Assembly (NCBI GenBank): GCA_965214705.1
Contig: CBDCCI010000002.1
Coordinates: forward strand, 896,001-960,000
Direction: 5' to 3'
From: Alphaproteobacteria bacterium
GTDB taxonomy: Bacteria; Pseudomonadota; Alphaproteobacteria; UBA828
Length of the DNA: 64,000 nucleotides
Positions 1-64,000 of this stretch are shown piece after piece. Made by a program: the position numbers and the translations under genes. Positions within the stretch are counted from its first letter, which is position 1, and each line of letters starts with the position of its first letter. Under the pieces are notes generated by a model. That model ran no database searches. It was not told where the DNA came from and saw only the letters and a program-made list of their open reading frames with translations.

Positions 1-1149
1 GCAAGGGCTACCGCGTCTTGCTCGTCGATCGGGCAACCTTTCCCAGCGACCACACCATATCGACGCATCTGGTCTGGCAGAACGGAACGAACCGTCTGCG
101 TAAATGGGGTCTACTCGACACGGTCGCCGCCTCGAACTGCCCGCCGATGTCTTCCTTCTTCATCGACTTCGGGAATTTCCGGCTCGACGGCGAACCCACG
201 CCGGCGGACGGCCAGAAATATGCGTTCTGTCCCAGACGCTTCCTGCTCGACAAGTTCTTGGTCGATGCCGCCGCGGCGGCCGGCACCGAGGTGCGGGAGG
301 GCGTGTTCGTCCGGGAGCTCGAAGGCGACGGCGACCGTGTGACCGGAATCTCCGGAACCGACAAGAACGGCGCCACCGTTCGAGAGACCGCCCGAATCGT
401 CGTCGGCGCGGACGGCATGAATTCGCTGGTGGCGCGCGCGGTTCAGGCACAGGAATACAACGCGAAACCACGGCTGCAGAGGACTTACTTCAGCTACTGG
501 AGCGACGTGCCGTCCCATGCCGTGGAGATCTACGTCGGGGAATGGCGGGGGGCTTACGCGTTCCCCACCAACGACGGCCTGACGGTGGTCGGCGCGAACT
601 GGACCGCGCGAGACGCTCGCGACGTTAAAGCCGACATCGAGACGAACTACCCCGAAACGCTGGAAGCCTGGACGCCGTCGCTCGCCGAACGGGTGCGCGA
701 TGGCACGCGCGAGTGATCGCTGGCTCGGCGGCTCCATTCCGAGCTTCCTCCGCAAGCCCTATGGACCTGGCTGGGCGCTGGTGGGCGATGCCGGGGTCAC
801 CATGGACCCGTGCACGGCGGAAGGCATCACCAACGCTCTGCGCGATGCCGACTTCTTGGCCGATGCCCTCGACGAGGGTTTCTCCGGCCTGCGACCGATG
901 GACGAAGCGCTTGCCCAGTACGAGCAACGACGCAACGCGGCGATCGTGCCGATCTACGAGCTCACCTGCGAATTGGCGTCCTTCGCGCCGCTGCCGCCCG
1001 ACAGGCGCCAGCTCCTGGAAGCCCTTATCGACAACCAGCCGGACACCAATCGCTTCCTGGGCTTGATCGCCCAGACCGTGTCCATCCCCGAGTTTTTCGC
1101 CGATGAGAATGTACAAAGAATCCTGTCCACCGCATCGAATGTGCACTGA
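1..1149 (+). pseudogene. FAD-dependent oxidoreductase (geranylgeranyl reductase/halogenase-like), 5'-truncated by the window edge and frameshifted near 714
   Basis: ORF 18..716 has VLLVDRATFP and VVGADG. ORF 700..1149 has WALVGDAG-x3-DP-x3-EGI. The junction reads GAG-T-GAT-CGC-TGG, and removing T714 joins both halves in frame. Confidence 0.8.
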
Positions 1150-1308
1150 TCCACGCGGTCGCGCGCGCAGTGACCGCGTGCGACGTTGCGCAGGCTTGGC
1201 GAGGACGGGACGTGTGAGAGGCGCTCCCCGCCTGCTACGATTGCCTGCCTTACAAGAGCTTAGCGGAACGTAGCGATCGCTCGTTCCCGCGGCATAGGGA
1301 CGGGCTCC

Positions 1309-3087
1309 ATGAGCACTGCCGCAACCGGCGGCCGCAAAGGTATCCGCTACCAGCCTGACGAGAGGCCGCCGCCGGCGCTCGCCTTCGGCCTCGGCGCTCA
1401 GATCGCCGTGCTCACCATCGCCGGCATCATCCTGGTGCCCACCATCGTGATGCGTGCCGCCGGCGCGAGCGAGGACTATCTCTCGTGGGCGGTGTTCGGC
1501 ACGGTCGCGATCTGCGGCCTGACCACGGCGCTGCAATCGATCCGCACCGGACGGATCGGTTCAGGCCACGTGCTCATCATGGGGGCCTCCGGGGCCTTCA
1601 TCGCGGTCTGCATCAACGCGATTGCGGCCGGCGGCCCGGCCTTGCTGGCCACGCTGGTCATCATCTCCTCCCTCGTTCCGCTCCTGATTTCCGTTCGCCT
1701 CGCGCTCTTCCAGCGGATCCTGACACCGACGGTCTCGGGCACCGTGATCATGCTGATCCCCGTCACGGTGATGCCGGCCGTCTTCAAGCTCCTGGCGGCG
1801 GTGCCGGAGGGCAGCCCCGCCCTGGCGGCGCCATTGAGCGCGCTTGCGGTGGTGCTCGTTCTGGCAGCCATCGCGTTGAAGGCGTCGGGCGCACTGCGCC
1901 TCTGGGCACCGGTCATCGGCGTCGTCGCCGGCACGGGCGTCGCCGCCGCATTCGGCCTCTATGACGCGGGCCGCGTGGTCGATGCGCCCTGGGTCGGCGT
2001 GCCGGCGGGCGAATGGGCGGGCTTCGATGTCGAATTCGGTCCGTCGTTCTGGGCGCTGCTTCCGGCCTTCCTCCTGGTGGCCGTGATCGCCACCATCCGC
2101 TCCATCAGCGGCGCCGTAGCGATCCAGCGGGTCTCGTGGCGGCGGACGCGGGCTGTGGACTTTCGGGCGGTGCAAGGGGCGATCACCGTGGACGGGATCG
2201 GCAACGTGCTTTCCGGCCTCGTGGGCACGACGCCGAATACGGCCACCACGGTGGGTGCGTCGGTGACCGAGCTCACCGGTGTGGGCGCGCGCAGCGTCGG
2301 CATCGCATGCGGGGCAGTCTTCTTCGCAGCGGCGTTCCTGCCCAAGCTGCTGGCCCTGGTGCTCGCAATACCGGGGCCGGTGATCGCTGCCTACCTCGGG
2401 GTCCTGCTGGCGACGCTCTTCGTGATCGGCATGAGGATCGCCATCCAGGACGGCATCGACTACCGCAAGGGCCTGATCGTCGGCGTCTCGTTCTGGATCG
2501 GGGTCGGCTTCCAGAACGACCTTGTGTATCCCGAGCACATCTCGGAATTCGCAGGCGGTCTCTTGCGCAACGGGGTCACGGCCGGCGGGGTCACGGCCAT
2601 CCTGATGACCTTCTTCGTGGAGTTGACCAAACCCCGCCGCAGCCGCATGGAGGAGGCATTCGACCTCTCGGTCCTGCCGAAGATCAGGGAGTTTCTCGGC
2701 GTCTTCGCGACCCGCAGCGGCTGGGATGGGGCGATGGCGGAGCGGCTGGACGCCGTCTGTGAAGAGACGCTGCTGACCCTCGTCCGGCATGAGCAAGAGG
2801 GAGAGGAGAAGCAGGAACGCCGCCTGCGGCTGGTGGCCTACAGGGAAGGCAATGGCGCGGTTCTCGAGTTCGTCGTCGCGTCGCGAGAGGGCAATATCCA
2901 GGATCGCCTTTCGCTGCTCGGCGACCAGCCCGGTGAGGTCTCGGCCGAGCAGGAGGTCTCGCTTCGCCTGTTGCGCCGGCTCGCTTCCTCCGTCCGCCAT
3001 CAGCAGTATCATGGCACCGACATCGTGACGATTCGCGTGGCAGCGGTGGTGGCTGACGAAACAGGGGCGGCCGGCGAAAGGAATTGA
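1309..3087 (+). CDS. NCS2 (xanthine/uracil) family permease with a C-terminal soluble HATPase-like domain; sup-cluster-associated permease
   Basis: N-terminal YQPDERPP, many hydrophobic TM segments and an NCS2-like region (DGIGNVLSGL...TGVGAR), followed by a ~150-aa hydrophilic tail. Lies directly upstream of the PKS. Confidence 0.8.
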   Translation: MSTAATGGRKGIRYQPDERPPPALAFGLGAQIAVLTIAGIILVPTIVMRAAGASEDYLSWAVFGTVAICGLTTALQSIRTGRIGSGHVLIMGASGAFIAVCINAIAAGGPALLATLVIISSLVPLLISVRLALFQRILTPTVSGTVIMLIPVTVMPAVFKLLAAVPEGSPALAAPLSALAVVLVLAAIALKASGALRLWAPVIGVVAGTGVAAAFGLYDAGRVVDAPWVGVPAGEWAGFDVEFGPSFWALLPAFLLVAVIATIRSISGAVAIQRVSWRRTRAVDFRAVQGAITVDGIGNVLSGLVGTTPNTATTVGASVTELTGVGARSVGIACGAVFFAAAFLPKLLALVLAIPGPVIAAYLGVLLATLFVIGMRIAIQDGIDYRKGLIVGVSFWIGVGFQNDLVYPEHISEFAGGLLRNGVTAGGVTAILMTFFVELTKPRRSRMEEAFDLSVLPKIREFLGVFATRSGWDGAMAERLDAVCEETLLTLVRHEQEGEEKQERRLRLVAYREGNGAVLEFVVASREGNIQDRLSLLGDQPGEVSAEQEVSLRLLRRLASSVRHQQYHGTDIVTIRVAAVVADETGAAGERN

Positions 3088-3192
3088 AAGTGTCACACCA
3101 ATCAACGACAGCCTTAGCTTATGTGAATGCCACTGGCCCATAAGCGTGGGTTAGAATAACCATTCCGTCCTCCTGACTGAGGGAGTATCGCG

Positions 3193-6100
3193 ATGGCGGA
3201 GCGAGACAGGGCTTGCGGACGCGCGAGCGACGCGCCCGACTTAAACGACGAACGCGCGCCGGAAGTCTCCGGGGCGAATGAACCAATAGCGATCGTCGGC
3301 ATGGCGTGCCGGTTTCCCGGCGCCAACGGCATTTCCGCCTTCTGGCGTTTGCTTGAGGAGGGCGGGAACGCCGTGCAGGAGGGCGAGCCGGGCTCCGGCA
3401 TCGGGCGCATCGGCGCGCTCTTCCCCGACGATACGGGTCAGATTCAAGCCTGCCGCTTCGGCGCCTATCTGGAAGAGCTCGAGCAGTTCGATGCCGCCTT
3501 CTTCCGTATTTCGCCGGTGGAAGCGCAACTGCTGGACCCCCAGCAACGGTTGATTCTGGAGACGAGCTGGCGGGCGCTCGAAGACGCGGGCATCGATCCC
3601 GAAGGGCTGAAGGACAGCCGCACCGGTGTCTATGCGGGGATCAGCAACAACGACTACCGAGGGCTGATTCTGGAGGCCAGCGAGAACGCGGGGGCCGCCG
3701 AACCCGCCGCGAGTCTTTATGCGGTCACCGGCACCTCCCTCAATACGGCCATCGGCCGGGTTGCGTTCGCGCTCGGCCTCGGGGGGCCGGCGATGGCAGT
3801 GGACACCGCCTGCTCGTCATCATTGGTCGCGACGCATCAGGCCGTCTCCGGCCTGCAGCGGGGCGACGCAGACCTCGCGCTCGCCGGTGGGGTGAACATC
3901 ATTCTCTCGGGTCGGCTTCTGGAATTTCGTGCCAACGCCGGGATGTTGTCGCCGGACGGCCAATGCAAGACCTTCGACGCCTCCGCCAACGGATATGTCA
4001 GGGGCGAAGGCTGCGGGATTCTAGTGCTGAAGCGGCTCGCCGAGGCGGAGGCGGACGGTGACCGCATCTGGGGGGTCATACGGGGCACGGCACTGAACCA
4101 GGACGGCGCGAGCCAGGGTCTGACGGTTCCGAACGGGGCGGCGCAGGAACGAGTGATCCAGGCGGCGCTCAAGCGGGCTGGAGTCCGGCCTTCGGATATC
4201 GACTATCTGGAGGCGCACGGGACCGGCACCGAGGTGGGCGACCCGATCGAGATCAATGCGACGGCGGCGGTCTACGAGCGCGGTCGGGATGCTGGCCGCC
4301 CGCTGCTGATCGGCTCAGTCAAGACCAACATCGGGCATCTGGAATCCGCGGCAGGGGTCGCGGGGCTGATCAAGACTGTGCTTGCGATGAATCGGCGAGT
4401 CATCCCCAAGCACCTCCATTTTCGCAATCCCAATCCGGAGATGGACTGGGAGCGGCTGCCATTGCAGGTGACGTCCGCCCCGACGTCGTGGCCCGCCCAT
4501 GCAGACCGCGCGCCGCTGGCGGGTGTGAGCGGGTTCGGATGGTCCGGGACGAACGCCCACGTCGTGCTGGAGGGATATGGCGCGCCGAACAACGCAGAAT
4601 GGGGCACGGGCGCCGCGCGGCCGGTTGCGGTGTCGCTGCCGGCGTCGGTCGCCGGGCTCGCGCAGTCGGCGGGCGGGCTTGCCCTACGCGGAACGCGCCT
4701 GCTGCCGCTCTCCGGAAAGTCGGCCGCGGCGCTTCGCGACATGGCAGGACGCTATCTCGCCTGGCTCGACGAGGACGCCGACGCGGCCTTGCTCGCCGAC
4801 ATGGCATGGACGGCCGCCACAGGCCGGAGCCACTTCGGCCACCGGGCAGGAGTGGCGTTCCAGGACGCGGAGTCACTGCGTGAGGGTTTGCGGGCGATCG
4901 TCGAGGCGGACGAGAGACCGGCATCGCGCAAGGCGGCGAAGGTCGCGTTTGCCTACACCGGACAGGCCAGCCAGTGGCCCGGCATGGGCGAGGCACTCTA
5001 TGCGAGCGAGCCGGTGGTGCGCGCGGTGCTCGACCGCTGCGACGCGGTGCTCGCGGAGGACCGGGGCGGCGCCTCGCTGCTGGACGTGATGTTCGGGCGG
5101 CCCGGTGCGGCCGGCGATCTGGACGATCCGCACTGGAAGCAGCCGGCGATCTACGCGCTGGAGTGCGCGCTCGCGGCACTCTGGGAGAGCATCGGTATCC
5201 GACCGGACGTGGTGCTCGGGCACAGCCTGGGGGAGATCGCGGCGGCGCATACCGCCGGCGTCTTCGGCCTGGAGGAAGGCCTGCACTTCGCGGCGGCGCG
5301 GGGTTCGCTGATTGGCGCCCTGCCCGGCAAGGGCGCGATGGCGGCTGTGTTCGCGCCGCCCTCCCGCGTGGCCGACGCCGTGGAAGAGCTGAACGCCGCC
5401 TCCGGCGGGCCGGGTCTGAGCGTCGCTGCGGACAACGGCGCCCACCAGGTGGTGAGCGGACCGGCGGCGGATATCGAAACGATCCTCGCCCGCTTCGAGG
5501 CGGAGGAGGTTCGCGTCGCGCGACTGCGCAGGAGCCCGGCCTACCACAGCGCCATGATCGAGCCGGCATTGGGCGATCTGGAGGCCGAAATCTCGACAAT
5601 CGCATTCCAGCCGCCGTCGCTCCCCTTCGTCAGCAACCTGACCGGCCGGGCGCTGGACGCGGGCGAGGCGCCGGACGCGCCCTATTGGCGGCGCCAGGCG
5701 CGTGAGCCGGTGGCCTTCCGCGCCTGCATCGAGACGCTGGCGGAGATCGGCGTGGATGCCGTCATCGAGATTGGCCCCCACGCCGTGCTGGGGCCGATGA
5801 CGACCATGGCGTGGCCGGAGTCGGCCGGCACGGCGCCGGCGGTTCTCTCCAGTCTGCAGCGGCCGTCCAAGGACGAAGCCCCGCCATCGCCGGGCTCCGG
5901 CGGCGGCTTCGTAGAGGCGGTTGCCGGCGCCTACGAGGCGGGGCTTCCGCTCCGCTTCGAAGGACTCTTCGCCGGTGAATCGCGGAGCAAGATCGCGCTG
6001 CCGGGCTATCCATTCCAGCGCGAGCGTTATTGGGTCGAGGCACCGAAGCGGCGGCGGCAGTCAAGCGACCACCCGTTGCTCGGCAGCCGGCACGAGTCCG

Positions 6101-9100
6101 CGAGCGGGGAGATCGCCTTCGACACGGAGGTCTTCCCATCCGATCCGGCGTGGCTCGCCGACCATCGCGTTTTCGGCCGGTTGATCGCGCCGGGCGCGCT
6201 ATACGGTGCCATGGCGGTATCGGCCACCCTCGCCGAGGGCAGCGACGCGGTGATCGTCGAAGACTTCCAGATGCAGAGCGCGCTGGTCTTCCCCGACGAG
6301 GACGCCGAGGACGGCACCGGCGATGCGGGCCGGCGTGTGCAGGTGCTGTTCGACGACGCTGAGGACGAGGCGGCTCGCCGGGTCCGCATCCTCAGCCGCG
6401 GCGACGCTGAGGACGGGTGGACGCAGCACGCGGAGGGTCGTATTTCGGCAAGCTCAGCTGGGCAGTCGCAAGCAGCCCCGCCGCTCGATATCGAGGGGCT
6501 GAAGGCCGCCCTCACGCCGGTGGATCTCGCGGCTTACTACCGCGCCAAGGCCGCCGTCGGGATCGATCTCGGCCCCTCGTTCCGTACGGTGGAGGGGCTA
6601 TGGGCACGGCGGGGCGAGGCGCTCGCCGAAGTGGCGCTCCCGGCCGGTGTGGAGCGAAACCCGTTCGACGTGCACCCGCTCGTGCTCGACGGCTGCTTCC
6701 AGGTCTTCGGCGCGGCGCGCAACCCCGACGGTGGCGAGGAAGGGATCACCTATCTGCCCTTCGCGTGGGAGCGGCTGTGGCTGGCTGTCGGCTTGCCGGA
6801 GCGTCTGTTCTGTCACGTGACTGTGAAGGAAGGCCGGCCCGGCGAGGAGGCGGACACTGAGGGCGGTGGAATACCGGAGGTTCATGCCGCCGACCTTCGC
6901 CTCTACGACCAAGACGGGGCGCTCATCGGGGAGTTGACCGGCTTCACCGTGAAGCGGGCAACGCGGGCGGCGCTGCTCGAAGGCGTGGAAGGGATCGACG
7001 AGCTTCTCTACGAAGTCGTATGGCGCGACTGCGCCTTGCCGCCGGGCATGCTGCCGGCAGACTTTCTGCCGAGTCCGTCGGCCGCGGCGTCCCGCTCGCA
7101 GCCATTCTCCCGGTATCTGACCGATGAGGGAGTCGAGGTCGCGGACGAGACCGACCTCCAAGGGGAAATGGGGCGGGCGTCGTGGTGCTACGCGCTCTCG
7201 GCCCTGGAAACGCTCGGTTGGGAGCGAAGCGCGAGCGCGGTCGTAAACCCGGAGGAGCTGCGCAAGCGCCTGGAAGTTCTGCCCGAACACGCGCATCTGC
7301 TCCGCCGGATGCTCGAGATCCTGGCTCGTTCGGGCGTGTTGCAGGCGAAGGACGAAGGTTTTGTTGTAAGGATCGGAGCGGACGATCCGTTGCCGGACGA
7401 AATGCCGTGCGATTCAGAGGCGTTTCTGGCCGAGGTAACCGGGCGCTTCCCGCACGCGGCGAACGAGATCGGGCTGTTTCGGCGCTGCGCCGGTGCCCTG
7501 CCCGATGTGCTGCGCGGCAACGAGGATCCTCTGTCGCTGCTGTTCGGCGACGCGGAGCCGACGGCCGGCGATCTGTATCGGCTCGCGCCGGTCTGGCGGG
7601 CAGCGAACCGCATGATCGGCGAGGTGGTTCGCACGCTCGTGGACAACGTGCCGGACGGGCGGCGTCTGCGCGTACTGGAGGTGGGCGCCGGCATCGGCTC
7701 GGCGACCGAAACCATCCTGCCCGAGCTTCCGGTCGGGCGGTTCGACCTCATGTATACCGACATCTCCGCAGGCTTCTTCGCGGAGGCGGAATCGCGCTTC
7801 GGCGGCGCCGAGGCGTCGATCGACTACCGGGTGCTGGATATCGAGAAGGACCCGGTGGAGCAGGGCTTCGAGCCCCACGCATACGACATGGTCATCGCGG
7901 CCAACGTGCTACACGCCACGAGCCATCTGGACGAGACGCTCGCCCACTGCCGGGCGCTCCTGGCCCCGTCGGGGCTGCTGGTGGCGCTAGAGAACCAGCG
8001 TGGTAGGGGCTGGATGGACCTGATCTTCGGTCAGCTGGACGGATGGTGGCGCTTCGCCGATCGCTACCGCCCGAACCACGCCCTCGCCGGACCCGACGTG
8101 TGGCGTCAGGCGCTGGCCGATGCGGGGTTCACGGAATCCGAGGTTCTCGGCGTGGACCGATCGGAGACGGCCGGCCTGCCGGATCGAGGGGTGATCGTGG
8201 CGCAGGGCCCAGCGGAGATCGACCTGCCCGAGGGCGCCTGGATTCTGGCTGCCGACCGGGGCGGCGCTGCGGCGGCACTCGCGGCGCAACTCGCGGCACA
8301 GAACCAACGGGTGGTGCTGGCCGGCGACGATCCGGCGGGCACGGGCGCGGCGGCAGAGAGCGAGGCCGGGATCGTCGCGGCTTCAGTCGAGATGGAGTGC
8401 CGCGAGTCCTGGCGATCGCTCGTCGAAGGCCTGTCCCCGGACGTGCCTTTCGCCGGCGCGGTGCACCTCGTCGCGCAGGACGGCCATGGAGCGGACGCGA
8501 CGACCGCAGACTTGGCGGCGGATGCGAAACGGGCGGCGGCGAGCGCGCTCGCGCTCGTGCAGGGCATCGCGGACGCAGACGCCGTGCCCGAAAAGGGCCT
8601 CTGGTTCGTCACCAGGGGTGCGCAGGTGCTGGAGCGGGAGCGGACCGGACAGTTGGCCGGCGCCGCCCTTTGGGGCCTGGGCAAGGTGGTGGTGCGGGAG
8701 GCGCCCCAGCTGCAATCCCGGATGCTCGATCTCGACCCCGAGGCAGCGGAGCCGCAGGCCGTCCTCGCGGATGAATTGCTGTTCCCGGATTCGGAGAACC
8801 ACATCGCGCACCGCCAGGTAGCCCGGCTGGTGCGGACGGGTTCCGGCGCGGAGCGTCTTGCCCTGCCGGAGGAGGCGGATTGGGTGCTGGCACCGGACGA
8901 GGGAGGGGCGATCGAGACACTGCGGGTGCAGCCGCTGGCGGCGCGTGCCCTGGAGCCGAAGGAGGTGCGCGTCGCGGTCGAAGCCTGCGGGCTCAACTTC
9001 CTTGATGTGTTCCGAGCCATGGGCCTGGTCGAGGAGGGACTACTCGGCGAGGAATTCTGCGGCCGGATTGTCGAAACCGGTTCGGACGTAACCTCCGTCA

Positions 9101-10638
9101 CGGTGGGCGACCGCGTGGCCGGCTTTGCGTTCGGCACCTTCGGGCCGGAGGTGGTGACGCGGGAGGAACTGGTCGCGCTTGCGCCGCCGGACGTGTCGGC
9201 GACGGCGCTCGCCACGATCCCCTCGGTGTTTGTGACATGCGTGCTGTCATATGAGCTTGCCGGGCTGAAGGCCGGGGACCGCGTGTTGATTCACGCCGGC
9301 GCGGGCGGAGTCGGCCTTGCGGCCATCCAGCTCGCCCAGGCGGCAGGGGCGGAAGTGTTCGCCACGGCGAGCACGCGCAAGCGAGCCTATCTCCGCTCGC
9401 TCGGCGTCGAGCATGTGTTTGACAGCCGCTTGACCGCGTTCGGTGAGGAAATCCTCGCGGCCACAGGCGGCGCTGGGGTCGACGTGGTGCTGAACAGCTT
9501 GACTGGCGAGGGCTTTATCGAGGCGAGCCTCGCCTGCCTCGCCGAGCGCGGCCGCTTCGTGGAACTCGCCAGGCGGGATATCCTGAGCGAGGACGAGATG
9601 GCGGCACTGCGGCCGGATGTCGCCTATTCGATCCTCGATCTCTACACCCTGAAACAGCAGGATCCCGCGCGTCCCGGTGCGGCCCTGAAAGAGGTGCTGG
9701 CACGCATCACTACGGGCGAGCTTGCGCCGCTCAGGCACACCAGATGGCCGCTAGCCGAGACGAGCGCCGCGATGGGCTACATGCGCGCGGCGCGACATAT
9801 CGGCAAGATCGTGCTGACGACGTCTCCCCTCGGGGCGGGCCGGCTGCGGCAGGACCGGACCTACCTGGTGACCGGCGGCCTCGGGGGCATCGGCTGTGCG
9901 CTTGCCGAGTGGCTGGCCGAGCGCGGCGCGGGCACGGTCGTGCTGAACGGCCGACGGGCACCGGACGCGGCTGCCGAAGAGGCGATCGAGGCGCTGCGCG
10001 CCCGCGGGTTCAGCGTGGAGGTCGAGCTTGCGGACGTGACGGATCCGGCCGCGCTGGATGCCATGCTCGCGCGGATGGACGGGGCCCTGCCGCCGCTCGC
10101 CGGGGTGATCCACAGCGTCGGCGTGCTGGCCGACGCCGCGCTCGGAAACCAGAGCTGGGAGAGCTTCGAGACCGTGCTGTGGCCGAAGATGCTCGGCGCA
10201 TGGCACCTCCACCGCGCAACCGCCGATCGCGACCTCGACCTCTTCGTTATCTTCTCGAGCGTGGCCGGCATCCTGGGCAATCCGGGCCAGGCCAATCACG
10301 CGGCGGCCAACGCGTTCCTCGATCAGCTCGCCGCCCACCGGCGCGCGCTGGGTCTTCCGGGCCAGGCCATCGCCTGGGGTGCGTGGTCGGGGCTCGGCGA
10401 GGCGGAGGAGCAGCGCGAGCGGATCGCACAGCGGCGGGAGGCATCGGGAACGGGCTGGTTCACGCCGGAGCAGGGCTTCAAGGCGCTCGATCGTCTGCTG
10501 CGGCAGGACGCCGCTGCCGCTGCCGTGCTGACGGCGGACTGGGCAGCGTTCGGCGAGGCCCTAGAGAGCCGCCCACCCCTGTTCGAGGACCTGCTCTCTG
10601 ACGCGTCCGCGGACGACGAAGCCGCGGCCTCGTCGGAA
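3193..10638 (+). pseudogene. supA: SupA-type iterative PKS, fragment 1 (KS-AT-DH-cMT-ER-KR), interrupted by IS1634
   Basis: KS DTACSSSL/EAHGTGT/NIGHLE; AT GHSLG; DH HRVFGRLIAP; MT VLEVGAGIGS; ER IHAGAGGVG; KR TGGLGGIG. Host sequence ends at the GGAA duplication, 10635-10638. Confidence 0.9.
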
Positions 10639-12798
10639 CCCAAGTTGGCACTTTTCCGCTGCCTGTGTTCCCTATTGGTTTGATTCAACGCGATATTTTT
10701 CTCGGTCGATTCCAACATGGCCCCACATTTTGTGAGATTCTGTCAGCTCATCAGACGGGTCCTCGTGCGGTGGATGGCGGGGTCCACGCCCGCCGCCGAG
10801 GAGATTGCGGCAACCTCGGCGGCCGGGCGCGTGTCCTGGCGGTTGACGATCAAGGTGCCGTCGGTCTGGCGCAGGCGCGTGGTGATCCGCACCCAGGTCC
10901 GCATGCTCTCGCGGATCGACGCCCAGCACTTGTGGATGCCGCGCGCGGCCAGCCGGGTACGGATCAGATGCACGGCGTGGTAGGCCAGCACGGCGATCAG
11001 CAGGTGGGCCGCGATGCGCCGGTCGAGCTGGTGCCAGATCGGGCGAAGGCCGAGCTCGGATTTCAGGCTCCGGAATGTCGCCTCGATATCCGTGATCCGC
11101 CAGTACGTCCGCAGGACCGTCTCGATGTCCCAGTCGACGTGGCTGGTGCGCAGCACATAGGCACCGGCGCCCTCATCGGCCTCGTCGTATCGCGGCCTGC
11201 GCTTGAAGCGCACGGCGGTGGCATTGGGGCCGGTTTTCGCCCTCTCGACCGTGATCTCGTAGTGCCTGGCGACGGCGGAGAAGCGCTGCTTGAGGCGGCC
11301 TATGCTCTCCAGCACCTTGTCGTAGCGCTTGAGGCGGCCCTTGACCGGGAGGCCGCCGTGGAGCCTTTCCAGCGCCGCCTCGAAGCGGTTCCGCCTCAGG
11401 CCGATGATCGCGTTCTCGGCCTTCTTCTTGCCCTCGCTGACGACGTAGAGCCGCGCCTCGCCGTCCTCGCTGGCAAGCCGCCAGGCCCGCACCTCGTGGC
11501 GCGCGCTGGTGATCAGCAGGGCCTCGGGTCCGCCCTCGGGCGGCGCAGGCCTGGCACCGCGGCTGACCGCGATCCAGTCGTAGCCCTGCTCGCCCAGCCA
11601 CGCGATGTTTTTCTCGGTGGCGATGCCCGCGTCCATGACCACCGTGGGCTTCGCCGCCGTGCCGCCGCACACCGCCTCGAGCCGCGCCAGCGCCTCGTGC
11701 AGCGTGCCCGGCTCGCTCACGTTGCCCGGCAGGATCTCGCAACTGCGCGGGAAGCCCGCGCCGTCGAGCGCCAGCGCCAGCGTGATGAGGGGACAGTCGT
11801 CGCGCTTCTGCTTGGAGCGCCCGAACCTGGGAAGCTCGCCGCCCGTGTGGCCGTGGTAGTGGACGTTGGTGAGATCGTAGAAGGCGATCGTCTCGGGCAG
11901 GTCGAGCAGTGCGCGCTCACGGTTGAACAGCTCCCGCTGGATGGCGGCGCGGTGGCGCCAGAGCAGGTCGCCGATGCGGTAGAGCGTCTTGCGCCGCAGC
12001 GCCTTGCGGTCGCCCTCCAGGCCCAGGAGCTCGGCGGCCGCGCTGTCGTGGCGGAGCCAGCGGCTGGTATCACGCTCGCTGGCGGGATGGACCATCCTGG
12101 CGACGATCAGCGCGCTGGCGATGCGCCCGTCGCGGCCCTTGATGTCGAGGCCGTGGAGGATTTCGGCGAAGCCGAGGGCGTCGAGGGCCTTGAGGCACAG
12201 GCGCTCGCAGCCGACCGTGCGCGGGTTCTCGTGCTCCAGGGTATCGAGGTCGACGGTGGCGATGTCGGGCTTGCGCGCCTCTTCCTGCATCGCCTCGACG
12301 CGGAACCCCCTGGCCCTGAGCTTGGCGACGATGTCCTCGGCTGCGGCCCGCACATCCGCCTCGCCCTCGAACAGCGGCGGCTTGCCGTGAAGCAGCGCCT
12401 CGGCGAGTTCGGTGACGGCCTTCCACTTCTCGCGCGGCACCGGATAGTCGGTGCCGAGATTGAGCAGCGTCCTGTGGCGCACCTTGTCGCCGACGCGCTG
12501 GGCGAGCACGAGGCGATGGCTTCGGACCGGCTGGCCGGCCTTGTCGGTGTGTGTCCTGGTTGCCTTGATGTACATGGCGGCGCCGTTTCTGCGATGCCTG
12601 TTTCGCATACACGGCGTTCGCGGCATCTGGCAAGAGGGATATCGACTCAACTCCAAAGTCCTGGCCCCACAATTGGCTTCCAGGACCACGAATGGCAAAT
12701 GTGGGTCTCAGGTGTCCTCCAACCCCAACATCTAGTGGTTCAGCGCCGCAAAACTGGCTCGAACAGGCTCGGCTGGTCGGAAAAAGTGCCAACTTGGG
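10639..12798 (-). mobile_element. IS1634-family insertion sequence, 2,160 bp
   Basis: Perfect 17-bp terminal IRs CCCAAGTTGGCACTTTT (10639-10655 and 12782-12798), flanked by a GGAA direct repeat (10635-10638 and 12799-12802). Contains a single DDE transposase. Confidence 0.93.
10743..12575 (-). CDS. IS1634-family DDE transposase
   Basis: Motifs FYDLTNVHY, FGRSKQKRDDCP, VVMDAGI, IEATFRSLKSELGLRPIWHQ. Likely start is MYIK at 12575. Confidence 0.92.
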   Translation of the reverse strand: MYIKATRTHTDKAGQPVRSHRLVLAQRVGDKVRHRTLLNLGTDYPVPREKWKAVTELAEALLHGKPPLFEGEADVRAAAEDIVAKLRARGFRVEAMQEEARKPDIATVDLDTLEHENPRTVGCERLCLKALDALGFAEILHGLDIKGRDGRIASALIVARMVHPASERDTSRWLRHDSAAAELLGLEGDRKALRRKTLYRIGDLLWRHRAAIQRELFNRERALLDLPETIAFYDLTNVHYHGHTGGELPRFGRSKQKRDDCPLITLALALDGAGFPRSCEILPGNVSEPGTLHEALARLEAVCGGTAAKPTVVMDAGIATEKNIAWLGEQGYDWIAVSRGARPAPPEGGPEALLITSARHEVRAWRLASEDGEARLYVVSEGKKKAENAIIGLRRNRFEAALERLHGGLPVKGRLKRYDKVLESIGRLKQRFSAVARHYEITVERAKTGPNATAVRFKRRPRYDEADEGAGAYVLRTSHVDWDIETVLRTYWRITDIEATFRSLKSELGLRPIWHQLDRRIAAHLLIAVLAYHAVHLIRTRLAARGIHKCWASIRESMRTWVRITTRLRQTDGTLIVNRQDTRPAAEVAAISSAAGVDPAIHRTRTRLMS

Positions 12799-12802
12799 GG
12801 AA

Positions 12803-13025
12803 GACCTGCTTGCACAGCTTGCCGCGACGCCCGCGGCGGGGCGCGAGGAACTCTTGGTGTCCTTCCTGCAACAGGAGGTGCAGGCGGTGCTGCGGCTGCC
12901 GTCGGCGCCGGCGCCGACGGTCGGCTTCTTCGACCTCGGCATGGATTCGCTGATGGCGGTCGAGCTGCGGAACCGCCTGAACCGGGCGTTCTCCGGCGCT
13001 TACGCGGCGCCTAACACGCTGGTGT
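12803..13025 (+). pseudogene. supA: SupA PKS fragment 2 (linker and ACP up to ...APNTLV)
   Basis: DLLAQL...GFFDLGMDSLMAVELRNRL with the phosphopantetheine serine. In frame with fragment 1 once the IS and one GGAA copy are removed. Confidence 0.92.
13015..13025 (+). repeat. attL core, 11-bp direct repeat CACGCTGGTGT
   Basis: Identical to 26930-26940, and PKS similarity stops exactly here. Confidence 0.9.
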
Positions 13026-13375
13026 GCACTAGCCTACACGATTTTTCAGTGCTCAGGGGCTGACGCAGGGTTGCAGTTCCCTCCTTTATTCGGGTTATGC
13101 TACAGTAGGTTACAGGAGAGGTCAAGGGGAAATAGAGCGGGGGTGGAGGACACATTGGCAGATCATGTGTCTTCCAGAAGTTGCATTCAGGGAAGTCGGG
13201 GCGTGGAATTTGCCGTGGAGAACTGGTATGGTTTCTGTGCTGAGACTGGATAATTCAGTCAGGACACACGAATGGCATGCAATTGCAGTTGCGAGGAATA
13301 TCATAGGAGTTTCGTGATCTGTCCTGCATTGCGGAGGAGCCGCGTGTCGCGGTTACAGAAGGTCCCTACGGGCGG

Positions 13376-13747
13376 ATGGCCACGATGAGGGAGGATACTA
13401 GCGGACGGCGCCAGCGCGCGGTCATGGCCACCGATGCGGAGTGGGAGCGCATCGGCCGGGCTGCGGCGGCTTGCGGTATGGACCTGTCTCGCTTCGTCAT
13501 CCATCGCGCTCTCGATCGCGATCCGCTGCCGCCGGAAGTCCTGCGCCGGGCGGTCCGCGAGATGCTGGTGATGTCCAGGCTGGAGGAGAGGCGGCTACGC
13601 GGGGCGGGCGCCGGCGAGGCCTGGGAGGACGCCTGCGACGCGGTGGACGAATGGATGGAGCGCGAGAGCATGCTCGACCGGCTCACCGATCCAGGTGCTG
13701 CGAACCGCTGGAAGGCGGCGGGGCGGGTTGAGGAGGACGGGTCGTGA
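13376..13747 (+). CDS. Ribbon-helix-helix (MobC/TrwA-like) protein 1
   Basis: RQRAVMATDAEWERIGRAAAACGMDLSRFVIHRAL fits an RHH pattern. Overlaps the next gene (GTGA). Confidence 0.7.
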   Translation: MATMREDTSGRRQRAVMATDAEWERIGRAAAACGMDLSRFVIHRALDRDPLPPEVLRRAVREMLVMSRLEERRLRGAGAGEAWEDACDAVDEWMERESMLDRLTDPGAANRWKAAGRVEEDGS

Positions 13748-14055
13748 CGGAGGAGGCGGCACGGCCGCTCAGGCGTCAGCGAAGCCTGCACTGCAAGCCG
13801 GCTGAACAGGCGATGATCCGGGAGCGCGCGGCGGCGGCGGAGAAGACCGTGTCGCGCTATATTCTGGATCTCGCGCTCGCCGACGATCCGGACCGCCATC
13901 CGCTGGTGCTGACTGAAGCGGAACAGGTGGAGCAGCGGGACGGGGTGCGGGAGTTGCAGGCATTCGTGCGGGCTCTCCGGCGCGAGCTTCCGGGGGGCAG
14001 CGGGCTGAGCCTTCTGAGCGCGATCTCCGTCCTCGCGAGGGAGCGTGCGCTGTGA
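13744..14055 (+). CDS. Ribbon-helix-helix protein 2
   Basis: RQRSLHCKPAEQAMIRERAAAAEKTVSRYILDLAL. Translationally coupled on both sides. Confidence 0.7.
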   Translation: MTEEAARPLRRQRSLHCKPAEQAMIRERAAAAEKTVSRYILDLALADDPDRHPLVLTEAEQVEQRDGVRELQAFVRALRRELPGGSGLSLLSAISVLARERAL

Positions 14056-14588
14056 GACGGACGCGGCGTCGGCGGAAGGCGCGCAGGCCGAGCAGGCACA
14101 TCTCGATTTCGGCGACGGACGCGGAGTGGGAGACCGTTCGCAACAAGGCCGACCAGCGCGGGCTGTCGATCGCGCGCTACCTGCTGGAGCTGGTGGAGCG
14201 GGACGGCTCGGAAGAGGACACTGGTCTCCGGCACGAGTGGCCCGCGTTGGCGCTGGCAAAGGACGAGCAGCGGGAGCAGCTGGAGGCGCTGCGGGAGGTT
14301 CGCGCGCTGATGCTGGAGGGGGAGGATGCGGGTCCGCTTGTGCGCGACATGCAGGAGAGGATCGCGGTGATGTTCGCCGCCTGGGCGTCCGCGATGGCCG
14401 GGGCGGGCCGCTCGGAAGAGCTGCGCATGGCGCTCGCCTCGGTGCTGGGCGAGGAGCGGGCACGCATCGCTGCGGCGTCGGTCGTGACCTCGGTCACGGT
14501 TTCGACCGAGCCGCCGGCAGCGAAGAAGGAGGTCGCGCCTGAGTCCCGCGAGGGAAAGGCGGACGCCGGCCAGGACCGGCTCTTGTGA
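14052..14588 (+). CDS. Ribbon-helix-helix protein 3
   Basis: RHISISATDAEWETVRNKADQRGLSIARYLLELV. Shares ATDAEWE with protein 1. Confidence 0.7.
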   Translation: MRRTRRRRKARRPSRHISISATDAEWETVRNKADQRGLSIARYLLELVERDGSEEDTGLRHEWPALALAKDEQREQLEALREVRALMLEGEDAGPLVRDMQERIAVMFAAWASAMAGAGRSEELRMALASVLGEERARIAAASVVTSVTVSTEPPAAKKEVAPESREGKADAGQDRLL

Positions 14589-14767
14589 GGCGGGCACCAT
14601 GTGCGCCACGGTCCCTATCGAGGTGCAGAGAATCGTCGGTACAAGGGGAGAGACAACGTGATTGCGGGATGCGGCGGCAGAAGCGAAAGGTCGCGCTTCA
14701 GGCCCACAACGGGAAGACGGACTTGCGCCTATACCGTTTGCTGTGAGGCGGCCTCCATGTGCGCCAC
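14584..14767. repeat. 26-bp direct repeat pair bracketing a candidate oriT
   Basis: TGTGAGGCGG(GCA/CCT)CCATGTGCGCCAC at 14584-14609 and 14742-14767, matching at 24/26 positions. Lies in the gap between the RHH operon and the relaxase operon. Confidence 0.6.
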
Positions 14768-14815
14768 CGGCATGAACGAGGTGCACGAGATCGACCACAC
14801 GAGGGAACAATTGTC

Positions 14816-15483
14816 GTGACTGCGGAGCGCGACGGCAAGAGCGCGTGGACCGGCCAGCCGGACTTGCTGGCGAGCCTGCCGCCGGAGGGCCCGCCCGCTT
14901 CGCGGCCGGATCCCGGTATCGATCCTGCCGTGGTCGAGGAACTGCTCACCGAAGTCCGGGTCCTGCGGGAGCAGGTGGCCGGACTGAAGGAAGCGGTATC
15001 CGCCGACCGGCCTGCGCCAGCGCCTGAGGCTGCACCTGAGGTGCTGACGCGGGAGGCGCTGGAAGCCTGGGGCGACAATCTCGTGACCCGTGTTGCCGAG
15101 GCTGCGCGGTCGGCAGACGCGCCGGCGGCCGCGCCGGGGACGACGCGGCGGCGGCGACCGTCGCAAACCATGCCGGCAGGATCGAGGAAGCGGCGGCGAA
15201 GGCGGCAGCGGCGGCGGAACGCATCGATCGGGGTATGGCAACCACTGCGGACCGGGTCGCGGCCGGGGTCGAGGAGGCCGCGGCCAGGATCGAAAAGGGC
15301 CTCGCAGCGACGCGCTCCCAGGTCATCGACCATTCCGGTTCTATCCGTGGGCTTCTCTATGACGTCCTCACGCAAACGGCCGGACCGAAGTTCGGCTTGA
15401 AGACGGTTCTTGTGGGCTTGATCGTCTTCGTTCTGGGCATGCTGCTCGAGAGCCACATACATCTGCTCTACCGATGGCAGTGA
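14816..15483 (+). pseudogene. Ala-rich coiled-coil protein with C-terminal TM anchor, apparently frameshifted near 15120
   Basis: The N-part (VEELLTEVRVLREQVAGLKEAV) is in one frame. The C-part (GRIEEAAAKAAAAAERI...TVLVGLIVFVLGMLL) is in another frame ending at 15483. Confidence 0.55.
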
Positions 15484-15558
15484 GCCCGGTGAGCCTGCGG
15501 CGTCCCGCCTGTCCGCCACTGCCGCGCACCGGCGCGGCCGTAATCGGGGTCTGAGCCG

Positions 15559-18500
15559 ATGGTCGCCACGGTCGTCGAGCTTCGTTCGTCCGCCATGGCG
15601 GTGACCTACTACGAGCGCGACGGCTACTACGCAAAGAACGATCCCGAGCACCGCCAGGCGAGCTTCTGGTACGGGGACGCGGCGAAGGCGCTCGGGCTCA
15701 AGGCCCATGTGCGTCCCTCGCGCTTCGAATCAGTGCTGTCGGGATACGTGCCGGGCATGGACCTGCGTCTCGGCCGGATGCGCGAGGGGGAGCACGATCA
15801 CCGGCCCGGCTGGGACATCACCCTGTCCGCGCCGAAGTCGGTATCGCTGGAGGCGCTGGTGATGGGCGACCGCCGGGTGATCCGGGCTCACGACGAGGCG
15901 GTGCGCGCGACACTCCAGTTCGTAGAGACGGACCTTCTGCAGACCCGGGGCTGGGACCCCGCGACCCGGCGCCGTCCCCGGGTGAAGGCGGAGGGCATGG
16001 TGGTGGCGGGGTTCCGCCATCTCGCGAGCCGCGACCAGGACCCCCAGCTGCACACCCACTGCGTGCTGGCCAACATGACGCGCAATGGGTCCGGGGAATG
16101 GCGGAGCGTGGAGCCGACGAAGATCCGCCGCAGCGAGAAGCTGATCGGAGCATTTTACCGGAACGAGCTTGTGCTACGTCTCCAGGCGCTCGGCATGGCC
16201 GTCTCGCCGACCCTCGTGGGACGGGTGCCGGGGTTCGAGCTTGCGGGCTACGACCGCGCCTTCCTGGACGCGTTCTCGGGCAGGCGCCGCGAGATTCTCG
16301 CGTACCTGGAGCGCCAGGACCTGTCCTACTCGGCGAAGCACACGCAGATGGCGGCGCTGCACACACGCCGGCGCAAGGAGGACAAGGGCCTCGCGGACCT
16401 GGTGCCGGAATGGCGCGAACGGGCGCGGGCACTGGGTCTGGTCCGGGAGAAGACGGCCCTCGCGCCGTCCCGGCCGCTCGACCCGGTGACCGGCGAGCGG
16501 GTGACAGTGCCGCGTGCGCCCCCACCCGACCTGCCGGCCAACGAGATCCGCAGCCTGAAGCGCGCGCCGGCGCTGCCGGCGCTGCCGAGGCAGCCCCGCG
16601 ACGGCGTTGCCGCGTCGGCGGGGGTGAATCCCACGCCCCCTCGCTCACCGGCACCGGCGGAGCTGTCGCAGGAGCCCGAGCGGGGCGTCCTGGAGGCGGT
16701 GGCGCGTGCGGTGGCGCACGTTGCGGAGAGGCGCACCGCGATCCCGGAGGCCGAGATCCGGGCGGTGGCGCTGGGCCATGCACCGGGGCGCTACACCCTG
16801 GCCGAGGTCGACGGGGCGATTTCACGGCTGGTGTCCGGGGGCGAGCTGATCGAGGCGGAACGCCGGGGCATGGACCGGGCCTTCGTCACCGACCGCGCGG
16901 TGAAGGCCGAACGCCAGGTGCTGGCGTCGATGCGGTCGGGGCGCGGCAAGCGGCCGGCGCTGGCCGGCGCGGATGCCGTGGAGGCGCGGCTCGGGGCGTC
17001 GCGTCTCACCCGGGGCCAGAGGGAGGCGGTCCGCACGGTGCTGCTGTCGAGCGATCTCACGGTCGGCGTGCAGGGCCATGCGGGCAGCGGCAAGACCACC
17101 ATGCTGAGGGAGGTGAAGGCGCTTCTCGGAGGCAGGACGATACAGGGCCTCGCGCCCTCGGCCGCCGCCGCCCGGGTTCTCGCCAGAGAGGCGGACATCC
17201 CGTCCAGGACGCTGCAGCACTTCCTGACCCGCTTCAACGATCTCTCCGACCCGGCGCGGCTGGCGCGGGGCCGTGAGGAGTACGGGGGCGCGGTGCTGGC
17301 GGTAGACGAGGCGTCGATGATCGACACCGTGCGCATGGAGGCGCTGCTGCGCATCGCGCGCGATCTGAATGTCGCGCGGGTGGCGCTGGTGGGCGACACC
17401 GCGCAGCTGAAGGGGGTGGATGCGGGCCAGCCCTTCCGTCTGCTGCAGAAGGCGGGCATGGCGACGGCGACCATGGACGAGGTGCTGCGCCAGCGCGACC
17501 CGGAGCTGCGCGCGACGGTGGGTCTTGCCCGGGAGGGGGAGCCGGGCGCGGCGATCGCGGCGCTGGGCAACCGGGTGCGCGAAGCACGGCGCGAGGAGCT
17601 CGGCATCGAGGCGGCGCGGCGCTGGCTCGCGCTGGCGCCGGAGGACCGCGCGGACACCCTGATCCTCGCGCCGACGCACGCGATCCGCCGGCAGGCAAAC
17701 GAGGCGGTGCGCGAGGGGCTCGCGGAGGAAGGCGTGCTGAGGAGCCGCACGCTCGCCGTCGACCGCCTGGTTGACCGGCGGCTCACCCGTGCGCTGGCTT
17801 CCGATATCCGCAGCTACGAGCCCGGAGACACCATAGTGTTCCACCGCGACGTCTTCGGCTGCCGCGCGAACGACGTCTGCACCGTCATGGGCTACGACGG
17901 CGGCAGGGTCGTATTGGCCCACGCCGAGGGCGAGCGCCGGTTCCGGCCCTCGGGCAATGCGGCGCGCTATCTGGGCCTCTACGACACCGAGCGGATCGAG
18001 CTGCGCGCCGGCGACCTGATCCGCTGGACGCGCAACCGCAAGGCCCCGCCCGGCCGCGGCAGGCATCCCCGGGGGCCGGACCTGGTCAACGGCGGCGAGG
18101 CGGAGATCGTGGAGATCGGCTACAGGCGGGTGCGCTTCCGCGAGGGCGGCCGGGAGTTCGGTCTTGCGCTTACCGACCCGCAGCTGCGCCATCTGGATCA
18201 TGCCTACTGTTCCACCGTGCATTCTGCGCAGGGCCGGACGGCGCGGGCGGCGATCGCGGTGCTGGACGCGGGCGCCGGGGCCGACCGCGAGCTGTTCCAT
18301 GTCGAGCTCAGCCGGGTCTCGGAAGAGTTCCTGCTGCTGACCGACGACCGCGACGCGCTGATCGAGAGCATGGCATACGACCGGAGCGAGGACGGGGCGC
18401 TGGAGGCGCTGGGGATCGACCTCTCCGAGCCCCCCGTGGTGGACCCCGAAGAGTTCGCGGTGCTGGCGAGCGACTGGCAGGCGCTCCTGCGGGAGGGCGA

Positions 18501-20337
18501 GGCGGCGAACACCGTTCCGTTCCTCCTCCCGGGCTACCGGGACACGATGGCCCAGGCTGCTGCGCTCGCGCAGATCGAGGACCTGCCGGAGGACATGCGC
18601 CGCCTCACCGGCACCATGCTGGCGAAACACGAGCAGCATCTCGCGCACGACCGCGAGGTGCAGGGCCTCGTCGGGCGCGTGCGCGACCACTGGCGGCGCT
18701 GGCCGGAGCTCGGTTGGGCTGCCTCCTCGCAAGGAGTGCCGGTGGAGGAGCTTCCCGCACACGCTGCTTGGCGCGAGGAAGGGGCGGCGCTCCTGGAGGC
18801 CGCAGCCCGGCTCGGGGCGGACGGCGAGGCAGCACCCCATCTGCATGCCATGCCTGGCGGGCGCGCCGGCCTGGAAGACGCCGTCGATATGCTCGAACGC
18901 ACGCGGCTCCTCGACGATGCCGGACGGTTCGAACGGGCGTGGCACGCGCTCCGCGAACGGGCTGCGGAGAGCGTCATCCCGGAGATTTACGCGCCGGGCT
19001 ACCGGCAGGTGGCGCAGCTTGGCGAGAATCTCGCGGCCGCCGAGAGGCTCGACGCGCAGGCCCAGCGCGCGGTGGCGGAATGGCGGGAGGTCGATGCGGC
19101 GCAGACGGCGCTGGCGGACGAGGTGCGCACCCTGCCCGGCCGCATCGCGGCGTGGCAGGCGGTGGTCCTGCCACAGGACGAGCCCGGCGGGCTCGAGCCG
19201 GACCATCCCGCGCGCCTCGCTTGGCGCGAGGAAGGCGCCGCACTGGAGGCCATGGCCGGGGACATGCTGCGCCCGGAAGACGTCCATGCGCCCTACCTGG
19301 ACGCCGAGCCGGATGCGCGCGAGGCCGTCCGGCAGGCGGCCGAAGAAGTCGCCGACTCGCTCCGGCACGACCGCTACCGGGCATTCGGGTGGCTGACGAA
19401 GGAGGTAAACCGGCAGGCGCGAGAAACCGGAACCGAGGCGTTCCATGTGCCGCGCTACGGCGAGATGATCGCACAGGCCGAGGCGCTCTCCGCGCAGGCG
19501 GCGCTGCCGGCGCGCACGCAGGAGGTTGTCGCCTCGTGGCTCGACTACCATGCCCGGTGCGAACCGGTCTGCCGGCAGATCCGGGAATGGCCCGCACGGC
19601 TTGACGCGCTGACGGCGGACTGCCCCGAACGCCCCGCGAGGCTCGTGTCCCTGACCGAGTGGCGCCAGCAGGCGGAGCCCCTGCTCGCCGATGCCCGTGC
19701 GATGCTGGCAAACGACGCCCCCCACGCGCCCCATCTGGCAGCCATGCCGGACGAGCGCAAGGCGCTGGCCGAGGGAACGAACCGCCTCGACCGCGAACTG
19801 ATTGAGGTCGAGGCACGGGAGACGGACGTGCTGTCTTCGGTCGTGCAGCAGTGGGCGGAGAAGACGGGCGGTATCGGCTTCGATAGCCGCGACTATGCCG
19901 CGCTGATGGAGCGCGCACGCTCCCTCGATGCCAGGCCGCATCTGCCGGAGGGTCTGCGCGAGAGGGTCGACGTCCTTCTCTTCAGGGACGAACGCTGGGC
20001 GATCGACCGGGATCGGGTCGAAGCATTCCTCGAGCGGGCTGCGGAGGCCGAGAGTGCGCGGCAAGTCATGACGCAGCAGCGCGTCACGACCAACTCGTTC
20101 GAGGAGCGTCGACAGGCCCGGCGAGACTGCCGGCAGAAGGAGAAGGAGGTTCTCGACGAGGCGGCGGCAATCAGGAAGGACATGCCGCAACACGAGCTCG
20201 CCGCCCATCTGGGCGCCGCCGGCGCAGGCCCGGACGCGGTCCAAAAGCGCGAAGAGGAGATCCGCAACAGGATCGCCCGGGAACAGGAAAAGCAGGCCGC
20301 CCTGCGAATGAGCCGGGACCGGGGAATGTCGATGTAA
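15559..20337 (+). CDS. MOBF (TrwC/TraI-like) relaxase-helicase with long repetitive C-terminal extension
   Basis: YYERDGYY catalytic tyrosines, DITLSAPKSVS, HUH motif DPQLHTH, Walker A GHAGSGKTT, VDEASM, HAYCSTVHSAQGRT. Confidence 0.93.
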   Translation: MVATVVELRSSAMAVTYYERDGYYAKNDPEHRQASFWYGDAAKALGLKAHVRPSRFESVLSGYVPGMDLRLGRMREGEHDHRPGWDITLSAPKSVSLEALVMGDRRVIRAHDEAVRATLQFVETDLLQTRGWDPATRRRPRVKAEGMVVAGFRHLASRDQDPQLHTHCVLANMTRNGSGEWRSVEPTKIRRSEKLIGAFYRNELVLRLQALGMAVSPTLVGRVPGFELAGYDRAFLDAFSGRRREILAYLERQDLSYSAKHTQMAALHTRRRKEDKGLADLVPEWRERARALGLVREKTALAPSRPLDPVTGERVTVPRAPPPDLPANEIRSLKRAPALPALPRQPRDGVAASAGVNPTPPRSPAPAELSQEPERGVLEAVARAVAHVAERRTAIPEAEIRAVALGHAPGRYTLAEVDGAISRLVSGGELIEAERRGMDRAFVTDRAVKAERQVLASMRSGRGKRPALAGADAVEARLGASRLTRGQREAVRTVLLSSDLTVGVQGHAGSGKTTMLREVKALLGGRTIQGLAPSAAAARVLAREADIPSRTLQHFLTRFNDLSDPARLARGREEYGGAVLAVDEASMIDTVRMEALLRIARDLNVARVALVGDTAQLKGVDAGQPFRLLQKAGMATATMDEVLRQRDPELRATVGLAREGEPGAAIAALGNRVREARREELGIEAARRWLALAPEDRADTLILAPTHAIRRQANEAVREGLAEEGVLRSRTLAVDRLVDRRLTRALASDIRSYEPGDTIVFHRDVFGCRANDVCTVMGYDGGRVVLAHAEGERRFRPSGNAARYLGLYDTERIELRAGDLIRWTRNRKAPPGRGRHPRGPDLVNGGEAEIVEIGYRRVRFREGGREFGLALTDPQLRHLDHAYCSTVHSAQGRTARAAIAVLDAGAGADRELFHVELSRVSEEFLLLTDDRDALIESMAYDRSEDGALEALGIDLSEPPVVDPEEFAVLASDWQALLREGEAANTVPFLLPGYRDTMAQAAALAQIEDLPEDMRRLTGTMLAKHEQHLAHDREVQGLVGRVRDHWRRWPELGWAASSQGVPVEELPAHAAWREEGAALLEAAARLGADGEAAPHLHAMPGGRAGLEDAVDMLERTRLLDDAGRFERAWHALRERAAESVIPEIYAPGYRQVAQLGENLAAAERLDAQAQRAVAEWREVDAAQTALADEVRTLPGRIAAWQAVVLPQDEPGGLEPDHPARLAWREEGAALEAMAGDMLRPEDVHAPYLDAEPDAREAVRQAAEEVADSLRHDRYRAFGWLTKEVNRQARETGTEAFHVPRYGEMIAQAEALSAQAALPARTQEVVASWLDYHARCEPVCRQIREWPARLDALTADCPERPARLVSLTEWRQQAEPLLADARAMLANDAPHAPHLAAMPDERKALAEGTNRLDRELIEVEARETDVLSSVVQQWAEKTGGIGFDSRDYAALMERARSLDARPHLPEGLRERVDVLLFRDERWAIDRDRVEAFLERAAEAESARQVMTQQRVTTNSFEERRQARRDCRQKEKEVLDEAAAIRKDMPQHELAAHLGAAGAGPDAVQKREEEIRNRIAREQEKQAALRMSRDRGMSM

Positions 20338-20775
20338 GCGTGGAACGCAGCAGGCGCAGACCGCCGCGTCCGTGCGGACCGCAGGCCATGGTGTCGAGGC
20401 GGGGCGCCGTTCCGATTCGTGGCGGCCTTCTGACTCGCAGGGGAACAACTTGTGGCATATGTCCTCATGTACAGGGACGTGTGAGCGTGCTGATTATCGG
20501 TGGTTCGTTCCCGAGTGTTTCACGTCTCCGCATAGCCACTCTGCCATCTGGCCTCGCCCATTCAGTCGACGGTCTCCTTGGCCAGACCTTCGCCCTCGCC
20601 TATCATCACTCTCATTTACGACTCGTGGGCAGCCCGCTTCGCCGGGTCGCCCGCCAAATACAGCGGCCCTAGACCCGGCACGGGGTAGCCCTTGGTGCTT
20701 GGCAAATTGGCGGGACCTCACGTGACCCACGTGTCGTAAGCACGGCCCGGCACCAGTGCCGGGTCGAAACAACGA

Positions 20776-21237
20776 ATGACGCGAGGTACGGCTATGAGGA
20801 CTCTCGTGTACGCCGCTGCGGTCGCGTCTCTGTTCGCGGGGAGCGCTGCCGCCGGGCCGTGCGACGAGGCCGAGCGCGGTACCTACCTGAGCAACGTCTG
20901 CTGGCTAGTCAATACTCACGCGAACAATAGAGTATTCGTTTACGAGAGAAGCATAATCGAGGCCAACGAAGAAAATTGCACGATCACGCTCGTGAGAAAC
21001 CAGGACGACGACAATCCGCTGAAGATCTACTTCAATCGAGCAAATCTGCGGGACATTGAGACGCGCATCGTTGATGGTAAGAACTGTCTCTATCTTTATG
21101 GAGAAGAGCTTGTAGAGGAAACGCGCGGATACGGCGAATACGTCGCATTCTGCGGTCGTAAATCAATGGAGCGCGTTGAAGCCGCCGCGGTCAACCTCTA
21201 CGCAAAGTACTGCACGGGAAGGGTGTCGGAGTTCTGA
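20776..21237 (+). CDS. Secreted Cys-containing hypothetical protein
   Basis: Signal peptide MRTLVYAAAVASLFAGSAAAG (probable start a few codons in), six Cys, lower GC. Confidence 0.65.
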   Translation: MTRGTAMRTLVYAAAVASLFAGSAAAGPCDEAERGTYLSNVCWLVNTHANNRVFVYERSIIEANEENCTITLVRNQDDDNPLKIYFNRANLRDIETRIVDGKNCLYLYGEELVEETRGYGEYVAFCGRKSMERVEAAAVNLYAKYCTGRVSEF

Positions 21238-21355
21238 ATGGACCCAGACATGATGATGGAGATGAAGCTCGTGCGAGAGCGAGACGAGGTAGCGGTTGCG
21301 AGCATTTCACCATCGTCTATGTTCTCTTCTACCTTTTCACAGAAAGGACGCAACA

Positions 21356-22153
21356 ATGACACAACCGGAGTTAGGACCAGCATGCCGCGCTGTATCCCAA
21401 CTGTGGGATGACGCTGTGCAGATGTTTCTGGATAGTGGTGAACGGCCGCCGCATCTTGATTCGTGGTTTCGGTCTTACCGGGGCGGCGGTAAAGGCGCTG
21501 TTGAACGAAACGCCATGCCTGAACCATTTCTGGGTTCGCTGGCGACCAAGCCGAGGGGTGTTATCCTCGCTCTAAATCCTGGAAAGGCCGATCTTTGCTT
21601 CCAGGGACGCACCGGCATCTTCGCTGACGAGATTCGGACCAACGGCGGCTCTTACACGAGGTGGGCAGCATCGTGGCCTTATTTCCGGGAGGCGTGGATC
21701 GAACGAAAGCGGCGGAACCAACATCATGAGAGGCGCCTCCAGTTCATTCGCAACTGGCTTGACGACCAAGAGTTGTCGCATAGCGCGATGGTCTCCTTCG
21801 AACTGTACCCTTGGCACAGCGATCGTTTCTCCGGCAGACTGGATTGCGAGGCCGCAGGCAAGTTCTTTGCGGGTCATATACGGGACGCCCTTGTGGAACT
21901 CGACGCACCCGTATTCGCCTTCGGCGCGCGATGGTTTCCGATCCTCAAACACGCGCGGTCCGGTCTTGAGGTTGACGAACGGCTGGATGGAGAACGGCCA
22001 TATTGCAGCTGTGTGGCAAGCCGCAGGGTTATGCTCCTACGAGGAGACGGCGGGCTAAATGTGATCGCGGTCAAGCAAATGGGGTATGCGGGTCCACCGA
22101 GCCGCGACGAGACCCTCCGGTTGCGCGATGTTGTGACCGACATCTGCTCCTGA
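21356..22153 (+). CDS. Brig1-like anti-phage DNA glycosylase (UDG superfamily), 265 aa
   Basis: LWD..., MPEPFLG, VILALNPG, GIFADEIR, RRLQFIRNW and FELYPWHS match my recollection of the Brig1 family. RBS AAAGGA precedes ATG 21356. Confidence 0.75.
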   Translation: MTQPELGPACRAVSQLWDDAVQMFLDSGERPPHLDSWFRSYRGGGKGAVERNAMPEPFLGSLATKPRGVILALNPGKADLCFQGRTGIFADEIRTNGGSYTRWAASWPYFREAWIERKRRNQHHERRLQFIRNWLDDQELSHSAMVSFELYPWHSDRFSGRLDCEAAGKFFAGHIRDALVELDAPVFAFGARWFPILKHARSGLEVDERLDGERPYCSCVASRRVMLLRGDGGLNVIAVKQMGYAGPPSRDETLRLRDVVTDICS

Positions 22154-22486
22154 TCCGGCCCGCCGCAGCTCTCATGCTGCTAACAACGAGGACCTCAAGA
22201 ATCCCCTGGCGGCACCCCCGGATCGCGAAATAGACTATAGCGCTCGTAGGCCGAATAGGGGTCTGGATTGAATGCTGACTGACAGTGTAGCGCTACACCG
22301 ACAAACAAAATGTGCGCAGCCTGTGGCGTTCGGAGATCTGCCGCTGGCGATGGTGCTTCACGTTCGAGAGACCGCTCTGGGTCGGAAGATCGCGAAGATC
22401 AGCTTGACTTCAAGCGCCCCGTTACGAAGACTTGCGAAGCTCAGTACTCGACTTCAGCCGCCCTTCCGGAATCAGAGAGGCCCCTC

Positions 22487-23341
22487 TTGGCAAAAGGTAA
22501 CAACGGAAACTACCTACAGCATTGCGTTGAAGTCGAATCGGCGGCGCTTCTTGCGCAGATAAGTCCCAACCGCATGCTCCATGTCGCGCTGACGCATGGC
22601 ATGGCACCGTTCGAGCAGATCGGCGAACCCAACGGCAATGCCTACTGTCTCCTTTACGGTACGTTGTGCGAGGCTGCTGGCGAATCCAAATGCAACGAAC
22701 GGAAGATTGTGAAGGCGTATAGGGTGTCATGAAAATGGCACGGATACCAGCCTGACATTGCGAATCTGTTCGATGACTTGAAGACGGAAAAGCACTACCC
22801 CAACTCCGCGGAGCTATTACGCACGATCATTGGAACAAACCGGTTATCCGGTAGTATAACGGACCGAGATAAGGCTAAGTGCAAGGAACTTGCAGCGGCT
22901 TGGGCCGATTCAGGAATTGTTGTCGCCCGATCGTTATGGCGCAAGCAACTGAATCCGGGCGGCGCGCTGAGCTGCCCGGACCATCTGGATGCGCCTTGGC
23001 TGTTTTCCATGGACCCGATGACCTATTCGGAAAACGGCGACAACGATGATGCGTATCTGCATCGCTCAGATTTAGACCTGCTGGCACCTGCGCTTGAACA
23101 ATACGTCTGCAGCGGCCAGCCCGGCATTGCATCTCTGTTCGTGTACGGTGTAGGTAGCCACGCGAACCGACAACGCCAATTCTGGGCATTCATGGACGAA
23201 CTGGCTAAGCGGCTGGGTTTGCAGACTCTTTCCTATAGGACTGCCCATCGCGGTGGAAATCTCAATTTGGCTGGCTTGTTGTGTTCAGATCACCAACTGG
23301 CTGTAGGCTTTGATCTTCCTGACCTTAAGGAAGGCCGATGA
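22487..23341 (+). pseudogene. RlmJ-like adenine methyltransferase with in-frame TGA at 22730-22732
   Basis: KGNNGNYLQH, LTHGMAPF, HYPNS and FSMDPMTY parallel RlmJ AGNHADVLKH, DTHAGAG, YPGS and IDPPY in the same order. Both ORF pieces are in one frame, 284 codons in total. Confidence 0.5.
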
Positions 23342-23392
23342 GGGCAGAATAATCGTGTCGGCACGCACGATGTTTTTCCAAGTATCGCGAAC

Positions 23393-24358
23393 ATGAGGAT
23401 GCAGTTGGCTATATATACGAACCTGAGCGCTGCGTGCAGGTGGAATCCATGGAGGGCGTTTTCCGAGCAGTTGAGGCGAGCAGCCCTTCTTCTTACCTTG
23501 CTGTTCCTCGTGCTCGAAGGCGCAGCGGCGGAAGAGGGTGCTGGAAGCGAACCTCCTTACGGCAGCGAGGAACTCGCACGACAGGCCGCAGATTGGGATG
23601 TGTTCAACAGCGGGATCCAGCAAGAGTTGCGTCTGCTAGTCGATAAAGGTCTTATTGACAAAGAAGCTTTCAACCCGGCCCCATCTACGTCGTCGAAATG
23701 GTGGGACGAACAGGGGACGAAAGGCAAAGCGTTACGAGCTCGCATCGTCCGTAAGCTTAGGGCTAATCCCTTAATGGAAGGCGCGTCGAACTTAAGCCTG
23801 TGGTTTATGGTGGGGCTCCTGGAACAAGGCGCCCGCGTTAGAGCAACGGTTAAAGACCTAAAGGTCAAGTCCCCAAATAACGCTCCCTTTGCGAGCGGTT
23901 TTGGTCCTGGAAGCGAGCGTGAGCGGTTTGGTCTGTGGACAGAGTGTAGGCCGCTATGGCCCGAACTGTTTTTGAATTCGAAAGATGACAATTTCGAGGT
24001 TTCGATCCGCGCCGCGGTGGAGAGCAGGCTACGTGGGGCGAGGCTCTATGGCGGCTTGACGAGGAGCAGTACGGGCGAGGACTTCGTCCCCAGCGGCGAA
24101 CCTCTGCAAGTTGTAGTGAACCTCGGCAGCGGCTTGTTTAGCGTTAGCGTGGGACTGCAAAAGCGCCTGTTTGATCCGATTACAGGGTTGCGGAGTTTTG
24201 CTTACGCGGATTATGGCGGCGGAGGCTATAGCAGTTTCGGTGCCGGTCCGCCGGAATTCGTGCATTCCGTACTCTCCGACCACTTGGATAGGTTTATCGC
24301 CGACTACCTGCGCGTCAACGCGGACGCGTGCGGCGGTCCGTCGGAGGTGGCGAAGTGA
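23393..24358 (+). CDS. Hypothetical exported protein (element cargo)
   Basis: Long open frame in lower-GC DNA with a hydrophobic segment ALLLTLLFLVLEGAAA. Start uncertain. Confidence 0.55.
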   Translation: MRMQLAIYTNLSAACRWNPWRAFSEQLRRAALLLTLLFLVLEGAAAEEGAGSEPPYGSEELARQAADWDVFNSGIQQELRLLVDKGLIDKEAFNPAPSTSSKWWDEQGTKGKALRARIVRKLRANPLMEGASNLSLWFMVGLLEQGARVRATVKDLKVKSPNNAPFASGFGPGSERERFGLWTECRPLWPELFLNSKDDNFEVSIRAAVESRLRGARLYGGLTRSSTGEDFVPSGEPLQVVVNLGSGLFSVSVGLQKRLFDPITGLRSFAYADYGGGGYSSFGAGPPEFVHSVLSDHLDRFIADYLRVNADACGGPSEVAK

Positions 24359-24543
24359 TTGTTTGGACGGAATGCTACAGACGGTAGCATAAAGGATGAT
24401 TACAGCACGAGATGTCACTCGTTTGTTCCCGCCACGGTCTTTCGCGCCACCGCATGCCAAGCGCCTTATCCATACTTTGCGAGAGCAGGCAGCTTAATGA
24501 CTCTCAGATCGTGGTGCGGGTCGGAGAACGTCGTTCCCGCAAC

Positions 24544-25689
24544 CTACAACCCCATGATGTTTGCGATGGCCCGGCCCACCCTCTCCGCGGCGTTCTCGAT
24601 ATCCCGGTCCCCGAGGTGAGCGTAGCGCAGCGTCATGCGTACGTTGGAGTGGCCGAGCAGCCGGGAGACTACCGGCACCGGCACGCCGTTCATCACCGCG
24701 TGGCTCGCCACGGTATGACGCAGGTCATGAAGGCGCACGTCCTCGATGCCGGCTTCACGCCGCACCCGGTACCAGAGAGCGAGATAGCGGCTGCGCGGCC
24801 GCGACGGGTCGCGCGGCGAGGGAAAGACGAAGGGGCTTGTCCCGCGCGGCTGACGCCCGAGAACCGCGCGGGCCTTGGTGTTGAGAGGAACCGTCCTCCG
24901 GCCCGTCTTGCTTTCCTGGAGGATCAGGCGGTGGTCGTCGACTTCCGACCAGCGGAGCTGCACGATCTCGCCCCTGCGGCACCCGGTCAGAAGCAGCAGG
25001 CGGACGATGTCGGCCTGCTGCCGCTGGTCGCTTCCCGTTTGTCGGTCAAGCGCGCGGTGCAGACGATCGACTTCCTTGCGCGACAGGAAGCGGGTGAGCA
25101 CCGGGCGCCGGTTTCTCTGTATGTCGCGGGCCGGGTTGGTGTCGATGTGGCCGCGGGCGGCGGCGAAGTTCAGGATCTGCCGCAGGAGGGCGAGACCGTG
25201 ATTGGCGTTGCCGGGGGCGGTGCGGCTGAAGTCGTCGAACCAGCGTCTGATCTCGGCCGGGGAGATGCGGTCGAGCCGCTTCGAGCCGAAGGCCGGCAGG
25301 ATGCGGACGTCGAGCAGGCACCGGAAGGCACTCCTGGACGAAGGCTTGTATCTGTCGAAGTTGGCCTCCTTCCACTCGCCGGCGACAAAGTCGCGCAACA
25401 GGGGAACGGCACGCTTGGGAGCGGCCCTGTCCTCCGGTTCCGGCGCGGCCTGGCGGGCGAGGCAAGCGCGGCGCGCCTCGGCGACGCTCATGGTCTCCAC
25501 CGGGCCGAGCGAGATGCGTCTCGATCCGTCTGCGCTTTGCCGCAAGAGGACCCAGCTCTTTCCTCCGGTAGCTCGGACCCGGACCCCGAGCCCGCGCACC
25601 GTGGTATCCCAGACGGTATATTCCCGCTCGCCGGGCTGCAGCCGAGACACGGCGGCGTCGGTGATGCGCACGCGTTTCGGTCCTGCCAT
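24544..25689 (-). CDS. Tyrosine integrase 2 (arm-binding N-terminal domain)
   Basis: ITDAAV...GLGVRV arm domain, TGCRRGE, KTG, HDLRH, LLGH...TLRY. Full catalytic set present. Confidence 0.95.
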   Translation of the reverse strand: MAGPKRVRITDAAVSRLQPGEREYTVWDTTVRGLGVRVRATGGKSWVLLRQSADGSRRISLGPVETMSVAEARRACLARQAAPEPEDRAAPKRAVPLLRDFVAGEWKEANFDRYKPSSRSAFRCLLDVRILPAFGSKRLDRISPAEIRRWFDDFSRTAPGNANHGLALLRQILNFAAARGHIDTNPARDIQRNRRPVLTRFLSRKEVDRLHRALDRQTGSDQRQQADIVRLLLLTGCRRGEIVQLRWSEVDDHRLILQESKTGRRTVPLNTKARAVLGRQPRGTSPFVFPSPRDPSRPRSRYLALWYRVRREAGIEDVRLHDLRHTVASHAVMNGVPVPVVSRLLGHSNVRMTLRYAHLGDRDIENAAERVGRAIANIMGL

Positions 25690-25692
25690 GGC

Positions 25693-26811
25693 TTACTCTC
25701 CTAACGCCTTTCCGACGATTTCTGCGGCATCGGCGACCATGCTGTCGGCGAGGTGCGTGTACTTGAGAGTGGTCTCGGGGCTCGCATGACCGAGCAGGCG
25801 TCCGATGGCGAGGACGGTGACGCCCTGCCTGAGTGCGATGCTGGCATGCGTGTGTCGAAGATCGTGAAGGCGCACGTCAGTCAATCCGGCCTCGGCACGG
25901 AGCCTGTGCCAGAAGTGGTCGAGCGCGCCCGGCTCGGGCGGTTGGGCTCGATGCGGGGCCGCGAACACCCAGGGACCCTTCCGCTCCAGGTCGTCGAGGA
26001 CGTCACGCGCGGGCTGCGACAGCCAGACGGTTCTGGGGCCGGACTTGCTATCGCGCAGGAAGAGGTGTCCCTCGCGGTAGTCGGACCATCGGAGGCCCAG
26101 CATCTCCCCTTTCCGGCATCCGGTCAGCAGCAGGAGGCGGATTGTTGCGACATGCCGCGGGAAGCGCTCCGCATGCGCGGACAGCTGCGCCGACAGGCGG
26201 CGAATCTCGTCGTCGGAGAGAAAACGCTCACGCCCCTTGCGGCGATAGCGCCGGATGCCCCGGCAGGGGTTGGAGCCCTCGGGCCTGAGCCCCGCCACCT
26301 CGGCCTCGCGCATGATGACCGACAGGACCGGCATCGACCTGTCGGCCGCGACCGGGGTGGCGCGGAGCGCGGCGAACCAGTCATGCACCTCGTGGCGGTC
26401 GATCTCGGCAACCGGGCGACCGGCGAAGTGAGGCAGAATCTGGTTCTTGAGATAGCGCCGGTTGACCGCCAGCGTGCGCCGCTTCCACAGTCGTTCGTAT
26501 TGCAGGAACACGGTCTCGGCGAAATCCTCGAAGAGCGTTTCCCCGGCCGCGGAATCCCCTTCACCCCGCCTGATGGCGGCGAGCATCCCGCGGGCGCGGG
26601 CGCGCGCCTCGTCAACGCCGGTCTCTGCGGCGTCACCGACGATCTTCCAGGCGCGCTCCCCGTCGTGCTGGCAATGGATGAAGAAGCGCTTGCGGCCCGA
26701 GGGCAGCACGCGGATGCCGAAGCCTTTGAGCTTGCCGTCCCGGACATCGCGGGCTGTCTTGCGGGGCCTGAGTGCCCGCACGCGGGCGTCGGTGAGGGTC
26801 GTTCCGGCCAT
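25693..26811 (-). CDS. Tyrosine integrase 1 (arm-binding N-terminal domain)
   Basis: LTDARV...GFGIRV arm domain, TGCRKGE, KSG, HDLRH, LLGH...TLKY. Its stop lies 3 nt before the integrase 2 start. Confidence 0.95.
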   Translation of the reverse strand: MAGTTLTDARVRALRPRKTARDVRDGKLKGFGIRVLPSGRKRFFIHCQHDGERAWKIVGDAAETGVDEARARARGMLAAIRRGEGDSAAGETLFEDFAETVFLQYERLWKRRTLAVNRRYLKNQILPHFAGRPVAEIDRHEVHDWFAALRATPVAADRSMPVLSVIMREAEVAGLRPEGSNPCRGIRRYRRKGRERFLSDDEIRRLSAQLSAHAERFPRHVATIRLLLLTGCRKGEMLGLRWSDYREGHLFLRDSKSGPRTVWLSQPARDVLDDLERKGPWVFAAPHRAQPPEPGALDHFWHRLRAEAGLTDVRLHDLRHTHASIALRQGVTVLAIGRLLGHASPETTLKYTHLADSMVADAAEIVGKALGE

Positions 26812-26929
26812 GGCGTCTCTCCCGGCTGCGGTTGCAGCCGGGGAACGTCGGGGTAGCCGATCCGTCCGGATGCAACAGATGTGGAGAGAAAAAGCGACCC
26901 TGTTTCAGTCCATTAGCACCGAAGGTGCG

Positions 26930-26940
26930 CACGCTGGTGT
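26930..26940 (+). repeat. attR core, 11-bp direct repeat CACGCTGGTGT
   Basis: Identical to 13015-13025 and followed by TC GAT TAT CCG (FDYP). Confidence 0.9.
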
Positions 26941-29609
26941 TCGATTATCCGAACATTTCCGTTCTCGCTGATCATCTGGTGGGGGAGCTTGGCGACGAGA
27001 TCGCGGCCCCAGCCCCCGAGGCGACGACCGAAACGAGCCGGCAGGTGCCGGTGCGGCGCGAGGACGACGGCATTGCCATCGTAGGGATGGCCTGCCGCTT
27101 CCCCGGCGCGCCGGACATCGCCACATTTTGGCGCCAGCTCGAAGCGGGTCACGACGCGGTGACGGACGGGCGCCAAGACGGCGGGACCTGGACCGGGGTT
27201 GCCGGAGACCCGGCAGCCGACGACAGTCCCTGGAGGCAAGGCGGCTTCGTCGACGGGATCGACGGCTTCGATGCGCGCTTCTTCGGCATGACTCCCATCG
27301 GCGCACGCATGATGGACCCGCAGCAGCGGCTGCTCCTGGAAACCACCTGGCAGGCGCTCGAAGATGCGGGGATCGATCCGGACGGCCTGCGGGGCAGCTG
27401 CACCGGGGTCTACGCCGGGGTCTCCACCAGCGAGTACCGCGATCTGATGATGTTGGCTGGCAACGAGAACCTCAGCTATCTCGGTACCGCGAGCAGCACC
27501 GCAGTCGGCGGTGTGGCGTTCAAGCTGGGTCTCACGGGACCGACCAATCCGGTGATGCTCAACTGCGCGGCGTCGCTGGTCACGGTGCAGCAGGCGGTCG
27601 CGGGCCTGCGGCAGGGCGAGGTGGAGATGGCGCTGGTGGGCGGCGTGAGCGCCGTGCTCTCGCCCGGGCTGACCGTCGAGATGGCAGCGCTGGGAATGCT
27701 GTCACAGCGCGGCCGCTGCAGCACCTTCGATGCTGCGGCAGACGGATTCGTGCGGAGCGAGGGCTGCGGCATGGTCGTCCTAAAGCGGCTCGCCGAGGCT
27801 GAGGCCGACGGCGACCGCATCTGGGGGGTCATTCGCGGCGCGGCGGTCAACCAGAACGGAGCGAGCGCGGGGCCGACCGTGCCGAACGGCCCGGCGCAGG
27901 AGCGGGTGATCGAGGAAGCGCTCTCGCAGGCGGGGGTCCTGCCGTCGGACGTTGACTATCTGGAGGCGCACGGGGCGGGTTCGGCGCTAGGCGATCCTAT
28001 CGAGGTGAACGCGGCGGCGGCGGTCTATGGTCGGGAGCGGAGCCCTGACCGTCCGCTGCTCATCGGCTCGGTCAAGACCAACATCGGCCATCTGGAATCG
28101 GCGGCGGGCGTTGCCGGCCTGATCAAGGTCGTGCTGGCGATGCGGCACGGCACAATCCCGAAGAACCTGCACTTCCGGGACCCCAATCCGCACCTGGAGT
28201 GGGACCGGCTGCCGCTGCGCGTGGTGTCGGAGACGACGGACTGGCCGCGAGACCCCGACCGGCCGCCGCGGGCAGGCGTCAGCGCGTTCGGTATTTCGGG
28301 CGTGAACGCGCACGTCGTGCTGGAGGGCTACGGGCCGACGAGTGGCGCATCGGCCGGGAACCAGGGCAATGATTCCCATGCGGGCGCCCCGCAGCGCGTC
28401 GCGGTGACATTGCCGGAGCCGGCCGCGAGTCTGCCGCCGTCCGAGGAAGCCTTCTCCGCGCGCAACACGCGGTTTCTGCCGCTCTCGGCCAAGTCCGACG
28501 AGGCGCTCCAGGCACTGGCGGGGCGCTATCTCACGTGGCTTGACGAGCACGCCAGCGAACTGGCGGCAGATGGCGCTGCATCTGACACCCTGCTCTCGGA
28601 CATGGCCTGGACGGCCGCCGTCGGCCGCAGCCACTTCGGCCATCGGGCGGGCGTGGTGTTCCAGGACGCGGAATCGCTGCGACAAGGTCTCACCGCGCAC
28701 GCGCATGCGGACGCGGTGCCTGGCCCGGGGGCGGCGACGAAGGCGGCATTCGCCTACACCGCCGAGACTGGCGAGTGGGTCAGCATGGGGGGCGCACTCT
28801 ACGCGCGCGAGCCGGTGGTGCGCGCCGTGCTCAACCGCTGCGATGCGGTGCTCGGGGAGGATCGGGGGGCCTCGCTGCTCGATGCGATGTTCGGCGGTCC
28901 CGGCGTCGAGGGGGGCCTGAGCGATCCGGCGTGGGCGCGGCCCGCAACCTACGCTCTCGCGTGCGCGCTCACCGCACTATGGGCGAGCGTCGGCATCCGG
29001 CCAAGCGTGGTGGCCGGACAGGGCGCAGGCGAGATTGCGGCGGCACAGGCCGCCGGCGTGTTCAGTCTGGAGGACGGCTTGCGGCTAGCCGCGGCCGGGA
29101 GCGACACCGAGGCGGCGCTGGACGGCGTCGCATTCGCCACGCCGACGGTCGGCCTTGTGAGCGACCTCACCGGCCACGTGATGGATCCGGATCAAGCTCT
29201 GGATAGGATGTACTGGCACCGCCAGGCGGCGGGCGCTCCAATCGCAATCGACGGCTGCGCCGAGACACTGGCCGCCCTGGGCGTCGACGTCGTCATCGAG
29301 ATCGGACGGGCCTCCGTGCTGGCGCCGCTGTTGGCAGAGGCTTGGCCGAAGACAGAGGAAAACGCAGCGGCGCCAATGCTGTTGTCGAGCCAGCGGCAGT
29401 CGTCGGGCGGCGAAGAGGCGGCGGCAGGACATGCCGACGGTGCCTTCGTGGAGGCGGTCGCCCGGGCCTACGAGGCGGGGCTCGGCGTGTCCTTCGCGGG
29501 GCTCTTCGCGAGCGAGACACGGCGTCGTATCTCGCTGCCGGGCTATCCCTTCCAGCGCCGGCGCTTCTGGCTATCGAAGCCTGGGGGGCACACCACCGTG
29601 TCGGATTGA
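26941..29609 (+). pseudogene. supA: SupA PKS fragment 3 (ACP end, second KS, degenerate AT)
   Basis: FDYPNISVLADHL, then KS (IAIVGMACRFPG, LNCAASL, EAHGAGS, NIGHLE), an AT with GQGAG instead of GHSxG, and a terminal LPGYPFQRRRFW. Confidence 0.92.
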
Positions 29610-29651
29610 GCGCACGAACGTGCACCGGCAGGGGTGCCGCTCACGCGGGCG

Positions 29652-30551
29652 CTACGAGAGGCCGTGCCGCTCCAGGAATTCGCGGGTCACCGCAACGCAC
29701 TCCGCGGGCTTCTCCAGTTGCAGGAAGTGCGTTGCCTCGGGGATGAAATCGTAGTCCATGGCCGAGACAATTCGCTGGTCGAGCGTCGGCAGATACGCAT
29801 GCGGCAGGGTGGGGTCGGCACCGATGATCTTCGTCGGGCAGTCGAGCAGGTCGAGGTCCAGCAGCGGGAAGAAGCTCCGGGCGTAATCCATCATCTGCGC
29901 TTCGTATTCGCGGGGGCAGCGAAGCTCATAGCCCTCACCGCTCGCGGCCTCTCGGAGCGTCGTCCGGGCCATGAGTTCGTGTACGCCGGGAGCGGCCCGC
30001 TTGAAGGTCGGAAAGATTCCCAGAATCTCGATAAAGTCTTCCCGTCTCCTGAAGTGCTGTCCCCGCCGCCGAATCAGGGCCGCCCCGCGCTCGGCAGCGT
30101 CGTGAAGCTCCGTCTGACTCGCGCCGGGCCTGGTCAGGGGCGGATCGAACAGGACCAACGCCGAATAGAGTTTGCTGAACGAGAGCAGCGTCACGACCGT
30201 GGTGAGCGAGTGAAAGATGCCAACGGTCGGCTTGCTTCCATGGGTACGATCGATGGTCTCGAGAATGATGTCGTGATCGCGAATCATGGTCGGAACATTG
30301 TGATCCGTCTGGGCGCCGACGCTGTTCCAGCCGTGGTTCCTGAGGTCGTAGACCATCAGGTCGAAGTCGTCCGCGAGCAGAGACCAGAACGGATAGTAGA
30401 GATCGGCGGCGAGACCGCTGCCGTGGCTCAGGACGATTCTGAGGCCCGACGGATTGCCGTGCCGCCGCACCGTGGTGGTGGTATCGGCGTCAAGGCGGAC
30501 ATCCAGCGTCGAAAGGGGCTGGGGTATCTCCCAAACCGCTTCTGTCGTCAT
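29652..30551 (-). CDS. Alpha/beta hydrolase of the sup cluster
   Basis: SHGSG, YDLRNHG, nucleophile elbow FHSLT, C-terminal THFLQLE. Confidence 0.85.
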   Translation of the reverse strand: MTTEAVWEIPQPLSTLDVRLDADTTTTVRRHGNPSGLRIVLSHGSGLAADLYYPFWSLLADDFDLMVYDLRNHGWNSVGAQTDHNVPTMIRDHDIILETIDRTHGSKPTVGIFHSLTTVVTLLSFSKLYSALVLFDPPLTRPGASQTELHDAAERGAALIRRRGQHFRRREDFIEILGIFPTFKRAAPGVHELMARTTLREAASGEGYELRCPREYEAQMMDYARSFFPLLDLDLLDCPTKIIGADPTLPHAYLPTLDQRIVSAMDYDFIPEATHFLQLEKPAECVAVTREFLERHGLS

Positions 30552-30693
30552 GGCAGAGGGTCGGGTTTCCTCCCGACGCCGGGCTTTGAACGGAGACGCA
30601 ACATGGGCCGAATTTAGCTACGGCCAGTGCCGGAATTGCCGGCGCCCCCGCGTTTGGAGGCGGCCGGCCGTGCTCACTTGGCGCCGGAAAGCA

Positions 30694-30924
30694 TCACCCG
30701 GCGCGGGCATCGATATACGTCACAAGCTCCCGTAACGTATTGAACTGCAAGCAGTCCTCCGCAACCATGTTCAGGCTGAACTCCTGATTGACCGCCTTGT
30801 AAAACGCGACCGCATCCACCGAAGAGACCCCGGCGTCACTGAACGGCCGATCGAAATCTGGATCGTGATCCAGGTCGAAGCTGTCGTTGATGATTGTCCG
30901 CAGGCGGGTTTCCGTTGACGACAT
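30694..30924 (-). CDS. Stand-alone acyl carrier protein of the sup cluster
   Basis: 76-aa acidic protein with FSDAGVSSVDAV (Ppant serine region) and TLRELVTYI. Confidence 0.85.
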   Translation of the reverse strand: MSSTETRLRTIINDSFDLDHDPDFDRPFSDAGVSSVDAVAFYKAVNQEFSLNMVAEDCLQFNTLRELVTYIDARAG

Positions 30925-31245
30925 GCGCATAGTCTCCCTGTCTTTAAAGAGCTGAAAGTGAGACCCCACACGGGGCTCAGAAGTGTACAGGTCCGATTGC
31001 ATCGACACCATCGCCGAAACGGAAGGCGCCGCGCAACAACTGCGCCTTATTAGGCGTCGACTATGCCGATTCGGTCAAGTCTTGTCGCAACTCCCGGCTT
31101 TGGCAAACTACGCTGCAAATCCATGACGGGTTACTTAATGCTAATCCGTCGACACGTCAGCGTGCGAGCGGGAGGCCGATAGAGACCGCCATGCGCGACA
31201 AATAGCGGGCGGAAAATGCCCCGACGCGGATACGCACCCGCTGCG

Positions 31246-31965
31246 CTACGAGCCGCTGCTCTGAGACGGTAGTCTGTAGGCGAGCGCGGCGGCGAAGCGG
31301 GGCTCTCCCAAATCCAGGAGCCGCCATTCGCTCTCCGGCGCGTGCCGGAATCGAAACAAACCCGACCGGTCGCCGCGCAGCATCGCCTCCGGGATTTCGA
31401 ATCGCGACGGGCTTAGAGAAAATCCGGCGCCGATCGCCTTGATCAACGCCTCCTTCATGCTCCACAGGCGATAGAAGAGATGAACCTTGTCATCGCCGGT
31501 GGCGATTGCCAGCGAGCGGCGCTCGGCCGGTCCGTAAACCAGACCGCCGATGCCTTCCAGGTCGCGCTGCGCGACACGCTCCTCCACATCGACGCCGAGG
31601 CAGTCGAGCGCGCCGAGCACGATCAGCCCGTGCCGGCCGCTGTGACTGACGTTGAAGCCGATCCTCGCGCGCCGGCCGTTCAACACGGCGAAGGGCTTGC
31701 TGTGTTCGCCGTAGCCGAAGGAGAGCGCGCGATCTTCGCAGCCCAACCGATCGCAGAGACTGACGCGGAGCGCAGCGCGGCAGAGGGCGTACTCCCGCCG
31801 GGCGCGCTCCGACAGGAAACGGCGCCAGCGCGTCCCTTCGTCATCGTCTAGCAGCGAAAGGGCGCGGGCCTCGCGCTCCGCATCCGGCGTGAGGTCCACG
31901 TGCAGGATCGTCGCGCCTTCGACCTCGCGCCAGAGACTCCACCAGGGGCTGGCCGATTTCGTCAT
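31246..31965 (-). CDS. Sfp-type 4'-phosphopantetheinyl transferase
   Basis: FNVSHSG, LGVDVE and WSMKEALIKAIGAG motifs. Confidence 0.92.
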   Translation of the reverse strand: MTKSASPWWSLWREVEGATILHVDLTPDAEREARALSLLDDDEGTRWRRFLSERARREYALCRAALRVSLCDRLGCEDRALSFGYGEHSKPFAVLNGRRARIGFNVSHSGRHGLIVLGALDCLGVDVEERVAQRDLEGIGGLVYGPAERRSLAIATGDDKVHLFYRLWSMKEALIKAIGAGFSLSPSRFEIPEAMLRGDRSGLFRFRHAPESEWRLLDLGEPRFAAALAYRLPSQSSGS

Positions 31966-32041
31966 CACCAAAGGCGGTGTCTGGTAGCGGCAATCACCTC
32001 CGCCGCCATCGACGGCCGAGGCGTGGCTCGGAAGACTCGTC

Positions 32042-32668
32042 TCAGCCGGCGGGCTCGCCCCCGTAGAGCCACGGCTGGGCGGCCTTCTGCGTCGCCTCGA
32101 AGGCGTCGATCTCGGCGGCCTTGGCCATGGTGATGCCAATGTCGTCGAGCCCGTTCAGCAGCCGGTGCTTGCGGAAGGGCTCGATCTCGAAGCCGACGGT
32201 CTCGCCGTTCGAGCGCGTGACGGTCTGCGCCTCCAGATCGACCGTCATCCGGCAGGTCTGGGAATTGCTGGCGTCGTCCATCAGCAGGTTCGCGTCGTCT
32301 TCCGGCAGCGGGATCAGCAGGATCCCGTTCTTGACGCAGTTGTTGAAGAAGATGTCGGCGAAGCTCGGCGCGATCACGCAACGAATGCCGAAATCCTCCA
32401 GCGCCCAGGGGGCGTGCTCGCGGCTGGAGCCGCAGCCGAAGTTCTGGCCCGCGATCAGGATCTGGGCCCCGCGCCAGGGTTCGCGGTTGAGGACGAAGTC
32501 CGGAAGCTCCTTGTCCTCCATGTCGTAGCGGAAATCGTGGAAGAGGCCTTTGCCGAGTCCGGCGCGGCTGATCGCGGTGAGGTACTGCTTGGGAATCAGC
32601 TGGTCGGTGTCGACGTTGATCATCGGCAGCGCCGCCGCCGGGCCGGAGAGGGTGGTGAATGTCCGCAT
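32042..32668 (-). CDS. leuD: 3-isopropylmalate dehydratase small subunit
   Basis: [33 protein letters not shown]. Confidence 0.97.
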
Positions 32669-32680
32669 GACGGGCCCTCC

Positions 32681-34099
<1,419 letters not shown>

Positions 34100-34151
34100 C
34101 GGTGTCCTCCCGCGGCGATGGCCGGCGTGCTCAGTCCTCGGACGCGGCGGT

Positions 34152-34547
34152 CTACTCCGCCTTGGCGGTGACCTTCTTCGCGCCGCGGTCGTCGCGCTTC
34201 TCCCGGATGCGCGCCGACTTGCCGCGCCGGCCGCGCAGGTAATAGAGCTTGGCACGGCGCACCGCCCCCCGCTTCACCACCTCGATCTGCGCGATGCGCG
34301 GCGAGTGCAGCGGGAAGACCCGCTCCACCCCCTCGCCGTAGGAAATCTTGCGGACGGTGAAGGAGGAGTTGAGGCTGCGGTTGCGCCGGGCGATGCAGAC
34401 GCCCTCGAACACCTGCACCCGCTCGCGCGAGCCTTCCACCACCTTGACGTGCACGCGGAGGGTGTCGCCGGGGCCAAAGGTCGGAACCTCCCGCTCTTCC
34501 TGGAGCTTCTCCACGGCCTCGGCATTCAACTGCTCGATCATGTTCAC
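34152..34547 (-). CDS. rplS: 50S ribosomal protein L19
   Basis: [27 protein letters not shown]. Confidence 0.98.
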
Positions 34548-34574
34548 GGCACTATCCTCGCGATCTCAGGCGCG

Positions 34575-35312
34575 TTATCGACGCGCCTGGTGGCGCGCCC
34601 ACAGGTCGGCGCGCCGCGTTCTGGTCACATGTTCCGCCTGGGCACGGCGCCAAGCGTCGATGGCGGCGTGATCGCCGGAAAGAAGCACCTCCGGCACCGC
34701 ACGGCCTTCGAAAAGGCGGGGGCGGGTGTACTGCGGATACTCCAGCAGGTCGTCCTCAAAACTCTCCTCGACCAGCGAGGAGGGTCGGCCGACCACGCCG
34801 GGCAGCAGGCGCACGCAGGCGTCGATCACCGCCATTGCCGCGATCTCCCCGCCCGACAGGACGTAGTCGCCGACGCTGAGCTCGGCAACGCCTCGGCCTT
34901 CCAACACACGCTCGTCGACTCCTTCGAAACGGCCGCAAATCAGCATCACGCCGGGGCCGACCGCCAATTCCTTCACCTGCTCCTGGGTCAGCGGGGCACC
35001 GCGCGGCGAGAGCAGGAAGCGCGGGGCGCCACCCTCTGCCGGCCCAACCGAATCGATGGCCGCTGCCAGGACATCGGGGCGCATGACCATACCCACCCCG
35101 CCGCCGAACGGGTGATCGTCGACGGTGCCGTGTTTATCGCGCGCAAAGCGGCGGATGTCCACCGTTTCCAGCCGCCAGAGGCCGGAATCGAGGCCGCGGC
35201 CGGCGAGCGTCGCGCCGAGCGGCCCGGGAAAGACCTCGGGATAGAGGGTGAGCACGTGGACGCTCCAGGGCCGGGCACCCGATTGCCCGCTTTCGCGCCG
35301 GTCCGCCGTCAC
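34575..35312 (-). CDS. trmD: tRNA (guanine37-N1)-methyltransferase
   Basis: [38 protein letters not shown]. Confidence 0.97.
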
Positions 35313-35887
35313 GGCCCTTCCTCCGGGGCGGCAACGACCATGCGGCCGGCCTCGATGTCGATGGCCGGCACGTGCTCCCGCGTGAAGGGGACGAGGGTAG
35401 AGGGCCCGTCGGGCGGCTGAATCTCGACGATGGGTCCGGCGCCGTGGTCGTGAACGGCGCTCACGCGACCCAAGGCGGTGCCATCTTCGCTTTCCGCCCG
35501 GAGGCCGAGGAGATCGACGTGGTAGTACTCCTCGCCCTCGGTCGGCGGCAGCGCCGCCCGCGGGACGTAGAGGTCCGTGCCGCGCAACGCCTCTGCCGCG
35601 TCGCGGTCGTCAATGCCCTCGACGCGGGCGAGCACGAGGCCCTTCACGTGCCCCGTCACCGTGACCGTGAGGCGCCGGGTGCCGGCCTCGTTGCTGAGCG
35701 CGCCGTAAGCGGTGAGGTCGTCCGGATTCGCCGTATGGCTCTTGATGCGCACGATGCCGCGCACACCGTGGGCGCCCACGATGCGCCCGAGACAGACCGT
35801 CTCCGCCCGCCGCGCCGCAGCCTCCCCAGGGGCAGCAGCCGCGGCGGGTGCGGCCTCAGCCCTCGGCCTTCTCTTCGCCCTCGCCAT
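35309..35887 (-). CDS. rimM: Ribosome maturation factor RimM
   Basis: [26 protein letters not shown], and position between rpsP and trmD. Confidence 0.95.
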
Positions 35888-36440
35888 CGTCTGTACCGGC
35901 CTCCTCGGAGGGAGCCTCTTCGGCGGCGGCGTCCTCGGTAGGCGCGGCTTCCTCAGCAGGTGCCTCTTCGGCAGCGACCTCCTCCGGAGCAGCCTCTTCG
36001 GCGGTTTCTTCGGAGGGAGCCTCTTCGGCAGCAGCTTCCTCAGGAGGGGCCTCCTCGGCGACGGATTCCGGGGGAGTCTCTGCTTTGGCCTCGGCCGCCG
36101 CCTTGGCCTTCTCGGCGCGTGCCGCCTGGCGCTCCAGGGCCTTCGCCCTGGGCTGGCCCTTCTGCGGGTTGTTGCGCTGCGCCGGCATCGGGATGATCTC
36201 GGCGGCGCCGAGGAATCGCGCCACGCGATCCGAGGGCAGAGCGCCGACGCCGAGCCAGTGGCGAATGCGCTCCTCGTTAAGGCGCACGCGCTCGGGATGG
36301 TCCTTGGGCAGCATCGGGTCGTAGGTCCCGAGCCTTTCCAGGAAGCGGCCATCGCGCGGGCTACGGGTGTCGGCCACGACCACGCGGTAGAACGGGCGCT
36401 TCTTGGCGCCGGCGCGGGACAGGCGAATTTTCAGTGACAT
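35856..36440 (-). CDS. rpsP: 30S ribosomal protein S16 with acidic low-complexity C-terminal tail
   Basis: [30 protein letters not shown]. Confidence 0.97.
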
Positions 36441-36473
36441 GCTTTCTCCAGTCTTCTTGTGGGCTGCGTGTAA

Positions 36474-37829
36474 TCAGCGGGGCGGCATGATGCCGGGCAT
36501 CCCGGCCCGCATCAGGCCCTTCTCGCCCAGCTTGCCGGCCCGCTTCATCATGACGTTCATCTGCTTCACTTGCTTGAGCAGGCGGTTGATGTCCTGCACG
36601 GTGGTGCCCGAGCCGCCCGCGATGCGCCGCTTGCGCGAGCTGTTGAGCAGCTTGGGGTTGCTCCGCTCGGCCGGTGTCATCGAATCGATGATCGCCTGCT
36701 GGCGGTCGAGCATCTTGATGTCGACATTGGCGTCGGCGAGCTGGCGCTTGACCTTGCCCACCCCCGGCAGCATGCCGAGCAGGCCCTCCATGCCGCCCAT
36801 CTTGCGGACCTGCTGAATTTGCTTGGAGAGGTCGTTGAGGTCGAAGCCGCCCTTCTTGGCCTTGCGGACCAGGCGCTCGGCCTCGTCCTGCTCGATCGTC
36901 TCCTGCGCCCGCTCGACCAGCGAGACCACGTCGCCCATGCCGAGGATGCGCGACGCGATCCGGTCCGGGTGGAAGGGCTCGATGGCGTCGAGCTTCTCGC
37001 CGACGCCGATCAGCTTGATCGGGCAGCCGGTGACCGCGCGCATGCTGAGCGCGGCACCGCCCCGTCCGTCGCCATCGACGCGGGTCAGCGCGATGCCAGT
37101 TAGGCCGATGCGCTCGTGGAAGGCGCTGGCGACGTTGACCGCGTCCTGGCCGGTCAGCGCGTCGGCGACCAGCAGGGTCTCCGCCGGCACCGTCACGTCG
37201 CGGACCGCCGCGCATTCGGCCATCAGCTCCTCGTCCACGTGGAGCCGGCCGGCGGTATCCAGCAGGACCACGTCGTGGCCCTCCTGCGCGGCGGACTTCA
37301 TGGCGCGCCGCGCGATCCCGACCGCGCGCTCGCCGGGGATCACCGGCAGCACATCAACCTCGGCCTGCACAGCGAGCGTCGCGAGCTGCTCCATGGCCGC
37401 AGGCCGGCTGGTGTCGAGCGAGGCCATCAGCACGCGCTTCTTGTGGCTCACGCGCAGGAAGAGGCCGAGCTTGGCCGTCGTGGTGGTCTTGCCCGAGCCC
37501 TGCAGGCCCACCATGAGGACGGCGGCAGGCGGCGTGGCCGCAGCGATACCGATCTCGGCTGTCTCGCCGCCCAGCATCTCGATCAGGTGATCGTTCACGA
37601 TCTTGATCACCTGCTGGCCCGGCGCCACGCTCTTCAGCACGTCGGCGCCGATCGCCTTCTCGCTGACGGCCGTGACGAAGTCCTTGACCACGGGGAGCGC
37701 GACATCGGCTTCGAGCAGGGCGATCCGCACGTCGCGGAGCGCGGCGCTCACGTCCGCCTCGCTCAGCGCGCCGCGCCGCGTCAGCGTCTCGAAGACCCCG
37801 TTGAGCCTGCCGGACAGACTATCGAACAC
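36474..37829 (-). CDS. ffh: Signal recognition particle protein
   Basis: GLQGSGKTTT, DTAGR, DGDGRGGAALS, SRKRRIAGGSG. Probable GTG start (MFDSLS). Confidence 0.97.
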   Translation of the reverse strand: MFDSLSGRLNGVFETLTRRGALSEADVSAALRDVRIALLEADVALPVVKDFVTAVSEKAIGADVLKSVAPGQQVIKIVNDHLIEMLGGETAEIGIAAATPPAAVLMVGLQGSGKTTTTAKLGLFLRVSHKKRVLMASLDTSRPAAMEQLATLAVQAEVDVLPVIPGERAVGIARRAMKSAAQEGHDVVLLDTAGRLHVDEELMAECAAVRDVTVPAETLLVADALTGQDAVNVASAFHERIGLTGIALTRVDGDGRGGAALSMRAVTGCPIKLIGVGEKLDAIEPFHPDRIASRILGMGDVVSLVERAQETIEQDEAERLVRKAKKGGFDLNDLSKQIQQVRKMGGMEGLLGMLPGVGKVKRQLADANVDIKMLDRQQAIIDSMTPAERSNPKLLNSSRKRRIAGGSGTTVQDINRLLKQVKQMNVMMKRAGKLGEKGLMRAGMPGIMPPR

Positions 37830-37963
37830 GCCGTTCTCCCGCCCCAACGGTCGGCGCGCCGGCGCGCGACACTCGCGGACCGACGTCCCTCCTCGAAGGG
37901 TGGCCTGTTACAACCTCTCGAAACGCGCGGACCCTAAGCCCGCGCTCGCACCGGGTCAAGGCG

Positions 37964-38839
37964 CTACGCTGGCCCGGACCAACCGCGAACCTCGACGCTC
38001 TCGTTGTCGGTCGCGCTCGGATTCCATGTCACCGGCGCGCCCAGCGGCGAGTCAGCGGAGTCCGCTCGTCCGCGGGTCACGCGATCAAAGACCTCAAAGT
38101 AGTTCGGATGCTCCGTGCCTGCCAAGCGGTCCCACCAGGTAAAATAGAGGCCGTAATTCGACCCTCTGGAGCTGTGATGAAGGTCGTGATGTGTGTTCGT
38201 GGTCAAGACACCGAGCACCGCATGCGCCGGCACGCCCCGCGGAAACAGCTCGAAGCCGCTGTGACCGATGACGTTGCGGACGATCATGTGAAGCATGAAC
38301 AGATAAATGACCGCGACGTGCAGCGGCAGAACGAATATCAGGATTGTCAGGAACATCGCCTGAATCACGGCTTCCAGAGGCGCAAAGGCGTAGGCCGCCC
38401 AGGGCGACGGGCTGTGCGATTCGTGATGCAGCCGGTGGAACCGCTCGAACAGGAGCGGATGGTGCATCAGGCGGTGTGTCCAATAGAAATAGGCATCGTG
38501 GAGCACGACGGTTACCGCCAGACTGAAGAGGCCGTAGAGCCAGCCGTAATCCGCGAAGTCCGTGTAAATCAGCGTCCAGCCGTTCGCCATCGAGACGTAG
38601 ATGAAGACGCCGTTGAGCGCGAAGATGAACGCCGTGAAAAGCGAATAGAGCACCTCGCGCCGGATCGCGTGGGACGGGGCGAAGCCGGGCTGGATCTTGC
38701 GCCTGCGGAAGGGATTGCCCTTCCAGACCCAGAGAGCGAGAAACGCGACGCTCGCCGGAACGACGATGAGCAGAACGTGCACACCGAGAATCGTGGGCCA
38801 CACCGGCCAGGCCGCGATCAGATCGTCGAAAGCGGCCAT
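37964..38839 (-). CDS. Sterol desaturase / fatty acid hydroxylase family protein
   Basis: His boxes YWTHRLMH, HRLHH, GHSG, HHDLHH, and NYGLYFTWWDRL. Confidence 0.9.
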   Translation of the reverse strand: MAAFDDLIAAWPVWPTILGVHVLLIVVPASVAFLALWVWKGNPFRRRKIQPGFAPSHAIRREVLYSLFTAFIFALNGVFIYVSMANGWTLIYTDFADYGWLYGLFSLAVTVVLHDAYFYWTHRLMHHPLLFERFHRLHHESHSPSPWAAYAFAPLEAVIQAMFLTILIFVLPLHVAVIYLFMLHMIVRNVIGHSGFELFPRGVPAHAVLGVLTTNTHHDLHHSSRGSNYGLYFTWWDRLAGTEHPNYFEVFDRVTRGRADSADSPLGAPVTWNPSATDNESVEVRGWSGPA

Positions 38840-38992
38840 GGCTGTCCTGCTTCTTGGGGTCTGGGAACCGCATCGTGGGCGGTGCGGGCGGCGGACGTGC
38901 CTTCCCCGGTGATGAGGTTGGCCAGCGGAACCTTAGCCTACGAGGCGACGGTTAGCCATGCGCCGACGACGAGGGCGACGCACCAGACTGCT

Positions 38993-39853
38993 TCACGCGC
39001 ACAGGAAGAGGCGGCCGACCTCGGGGTCTTCGAGCAGGGCGTCGCCGGGGCCGGCCATGGCAAGCCGGCCGGAGACGAGGACGTAGCCGATATCGGCGAA
39101 CTCCAGCCCCTTCTTGGCGTTCTGCTCGACCATCACGATGGTCTTGCCGTCGCGGCGCTGCAGGTCCTCCAGAATCTCGAACACCTGATCGATGAAGCGG
39201 GGCTCGAGCCCGATGGAGGGCTCGTCCACCAGTAGCACCTTGGGCTCCATGATGAGCGCGCGCGAGATTTCCAGCAGGCGGCGCTCGCCGCCGGAGAGCA
39301 CGCCGGCCCTGCGGTGACGGCGCTGGGCCAGCCTCTCGTAGCGGTCGAACACACGCTCGGCCGCCTGTTTTGCCGCACCGCGCCGGTGGAGCAGGAAGCC
39401 CCCCATCAGCAGGTTCTCCTCCACCGTCATGTTGGGGAAGACGGAGTTGTCCTGCAGCACGTAAGCGACGCCGGCGTCGGCGAGGCGACGGCTGGAGGCG
39501 AGGCGGGTGACGTCCTTCAAGCCCACCTGGATGCTGCCGGCCATCACGTCGGAGAAGCCGAAGATGGCATGGAGCACGGTGGACTTGCCGGCGCCGTTGG
39601 GTCCGATGAGGCAGAGCGACTGGCCCCGGCCGGCCACGAGGTCGATGCCGTGGAGGATCTCCATGCGGCCGTAGCCCGCGCTCAGGCCCCGGATGTCGAC
39701 GGCGGGCTCGCCCTGGCAGAGCGCCTCCAGGTCATCCCGCGATGGCCCTTCGCCCGCGAGCTCGCGCGCGACCTCCTCCACGGCGTCCACCGAGAGCGCG
39801 GTCTCGAAGTCCATCGGCACGTCGGTGCCGGTGCCGGGCGGCGTCGCGGCCAT
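38993..39853 (-). CDS. Branched-chain amino acid-type ABC transporter ATPase (LivF-like)
   Basis: GPNGAGKST, LSGGE, LLVDEPS. Confidence 0.93.
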   Translation of the reverse strand: MAATPPGTGTDVPMDFETALSVDAVEEVARELAGEGPSRDDLEALCQGEPAVDIRGLSAGYGRMEILHGIDLVAGRGQSLCLIGPNGAGKSTVLHAIFGFSDVMAGSIQVGLKDVTRLASSRRLADAGVAYVLQDNSVFPNMTVEENLLMGGFLLHRRGAAKQAAERVFDRYERLAQRRHRRAGVLSGGERRLLEISRALIMEPKVLLVDEPSIGLEPRFIDQVFEILEDLQRRDGKTIVMVEQNAKKGLEFADIGYVLVSGRLAMAGPGDALLEDPEVGRLFLCA

Positions 39854-40596
39854 CAGCGCGCCCCCAGGTAGGCGTCGATCACGCGCTGATCGTTGCGCAG
39901 CGCCTCGGGCGGACCGCTGGCGAGCAGCCGGCCGTGGGCCAGGCAGTGGATGTGCTCGGCCAGGCTCATGATGACGCGCATGTTGTGCTCGATGACGAAG
40001 AGCGTGACGCCGAACTCCCGGTTGGCGCGCTGCAGCCGCTCGATCACGCCGTTGATCAGCGTCGGGTTGATGCCGGCCGTCGGCTCGTCCAGCAGCAGCA
40101 TGCGCGGGCGCACCATCAGCGCCATCGCGAGCTCCAGCAGCTTGCGCTGGCCGAAGGAGAGCTCGCCCGCCATCAGGTGGCGCTTGCCGTAAAGGCCGCA
40201 GAAGGCGAGCAGCGCCTCCGCCCGCTCGCGGGTCTCGGCGGAGACCGGCCGCATCAGCCGGAACAGCCCGTGCCCCGCCTCGACATCGCTGATTGCCATG
40301 TTCTGCAGGCCGGTCATCCGCACGAAGACATGGGTCTGCTGGAAGGTGCGGATCAGCCCGAGGCGCGCGATCTCGGCCGTGCGCAGGCGCGTGATCTCGC
40401 GCCCCTCGAAGCGGATCGAGCCGCCGTCCACCGGGTGATAGCCGACGATCGAGTTGAATAGCGTCGACTTGCCCGAGCCGTTCGGCCCGATCAGGCCGAT
40501 CACTCGACCCTCCGGCACCTCCAGCGAGATATCCTCGTTGGCGGTGATGCCGCCGAAATGCTTGGTGGCGCCCTGGATCGTGAGCTGCGCGCTCAT
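39853..40596 (-). CDS. ABC transporter ATPase (LivG-like)
   Basis: GPNGSGKST, LSFGQ, LLDEPTAG, VIDAYLG. Confidence 0.93.
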   Translation of the reverse strand: MSAQLTIQGATKHFGGITANEDISLEVPEGRVIGLIGPNGSGKSTLFNSIVGYHPVDGGSIRFEGREITRLRTAEIARLGLIRTFQQTHVFVRMTGLQNMAISDVEAGHGLFRLMRPVSAETRERAEALLAFCGLYGKRHLMAGELSFGQRKLLELAMALMVRPRMLLLDEPTAGINPTLINGVIERLQRANREFGVTLFVIEHNMRVIMSLAEHIHCLAHGRLLASGPPEALRNDQRVIDAYLGAR

Positions 40597-41567
40597 GCCC
40601 GCTCGCTCCCCTGCTCGCGGGGCTCGTGGCGCTCGGGCCAGCGGGTCCGCGCCCAGCCGAGGATGCCTTGCGGGAAGAACACCACGATGGCGACGATGAT
40701 CACGCCGAGCGCCACGCGCTGCCAGCCGAGCAGGTGGGTCCAGAGCAGTTCCTGGGTGATGTGGAAGATGACGGCGCCGAGCACCGGGCCCCAGAGCGTG
40801 CCTTTGCCGCCCAGGATCGCCATCAGCACCATCCAGACGCCGAAGGTGGCGCCGGCGAAGGCGGTATCGCGCGGGTCGACGAAGCCCAGCATGTTGCCCA
40901 TGGCGCCGCCCACGAGCCCCAGCACGAAGGCCGCCATGGTCCAGGCCGTGACCTTGTAGACCCCCGTGTGGAGCCCCATGGCCTCGGCCTTGTCCTCGTT
41001 GTCGCGGATGGCGTTGAGGGCAAGCGCGAAGCGGGTGCGATAGAGCATGGCGAGCGCCGCGAAGACGAGCGCCGCGAGGCCGAAGTAGAGATAGGCGAAG
41101 AAGAGGTTTGCGGTTGCCGGCGGTGCCGGGAAGAGTGGTGGCGAGAGCCCGGAGCCCGCGCCCAGGTAGTCCCATCCGCCCGCGATCTCGCCGGCCGCGA
41201 TGCCGCGCCCGAGCGTCGCGATGGCGAAGTAGTGGCCCCGCATGCGCAGAATCATCGAGCCCAGCAGCACGGCAAGCGCGGCGGCGATCCCCGCGCCTAC
41301 CACCATGCCGAGCACGAGGCCGGGGAAGTAGTCGAGCCCCACGTCCCGCTGCACGACGACCGAGGCGTACATGCCGACGCCGAAGAAGAGGATGTTGCCG
41401 AAGCTGTTGTAGCCGGTCTGGCCGCCGGTGATGTCCCAGGTCTGGGCCATGATGACGAGCGCCCAGAGCATCGCGATCTGCGCCCGGTAGTCGGGGATCA
41501 CGAAGGGGAGCGCCACACCCGCAGCGGCGACGGCCAGCATGAGCAGCGGCTGGCGGCGGAGCGTCAC
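40593..41567 (-). CDS. ABC transporter permease (LivM-like)
   Basis: GQTGYNSFG, AIRDNEDKAEAMG, ILGGKGTLWGP. Confidence 0.9.
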   Translation of the reverse strand: MTLRRQPLLMLAVAAAGVALPFVIPDYRAQIAMLWALVIMAQTWDITGGQTGYNSFGNILFFGVGMYASVVVQRDVGLDYFPGLVLGMVVGAGIAAALAVLLGSMILRMRGHYFAIATLGRGIAAGEIAGGWDYLGAGSGLSPPLFPAPPATANLFFAYLYFGLAALVFAALAMLYRTRFALALNAIRDNEDKAEAMGLHTGVYKVTAWTMAAFVLGLVGGAMGNMLGFVDPRDTAFAGATFGVWMVLMAILGGKGTLWGPVLGAVIFHITQELLWTHLLGWQRVALGVIIVAIVVFFPQGILGWARTRWPERHEPREQGSERA

Positions 41568-42466
41568 TTGAGGAACTGCCTGCGCCGTTGCAGCAAGGAA
41601 CTGCGGATGACGAGGATCACCACCAGCAGGATGAAGACGAAGGCCACCTGGTACTGCACGCCCAGGATGAAGCCGGCGAAGTTCTCCGCCGCGCCGAGGC
41701 CGAGGCCCGCCACAATCACGCCCGGCAGATTGCCGAGCCCTGCCACGATCACGATCATGAAGGAGCGCACGGTGTAAGGCAGCCCGATGTAGGGGTGCAC
41801 CGAGTAAGCCATCACCACCAGCGCGCCGGCGGCGCCGCAGAGCGCGGCGTTGATGCCGTAAGTGGCGGCGAAGACGCGGTTGGTGTCGATGCCGAGAATG
41901 CGGGCGGCGCGAGGGTTCTGCGCAGTGGCCCGGATTGCCTGGCCGATCCGGCTCTTCTTGAGGAAGAGGATCAGCACGCCACCGATGACGATAGCGCCGC
42001 CGCAGGCTGCGGCCTTCATCTGCGAGACCGTCACCGTGTAGTCGAGCAGGAACCACGTGCCGAGGCCCGACTGGGCCGTCCTGACGTCGCCGCCCCAGAT
42101 CTGGTTCATCAGCTGCTGCAGCAGGATGGAGAGCCCGAACGTGGCGAGCAGCGAGATGAACATGTCGCGGTCCGCCACGCGCCGGATCACGCCGTAGTAA
42201 AGACCGGTGCCGATGACGTAGAGCACGATTGCCGCCACGGGAATGCCCCAGAGCGGGCTCACGCCCCAGAGCGTGAGCTGGTAGGCGATGAAGCCGCCCA
42301 GCATCACCAACTCGCCCTGGACGACGTTGATGACGTTCATCACGCCCCAGACCAGCGCCATGCCGTAGGCGGCGACGGCGAAGATGGCGCCGATCATCAG
42401 CCCGTCCAGCAACAGTTGGAGGATGAGGAACGGCGCGTCCCCCAGGAGTGCGACGTTTGCTGCCAT
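41564..42466 (-). CDS. ABC transporter permease (LivH-like)
   Basis: GMALVWGVMNVIN, GQAIRATAQN, VAGLGNLPG. Confidence 0.92.
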   Translation of the reverse strand: MAANVALLGDAPFLILQLLLDGLMIGAIFAVAAYGMALVWGVMNVINVVQGELVMLGGFIAYQLTLWGVSPLWGIPVAAIVLYVIGTGLYYGVIRRVADRDMFISLLATFGLSILLQQLMNQIWGGDVRTAQSGLGTWFLLDYTVTVSQMKAAACGGAIVIGGVLILFLKKSRIGQAIRATAQNPRAARILGIDTNRVFAATYGINAALCGAAGALVVMAYSVHPYIGLPYTVRSFMIVIVAGLGNLPGVIVAGLGLGAAENFAGFILGVQYQVAFVFILLVVILVIRSSLLQRRRQFLK

Positions 42467-42549
42467 GTCTATCCGGCCGGGGTGGGTCTAACGGCCGTGA
42501 GAGCTAGCGGATCAGGCCTCCGCACACCAGAGATGCGTGCGGGCTGCGC

Positions 42550-43788
42550 TTACCGCTCGGCCCACGGCGGCGTCGGATGACGGACCTCCGAGGCAGCCCA
42601 CCTGGTCGGCGCGACCACGATATAGGCGCCGTCCTGAATCTGGTAGAGCACCATGGGCTTCGCGATGTTCTTGCCGGTCTCGTCGAACTTGATGTTGCCA
42701 TAGAAGGTCTGCATCTCTGTCCCGGCGAGCGCGTCGCGCACCGCGTCCTTGTCGAAGCCGCCGGCGCGCTCGAAGGCGTCCGCGAAGACAATCACCGCGG
42801 CAGAGGATTCCGCGGCCTGATAAGGCGGCGCGTAGCCGTATTCGGCCTCGAAGGTCGCGGCATAATCGCCCGCCGAGCCGAAGACATCGTCGCGGTAGGA
42901 GAGCGTCGGCGCCCACTGGCTCGCACAAAGCGTGTACTCGGACGCTGCGCCGAACTTGCCGATCACGTCGGCGCTGTCGCAGTGGGTGATCGCCAGCATC
43001 GGCACGTCGACCCGCATCTCCTCCACCTGCCGGATGGCGAGCGCCGCGCCCTTCGAGTGGCCCGAGACCACGAGGATGTCGGGCTTTAGCGCCTTCGTCT
43101 TGGCGAGCGTCGCCGCCATGTCGTTGAGCTCGGGCGGCAATTGATCGTCGATCACGACCTGGATGCCGAGCCCCGCCGCATCGGCGAGCACGCCCGCACG
43201 GATGTCCTGGCTGAAGGGGTCGTTCTCGAAGGCGCCTGCGAGCTTCAGCGTGGCCGGGTCGCGCCCCTCGCGCTCAGCAAGCTCGGCCGCCAGCGCGACC
43301 GCACTCGCGAGGTACTGCTCGGTGGTGGAGAGCACCGCGAACAGGTAGCGGTAGCCCTTGTTGAAGAGCTGGAGCGAGGCGCCGTTGGCCTCCACCATGG
43401 GCACACCGTACTGCTCGGTGACCGGCGCGATGGCCTTGGTGAGCCCGGAGCTGTAGGGGCCCAGCATGAACTCAACGCCGTCCTGATTGATCAGCCGCTC
43501 GGCGAGTTGCGCGCCGCGTGCGGGCGTCGATTCGTCGTCGTAGTAGATGACCTCCAGGCGGTAGGTCTGGTCGCCCACAGTGATGCCACCGGCGTCGTTG
43601 ATGGTCTTGACGGCCAGGTCGTAGCCCCGCTGGGTGTGCTCGCCGGCGGTGGTGTACTTCCCTGTCAGCGACACGGCGGCGCCGAGGTAGACGGTGTCGC
43701 CTTCCACCTTCGCCAGTGCCTCACCCGCGGCGAGAACGCTCAGGCCGAGCGCTGCAATGCCGGCGATGCCGGCCCATGCCTTCACCAT
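42550..43788 (-). CDS. ABC transporter substrate-binding protein (LivK-like)
   Basis: Signal peptide, GAAVSLTG, INDAGG, YYDDES, LGPYSS. Confidence 0.92.
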   Translation of the reverse strand: MVKAWAGIAGIAALGLSVLAAGEALAKVEGDTVYLGAAVSLTGKYTTAGEHTQRGYDLAVKTINDAGGITVGDQTYRLEVIYYDDESTPARGAQLAERLINQDGVEFMLGPYSSGLTKAIAPVTEQYGVPMVEANGASLQLFNKGYRYLFAVLSTTEQYLASAVALAAELAEREGRDPATLKLAGAFENDPFSQDIRAGVLADAAGLGIQVVIDDQLPPELNDMAATLAKTKALKPDILVVSGHSKGAALAIRQVEEMRVDVPMLAITHCDSADVIGKFGAASEYTLCASQWAPTLSYRDDVFGSAGDYAATFEAEYGYAPPYQAAESSAAVIVFADAFERAGGFDKDAVRDALAGTEMQTFYGNIKFDETGKNIAKPMVLYQIQDGAYIVVAPTRWAASEVRHPTPPWAER

Positions 43789-43874
43789 GACGACCCTCCA
43801 ATTGAGACTGCCGCCGCTTTCGTCAATCGTGGCGAAGGCCGGCGACGCTGTCCACCGTGTGCAGGAATGCCCAA

Positions 43875-44678
43875 TCAGAATTCGTGACGCACGGAGAGAC
43901 GAAGTCCGTGGCTTCGCAAATGGGCCTCGCTCGCGGCCTGATCGAGCAGGAGCGGCTCCCTGCTCCCGTCGCGCCACAAAACCCGGCCGCCGCCCGTGGC
44001 GGTCTCGGCGGCACTGAGGTCGCTATACCTCCACGCCAGGTCCAGCGTCGTGCTCTCGCTCAGCGCCGTCGCGACGCCCGCCGTCACCATCCAGGCGAAA
44101 CCCGACCGGCGCACACCCGGCACGATCGTCGTCGTCGCCGGGAACATCATTCGCGTCTCGCCTGCCCGGACCCGGGCGGCACCGACGCCGGCTCCCACGA
44201 AGGGGGCGAACGGTCCGAGCGTCGGCAAGCCCAGCGCCGGGAGGTCTGCGTAGGCGGCAACCATCCCCGACACGACGGAGAGGTCGACCGAGACAGACTG
44301 CCGCAACTCGGAGTCCAGATAGTTGGCTCGTCCGCTGAAGGTGAGGCTTGGGCGGTATTCGATCAGAGCCTCGATTCTCAGAGCTGAAGCGACGGCGGCG
44401 CCGATCCCGACTTCGAGGGCGGCCACCGTGCCGAAATTCCCCACCGAACGATACGGTGCTCCGTCGGGGGCCGGGCCGCAGCCGTACAGCGGGACCGGCG
44501 CCTCGATCTCGCAGTTCTTGTCGCGGAACACGGTCTCTGTCGGGCGCTCGAATCCGATCCCCGCTCGCAGATAGAGGTCCTCGGCCGCTGCGGTTTTCGC
44601 GCTCACCGCCGCCGCAAGCACAACCAAAGCGGCAGCGAGGCAGTGCCGGGCGCTCTGCCCTCTTCTCGGTTGCGGCAT
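43875..44678 (-). CDS. Outer-membrane beta-barrel protein (opacity/OmpA-like)
   Basis: Signal peptide, YLRAGIG, PFVGAGVG, LDLAWRY, C-terminal Phe. Confidence 0.8.
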   Translation of the reverse strand: MPQPRRGQSARHCLAAALVVLAAAVSAKTAAAEDLYLRAGIGFERPTETVFRDKNCEIEAPVPLYGCGPAPDGAPYRSVGNFGTVAALEVGIGAAVASALRIEALIEYRPSLTFSGRANYLDSELRQSVSVDLSVVSGMVAAYADLPALGLPTLGPFAPFVGAGVGAARVRAGETRMMFPATTTIVPGVRRSGFAWMVTAGVATALSESTTLDLAWRYSDLSAAETATGGGRVLWRDGSREPLLLDQAASEAHLRSHGLRLSVRHEF

Positions 44679-44716
44679 GTTGGAGGCGGGATGGCGCGAC
44701 CCGGTCGGGCCTCTCC

Positions 44717-45862
44717 CTACCATTGCGGCCGTGCCTCGATCGGCCAAATGTCCACCAGCGTGTCGCCGCGCACGCAGTGGTAGACGTCGTAGAGCAGGAG
44801 CGTCTGGTAGCAGTGCGGCGCCATGCATTCCAGCGCGTCGCCAACCTGCGGCAGGCTCTCGCCCTCCGGCACGGTGAGGCGGCCCATGTCGTCGCCGACC
44901 AGCTCGTAGAGGGAGTCCGGGTGCGCGCCCTGGGCGACGCGGGGCGGGAACTCCTCGCGCTGTAGCTCCTTGATCCCGGCGTCGGTGACGGCGAACTCGT
45001 CCCGCGCGCTGATCACCGTGGTGCGGACGAAGAGCGAGGTCTCGAAGGGATGCGGGTTATCGGGCTCGAAGGGGGTATCGGCGTAGTTCACGTCCATGAA
45101 GATGTAGCTTCCGGCCTGGCACTCGGTGAAGAGACCATTGGCCGCATCAATGGCATAGGTGCCGGTACCGCCGCCGGAGACGATCTCCGGCGCCAGGCCG
45201 GCCTCCGTGAGGCGTCCGCAAAGCTCGGCCAGCGGCGCGGTGCAGCGCTCCTGCTCGGCGCGGCGGGCGTCAAGGTCGGGCTCGCGCTGGAAGGAGCCGT
45301 TGTAGCCCTGCACGCCCGCGTAGACCGCGCCCTCGGTCTCGGCGATGTGGCGTGCGAGCGCCAACGCATCGTCCACCGCGACGAGGCCGGTGCGCCGGCC
45401 ACCCACCTCGAAGTCCACCAGCATGCGGAGCGGCTTGCCGGCTTCCAAAGCGGCCGCGACCAGCCGGTCCACCACTGCGGCATCGTCCACGGCGACGAGC
45501 AGTCCTTCGGCACGGGCGTTGAGCCGGGCGAGGCGGGCGATCTTGGGCTCGGTCACGACCTGGGAGAAGAGCAGCACACCCGGAATCCCGGCATCGGCCA
45601 TGATCTCGGCCTCGGCCAGCGTCGCGCAGCACTGGCCGAGCGCGCCGGCCTCGATCTGGCGCCTGGCGACCTCCACCGACTTGTGGATTTTGGCGACGGG
45701 CCGGACCCCGTGGCCGGCCTTGCCCAGGTAGTCGGCAAGATAGGCGATGTTGCGCTCCAGCCGGTCGAGATCGAGCACCAGCGCCGGCGTCGACAGCGCC
45801 GTGCGCGAGCCCTGCTGGCCGATGAGCGGTTCGTTGGGGCCGAGCTTTCCGATAGCGCCCAT
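44717..45862 (-). CDS. PLP-dependent D-threonine aldolase / DSD1-family enzyme
   Basis: TPALVLDLD, RPVAKIHKS, SGGGTGT, ECQAGSYIFMD. Confidence 0.88.
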   Translation of the reverse strand: MGAIGKLGPNEPLIGQQGSRTALSTPALVLDLDRLERNIAYLADYLGKAGHGVRPVAKIHKSVEVARRQIEAGALGQCCATLAEAEIMADAGIPGVLLFSQVVTEPKIARLARLNARAEGLLVAVDDAAVVDRLVAAALEAGKPLRMLVDFEVGGRRTGLVAVDDALALARHIAETEGAVYAGVQGYNGSFQREPDLDARRAEQERCTAPLAELCGRLTEAGLAPEIVSGGGTGTYAIDAANGLFTECQAGSYIFMDVNYADTPFEPDNPHPFETSLFVRTTVISARDEFAVTDAGIKELQREEFPPRVAQGAHPDSLYELVGDDMGRLTVPEGESLPQVGDALECMAPHCYQTLLLYDVYHCVRGDTLVDIWPIEARPQW

Positions 45863-45951
45863 GACTCTTCCTCGTTCTCAGTTGGCTGACACTCGCCCCA
45901 GCGCGGAGCGAGCATAGCGATTGTTAAGGTTTCGTCAGACGAATTCCCGGC

Positions 45952-45981
45952 TTGACGAGCCGATGCCCGGACCCATATCGT
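45952..45981 (+). promoter_or_regulatory. Sigma70-like promoter upstream of the NYN leader
   Basis: TTGACG (45952-45957), 18-nt spacer, TATCGT (45976-45981). Confidence 0.55.
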
Positions 45982-46033
45982 AGCGACCTTCTATGGACCC
46001 CATCGTTCCCTTGGGCACGGTGGGTATTGAATG

Positions 46034-46059
46034 GGGCCGGCACAAGCCGGCCCTTTTTT
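46034..46059 (+). terminator. Intrinsic terminator 13 nt upstream of the NYN start codon
   Basis: Perfect 8-bp stem GGGCCGGC-ACAA-GCCGGCCC followed by T6. Confidence 0.8.
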
Positions 46060-46072
46060 CCAAGGGGCGTCG

Positions 46073-46633
46073 ATGTCAGTTACGGCGGTCTTCATCGACG
46101 GCGGTTACCTCGACAAGGTCCTGTACCACGATCACGGCAACCAGCGTATCGACTACGCCCGTCTCGTCGACGCCATGACGGGAGAAGGCGAACTGTTGCG
46201 CGCCTACTACTACCATTGCCTGCCGTATCAAGGGAGCCCGCCCACCGAGGAAGAGAAGCGTCGCTACGCGGCCAAACACCGCTTCATCACCGCTCTCCTT
46301 CATCTGCCTCGGTTCGACGTGCGGTTGGGCAAACTCGCGTACAGAGGGCAGGACGAACGTGGCAGGCCGATCTTTCAACAAAAGCGGGTCGATCTCATGC
46401 TCGGGGTCGATATGGCTCTCCTCGCCGGCAAGGGCCGCATTGCTAGGGTTGCGTTGCTAGCTGGAGACAGCGATTTCACGCCGGCGATCGAAGCCGTCAA
46501 ACGCGAAGGGGTTCTCACCACTCTCTGGCATGGCAGTCGTTCCGATCAGACGGCGCCCAGCCGCGAGCTGTTGGAGATATGCGATGAACGCCACGAGCTT
46601 ACTGCCGAGCTCATTGGATCGATACGGCGTTGA
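46073..46633 (+). CDS. NYN (PIN-fold, LabA/DUF88) domain nuclease
   Basis: VFIDGGYL, RAYYY, QQKRVDLMLGVDM, LAGDSDF, with acidic catalytic residues intact. Confidence 0.92.
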   Translation: MSVTAVFIDGGYLDKVLYHDHGNQRIDYARLVDAMTGEGELLRAYYYHCLPYQGSPPTEEEKRRYAAKHRFITALLHLPRFDVRLGKLAYRGQDERGRPIFQQKRVDLMLGVDMALLAGKGRIARVALLAGDSDFTPAIEAVKREGVLTTLWHGSRSDQTAPSRELLEICDERHELTAELIGSIRR

Positions 46634-46706
46634 ACTTACGTGCGGCACTGAGCGTCACCTCTAGTGCGGCCGGGCGCCGAACAATAGAGGCAGCCAGCTA
46701 GGGAGA

Positions 46707-47249
46707 ATGGACATGGCGGACGGAAAACGTGGCCCGACGGCTCCGGCGGAGGGACCGGCGCGGGCGCTCGATCACGTCGGCATTTCGGTGCCTGATATCG
46801 ACGCGGCCGTCGCTTGGTATCGCGACATCCTTGGCTGCTACGTGCTGATGGAGCCCGTGGAGGGCTACGCCGACGGCAGCTATTTCGGGCAGATCGTCGC
46901 CGACATCTACGGTGCGGACTTTCAGGGGATGAAAATCGCCCACCTGGCGACGGCCGACGGGGTCGGCATCGAGCTCTTCCAGTTTGTCGCCAACGAGCGG
47001 CAGGAGAACAACTTCGCCTACTGGAAGGACGGCATCTATCACATTTGCATCCTCGACCCCGACATCGAGGGCCTGGTGAAACGGATCGACGAAAGCGGCG
47101 GGCGCCAGCGCAGCAAGGTCTGGAAGCTCTGGCCCGACAAGCCCTACAGGATCTGCTATTGCGAAGACCCTTGGGGCACCATCATCGAGGTCAGCTCCCA
47201 CCCCTACGTCATGGCCTGGTCCAACTTCATCCCGCGGCACGGGGACTGA
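46707..47249 (+). CDS. VOC / glyoxalase family protein
   Basis: DHVGISVPDIDAAVAWY, GIELFQF, EDPWGTIIE. Confidence 0.9.
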   Translation: MDMADGKRGPTAPAEGPARALDHVGISVPDIDAAVAWYRDILGCYVLMEPVEGYADGSYFGQIVADIYGADFQGMKIAHLATADGVGIELFQFVANERQENNFAYWKDGIYHICILDPDIEGLVKRIDESGGRQRSKVWKLWPDKPYRICYCEDPWGTIIEVSSHPYVMAWSNFIPRHGD

Positions 47250-47268
47250 CCGACTGGTCCCGGCCTCG

Positions 47269-48462
47269 GTGGCGGCCAAGCACCGTGGCCAGCAGACGAT
47301 GACGGTCTCTCGACTGCGCGACATCCCCGGCATCGGCGTCGACCGCATGGGCGATGCGGCGGACGCCGCGCGCGATCCCGACATGCTTCGGCTGGAGAAC
47401 CTGGATACCGACATCCCGCCGCCCCAGGCCGCCATAGAGGCCACCCGCGCTGCTGCAGCCCGCGACGACGCCAACAGCTACCTGCCCTTCCTGGGCACGG
47501 ACGAACTCAGGCAAGCGGTGGTGGCGCGGCTCGAGGCTGACACGGGCATCGCCTACGACTGGCGGGCGCAGTGCGTGATCTCGGCGGGCGGGCTTTCCGG
47601 CATCCTCAACGCACTCCTCGCCATGCTGGAGCCCGGTGACGAGGTCATCATCAGCGACCCGGCTTACGCGGGCCTCATCAACCGCATCCGCCTCGCCGGC
47701 GGGGTGACCCGCCTGGTGCCGCTCAGAGTGGTGGAGGGCGGCTGGCGGCTCGATCTGGAGGCGCTGGCCGAGGCCGTGAGCGCAAAGACCAGGGTCGTGC
47801 TGACCATGAGCCCGTCGATGCCGAGCGGCATCGTCCACACGGCCGAAGAGTGGCAGGCGATCGCCGCTGTCGTGCAGCAGACCGGCGCCTGGCTCCTGCA
47901 CGACGCGGCGATGGAGCGGCTTCTGTTCGGCTCGGCGCCGGCCCTGCACCCGGCCCGGCTACCGGCGCTTGCCGAGAGGACCGTGACAGTCGGCAGCGTC
48001 TCCAAGGAATACCGGATGATCGGCTGGCGCGTGGGTTGGATCGCAGGCCCCGAAGAGATCATGCGGGACATCGGGCTGGTCGGCCTGACCAACGTGGTCT
48101 GCCAGGTCGGCATCGCCATGCCGGGGGCCGCGGCGGCGCTCACTGCGGACGACGACGGCATCGCCGCAGCGGTTGCCGAATTGCAGGCGAGGCGGGACGT
48201 CATTCTCAAGGAGCTGTCGGACCTGCCCGTGGTCCGGCCGGACGGCGGCTGGTCGCTCCTGATCGACACGGTGGCCCTTGGCATGAGCCCTGCCGACGCG
48301 TCGCAACGCCTGTTCGAGACGGGCAAGATCGCCGCGACCCCGATGACCGGCTGGGGTAGCGAGGAGATTGCCGGCCGCTACCTGCGCTTCGTCTTCGCCA
48401 ACGAGCCGTGCGAACGCCTCATCGGCCTGCGTGAGCGTGTTCGCACCGCGTGGTCGCTCTGA
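47269..48462 (+). CDS. Class I/II PLP-dependent aminotransferase
   Basis: PSMPSG, HDAAME, SVSKEYRMIGWRVGW. Start may lie about 10 codons downstream. Confidence 0.9.
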   Translation: MAAKHRGQQTMTVSRLRDIPGIGVDRMGDAADAARDPDMLRLENLDTDIPPPQAAIEATRAAAARDDANSYLPFLGTDELRQAVVARLEADTGIAYDWRAQCVISAGGLSGILNALLAMLEPGDEVIISDPAYAGLINRIRLAGGVTRLVPLRVVEGGWRLDLEALAEAVSAKTRVVLTMSPSMPSGIVHTAEEWQAIAAVVQQTGAWLLHDAAMERLLFGSAPALHPARLPALAERTVTVGSVSKEYRMIGWRVGWIAGPEEIMRDIGLVGLTNVVCQVGIAMPGAAAALTADDDGIAAAVAELQARRDVILKELSDLPVVRPDGGWSLLIDTVALGMSPADASQRLFETGKIAATPMTGWGSEEIAGRYLRFVFANEPCERLIGLRERVRTAWSL

Positions 48463-48584
48463 GGCGAGAGCCACTCACCGCCTCCGGCCCGCACGCATAA
48501 CGGACTCGCACCCGCTAGTCCCTGCGATATACTCCGCCCCCGGATTCTGCCTCCCGCCCCGCAATCACCGAGACGCGCCCGGCG

Positions 48585-48866
48585 ATGAACGCGTTGGCCG
48601 ACCTCATCCACGCCGTCTTCTCGATCTACATCTATCTGCTGATCGCATCGGCGGTGTTCAGCTGGCTGGTGGTGTTCAACGTCATCAACACGAGCAACCG
48701 CTTCGTGTTCACGCTGCTGAGCTTCCTCCACCGCATCACCGAGCCGCCGCTCCGGCCAATCCGGCGCATCATTCCCAACCTTGGCGGCATCGACATATCG
48801 CCGGTCATTTTGATTCTGATCCTCTACTTCCTCCGCGATCTCATTGTGAGCAATATCGTTCCATGA
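48585..48866 (+). CDS. yggT: YggT family membrane protein
   Basis: SWLVVFNVIN, RITEPPLRPIRR, GGIDISP. Confidence 0.92.
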   Translation: MNALADLIHAVFSIYIYLLIASAVFSWLVVFNVINTSNRFVFTLLSFLHRITEPPLRPIRRIIPNLGGIDISPVILILILYFLRDLIVSNIVP

Positions 48867-48936
48867 GTCGTCCGAGCCCGGCGCGCCCCTGCGCCTGCCG
48901 GGTCGGATAGCGTCCAGCCCCTGACGAGGAACACCC

Positions 48937-49818
48937 ATGAGCGACGCAGTTATCATCGACGGCAAGGCATTCGCGGCCGATATCCGGGCCGAGGTCGGGC
49001 GCAAGGCGGCGCTCCTGAAGGAGAGCCACGGCCTCGTGCCGGGGCTCTCGGTCGTGCTGGTGGGCGACGACCCCGCGAGCCACGTCTACGTCCGCAACAA
49101 GGGCAAGGCGACCGTCGCCGCTGGCATGGACTCGCAGGAGTACCGGCTGCCCGATACCGCGAGCCATCAGGAGGTGCTGGAAACGGTCGAGCGGCTGAAC
49201 GCCGACGACTCCGTGCACGGCATCCTGGTGCAGCTTCCGTTGCCGGATCAGGTCGACTCGAACGCGATCATCAATGCCATCGACCCCGACAAGGACGTGG
49301 ACGGCTTCCACACCACCAACGTGGGCCGGCTCACCACCGGGCAGGACAGCCTGGTGCCCTGCACGCCACTCGGTTGCATGCTCATGCTGCGTCACTTCGT
49401 GGGCGAGCTGAAGGGCATGCGGGCGATGATCGTCGGCCGCTCCAACATCGTCGGCAAGCCGATGGCGTCTCTGCTGCTGCGCGAGCACTGCACCGTGACC
49501 GTCGGCCACTCGCGCACCCAGGACCTGCCGGGCGAGTGTCGGCGTGCCGATGTCCTCATCGCCGCCGTGGGGCGGGCCGAGATGATCCGGGGCGACTGGG
49601 TCAAGCCCGGCGCTGCGGTCATCGACGTCGGCATCAACCGTGTGCCGGCGGGTGAGAAAACCCGATTGGTGGGCGACGTCTGCTTCGAGGAGGCGGTGGA
49701 GAACGCCGGCTGGATCACGCCGGTGCCGGGCGGCGTCGGGCCCATGACCATCGCGTGCCTGCTCAAGAACACGCTGACCGCCGCCTGCCGCCGTCACGGG
49801 ATCGAAGAGCCGGAGTAA
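48937..49818 (+). CDS. folD: Methylenetetrahydrofolate dehydrogenase/cyclohydrolase
   Basis: [41 protein letters not shown]. Confidence 0.97.
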
Positions 49819-50007
49819 GGTGCCAACACGCTGCTGCGCCCGACGCCGGTTTCCCCGCGTCCACAATCGTCTTGCTACATCAATCAAAATGTCAATATAA
49901 TACGCAATAAGAAACGCTATATCTGTGTCGGGAGGGAAGGCGCCCTCGTAGCGAGCGTCACGTGGCGGACACTGCGGTTAACGGTACACCACGTAGGTAG
50001 GCGGACG

Positions 50008-50370
50008 ATGGCAGGAGCAAAGGCAGCAGCCGTGAGCGGTGCAATCGCGAAGCGATTGGGATCGATCTCCGCCAAGGGCGCGATGCGGCATGTCGAGGTT
50101 GCCAACCTGCTTGGGACCAGACCTGAGACGGTGTCGCGCTGGAACCAGGGCCGCGCCTATCCGCACGCGAGAACCGAGAAAACCCTTCTGGAGCTTGAGT
50201 ATATCGTCGACCAGCTATCAGACTTCTACGAGCCCAACGAGGCTCGTCAGTGGATGTTTGCGCCGCAAAGGCTCTTGCGCGGGCGGTCGCCGGCAGAGCT
50301 GATCCAGGCCGGGCGAATCGATGACGTACGACGGTTGGTCAACCAGCTCCGCGACGGTGTGTACGTCTAG
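50008..50370 (+). CDS. Xre/MbcA/ParS-type antitoxin
   Basis: HTH (VANLLGTRPETVSRW) plus C-terminal ARQWMFAPQRLLRGRSPAELI. Confidence 0.88.
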   Translation: MAGAKAAAVSGAIAKRLGSISAKGAMRHVEVANLLGTRPETVSRWNQGRAYPHARTEKTLLELEYIVDQLSDFYEPNEARQWMFAPQRLLRGRSPAELIQAGRIDDVRRLVNQLRDGVYV

Positions 50371-50389
50371 GCGGTATTGATTTTCCACC

Positions 50390-50950
50390 ATGATCCACGA
50401 TCCGGATCTTCTGGATCGCCTGAGCGCATTTCACCCGGAACGTTTCGAGGGTGAGGTATTCCGGGCAACACGCACAAATGCGGATCCGATTGCCGCATCC
50501 ATCAGCGGCGGTCGGTGGGCGCCGCCGCCTGACGGCAATGTCGGGCACTCCGTTCTCTACACCAGTCTCGAACGCGATGGGGCGATCGCCGAGGTAGCCT
50601 CGTTTCTGGCGGAACTGACGCCGATCCCAGGCCCCCGCCCGATCAGCGTAACGCGCCTGGCCGTCTCGACATCGCACACGCTGCAGCTTGTGAGGACCGA
50701 TCTCGCTACGCTCGGGGTGGACTTGGCTCGCTACGGGGAGCGCGACTACGGTCGAACGCAGAAGATCGGCGCGGCTCTTGTCTTTCTCGGTCTCGACGGT
50801 CTCATTGCTCCTTCGGCCCGCTGGCCCTGCGACAACCTGATGATATTCGGAGACAACCACGCGTTGGCAGAGACCCTCGAGCCGGTTGGGAGGGGCAGGG
50901 TCGAGTGGCGAGAGTGGGCAGAGGCCCACGGTATTCTCTCAGACACGTGA
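50390..50950 (+). CDS. RES-domain toxin (NAD+ phosphorylase-like)
   Basis: GGRW, LYTSL...AIAE, GLIAPSAR, NLMIF, with R/E/S residues present. Follows the antitoxin. Confidence 0.88.
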   Translation: MIHDPDLLDRLSAFHPERFEGEVFRATRTNADPIAASISGGRWAPPPDGNVGHSVLYTSLERDGAIAEVASFLAELTPIPGPRPISVTRLAVSTSHTLQLVRTDLATLGVDLARYGERDYGRTQKIGAALVFLGLDGLIAPSARWPCDNLMIFGDNHALAETLEPVGRGRVEWREWAEAHGILSDT

Positions 50951-51068
50951 GGCGCGACAGTAGAGACCCCTGGCGGTCTGGGAGACTGTGCGTTCTGCCT
51001 GAGCACAACTCTCCAACAAGCAACCGAGCCGCTGCCGCCTCGCCGTCGAGCGGGAGCGGAGTGGGGAG

Positions 51069-52272
<1,204 letters not shown>

Positions 52273-52280
<8 letters not shown>

Positions 52281-52650
52281 CGTCTCGTCTCCTTACCAGC
52301 CGGCGGGTGATCCCGCGGCTCCTCCGGCGCGCCGTCTCGCTCGGCCGCGTGGCTCGTCTGAAGCGGCCCGTGAAGCGTTCGGGCTCCGGCGGATCGTAGC
52401 CCGGCGTATCGGGGAGCGGGCGCGGGTTGTCGATCGACGGCCACGGCACGAACGCGAAGACCCAGATCATGACCACGGGTACGCCGATCAGGAGGCCCAG
52501 TCCAACCGAGACCGGCGGGATAAACAGGCCCAGGATGGGGAGCAGCATGAGGTAGGCCCACCAGGGGTTGCGCCCGGCCTTGTTGAAGATGCGCCAGAAC
52601 ATCCAGAGCATGATGACCGTGACCGCGAGGTATTGGAGGACGCCGACCAC
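52273..52650 (-). CDS. Small membrane protein
   Basis: [21 protein letters not shown]...WVFAFVPWP, with 2-3 TM segments. Confidence 0.65.
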
Positions 52651-52653
52651 GGT

Positions 52654-52845
52654 TCAGCGCTTCCCGTAGGGATCGCTCGGCCAGATCATGAAGGCTAGCA
52701 GCGCGAGCAGGATTAGCGGCCCGACCAGGGGCACGAACACCACGAGCGAGAGCGGCCAGCGCAGGCCCGCACGCCGACAGATGCGCAGAGCCGGATAGAG
52801 GAGTATGGCCCCGAGCGCGAGGCCGACGACGATTTGGACAGGCAC
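52654..52845 (-). CDS. Small membrane protein, similar pattern to 52273-52650
   Basis: LRICRRAGLRWPLSLVVFVPLVG...LAFMIWP. Confidence 0.6.
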   Translation of the reverse strand: MPVQIVVGLALGAILLYPALRICRRAGLRWPLSLVVFVPLVGPLILLALLAFMIWPSDPYGKR

Positions 52846-52917
52846 GGCCGCCGCGCGGTTGCGGTCGTTCAGGCGGGATGGGCGCGTTCGGCGCGCTGCG
52901 TCGTCCGCGCCCCCCGC

Positions 52918-54327
52918 TCAGACCGAATAGTACATCTCGTACTCGATGGGGTGCGGGGCCATGAGGAAGGCCGTCTGCTCCTCGCGCTTGAGTTCGAGAT
53001 AGCCGTCGATCAGGTCGTCGGTGAAGACGTCGCCCTTCTTCAGGAAGTCGCGGTCGGCATCGAGCGAGTCGAGCGCCTGGCCCAGGTTGCCACACACCGT
53101 CGGCACGTCCTTCAGCTCCTCCGGCGGCAGGTCGTAGAGGTTCTTGTCCATCGCGTCGCCCGGATGGATCTTGTTTTCGATGCCGTCGATCCCCGCCATC
53201 AGCATCGCGGCGAAGGACAAATAGGGATTCGCCGAGGGATCGGGGAAGCGCACCTCCACCCGCTTGCCGTTCGGGCTCGCCGCGTAGGGGATGCGGCAGG
53301 AGGCGGAGCGGTTGCGCGCCGAGTAGGCGAGCAGCACCGGCGCCTCGTAGCCCGGCACGAGCCGCTTGTAGCTGTTCGTCGACGGGTTGGTGAAGGCGTT
53401 GATCGCCCGTGCGTGACGGATCACGCCGCCGATGTAGTAGAGCGCCATATCCGAGAGATCGGCGTAGCCCGAGCCCGCGAACAGCGGTCTGCCGTCCTTC
53501 CAGATCGACTGGTGCACGTGCATGCCGGAGCCGTTGTCGCCGACGATTGGCTTCGGCATGTAGGTCGCGCTCTTGCCGTAGCTGTGGGCAGTCATATGCA
53601 CCACGTACTTCTGGATCTGCAGTTGGTCGGCCGCCGAGAGCAGCGTGCCGAACTCGACCCCGAGTTCGTTCTGGCTGGGCGCCACCTCGTGGTGGTGCTT
53701 CTCCACCTTGACGCCCATGCCGGCGAGGTGGGTGACCATCTCAGCTCGCATGTCGTTCATCGAATCGACCGGCGGCACCGGCACGTAGCCGCCCTTGGTC
53801 GGCGGGCGGTGGCCATAGTTGCCCTCTTCGTAGGCGCGGCCCGTGTTGTAGGGACCTTCCTCCTGGTCGAGCATGTAATAGGTCTCGTTCATCGAGACCT
53901 TGAAGCGCACGTCGTCGAAGACGAAGAACTCAGCTTCCGGCCCGAAATAGGCCGTGTCGCCAAGACCGGAATAAGCGAGGTAGATCTCCGCCTTCTTGGC
54001 CACGCTGCGCGGGCAGCGGTCATAGGCTTGGCCGGTCGACGGCTCGATCACGTCGCAGGTCAGGATCATCTGCGGCAGCGCCGAGAACGGGTCCATCACG
54101 GCGCTCGCCGGATCCGGCATGAGCACCATGTCGGACTGGTGAATCTCCTTCCAGCCGGCGATCGAGGAGCCGTCAAACATGATCCCGTCTGTGAGCATGT
54201 CCTCGTCGACCGTGCGGACCGCCTGGGTCATGTGTTGCCACTTGCCGCGCGGGTCGGTGAACCGGAAGTCCACGAACTGGACTTCGTTCTTCTCGATCAT
54301 CTCCAAGACGCTGTCGACATCACTCAT
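52918..54327 (-). CDS. glnA: Glutamine synthetase type I
   Basis: [24 protein letters not shown], adenylylation site NLYDLP. Confidence 0.98.
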
Positions 54328-54393
54328 CGTATTGCTCCATCACCCGCTCGGTCTGTCCTCATGGCGCCTGCATCCGGCAGCGCGCTGGCGCGC

Positions 54394-54741
<348 letters not shown>

Positions 54742-54883
54742 CTAAGCGGGCCAGGCCGGCACGGTCTCTAGCCCGGAGTTCTCTCCCTGTCGGCGCCGCA
54801 TGATAGCGCAGGTCCGGTTCCGCGCAGCCTCCTTTGGTGGCATCATGCGCGGCCTTTAGGTTAGGTGGGACAGGGAGGCGCAC

Positions 54884-56065
54884 GTGCAGATCGCCGAGCG
54901 CATGGGGCGGCTCGGGACCGAGACCGCCTTCGACGTATTGGCCCGCGCGGGCGCCTTGCAGGCAGCCGGGCGCAGCATCATCAATCTCGGGATCGGCCAG
55001 CCTGATTTCCGCACCCCCGACCATATCGTCGAGGCGGGCCGCAAGGCGCTGACGGACGGCCACCACGGTTACACCCCGGCGAACGGCATCCCTGCGCTGC
55101 GCGAGGCGGTGGTCGCCGACATCGCCACGTACCGCCGCTGCGAGGTCGATCCCGACAACGTCGTGGTGGTGCCGGGCGGCAAGGTCACGATGTTCTTCGC
55201 TGCGCTGATGTTCGGCGAAGAGGGGGCCGAGATCCTCTATCCCAATCCGGGCTTCCCCATCTACGAGTCCGCGATCAAGTTCTCCGGCGCGACGCCGGTG
55301 CCGATTCCGCTCTACGAGGAAACCGGCTTCTCCTTCGATGCCGAGGAGGTGCTGGCCAAGATCACGCCCCGCACCCGGCTCGTCATGCTCAACAGCCCGG
55401 CCAACCCGACCGGCGGCGTGGTTCCGCGCGAAACCTTCGACCGGCTCGCCGAGGGGCTCGAGGCCCATCCCCACGTCGCGATCATGAGCGACGAAATCTA
55501 CAGCCGCCTGCTCTACGAAGGCCGCGAGCATGTCACGATGCTGGACTATCCGGCGCTGCGCGACCGCGTGATCGTGCTCGACGGCTGGAGCAAGACCTAT
55601 GCGATGACCGGCTGGCGCATCGGCTACGGGGTGTGGCCCGCACCGCTCGCGGCGCACGCCACGCGGCTCGCGATCAACTGCAACTCCTGCGTCAACGCGC
55701 CAACCCAGCACGCGGCGCTGGCGGCGCTCACCGGCCCGCAGGAGTCAGTCGACATCATGCGCAAAACCTTCGACGAGCGGCGGAAGCTCATCGTCCCCGC
55801 CCTCAACCGGATCGAGGGCATCACCTGCGTCGATTCCGCCGGCGCCTTCTACGCCATGCCCAACATCACCGGCACCGGTCTCGATGCGCGCACGCTGCAG
55901 GACGGACTGCTGGAGGAGGCCGGCGTCGCCACCATCGCCGGCACCAGCTTCGGCGCCTACGGCGAGGGCTACCTCCGCCTCTCCTACGCCGCGAGCACGG
56001 AGGAGATCGAGGAATCCGTCGCCCGCATCGAGGCTTGGCTCGCGGCGCGCGCAGCCGCGGCGTGA
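54884..56065 (+). CDS. Class I/II aminotransferase (aspartate aminotransferase-like)
   Basis: LGIGQPDF, NSPANPTG, SDEIY, WSKTYAMTGWRIGY. Confidence 0.93.
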   Translation: MQIAERMGRLGTETAFDVLARAGALQAAGRSIINLGIGQPDFRTPDHIVEAGRKALTDGHHGYTPANGIPALREAVVADIATYRRCEVDPDNVVVVPGGKVTMFFAALMFGEEGAEILYPNPGFPIYESAIKFSGATPVPIPLYEETGFSFDAEEVLAKITPRTRLVMLNSPANPTGGVVPRETFDRLAEGLEAHPHVAIMSDEIYSRLLYEGREHVTMLDYPALRDRVIVLDGWSKTYAMTGWRIGYGVWPAPLAAHATRLAINCNSCVNAPTQHAALAALTGPQESVDIMRKTFDERRKLIVPALNRIEGITCVDSAGAFYAMPNITGTGLDARTLQDGLLEEAGVATIAGTSFGAYGEGYLRLSYAASTEEIEESVARIEAWLAARAAAA

Positions 56066-56141
56066 AGGGGCCAGCGCGCTCGCCCGTGCGCGCGGCGAAG
56101 GTCGATCACATTTGGGGCCGGTCGTGGTAGGAACGGGAGTG

Positions 56142-56218
56142 GCGCCCGTAGCTCAGCCGGATAGAGCACGAGCCTTCTAAGCTTGGGGTCGCAGGTTCGA
56201 GTCCTGCCGGGCGCGCCA
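56142..56218 (+). tRNA. tRNA-Arg (anticodon UCU)
   Basis: Acceptor stem GCGCCCG/CGGGCGC, anticodon loop CTTCTAA, GGTTCGAGTCC T-arm, encoded CCA end. 77 nt. Confidence 0.97.
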
Positions 56219-56239
56219 TGCCTCCACCGAACGCGCTAG

Positions 56240-56388
56240 GGAACCTCTGATTTATCAGGGGTTCCCGTGGCACAGGGATGTGCCACCATTTTCGGTGGCT
56301 ATAAGTCACTGAAAATGTGAGCAAAGCGGAAAGCGCGCTTCCGCCTTGCGCGTCTGAGAAATGCAGGAGGCACTTATTCAGACCTTCC
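56240..56388. mobile_element. 149-bp IS5-type MITE
   Basis: Ends GGAACCTCTGATTTA and TTATTCAGACCTTCC (11/15 inverted match), flanked by a CTAG duplication (56236-56239, 56389-56392). No transposase. Confidence 0.75.
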
Positions 56389-56411
56389 CTAGAGATCAAG
56401 GGCAGCCACCG

Positions 56412-56717
56412 ATGGCCAAGAGACACCCGTCCCTAGTGCCGGTGCATCCGGGAGAGATTCTGCGGGAGGACGTTCTGCCGGCGCTTGGCATGACCAGGAC
56501 GGCCGTTGCCGGCGCCCTCGGAATCTCCCGGCAGACCCTCTACGACATCCTCAACGAGAAGCAGCCGGTCACGGCCGAGATGGCGGTTCGTTTCGGCAAG
56601 CTGTTCGGCAATGGCGCGGCCTTTTGGCTCAACCTGCAGCGGGCCCACGACCTGGCAATCGCGGAGCGCACGGTCGACGTGTCCGGAATACCGACACTCG
56701 AAACACGGGCCGGCTGA
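56412..56717 (+). CDS. higA: HigA-family antitoxin (orphan)
   Basis: VHPGEILREDVL, LGISRQTL, VTAEMAVR, FWLNLQ. Confidence 0.9.
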   Translation: MAKRHPSLVPVHPGEILREDVLPALGMTRTAVAGALGISRQTLYDILNEKQPVTAEMAVRFGKLFGNGAAFWLNLQRAHDLAIAERTVDVSGIPTLETRAG

Positions 56718-56963
56718 GCGAATGATCCCCGCTCAAGAATGAAACGCGGCTGACGCTTCGTCCCGACTGTCGGCACCCGCCGCCCCGTGCCGCGCTTGTG
56801 CCGCGAGCCTCAGGGCCGCATACTTCCCGCTGAGCCATAAGGCGTGGAGAGGTGCTGCTCCGACGCGACGGGCGGCGCCGACGGGCGCCCTGCTCGTCGG
56901 CTCCTTCCCCGATCGCAACGCGTGCGGTGCAGCGCGAACGTCATAACGGGGAGGAGCAAGCTT

Positions 56964-58256
56964 ATGGCGGATCTCAAGAAGACAGAAATTTCCAGGCGGT
57001 CCGTACTCAAGGGCTCGGCAGCGGCCGCCGGCGTGGCGGCCGGCGCAAGCCTCGGCGGTTTCCCGACGGTCTGGTCGCAGGACATCAAGGACATCGAGAT
57101 CAGTATGATCGGCACGGCAGTGACGATCTCCAGCACCTACGAGGCGATGGCCGAAGAGGCGCTGGGCTTCCAGTTCAACATGTCGGCGGTCGATCTCAAC
57201 ACCATCGGCCAGCGCGCCCTCACGCAGCCGAGATCGGCCGACCTGTTCGAGCCGGATCTCGAGCAGTTCCCGCAGATCTTCCCGTCCGGCAACATGCAGG
57301 CGATCGACATCACCAAGCTGGAGCATTTCGATCAGCTGCTCGGGATCTACAAGAAGAGCGGCACGATCCATGCCGACGCCTGGTACGGGGACGGCATGAA
57401 CCCGTCGCGCTACTGTTGGACCTCGGCCATCGACGGCAGAGACTTCGTCGAGCCGGAATCCAGCCAATGGATGACCATCGTGCCCGGCACCTTCAACGCC
57501 GATACCCTCGGCGCGCAGCCCGAAAAAATCGGCCGCCCGATCGAGACCTGGGCCGAGTTCGTCAACCCCGAGTTCAGCGGCAGGACGGCGCTGCAGAACT
57601 TCCCCGGCATCGGCATCATGGATATCGCCATGGCGCTCCAGGCCAACGGGGAGATCGAGTACGGCGACAAGGGCAACATGACGGTCGATGAGATCAACTA
57701 CACCTTCGACCGGCTGATCCAACTCAAGAAGGACGGGCACTTCCGCGCCTTCTGGAGCACCTTCAACGATTCGGTCAATCTGATGACCTCCGGCGAGGTG
57801 GTGCTGCAGTCCATGTGGTCGCCGGCGGTAGCGGCGGTGCGCGCACGCGGCGTGCCCTGCATCTACCTCGACCTCAAGGAAGGCTACCGGGCCTGGGCGC
57901 TCGGCGCGATGATCCCGCGCCACGTCGAGGGCAAGAAGCTCGGCGCCCTCTACGACTACTTCAACTGGTACCACTCGGGCCCGGCCGGGGCCTACTTCTC
58001 CAAGCAGGGCTACTACATGTGCACGCCCGAGAACTCGCGCGGCTTCATGGAGCCCTGGGAGTGGGATTACTGGTACGAGGGCAAGCCGGCGGAAGGCGAG
58101 GTCAAGGACCCGTTCGGCAACGTCATGGAGCAGCCCGGCCACGTCCGCGACGGCGGCTCGTTCGCGAACCGCATGGGCCGGGTCGCCGTGTGGAACTCGA
58201 TCATGGACGAGAACATCCTCGTCGTGAAACGCTGGAACGAGTTCCAGACCGCTTAA
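56964..58256 (+). CDS. Tat-exported ABC substrate-binding protein (PotD/PotF-like), no adjacent permease
   Basis: SRRSVLK twin-arginine signal, NADTLG, SGEVVLQSMWSPAV, KEGYRAW. Confidence 0.85.
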   Translation: MADLKKTEISRRSVLKGSAAAAGVAAGASLGGFPTVWSQDIKDIEISMIGTAVTISSTYEAMAEEALGFQFNMSAVDLNTIGQRALTQPRSADLFEPDLEQFPQIFPSGNMQAIDITKLEHFDQLLGIYKKSGTIHADAWYGDGMNPSRYCWTSAIDGRDFVEPESSQWMTIVPGTFNADTLGAQPEKIGRPIETWAEFVNPEFSGRTALQNFPGIGIMDIAMALQANGEIEYGDKGNMTVDEINYTFDRLIQLKKDGHFRAFWSTFNDSVNLMTSGEVVLQSMWSPAVAAVRARGVPCIYLDLKEGYRAWALGAMIPRHVEGKKLGALYDYFNWYHSGPAGAYFSKQGYYMCTPENSRGFMEPWEWDYWYEGKPAEGEVKDPFGNVMEQPGHVRDGGSFANRMGRVAVWNSIMDENILVVKRWNEFQTA

Positions 58257-58274
58257 TCAACGCTGTCATGGTTG

Positions 58275-58300
58275 CTGCGGCGCCTCACGGGGCGCCGCAG
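58275..58300. terminator. Hairpin between convergent genes
   Basis: CTGCGGCGCC-TCACGG-GGCGCCGCAG, a perfect 10-bp stem. Confidence 0.65.
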
Positions 58301-58312
58301 TTGCTTAAACCG

Positions 58313-59050
58313 CTATACGTGTTCACCGCCGTTGACGTGCAACTCGCCGCCGGTGATGTAGGCGGCGGTGTCCGAGCAGAGGAAATAGATCGCGGACGCC
58401 ACCTCCGAGGGCTTGCCGAGGCGCGCCATCGGAATGGCCGGCAGCAGGTCGTTGGCCTGGGGCGAGAGGATGGGCGTGTCGATCTCGCCCGGCGCGATGG
58501 CGTTGACGCGGATGCCGAGCGGGCCGAAGTCCGCTGCCATCTCGCGGGTGAGCGCAGCGAGCGCCGCCTTAGAGGTCGAATAGGCGCTGCCGGCGAAGCG
58601 GTGAACCCGGCCGCCCGCGATCGAGGTCACGTTGACGACGCTGCCCTGGCCGCGCTTTAGCTCATCGAAGAGGCCCCGCGCCAGCGCCAGCGGCGCGTAG
58701 AAGTTGACTTGAAAGACCTCGCGCCAGAGGTCGAGGTCGGTGCTCAGGCTGTCGAGCCGGATGCCGTCCTCGCCCTTGGGCGAGATGCCCGCGTTGTTCA
58801 CCAGCGCGGCGAGCGGCGCACCGCCCAAGCGCCCGCGCATCTCCTCGATGCCGCGCGCGACGTCATCCGGGTCGGCCAGGTCGATCCTGATGTGGTCTTC
58901 GGGCCCGGCCTCCCACGGGCAATCCTCCGAGAAGGCCCGGCGCGAGGCGGTGATGACCCGCCAGCCCGCCGCGCTGAAGCGCTTGACCGTCGCGTGCCCG
59001 ATCCCCTGACTCGCGCCGGTGAGGATCAGGGTCCTCCGTTCGTCCGCCAT
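58313..59050 (-). CDS. SDR family oxidoreductase
   Basis: TGASQGIG, NNAG, YSTSK. Confidence 0.93.
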   Translation of the reverse strand: MADERRTLILTGASQGIGHATVKRFSAAGWRVITASRRAFSEDCPWEAGPEDHIRIDLADPDDVARGIEEMRGRLGGAPLAALVNNAGISPKGEDGIRLDSLSTDLDLWREVFQVNFYAPLALARGLFDELKRGQGSVVNVTSIAGGRVHRFAGSAYSTSKAALAALTREMAADFGPLGIRVNAIAPGEIDTPILSPQANDLLPAIPMARLGKPSEVASAIYFLCSDTAAYITGGELHVNGGEHV

Positions 59051-59061
59051 GGCCGTGCTCC

Positions 59062-59841
59062 CTATCCGTCGCCCTCCACCGGCATGGTGTAGTTGAGACG
59101 CATGCGCCCCCCATCGGCGTAGATTACCTGTCCTGTGACGTATGAGGAATCGTCGCTTGCGAGGAAGACCGCGATGCCCGCGATCTCCTCCGGCTGGCCG
59201 ACACGGCCCATGGGAGTGCGGGAGAGCACCCGCCGCCGCGCCGCCTCGTCGGTGAGCAGCGAGCCCGAGAGCTCGGTGAGGATCGTGCCCGGGCCAATTG
59301 CGTTCACGCGGATGCCTTTGGGCGCGAGCGCCAGCGACATGACTGAGGTGAGCTGGTTGACCCCGCCCTTGCTGACCACGTAGGCCGCGATCGTATCGAT
59401 CGCCATGACGCCGTTAACCGACGACATGTTGATGATGCTGCCGGAGCCTGCCTCCACCATCGCCCGCGCCGCCGCCTGGCCCACCAGGAAGTAGCCCCGC
59501 AGGTTGACGCGGAGCACGCGGTCGAAGTCTTCCTCGGTCACGTCGAGGAAATCCGCGATGGTGAAGATGCCGGCGTTGTTCACCAGCACGTCGATGCGGC
59601 TGTGGCGCGAGACCGTCTCCTCGATCAAGGCGCGCGCCTGCGGGCCCTCGCCGGTATCGCAGGCGACGAAGGCGGCGCTGGCGCCGGTATCGCGGATCGA
59701 CTGGGCCGTCACCTCGCCCTGCTCTTCCAGGATGTCGGCGATGACCACCGCCGCACCCTCGGCGGCGAAGCGCCGGGCGCAGGCGGCGCCGATGCCGCGG
59801 GCAGCCCCGGTCACCACCGCGATCTTGCCTTCGAGCCTCAT
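59062..59841 (-). CDS. SDR family oxidoreductase
   Basis: MRLEGK, TGAARGIG, NNAG, YVVSK. Confidence 0.93.
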   Translation of the reverse strand: MRLEGKIAVVTGAARGIGAACARRFAAEGAAVVIADILEEQGEVTAQSIRDTGASAAFVACDTGEGPQARALIEETVSRHSRIDVLVNNAGIFTIADFLDVTEEDFDRVLRVNLRGYFLVGQAAARAMVEAGSGSIINMSSVNGVMAIDTIAAYVVSKGGVNQLTSVMSLALAPKGIRVNAIGPGTILTELSGSLLTDEAARRRVLSRTPMGRVGQPEEIAGIAVFLASDDSSYVTGQVIYADGGRMRLNYTMPVEGDG

Positions 59842-60422
59842 TCCGCCTCCGCCCCCGGCCGGAACAGGTTGACGATGTGGCGGGCGATCTCCTCGGCCGT
59901 GTCCTCGCCCGGCCTGTACCACGTGATCGACCAGGCCATGGCGCCGATCAACGCCAGCCGAAAATACTTGCGGCTCGTGCCCTCCGGCAGCGGCAGGTCG
60001 TCGATCAGCGTGCGAAAGACATTCTCGTAGTCGTGGCGCTCTTCGATCATGCGCGCGCGGAGCTTCGGCGAATGCCGGCGCGGGAACTCGGTGGCGATGA
60101 CCGAGCCGTAGTCCTTGCTCTGGTGCAGGGTCTCGACGTGGGCGGCGCAGGCGGCTTCCAGCCTGCCCCAGGGGTCGTCCGCGGTCTCGATGGCGGCCAG
60201 CACACGCTCCTTGATTCGCTGGATACCGGCGGCATGGACCGCCGCCAGCAGGTCTTCCTTGGAGGCGAAGTGGTAGTACATCGAGCCGGGCAGGATGCCG
60301 GCCGCGGCGGCAATATCGCGGACCGAGGTGGCGCTGTAGCCGGACCGAGCGAACTCCACCGCCGCCGCGTCGAGGATGCGGCCCCGGCGATTGTCCCTGC
60401 GCTTCCCGTCGGTTTCCGCCAC
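59838..60422 (-). CDS. TetR/AcrR family regulator
   Basis: ILDAAAVEF...TSVRDIAAAAG...YYHFASKEDL. Confidence 0.94.
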   Translation of the reverse strand: MAETDGKRRDNRRGRILDAAAVEFARSGYSATSVRDIAAAAGILPGSMYYHFASKEDLLAAVHAAGIQRIKERVLAAIETADDPWGRLEAACAAHVETLHQSKDYGSVIATEFPRRHSPKLRARMIEERHDYENVFRTLIDDLPLPEGTSRKYFRLALIGAMAWSITWYRPGEDTAEEIARHIVNLFRPGAEAE

Positions 60423-60633
60423 TGCCTGGGATCATTCCGGACTCGGCGGGTTTGGGCAAGCGTTTGTTTGATTGGGCGGATTGGCGCGCTTTGGTAATTG
60501 TTCCGCCAAGCCATGGATATTCCCAAGGGCGAACGGGGCGTAGAGCGGCGGCTGTAGGAGCCCATCGGTCGTTTGCACTCTACAGCTTCACCATCGGGAC
60601 AAACGATTCCGCGGTCTGGTGTGTCTGTCGCTT

Positions 60634-61647
60634 CTATCTAACTCCGAAGTGCAGAGCGGCGCGGCTGGGAACCGCGATCCCTTCTCGTTTTGCCATGGAG
60701 AGGACAATTCTTGCGCATAATTTGACCGCATTTTGCCCGAGCTCGTGCAATTCAGACTCCTCCAAGTGGACACCCCGGTGCTCGCTTCCTGTTCGTGAAC
60801 GGTCGTGGAACAGTCGGCTGCGTCTTGCGTACAGATCTTCCCATTCTCCCCACACGTCCGACAGATCATTTTCGGCGAGCAGTCTCCTTATCCTTTGGCG
60901 AATGCTCTCCTGCCTCACCTGACGAATTGCTTTAATGACTTGTGCGGCGTCTCCTAACTCACCGTGAGACCGCTCAACCCACGCTGCCGCGCCCTCGATG
61001 AGTTTCTGTTGCCTGTCAGACCATGGGGGATCATTCGCCAAGCCTTCGATCGTAGAGACCGCCAGCACCACTTTGGCGATCGGCTCCTGGTTCATCTCAG
61101 CGAGATTCATCACGCGAATGGCCCGCCGGATCGACGGTGATCCGTTGCGGGTCACTTTGCCTTGCGGCATTGTTTCCTCGAGAGCTTCGATGAAATCGCC
61201 CGCGTTCGGCCGCGCCCGCCCGCTCGCGCGCGCACGAAAGAACACTGTGTTCTCGTCGTCCGGCAGGACCACGATCCCGTGCACATCGGGACCGAGGCGC
61301 ATATCGGGATTCAGGCGTCGGCCGCTGCTGAGGATATCTGGGTTGAACCATGACTTCGTGCGGTCGTCCCCGGGGTCGCCTGCGTCCACGCCGACCTTGG
61401 CGCACAGCCCAGCCAGGTGCGCTGCCCGTCGTAGTTCTTCACCAAACCCCCTTGCCTGATCCTCGGATTCGAAACCCCGACACCCCATGATCAACCAAGA
61501 TGCATCCCGCAACGGCTGCGACTGTTTTTCTGGCTCGATTGTGATCGTCCTGCCGGCGAGAGACGCCTCTAAGGCACTCTCTGTCGTTGCCAGCAACTTA
61601 CCGACCTGGAACTTCAGCCACAGGCGATATTCGGTTGCCTCTGCCAC
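60634..61647 (-). CDS. Putative HEPN-domain protein (ApeA-like architecture)
   Basis: Lower-GC ORF with C-terminal helical region, AVSTIEGLA and the R-x4-H motif LYARRSRLFH. Start inferred from a G-rich RBS near 61656-61660. Confidence 0.55.
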   Translation of the reverse strand: MAEATEYRLWLKFQVGKLLATTESALEASLAGRTITIEPEKQSQPLRDASWLIMGCRGFESEDQARGFGEELRRAAHLAGLCAKVGVDAGDPGDDRTKSWFNPDILSSGRRLNPDMRLGPDVHGIVVLPDDENTVFFRARASGRARPNAGDFIEALEETMPQGKVTRNGSPSIRRAIRVMNLAEMNQEPIAKVVLAVSTIEGLANDPPWSDRQQKLIEGAAAWVERSHGELGDAAQVIKAIRQVRQESIRQRIRRLLAENDLSDVWGEWEDLYARRSRLFHDRSRTGSEHRGVHLEESELHELGQNAVKLCARIVLSMAKREGIAVPSRAALHFGVR

Positions 61648-61955
61648 CAAAAAATCCCCCTGAGCAGTCGACTCTGGAACGCAGCACTTTCTGCGGTATC
61701 TCATGTCCACGTCAGCGTATCCATTCCTGAACACAGTGTTTCGTTGCACTCTGCCGCCTGCGCTCCTTGAGATCTGCGCGTGACCCGACGTATCCACCTC
61801 CTGACGGAACGGATTGACGCTTTGCGCGCCCGCCGATTGTCGCCACGGTTGAAGGTGGCTACCATCGTCGGCGTTGCGCTGGGCAAGGAGGCCGGCGCCC
61901 GGCCGCGCCGCGTCCGGCACGGACGGCAGGATGCACCGACACAGGGAGGCTATCG

Positions 61956-63197
61956 ATGAGCAAAGTGAATCGTCGCACGTTCCTGAAGGCGGCCGGAATC
62001 GGTGGCGCAGCAATAGCTGCAGCGCCGACCGTGATCGTGAAGCCCGCGCGCGCCGACACCATCAGGGTCGGCGGGCTGCACGACCGCACCGGCGTGATCG
62101 GCATCTACGGCAACGAGATGGCCGACGCGCTCGTGTTCGCGGTGGAAGAGATCAACGCGGCCGGCGGCGTGCTGGGCCAGCAGCTCGAACTCATCGAGTA
62201 CGACGCCCAGTCGACCATGGCCAACTACTCGCAGTATGCGCAGCGGCTGGCGACGAGCGACCAGGTCGACGTCGTCTTCGGCGGCATCACCAGCGCGTCG
62301 CGCGAGTCGATCCGCCCGGTCTTCGACCGCTTCCGCAAGCTCTACTTCTACAGCACCTTCTACGAGGGCGGCGTCTGCGACCGCACAGTATTCTGCAACG
62401 CCGAGACGCCGGCGCAGATCAACGGCCCGCTGCTCAAGTACGCGATGGATAAGTTCGGCGCGAAGACCGTCTACACCATCGCCGCCGACTATATCTACGG
62501 GCAGATCACCGCCGACTGGATCAAGAAGTACGCCAAGGATTTTGGGGGCGAGGTGATTGCCGAAGAGTTCTTCCCGCTCGATGTCGGCGACTTCGCATCG
62601 ACCATCACCAAGATCCAGCAGGCCGATCCCGACCTGGTGGTCTCGGCGCTCGTGGGCGGCAACCACATCGGCTTCTACCGGCAGTGGCCGGCGGCGGGGA
62701 TGCAGGACAAGATCCCGGTGGCATCCACCGTGTTCGGGCCGTGGGAGAACGCCTTCGTCTCGGCCGCTGAGTCCGAGGGCATCATGTGCTCCTACCACTA
62801 CTTCCAGAGCATCGACTCGCCGGCCAACGCGGCCTTCCTGGAGAAGTGGCGCGGCCGCTACGGCGAAGATGCCCAGGAGATCGGCACCCTCGCCATCTGC
62901 ACCTACAACTCGGTCAACATGTGGAAGAAGGCGGTCGAGCAGGCCGAAACCATCGACCGCATGGCGGTGATCGAGGCGCTGGAGACCGGGATCTCGGTCG
63001 AGGGGCCGGGCGGCACGGTGACGATGGATCCGCCGACCCACCACACCATCATGAGCGCGGCGATTGCCGAGCTCAATGGCGGCCAATTCAACATCGTCGA
63101 GGTGGCCGAGAACCGGACGCCGGACGATACCGCCACGGTCTGCGACCTGATCGCCAATCCGAATCAGGCGACCCAGTACCGGATCGAGGTCGACTGA
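61956..63197 (+). CDS. Urea/amide ABC substrate-binding protein (UrtA/AmiC-like), Tat signal
   Basis: NRRTFLK, EEINAAGGVLG, GGITSASRESIRP, YEGG. Confidence 0.9.
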   Translation: MSKVNRRTFLKAAGIGGAAIAAAPTVIVKPARADTIRVGGLHDRTGVIGIYGNEMADALVFAVEEINAAGGVLGQQLELIEYDAQSTMANYSQYAQRLATSDQVDVVFGGITSASRESIRPVFDRFRKLYFYSTFYEGGVCDRTVFCNAETPAQINGPLLKYAMDKFGAKTVYTIAADYIYGQITADWIKKYAKDFGGEVIAEEFFPLDVGDFASTITKIQQADPDLVVSALVGGNHIGFYRQWPAAGMQDKIPVASTVFGPWENAFVSAAESEGIMCSYHYFQSIDSPANAAFLEKWRGRYGEDAQEIGTLAICTYNSVNMWKKAVEQAETIDRMAVIEALETGISVEGPGGTVTMDPPTHHTIMSAAIAELNGGQFNIVEVAENRTPDDTATVCDLIANPNQATQYRIEVD

Positions 63198-63223
63198 CCT
63201 CTTTCTAGTCGTCGTTACCGATC

Positions 63224-64000
63224 ATGGACCTCGCCGGCATCATCGCCGTCCAGATCGGCTACACCGTGGCCAGCCTCGCGCTCATCAGCGCGGGGCTGGC
63301 TGTCATTTTCGGCATGATGCGGGTCATCAACCTGGCCCACGGCGAGTTCCTGATGCTGGGCGCCTACGCGGTCGTGGTCTCGACCAAGGCCGGCATCAAC
63401 TTCTGGGTCTCGATGCTGGTGATCGCGCCGCTCTTCGTCGGCATCGTCGGCGTCATCGTCGAGCGCTTCGTCGTCCGCTTCCTCTACGGCCGCATGATGG
63501 ACACCCTGATTGCGACCTGGGGGCTCTCGCTGCTCTTTATCGGCATCATCACGACCATCTTCGGCAATGCGACCGAGAGCGTGGTCTCGCCGCTCGGCAG
63601 CTTCGAGATTGGCGAGTTCGTCGAGAGCCAGTACCGGCTGTTCATTATCTTCCTCGGCGTGCTCGTGATCGCGGTGATCTTCGTCGTGCTGCGCTATTCG
63701 CGCGCAGGCCTCATCGCCCGCGGCACCATGCAAAACGCCGACATGGCGGCCGTGCTCGGCATCAGTCCGCAGCATGTCTACACCATCACCTTCGGTGTGG
63801 GCGCCGCGCTCACCGGGCTCGCGGGCGCAGCACTCGCGCCGGTGACCGGCCTGCTGCCCACAATGGGCGCGGCCTTCATCGCCAAGGCCTTCATCACCGT
63901 GATCGGGGGCGGCGAGGCCATCGTGACCGGCACCTCGTCCGCGTCGGCGTTCTTCGGCACCGTGAACCAGGTCACCACCTTCCTCTGGACGCCGGTGATG
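63224..64000 (+). CDS. Urea/branched-chain ABC permease (UrtB/LivH-like), truncated at window end
   Basis: Read from the sequence: GLAVIFGMMRVINLAHGEFLMLGAY, TLIATWGLSL. Absent from the ORF track because it has no stop in the window. Confidence 0.88.
   Translation, partial: MDLAGIIAVQIGYTVASLALISAGLAVIFGMMRVINLAHGEFLMLGAYAVVVSTKAGINFWVSMLVIAPLFVGIVGVIVERFVVRFLYGRMMDTLIATWGLSLLFIGIITTIFGNATESVVSPLGSFEIGEFVESQYRLFIIFLGVLVIAVIFVVLRYSRAGLIARGTMQNADMAAVLGISPQHVYTITFGVGAALTGLAGAALAPVTGLLPTMGAAFIAKAFITVIGGGEAIVTGTSSASAFFGTVNQVTTFLWTPVM

Follow-up and report, generated by a model that had tools for sequence, protein, structure and literature searches.

A twin-integrase mobilizable element family, probably of relaxed target specificity, and its copy in the ACP codons of a symbiont PKS gene

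The window, the whole stretch of 64,000 nucleotides analysed here (contig CBDCCI010000002.1, positions 896,001 to 960,000; assembly GCA_965214705.1), comes from an alphaproteobacterial sponge symbiont and contains a PKS gene with the domain order KS-AT-DH-MT-ER-KR-ACP-KS-AT (Pfam). The gene is interrupted by an insertion sequence and, in its ACP-coding region, by an element of 13,915 bp (Table 1).

Table 1. Features of the interrupted PKS gene and of its two insertions (window coordinates).
Position	Strand	Feature	Basis
3193..10634	+	PKS, first part (KS-AT-DH-MT-ER-KR), to the IS insertion point	Pfam; frame resumes at 12799 without the IS
10639..12798	-	IS1634-family insertion sequence	Transposase 10743-12698, minus strand
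12799..13025	+	PKS, N-terminal half of ACP, last codons N-T-L-V	PP-binding match, residues 58-101 of ORF 12692-13063; translation
13015..13025	+	attL core: C, ACGCT (putative 5-bp crossover segment), GGTGT	Repeat and family comparison
13026..13375	+	Left end (GCACTAG...GACGCAGGGTTGC), non-coding; candidate oriT region	Shared by about 13 elements of this genome
13376..14588	+	Tandem array of three small, overlapping ORFs (13376-13747, 13744-14055, 14052-14588)	Translations
14759..15400	+	ORF of 213 aa without family match	Profile searches
15559..20337	+	MobF/TrwC relaxase fused to SF1B helicase, 1,592 aa	Pfam TrwC 250 bits, AAA_30; NCBIfam MobF 254.9 bits
20776..24358	+	Low-GC cargo, four or five ORFs	54-58% GC versus about 70%
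24544..25689	-	IntB, tyrosine integrase, 381 aa, arm-binding domain	38% identical to IntA
25693..26811	-	IntA, tyrosine integrase, 372 aa, arm-binding domain	First gene of the pair, oriented from the right end towards the interior
26812..26929	+	Right end of the element	Family-wide terminal motif TTAGCACCGAAGGTGCG at 26913-26929
26930..26940	+	attR core: C, ACGCT, GGTGT	Repeat
26931..29609	+	PKS, last part: C-terminal half of ACP (TLVFDYP...), KS, AT, stop	Pfam; orthologues share this end

The 11-mer CACGCTGGTGT has exactly two copies in the window, at the attL and attR positions of Table 1. Such a repeat alone is no proof, as the window contains 3,402 exact 11-mer pairs; the limits proposed in the first-pass annotation were confirmed by reading frames, orthologues and contig junctions. 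The left copy closes the open N-terminal half of the ACP (PP-binding, Pfam), the right copy starts the frame with the C-terminal half of the ACP, KS and AT, and the period of 13,915, being 1 modulo 3, connects the frames on either side of the element. The further claims that the element splits the PKS gene, supplies no replacement gene end and restores the frame upon precise excision were borne out as well: removal of element and IS in silico gave an open PKS frame of 3,445 aa with no internal stop and no other lesion; over its full length it shares 94% identity with the G017 orthologue, G017 being a congener. Orthologous PKS genes are open frames of 3,454-3,467 aa ending at the same place. 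The insertion in the ACP codons knocks out the synthase.

The site is uninterrupted in all nine orthologous loci of congeners (9/9). It reads cctaaCACGCTGGTGTtcgattatccg in the three closest, where the 11-mer is identical, and GGTGT is found there in five others. Both junctions of the element are spanned in assemblies of public runs (contigs of X17, records 9 and 13; X18, records 16 and 20), and one contig of run X1 connects 13014 to 26930, with exactly 13,915 bases skipped. An assembly chimera is ruled out by the junction contigs, which come from independent runs.

The second insertion in the same PKS gene, absent from the first-pass annotation, belongs to the IS1634 family; it has perfect terminal inverted repeats of 17 nt and a GGAA target duplication (10635-10638 and 12799-12802), and its end occurs in at least 40 copies in the genome. 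This insertion is polymorphic: the joint without the IS (10634 to 12799) was found in four of four runs. The IS would have struck the same gene later than the element, in part of the population.

The annotation as a twin-integrase mobilizable element was upheld by two tandem integrases and a TrwC/MobF relaxase. The three small ORFs, which have one N-terminal motif in common, are probable relaxosome accessory proteins with a putative ribbon-helix-helix fold; NikA/TraJ matches, weak and below the cut-off, were obtained for the third only. The 213-aa ORF may not be a real gene, the DNA being GC-rich. Within the cargo, the ORF at 21296-22153 is similar to Brig1, a DNA glycosylase with anti-phage activity (NCBIfam NF047634, 229.6 bits, cut-off 230). 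The other cargo ORFs had no family match, and apart from this near-cut-off hit the PADLOC, PHROGs and Pfam searches were empty for the cargo. Profile searches detected no coupling protein or VirB4 among the ORFs of the element; all genome-wide matches to PF02534 and PF10412 lie outside it, and PF03135 had zero matches. No Xis/excisionase or regulator was recognised in the element by profile searches or from the translations.

An integrative mobilizable element (IME) is defined in PMC5357655 and PMC5704250 by its own integration module and a relaxase, with no mating pore. The insert has its own integrases, att bounds with a known empty site, a relaxase with probable accessory proteins and no mating pore or other complete type IV secretion system. 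Typical IMEs carry one integrase and use a fixed site, whereas here the integrases are paired and the sites are many. The insert is thus probably an IME, and its large family, in which P4-type tyrosine integrases come as a tandem pair, would be transposon-like in behaviour, with relaxed target specificity.

Only 3 bases and no further gene separate IntA from IntB, IntB is followed by no conserved gene, and the two proteins agree in their domains (Arm-DNA-bind_3, Phage_int_M/SAM-like, catalytic). In IntA, R233, K256, H316, R319, H342 and Y351 are invariant in an alignment of six paralogues, and the motifs of IntB align opposite the R, K, H-x-x-R, H and Y of IntA; we take these to be the usual catalytic residues of the tyrosine recombinase family. 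An IntB-type gene lies directly downstream of 25 of the 30 full-length IntA-type genes in the genome. IntA-type copies number 31 here, compared with 0-14 in each of 20 congeners. In the literature on tandem or paired integrases, outside subscription journals and supplements, no tandem P4-type integrase IMEs with the end structure described below were found.

The motif ACCGNAGGTGCG has 41 matches in the symbiont's own genome, 36 of which lie in the conserved end context of the twin-integrase family. These 36 ends read ...TTAGCACCGNAGGTGCG, followed by six variable bases, by GGTGT (34/36) and by unrelated flanks; about 13 left ends read flank-N6-GGTGT-GCACT... Among 80 loci from other MAG species an end was recognisable in 43, with N6-GGTGT in 29 of them; the strict end pattern found nothing in the remaining 37, so that the family-wide statement rests on the 43. 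In the pooled set GGTGT is present at 56 of 78 non-redundant ends, position 1 of the hexamer is C or T, and positions 2-5 and the flank beyond are uninformative. The palindrome predicted earlier as the attP core borrows the first bases of the variable hexamer and is no feature of the family.

In the first-pass annotation it was suggested that the family may specialise on a sup PKS sequence conserved among co-occurring symbionts, with the ACP codons (NTLVFDYP) serving as its dedicated attachment site. The in-frame, scarless geometry, the 11-bp identity at both ends and the conservation of the ACP codons in congeners agree with such a reading. Against it, none of the 35 other family ends of this genome and none of the 43 recognisable ends of other species lies in ACP codons; the 35 adjoin unrelated flanks and have only N6-GGTGT in common. 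The V-F-D-Y-P codon pattern has one occurrence in the genome, and the nine congener PKS orthologues are unoccupied, though 15 of the 20 congeners have IntA-type genes. Mapping of the homologues' sites, as had been proposed, placed close homologues at unrelated positions: the closest IntA homologues (89-90%, loci L019 and L020) have TTAGGC-GGTGT beside non-PKS DNA, a 90% IntA copy in G017 lies about 93 kb from the intact PKS gene on the same contig, and a tRNA-Gly gene adjoins one relative. These positions, an outcome that the first-pass annotation had named in advance as refuting, speak against site specialisation, which we regard as scarcely tenable; the PKS gene seems to be a chance target and no site to which the family is dedicated. 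GGTGT itself occurs 12,550 times in the genome, and three other exact copies of CACGCTGGTGT are unoccupied.

A tRNA-derived target was rejected, since only one of 127 loosely defined ends is near a tRNA gene, at the 5' end of the tRNA. Some family insertions fall in other mobile DNA. Among the excision joints constructed in silico for ten element pairs, there was one clear case, in which an element has inserted into the IntB-type gene of a second one; open frames across these joints are mostly uninformative, as GC-rich DNA yields long spurious frames.

The filled site was set against its empty counterpart for this element and four others, five comparisons in all. The hexamers of attB, attL and attR read CCGCGA, CCGCGA and CCGCGC in pair 5; TCGTCC, TCGTCA and CCGTCC in pair 3; TCGAGC, TCGCGA and CCGAGC in pair 10; and GCGCCA, GCGCCA and CCGCCA in pair 6. 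From these four pairs it follows that base 1 of attR is the element's, that exchange takes place within the five bases next to GGTGT (N5) and that bases foreign to the target can stand at either end. In pair 3 the relative has GGTGC where this genome has GGTGT, and the right limit of exchange is thus not fixed. Paralogous copies in this genome were the only matches to the left flank of pair 7, and an anchor search of these copies found no empty site. Five further left/right pairings may be mispaired.

Between the two ends N5 agrees at 21 of 25 positions (the four pairs and this element), which sets limits to the promiscuity of the family. In the case of this element about 10 bp may in effect be recognised, and CACGCTGGTGT may literally be the att site of this copy. 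Exact 11-bp direct repeats are found in this element and one other only; because they are so rare among the other elements, a mismatch-tolerant model was chosen in place of a duplication model. The sequence comparisons make it highly probable that the 5-bp segment next to GGTGT tolerates mismatches and that its bases behave like coupling sequences.

It is unlikely that GGTGT alone picks the target, with crossover bases irrelevant and the N5 similarity arising from mismatch repair or gene conversion. Such a scheme would accommodate the heterologous junctions, pairs 3, 5 and 10 differing at 1-2 of 5 positions, and the lack of information at positions 2-5 across the family. In these same pairs, however, the bases attributed to the element match the target at 4/5 (pair 3), 4/5 (pair 5) and 3/5 (pair 10), compared with about 1.4/5 expected by chance in a GC-rich genome, and repair cannot explain this match because the mismatches were left in place.

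Under the preferred, mismatch-tolerant model the joint of the circular element (attP) would read ...GCACCGNAGGTGCG-Y | N5 | GGTGTGCAC..., and the target would be a GGTGT preceded by five bases resembling, not necessarily equal to, the current five of the element. Strand exchange would bracket N5, possibly with the first G or two of GGTGT, if the cleavage positions are placed correctly. After replication, the bases of the target would be left at one junction and the old bases of the element at the other, as coupling sequences. As the two half-sites are not symmetric, we infer that IntA and IntB would work jointly as a hetero-tetramer, each at one half-site. Transfer would start with a nick at an oriT close to the left end, the work of the MobF relaxase-helicase and the accessory proteins; the coupling protein and mating pore would be borrowed from another element. 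This copy would have struck ACGCT-GGTGT in the ACP codons by way of a short motif found genome-wide, not on account of PKS biology.

Another reading, whatever the target range, is a reversible on/off switch of the PKS gene, with regulated excision reactivating it in some cells and renewed integration turning it off again. In its favour, the two ends carry the same N5, which would make excision scarless; without the two inserts the PKS gene shows no further defect; the integrases are encoded intact; and run X1 contains the empty joint (depth 5.24) beside the filled right junction (depth 4.84). The empty X1 contig may, however, come from a sister strain (congeners are 94-95% identical), and neither X17 nor X18 has the empty joint. 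Because the IS is present in the reference allele as well, loss of the element alone would not restore the PKS; as noted above, an excisionase or regulator was not recognised. Contigs of the four runs contain no circle (attP) joint, which is uninformative, as contigs drop rare forms. The many insertions of the family, including those into other mobile DNA, fit selfish spread better than domestication, and a switch is considered unlikely. The skin element, the nifD element and comK prophages are present in single copy, each bound to a particular gene and developmental programme. This element resembles them in interrupting a gene in frame, with precise restoration possible, and differs in belonging to a multicopy family with unrelated targets.

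By its behaviour, as judged from sequence, the element resembles Tn916 and CTnDOT. According to PMC5812530 these have many targets, with a short motif beside a crossover segment of 5-6 bp, tolerate mismatches and carry bases over. The crossover bases of Tn916 are reported to have no role in target choice. IntDOT needs identity only next to the first cleavage (PMC2817482). An invariant GG(TGT) adjoining a variable N5, as in the present family, would be in keeping with this IntDOT scheme. The apparent likeness extends to a tyrosine recombinase with an arm-binding domain, short-motif targets, mismatch-tolerant crossover and carried-over bases. Tn916 and CTnDOT have one Int and an Xis, whereas two tandem P4-type integrases and no recognised Xis are present here; the hosts here are Alphaproteobacteria, the target motif is GC-rich, and a MobF relaxase is carried with no conjugation machinery of its own. 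The element would work like them and is not a member of their group, the likeness being one of behaviour.

With Tn554 (TnpA, TnpB, TnpC), SEs (strand-biased circularizing integrative elements), GInts and RIT elements, as described in PMC10214605, the family has in common a pair of catalytically complete tyrosine recombinases encoded at one end, end motifs separated by a 6-base spacer that travels as a footprint, and several sites per genome. There, SEs have the gene order intA, tfp, intB, srap, are confined to Gammaproteobacteria, are reported to produce no empty site and, like GInts, are described as putatively non-mobilizable. The present element has a relaxase, and an empty PKS allele, possibly a product of excision, exists. 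Its integrase genes are adjacent, of ordinary size and with P4-type arm-binding domains, and Tfp, Srap, TnpC and a third recombinase are lacking. Membership was accordingly rejected for SEs, whose four-gene order is not found with IntA and IntB adjacent; for the Tn554 family, which has TnpA, a large TnpB and TnpC, compared with integrases of 372 and 381 aa and no third operon gene here; and for RIT (recombinase in trio), there being two genes and not three. P4-type tRNA islands, which integrate into the 3' end of a tRNA or tmRNA gene and rebuild it, have the same integrase domain set; here the integrases are paired and the sole tRNA-adjacent end, at a 5' end, leaves no tRNA 3'-end integration, so that this class was rejected as well.

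These results do away with the attractive idea that a mobile element has specialised on the carrier-protein motif of a PKS. Documented in its place is a family with paired integrases, the end structure GGTGCG-Y-N5-GGTGT and comparative support for a mismatch-tolerant crossover. Such elements help to explain the dozens of integrases in the 7.9 Mb genome of this sponge symbiont, and the insertion in the PKS gene is polymorphic in natural populations. Tentatively, and with somewhat more doubt than confidence, the twin-integrase elements may form an undescribed class of tyrosine-recombinase transposons, in which a hetero-tetramer acts on asymmetric half-sites and a 5-bp 'memory' beside GGTGT is partly rewritten with each hop, the target preference drifting. 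Such a class would be widespread in this genome and in sponge-associated Alphaproteobacteria, would carry defence cargo and would cause scarless, hence reversible, knock-outs such as that of a lipid PKS. If the two integrases share the reaction, they would provide a simple two-protein system for asymmetric tyrosine recombination, and the carried-over bases would record the previous site of each element.

The 11-mer CACGCTGGTGT was found in the window in two copies only, at 13015-13025 and 26930-26940. Since the window contains 3,402 exact 11-mer pairs, an 11-bp repeat alone is unremarkable, and its placement is what matters. An ACP is cut in two by these copies: its N-terminal half ends with the left one, as judged from the PP-binding match and the translation, and from the right one a frame continues with the remainder of the ACP, followed by a KS and an AT, as far as the stop at 29609. 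The ACP site is unbroken in the orthologous PKS genes of nine congeners (open frames of 3,454-3,467 aa in eight of the nine), and the three closest congeners carry cctaaCACGCTGGTGTtcgattatccg there, which is the predicted empty site. Contigs from four public sequencing runs were compared with window positions 10000-29500. Both element junctions were spanned by contigs of runs X17 (records 9 and 13) and X18 (records 16 and 20), and a single contig of run X1 linked 13014 to 26930, skipping 13,915 bases; depth in X1 was 5.24 at this empty joint and 4.84 at the filled right junction. Frames, congener empty sites and bridging contigs thus agree with the first-pass annotation, which had placed a 13,915-bp element between the 11-mers inside the ACP and had proposed a search for the empty attB junction, now seen in the X1 contig.

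The description of a mobilisable element with twin integrases was likewise borne out by two tandem integrase genes (IntA and IntB, 38 % identity) and a MobF/TrwC relaxase-helicase of 1,592 aa, all encoded between the two 11-mers. The three small ORFs upstream of the relaxase resemble a relaxosome accessory gene in triplicate; the third gave weak NikA/TraJ matches, under the cut-offs. A low-GC cargo block holds, besides a Brig1-like ORF, four ORFs of no known family, and on these database matches the element probably carries defence cargo. Transfer genes inside the element are limited to the relaxase and the small accessory ORFs; it fits the working definition of an IME, and we infer helper-driven mobilisation. 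Genome-wide, 36 TrwC-domain and 11 coupling-protein matches were counted and the VirB4 family PF03135 gave no match; many relaxase-bearing elements without a recognised mating pore are present.

Features of the element and of the interrupted PKS region (window coordinates)
Feature	Position	Strand	Description
IS1634-family element	10639-12798		between KR and ACP; 17-nt perfect inverted ends, GGAA duplication
Three small tandem overlapping ORFs	13376-14588		upstream of relaxase; common N-terminal motif
Cargo ORF	21296-22153		NCBIfam NF047634 (anti-phage DNA glycosylase Brig1), 229.6 bits, cut-off 230
IntB	24544-25689	minus	tyrosine integrase; Arm-DNA-bind_3, Phage_int_M and Phage_integrase domains
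IntA	25693-26811	minus	tyrosine integrase; Arm-DNA-bind_3, Phage_int_M and Phage_integrase domains
Free-standing ACP (105 aa) and 4'-phosphopantetheinyl transferase	30694-32139	minus	just downstream of PKS

The first-pass annotation had overlooked a further break in the PKS frame, at 10634; this second insert is an IS1634-family element with a minus-strand transposase of 651 aa. In-silico removal of both inserts gave a PKS frame of 3,445 aa without internal stop (KS-AT-DH-MT-ER-KR-ACP-KS-AT), which aligned along its full length at 94 % identity with the orthologue in one congener (G017). All four public runs contain the IS-less joint, 10634 to 12799; its depth is roughly half that of unique cargo in X17 (23 against 46) and X18 (18.7 against ca. 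40). The IS-less contigs of X17 and X18 extend into the left end of the twin-integrase element, which was therefore inserted first, the IS being still polymorphic.

The genome (7.92 Mb, 3 contigs) gave 150 scored integrase matches to IntA. Among its 96 full-length P4-like integrase genes 30 are of the IntA type, 25 of them with an IntB-type gene directly downstream. In about 30 other copies, homology to the integrase end ceases at window positions 26929-26945, at or just beyond the core. The pattern ACCGNAGGTGCG matched 41 times in the genome, 36 times in the conserved context ...TCAG...TTAGMACCGNAGGTGCG; 34 of these ends continue with six variable bases (N6, that is, base 1 and N5) and GGTGT, a motif present 12,550 times in the genome, and two with CGTGT, and all 36 run on into unrelated DNA. 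About 13 left ends read flank-N6-GGTGT-GCACT...GACGCAGGGTTGC. Some insertions sit within other mobile DNA: at C1:360460-382339 the IntB-type gene of a 21.9-kb twin-integrase element is interrupted by a second such element, 15.6 kb long and with identical 11-bp ends, CCAGACGGTGT. At C1:655649, C1:3355697 and C3:2067573 the element ends all have CTTGTC as their hexamer and the same flanking DNA, which is the end of the IS family also inserted in the PKS; either one IS position was targeted repeatedly or a composite was copied.

An attachment site dedicated to the ACP, and a family specialised on the PKS sequence, had been proposed; neither idea survived the mapping of homologues. Homologues placed elsewhere are what the first-pass annotation had itself named as counting against the proposal. 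The ACP codons hold none of the other family ends, the genome has a single instance of the V-F-D-Y-P codon pattern, and three further exact copies of the 11-mer are all unoccupied. The two closest IntA homologues (loci L019 and L020 from other genomes, 89-90 %) have TTAGGC-GGTGT next to DNA that holds a hydantoinase gene and no PKS, and in G017 a 90 % IntA copy lies ca. 93 kb from the intact PKS on the same contig. One relative in a Boseongicola MAG (L075, ca. 5796-5871; 68 % IntA identity) touches a tRNA-Gly gene at the gene's 5' end; none of the other ends, 127 in all under a loose definition, does so. The proposed palindromic core, GTGCGCAC-GCTG-GTGTGCAC, is peculiar to the window copy because its CAC and GCT come from the variable hexamer; the family-conserved joint reads GCACC-N3-GGTGC-G-Y, then N5, then GGTGT-GCAC, and its half-sites have no mirror symmetry.

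Empty sites of four other elements were taken from congeners or paralogous repeats and compared with the filled sites: pair 6 (attB GCGCCA-GGTGT, attL GCGCCA, attR CCGCCA), pair 5 (CCGCGA, CCGCGA, CCGCGC), pair 3 (TCGTCC, TCGTCA, CCGTCC) and pair 10 (TCGAGC, TCGCGA, CCGAGC; same order). Base 1 of attR is therefore the element's own (Y). Judged from these alignments, exchange takes place over N5, perhaps extending one or two G into GGTGT. It tolerates one or two mismatched bases; where mismatches occur, 3-4 of the 5 element bases still equal those of the target, and the non-target bases were left at attR once and at attL twice, as expected if replication resolves a heteroduplex overlap. Over five verified pairs, 21 of 25 N5 positions are the same at both ends, so N5 similarity evidently helps.

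According to the review PMC5812530, heterology tolerance with bases carried over is the hallmark of Tn916 and CTnDOT, and IntDOT is described in PMC2817482 as requiring identity only beside the first cleavage site, a scheme that the family's invariant GG(TGT) next to the variable N5 would fit. PMC10214605 describes pairs of tyrosine recombinases, with a 6-base spacer that travels along, for Tn554 and strand-biased circularising elements, and recombinase trios and quartets for RITs and GInts. The family falls outside these four classes: it lacks their defining gene sets (without tfp, srap or tnpC), its two integrase genes are of ordinary size and 3 bases apart, a relaxase is carried, and an empty site exists.

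A strict end pattern was applied to 80 IntA-homologue loci of other MAG species; it matched in 43 (N6-GGTGT in 29 of these) and left 37 unmatched. The MAGs were mostly Alphaproteobacteria labelled Defluviicoccus, Rhodospirillales, Boseongicola or Paracoccaceae; a few bins were labelled Chloroflexota, Dehalococcoidia or Pseudomonadales. Among 78 pooled non-redundant ends GGTGT occurs in 56 and hexamer position 1 is C/T, positions 2-5 and the outer flank being uninformative; in Rhodobacterales copies GGTGT follows a spacer of 4-5 bases, not 6. Two cultured bacteria also have overlapping tandem integrase pairs (39-40 % identity to IntA), the gammaproteobacterium Shewanella oneidensis MR-1 on its megaplasmid (L150) and an alphaproteobacterial Polymorphobacter on a plasmid (L151), so the gene pair is widespread; the GGTGCG-N6-GGTGT motif is absent at the ends of these two pairs. 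Searches of openly available literature found no description of the tandem pair.

The element could be read as a reversible on/off switch of the PKS. N5 is the same at both of its ends, so that excision would be scarless, the PKS gene is otherwise intact, as are the integrases, and filled and empty alleles occur together in one run. We nevertheless regard a switch as improbable: the empty contig may derive from a sister strain, no circle joint (attP) was listed among the contigs of the four runs, which cannot prove its absence, and the reference allele would need removal of the IS too. The family, moreover, acts like selfish DNA, with 31 IntA-type copies in the genome of this sponge symbiont against 0-14 in 20 congeners (zero in five). 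The lasting interest lies in this family, with its paired P4-type integrases and defined asymmetric end, which gives comparative evidence of a mismatch-tolerant crossover with sequence carry-over.
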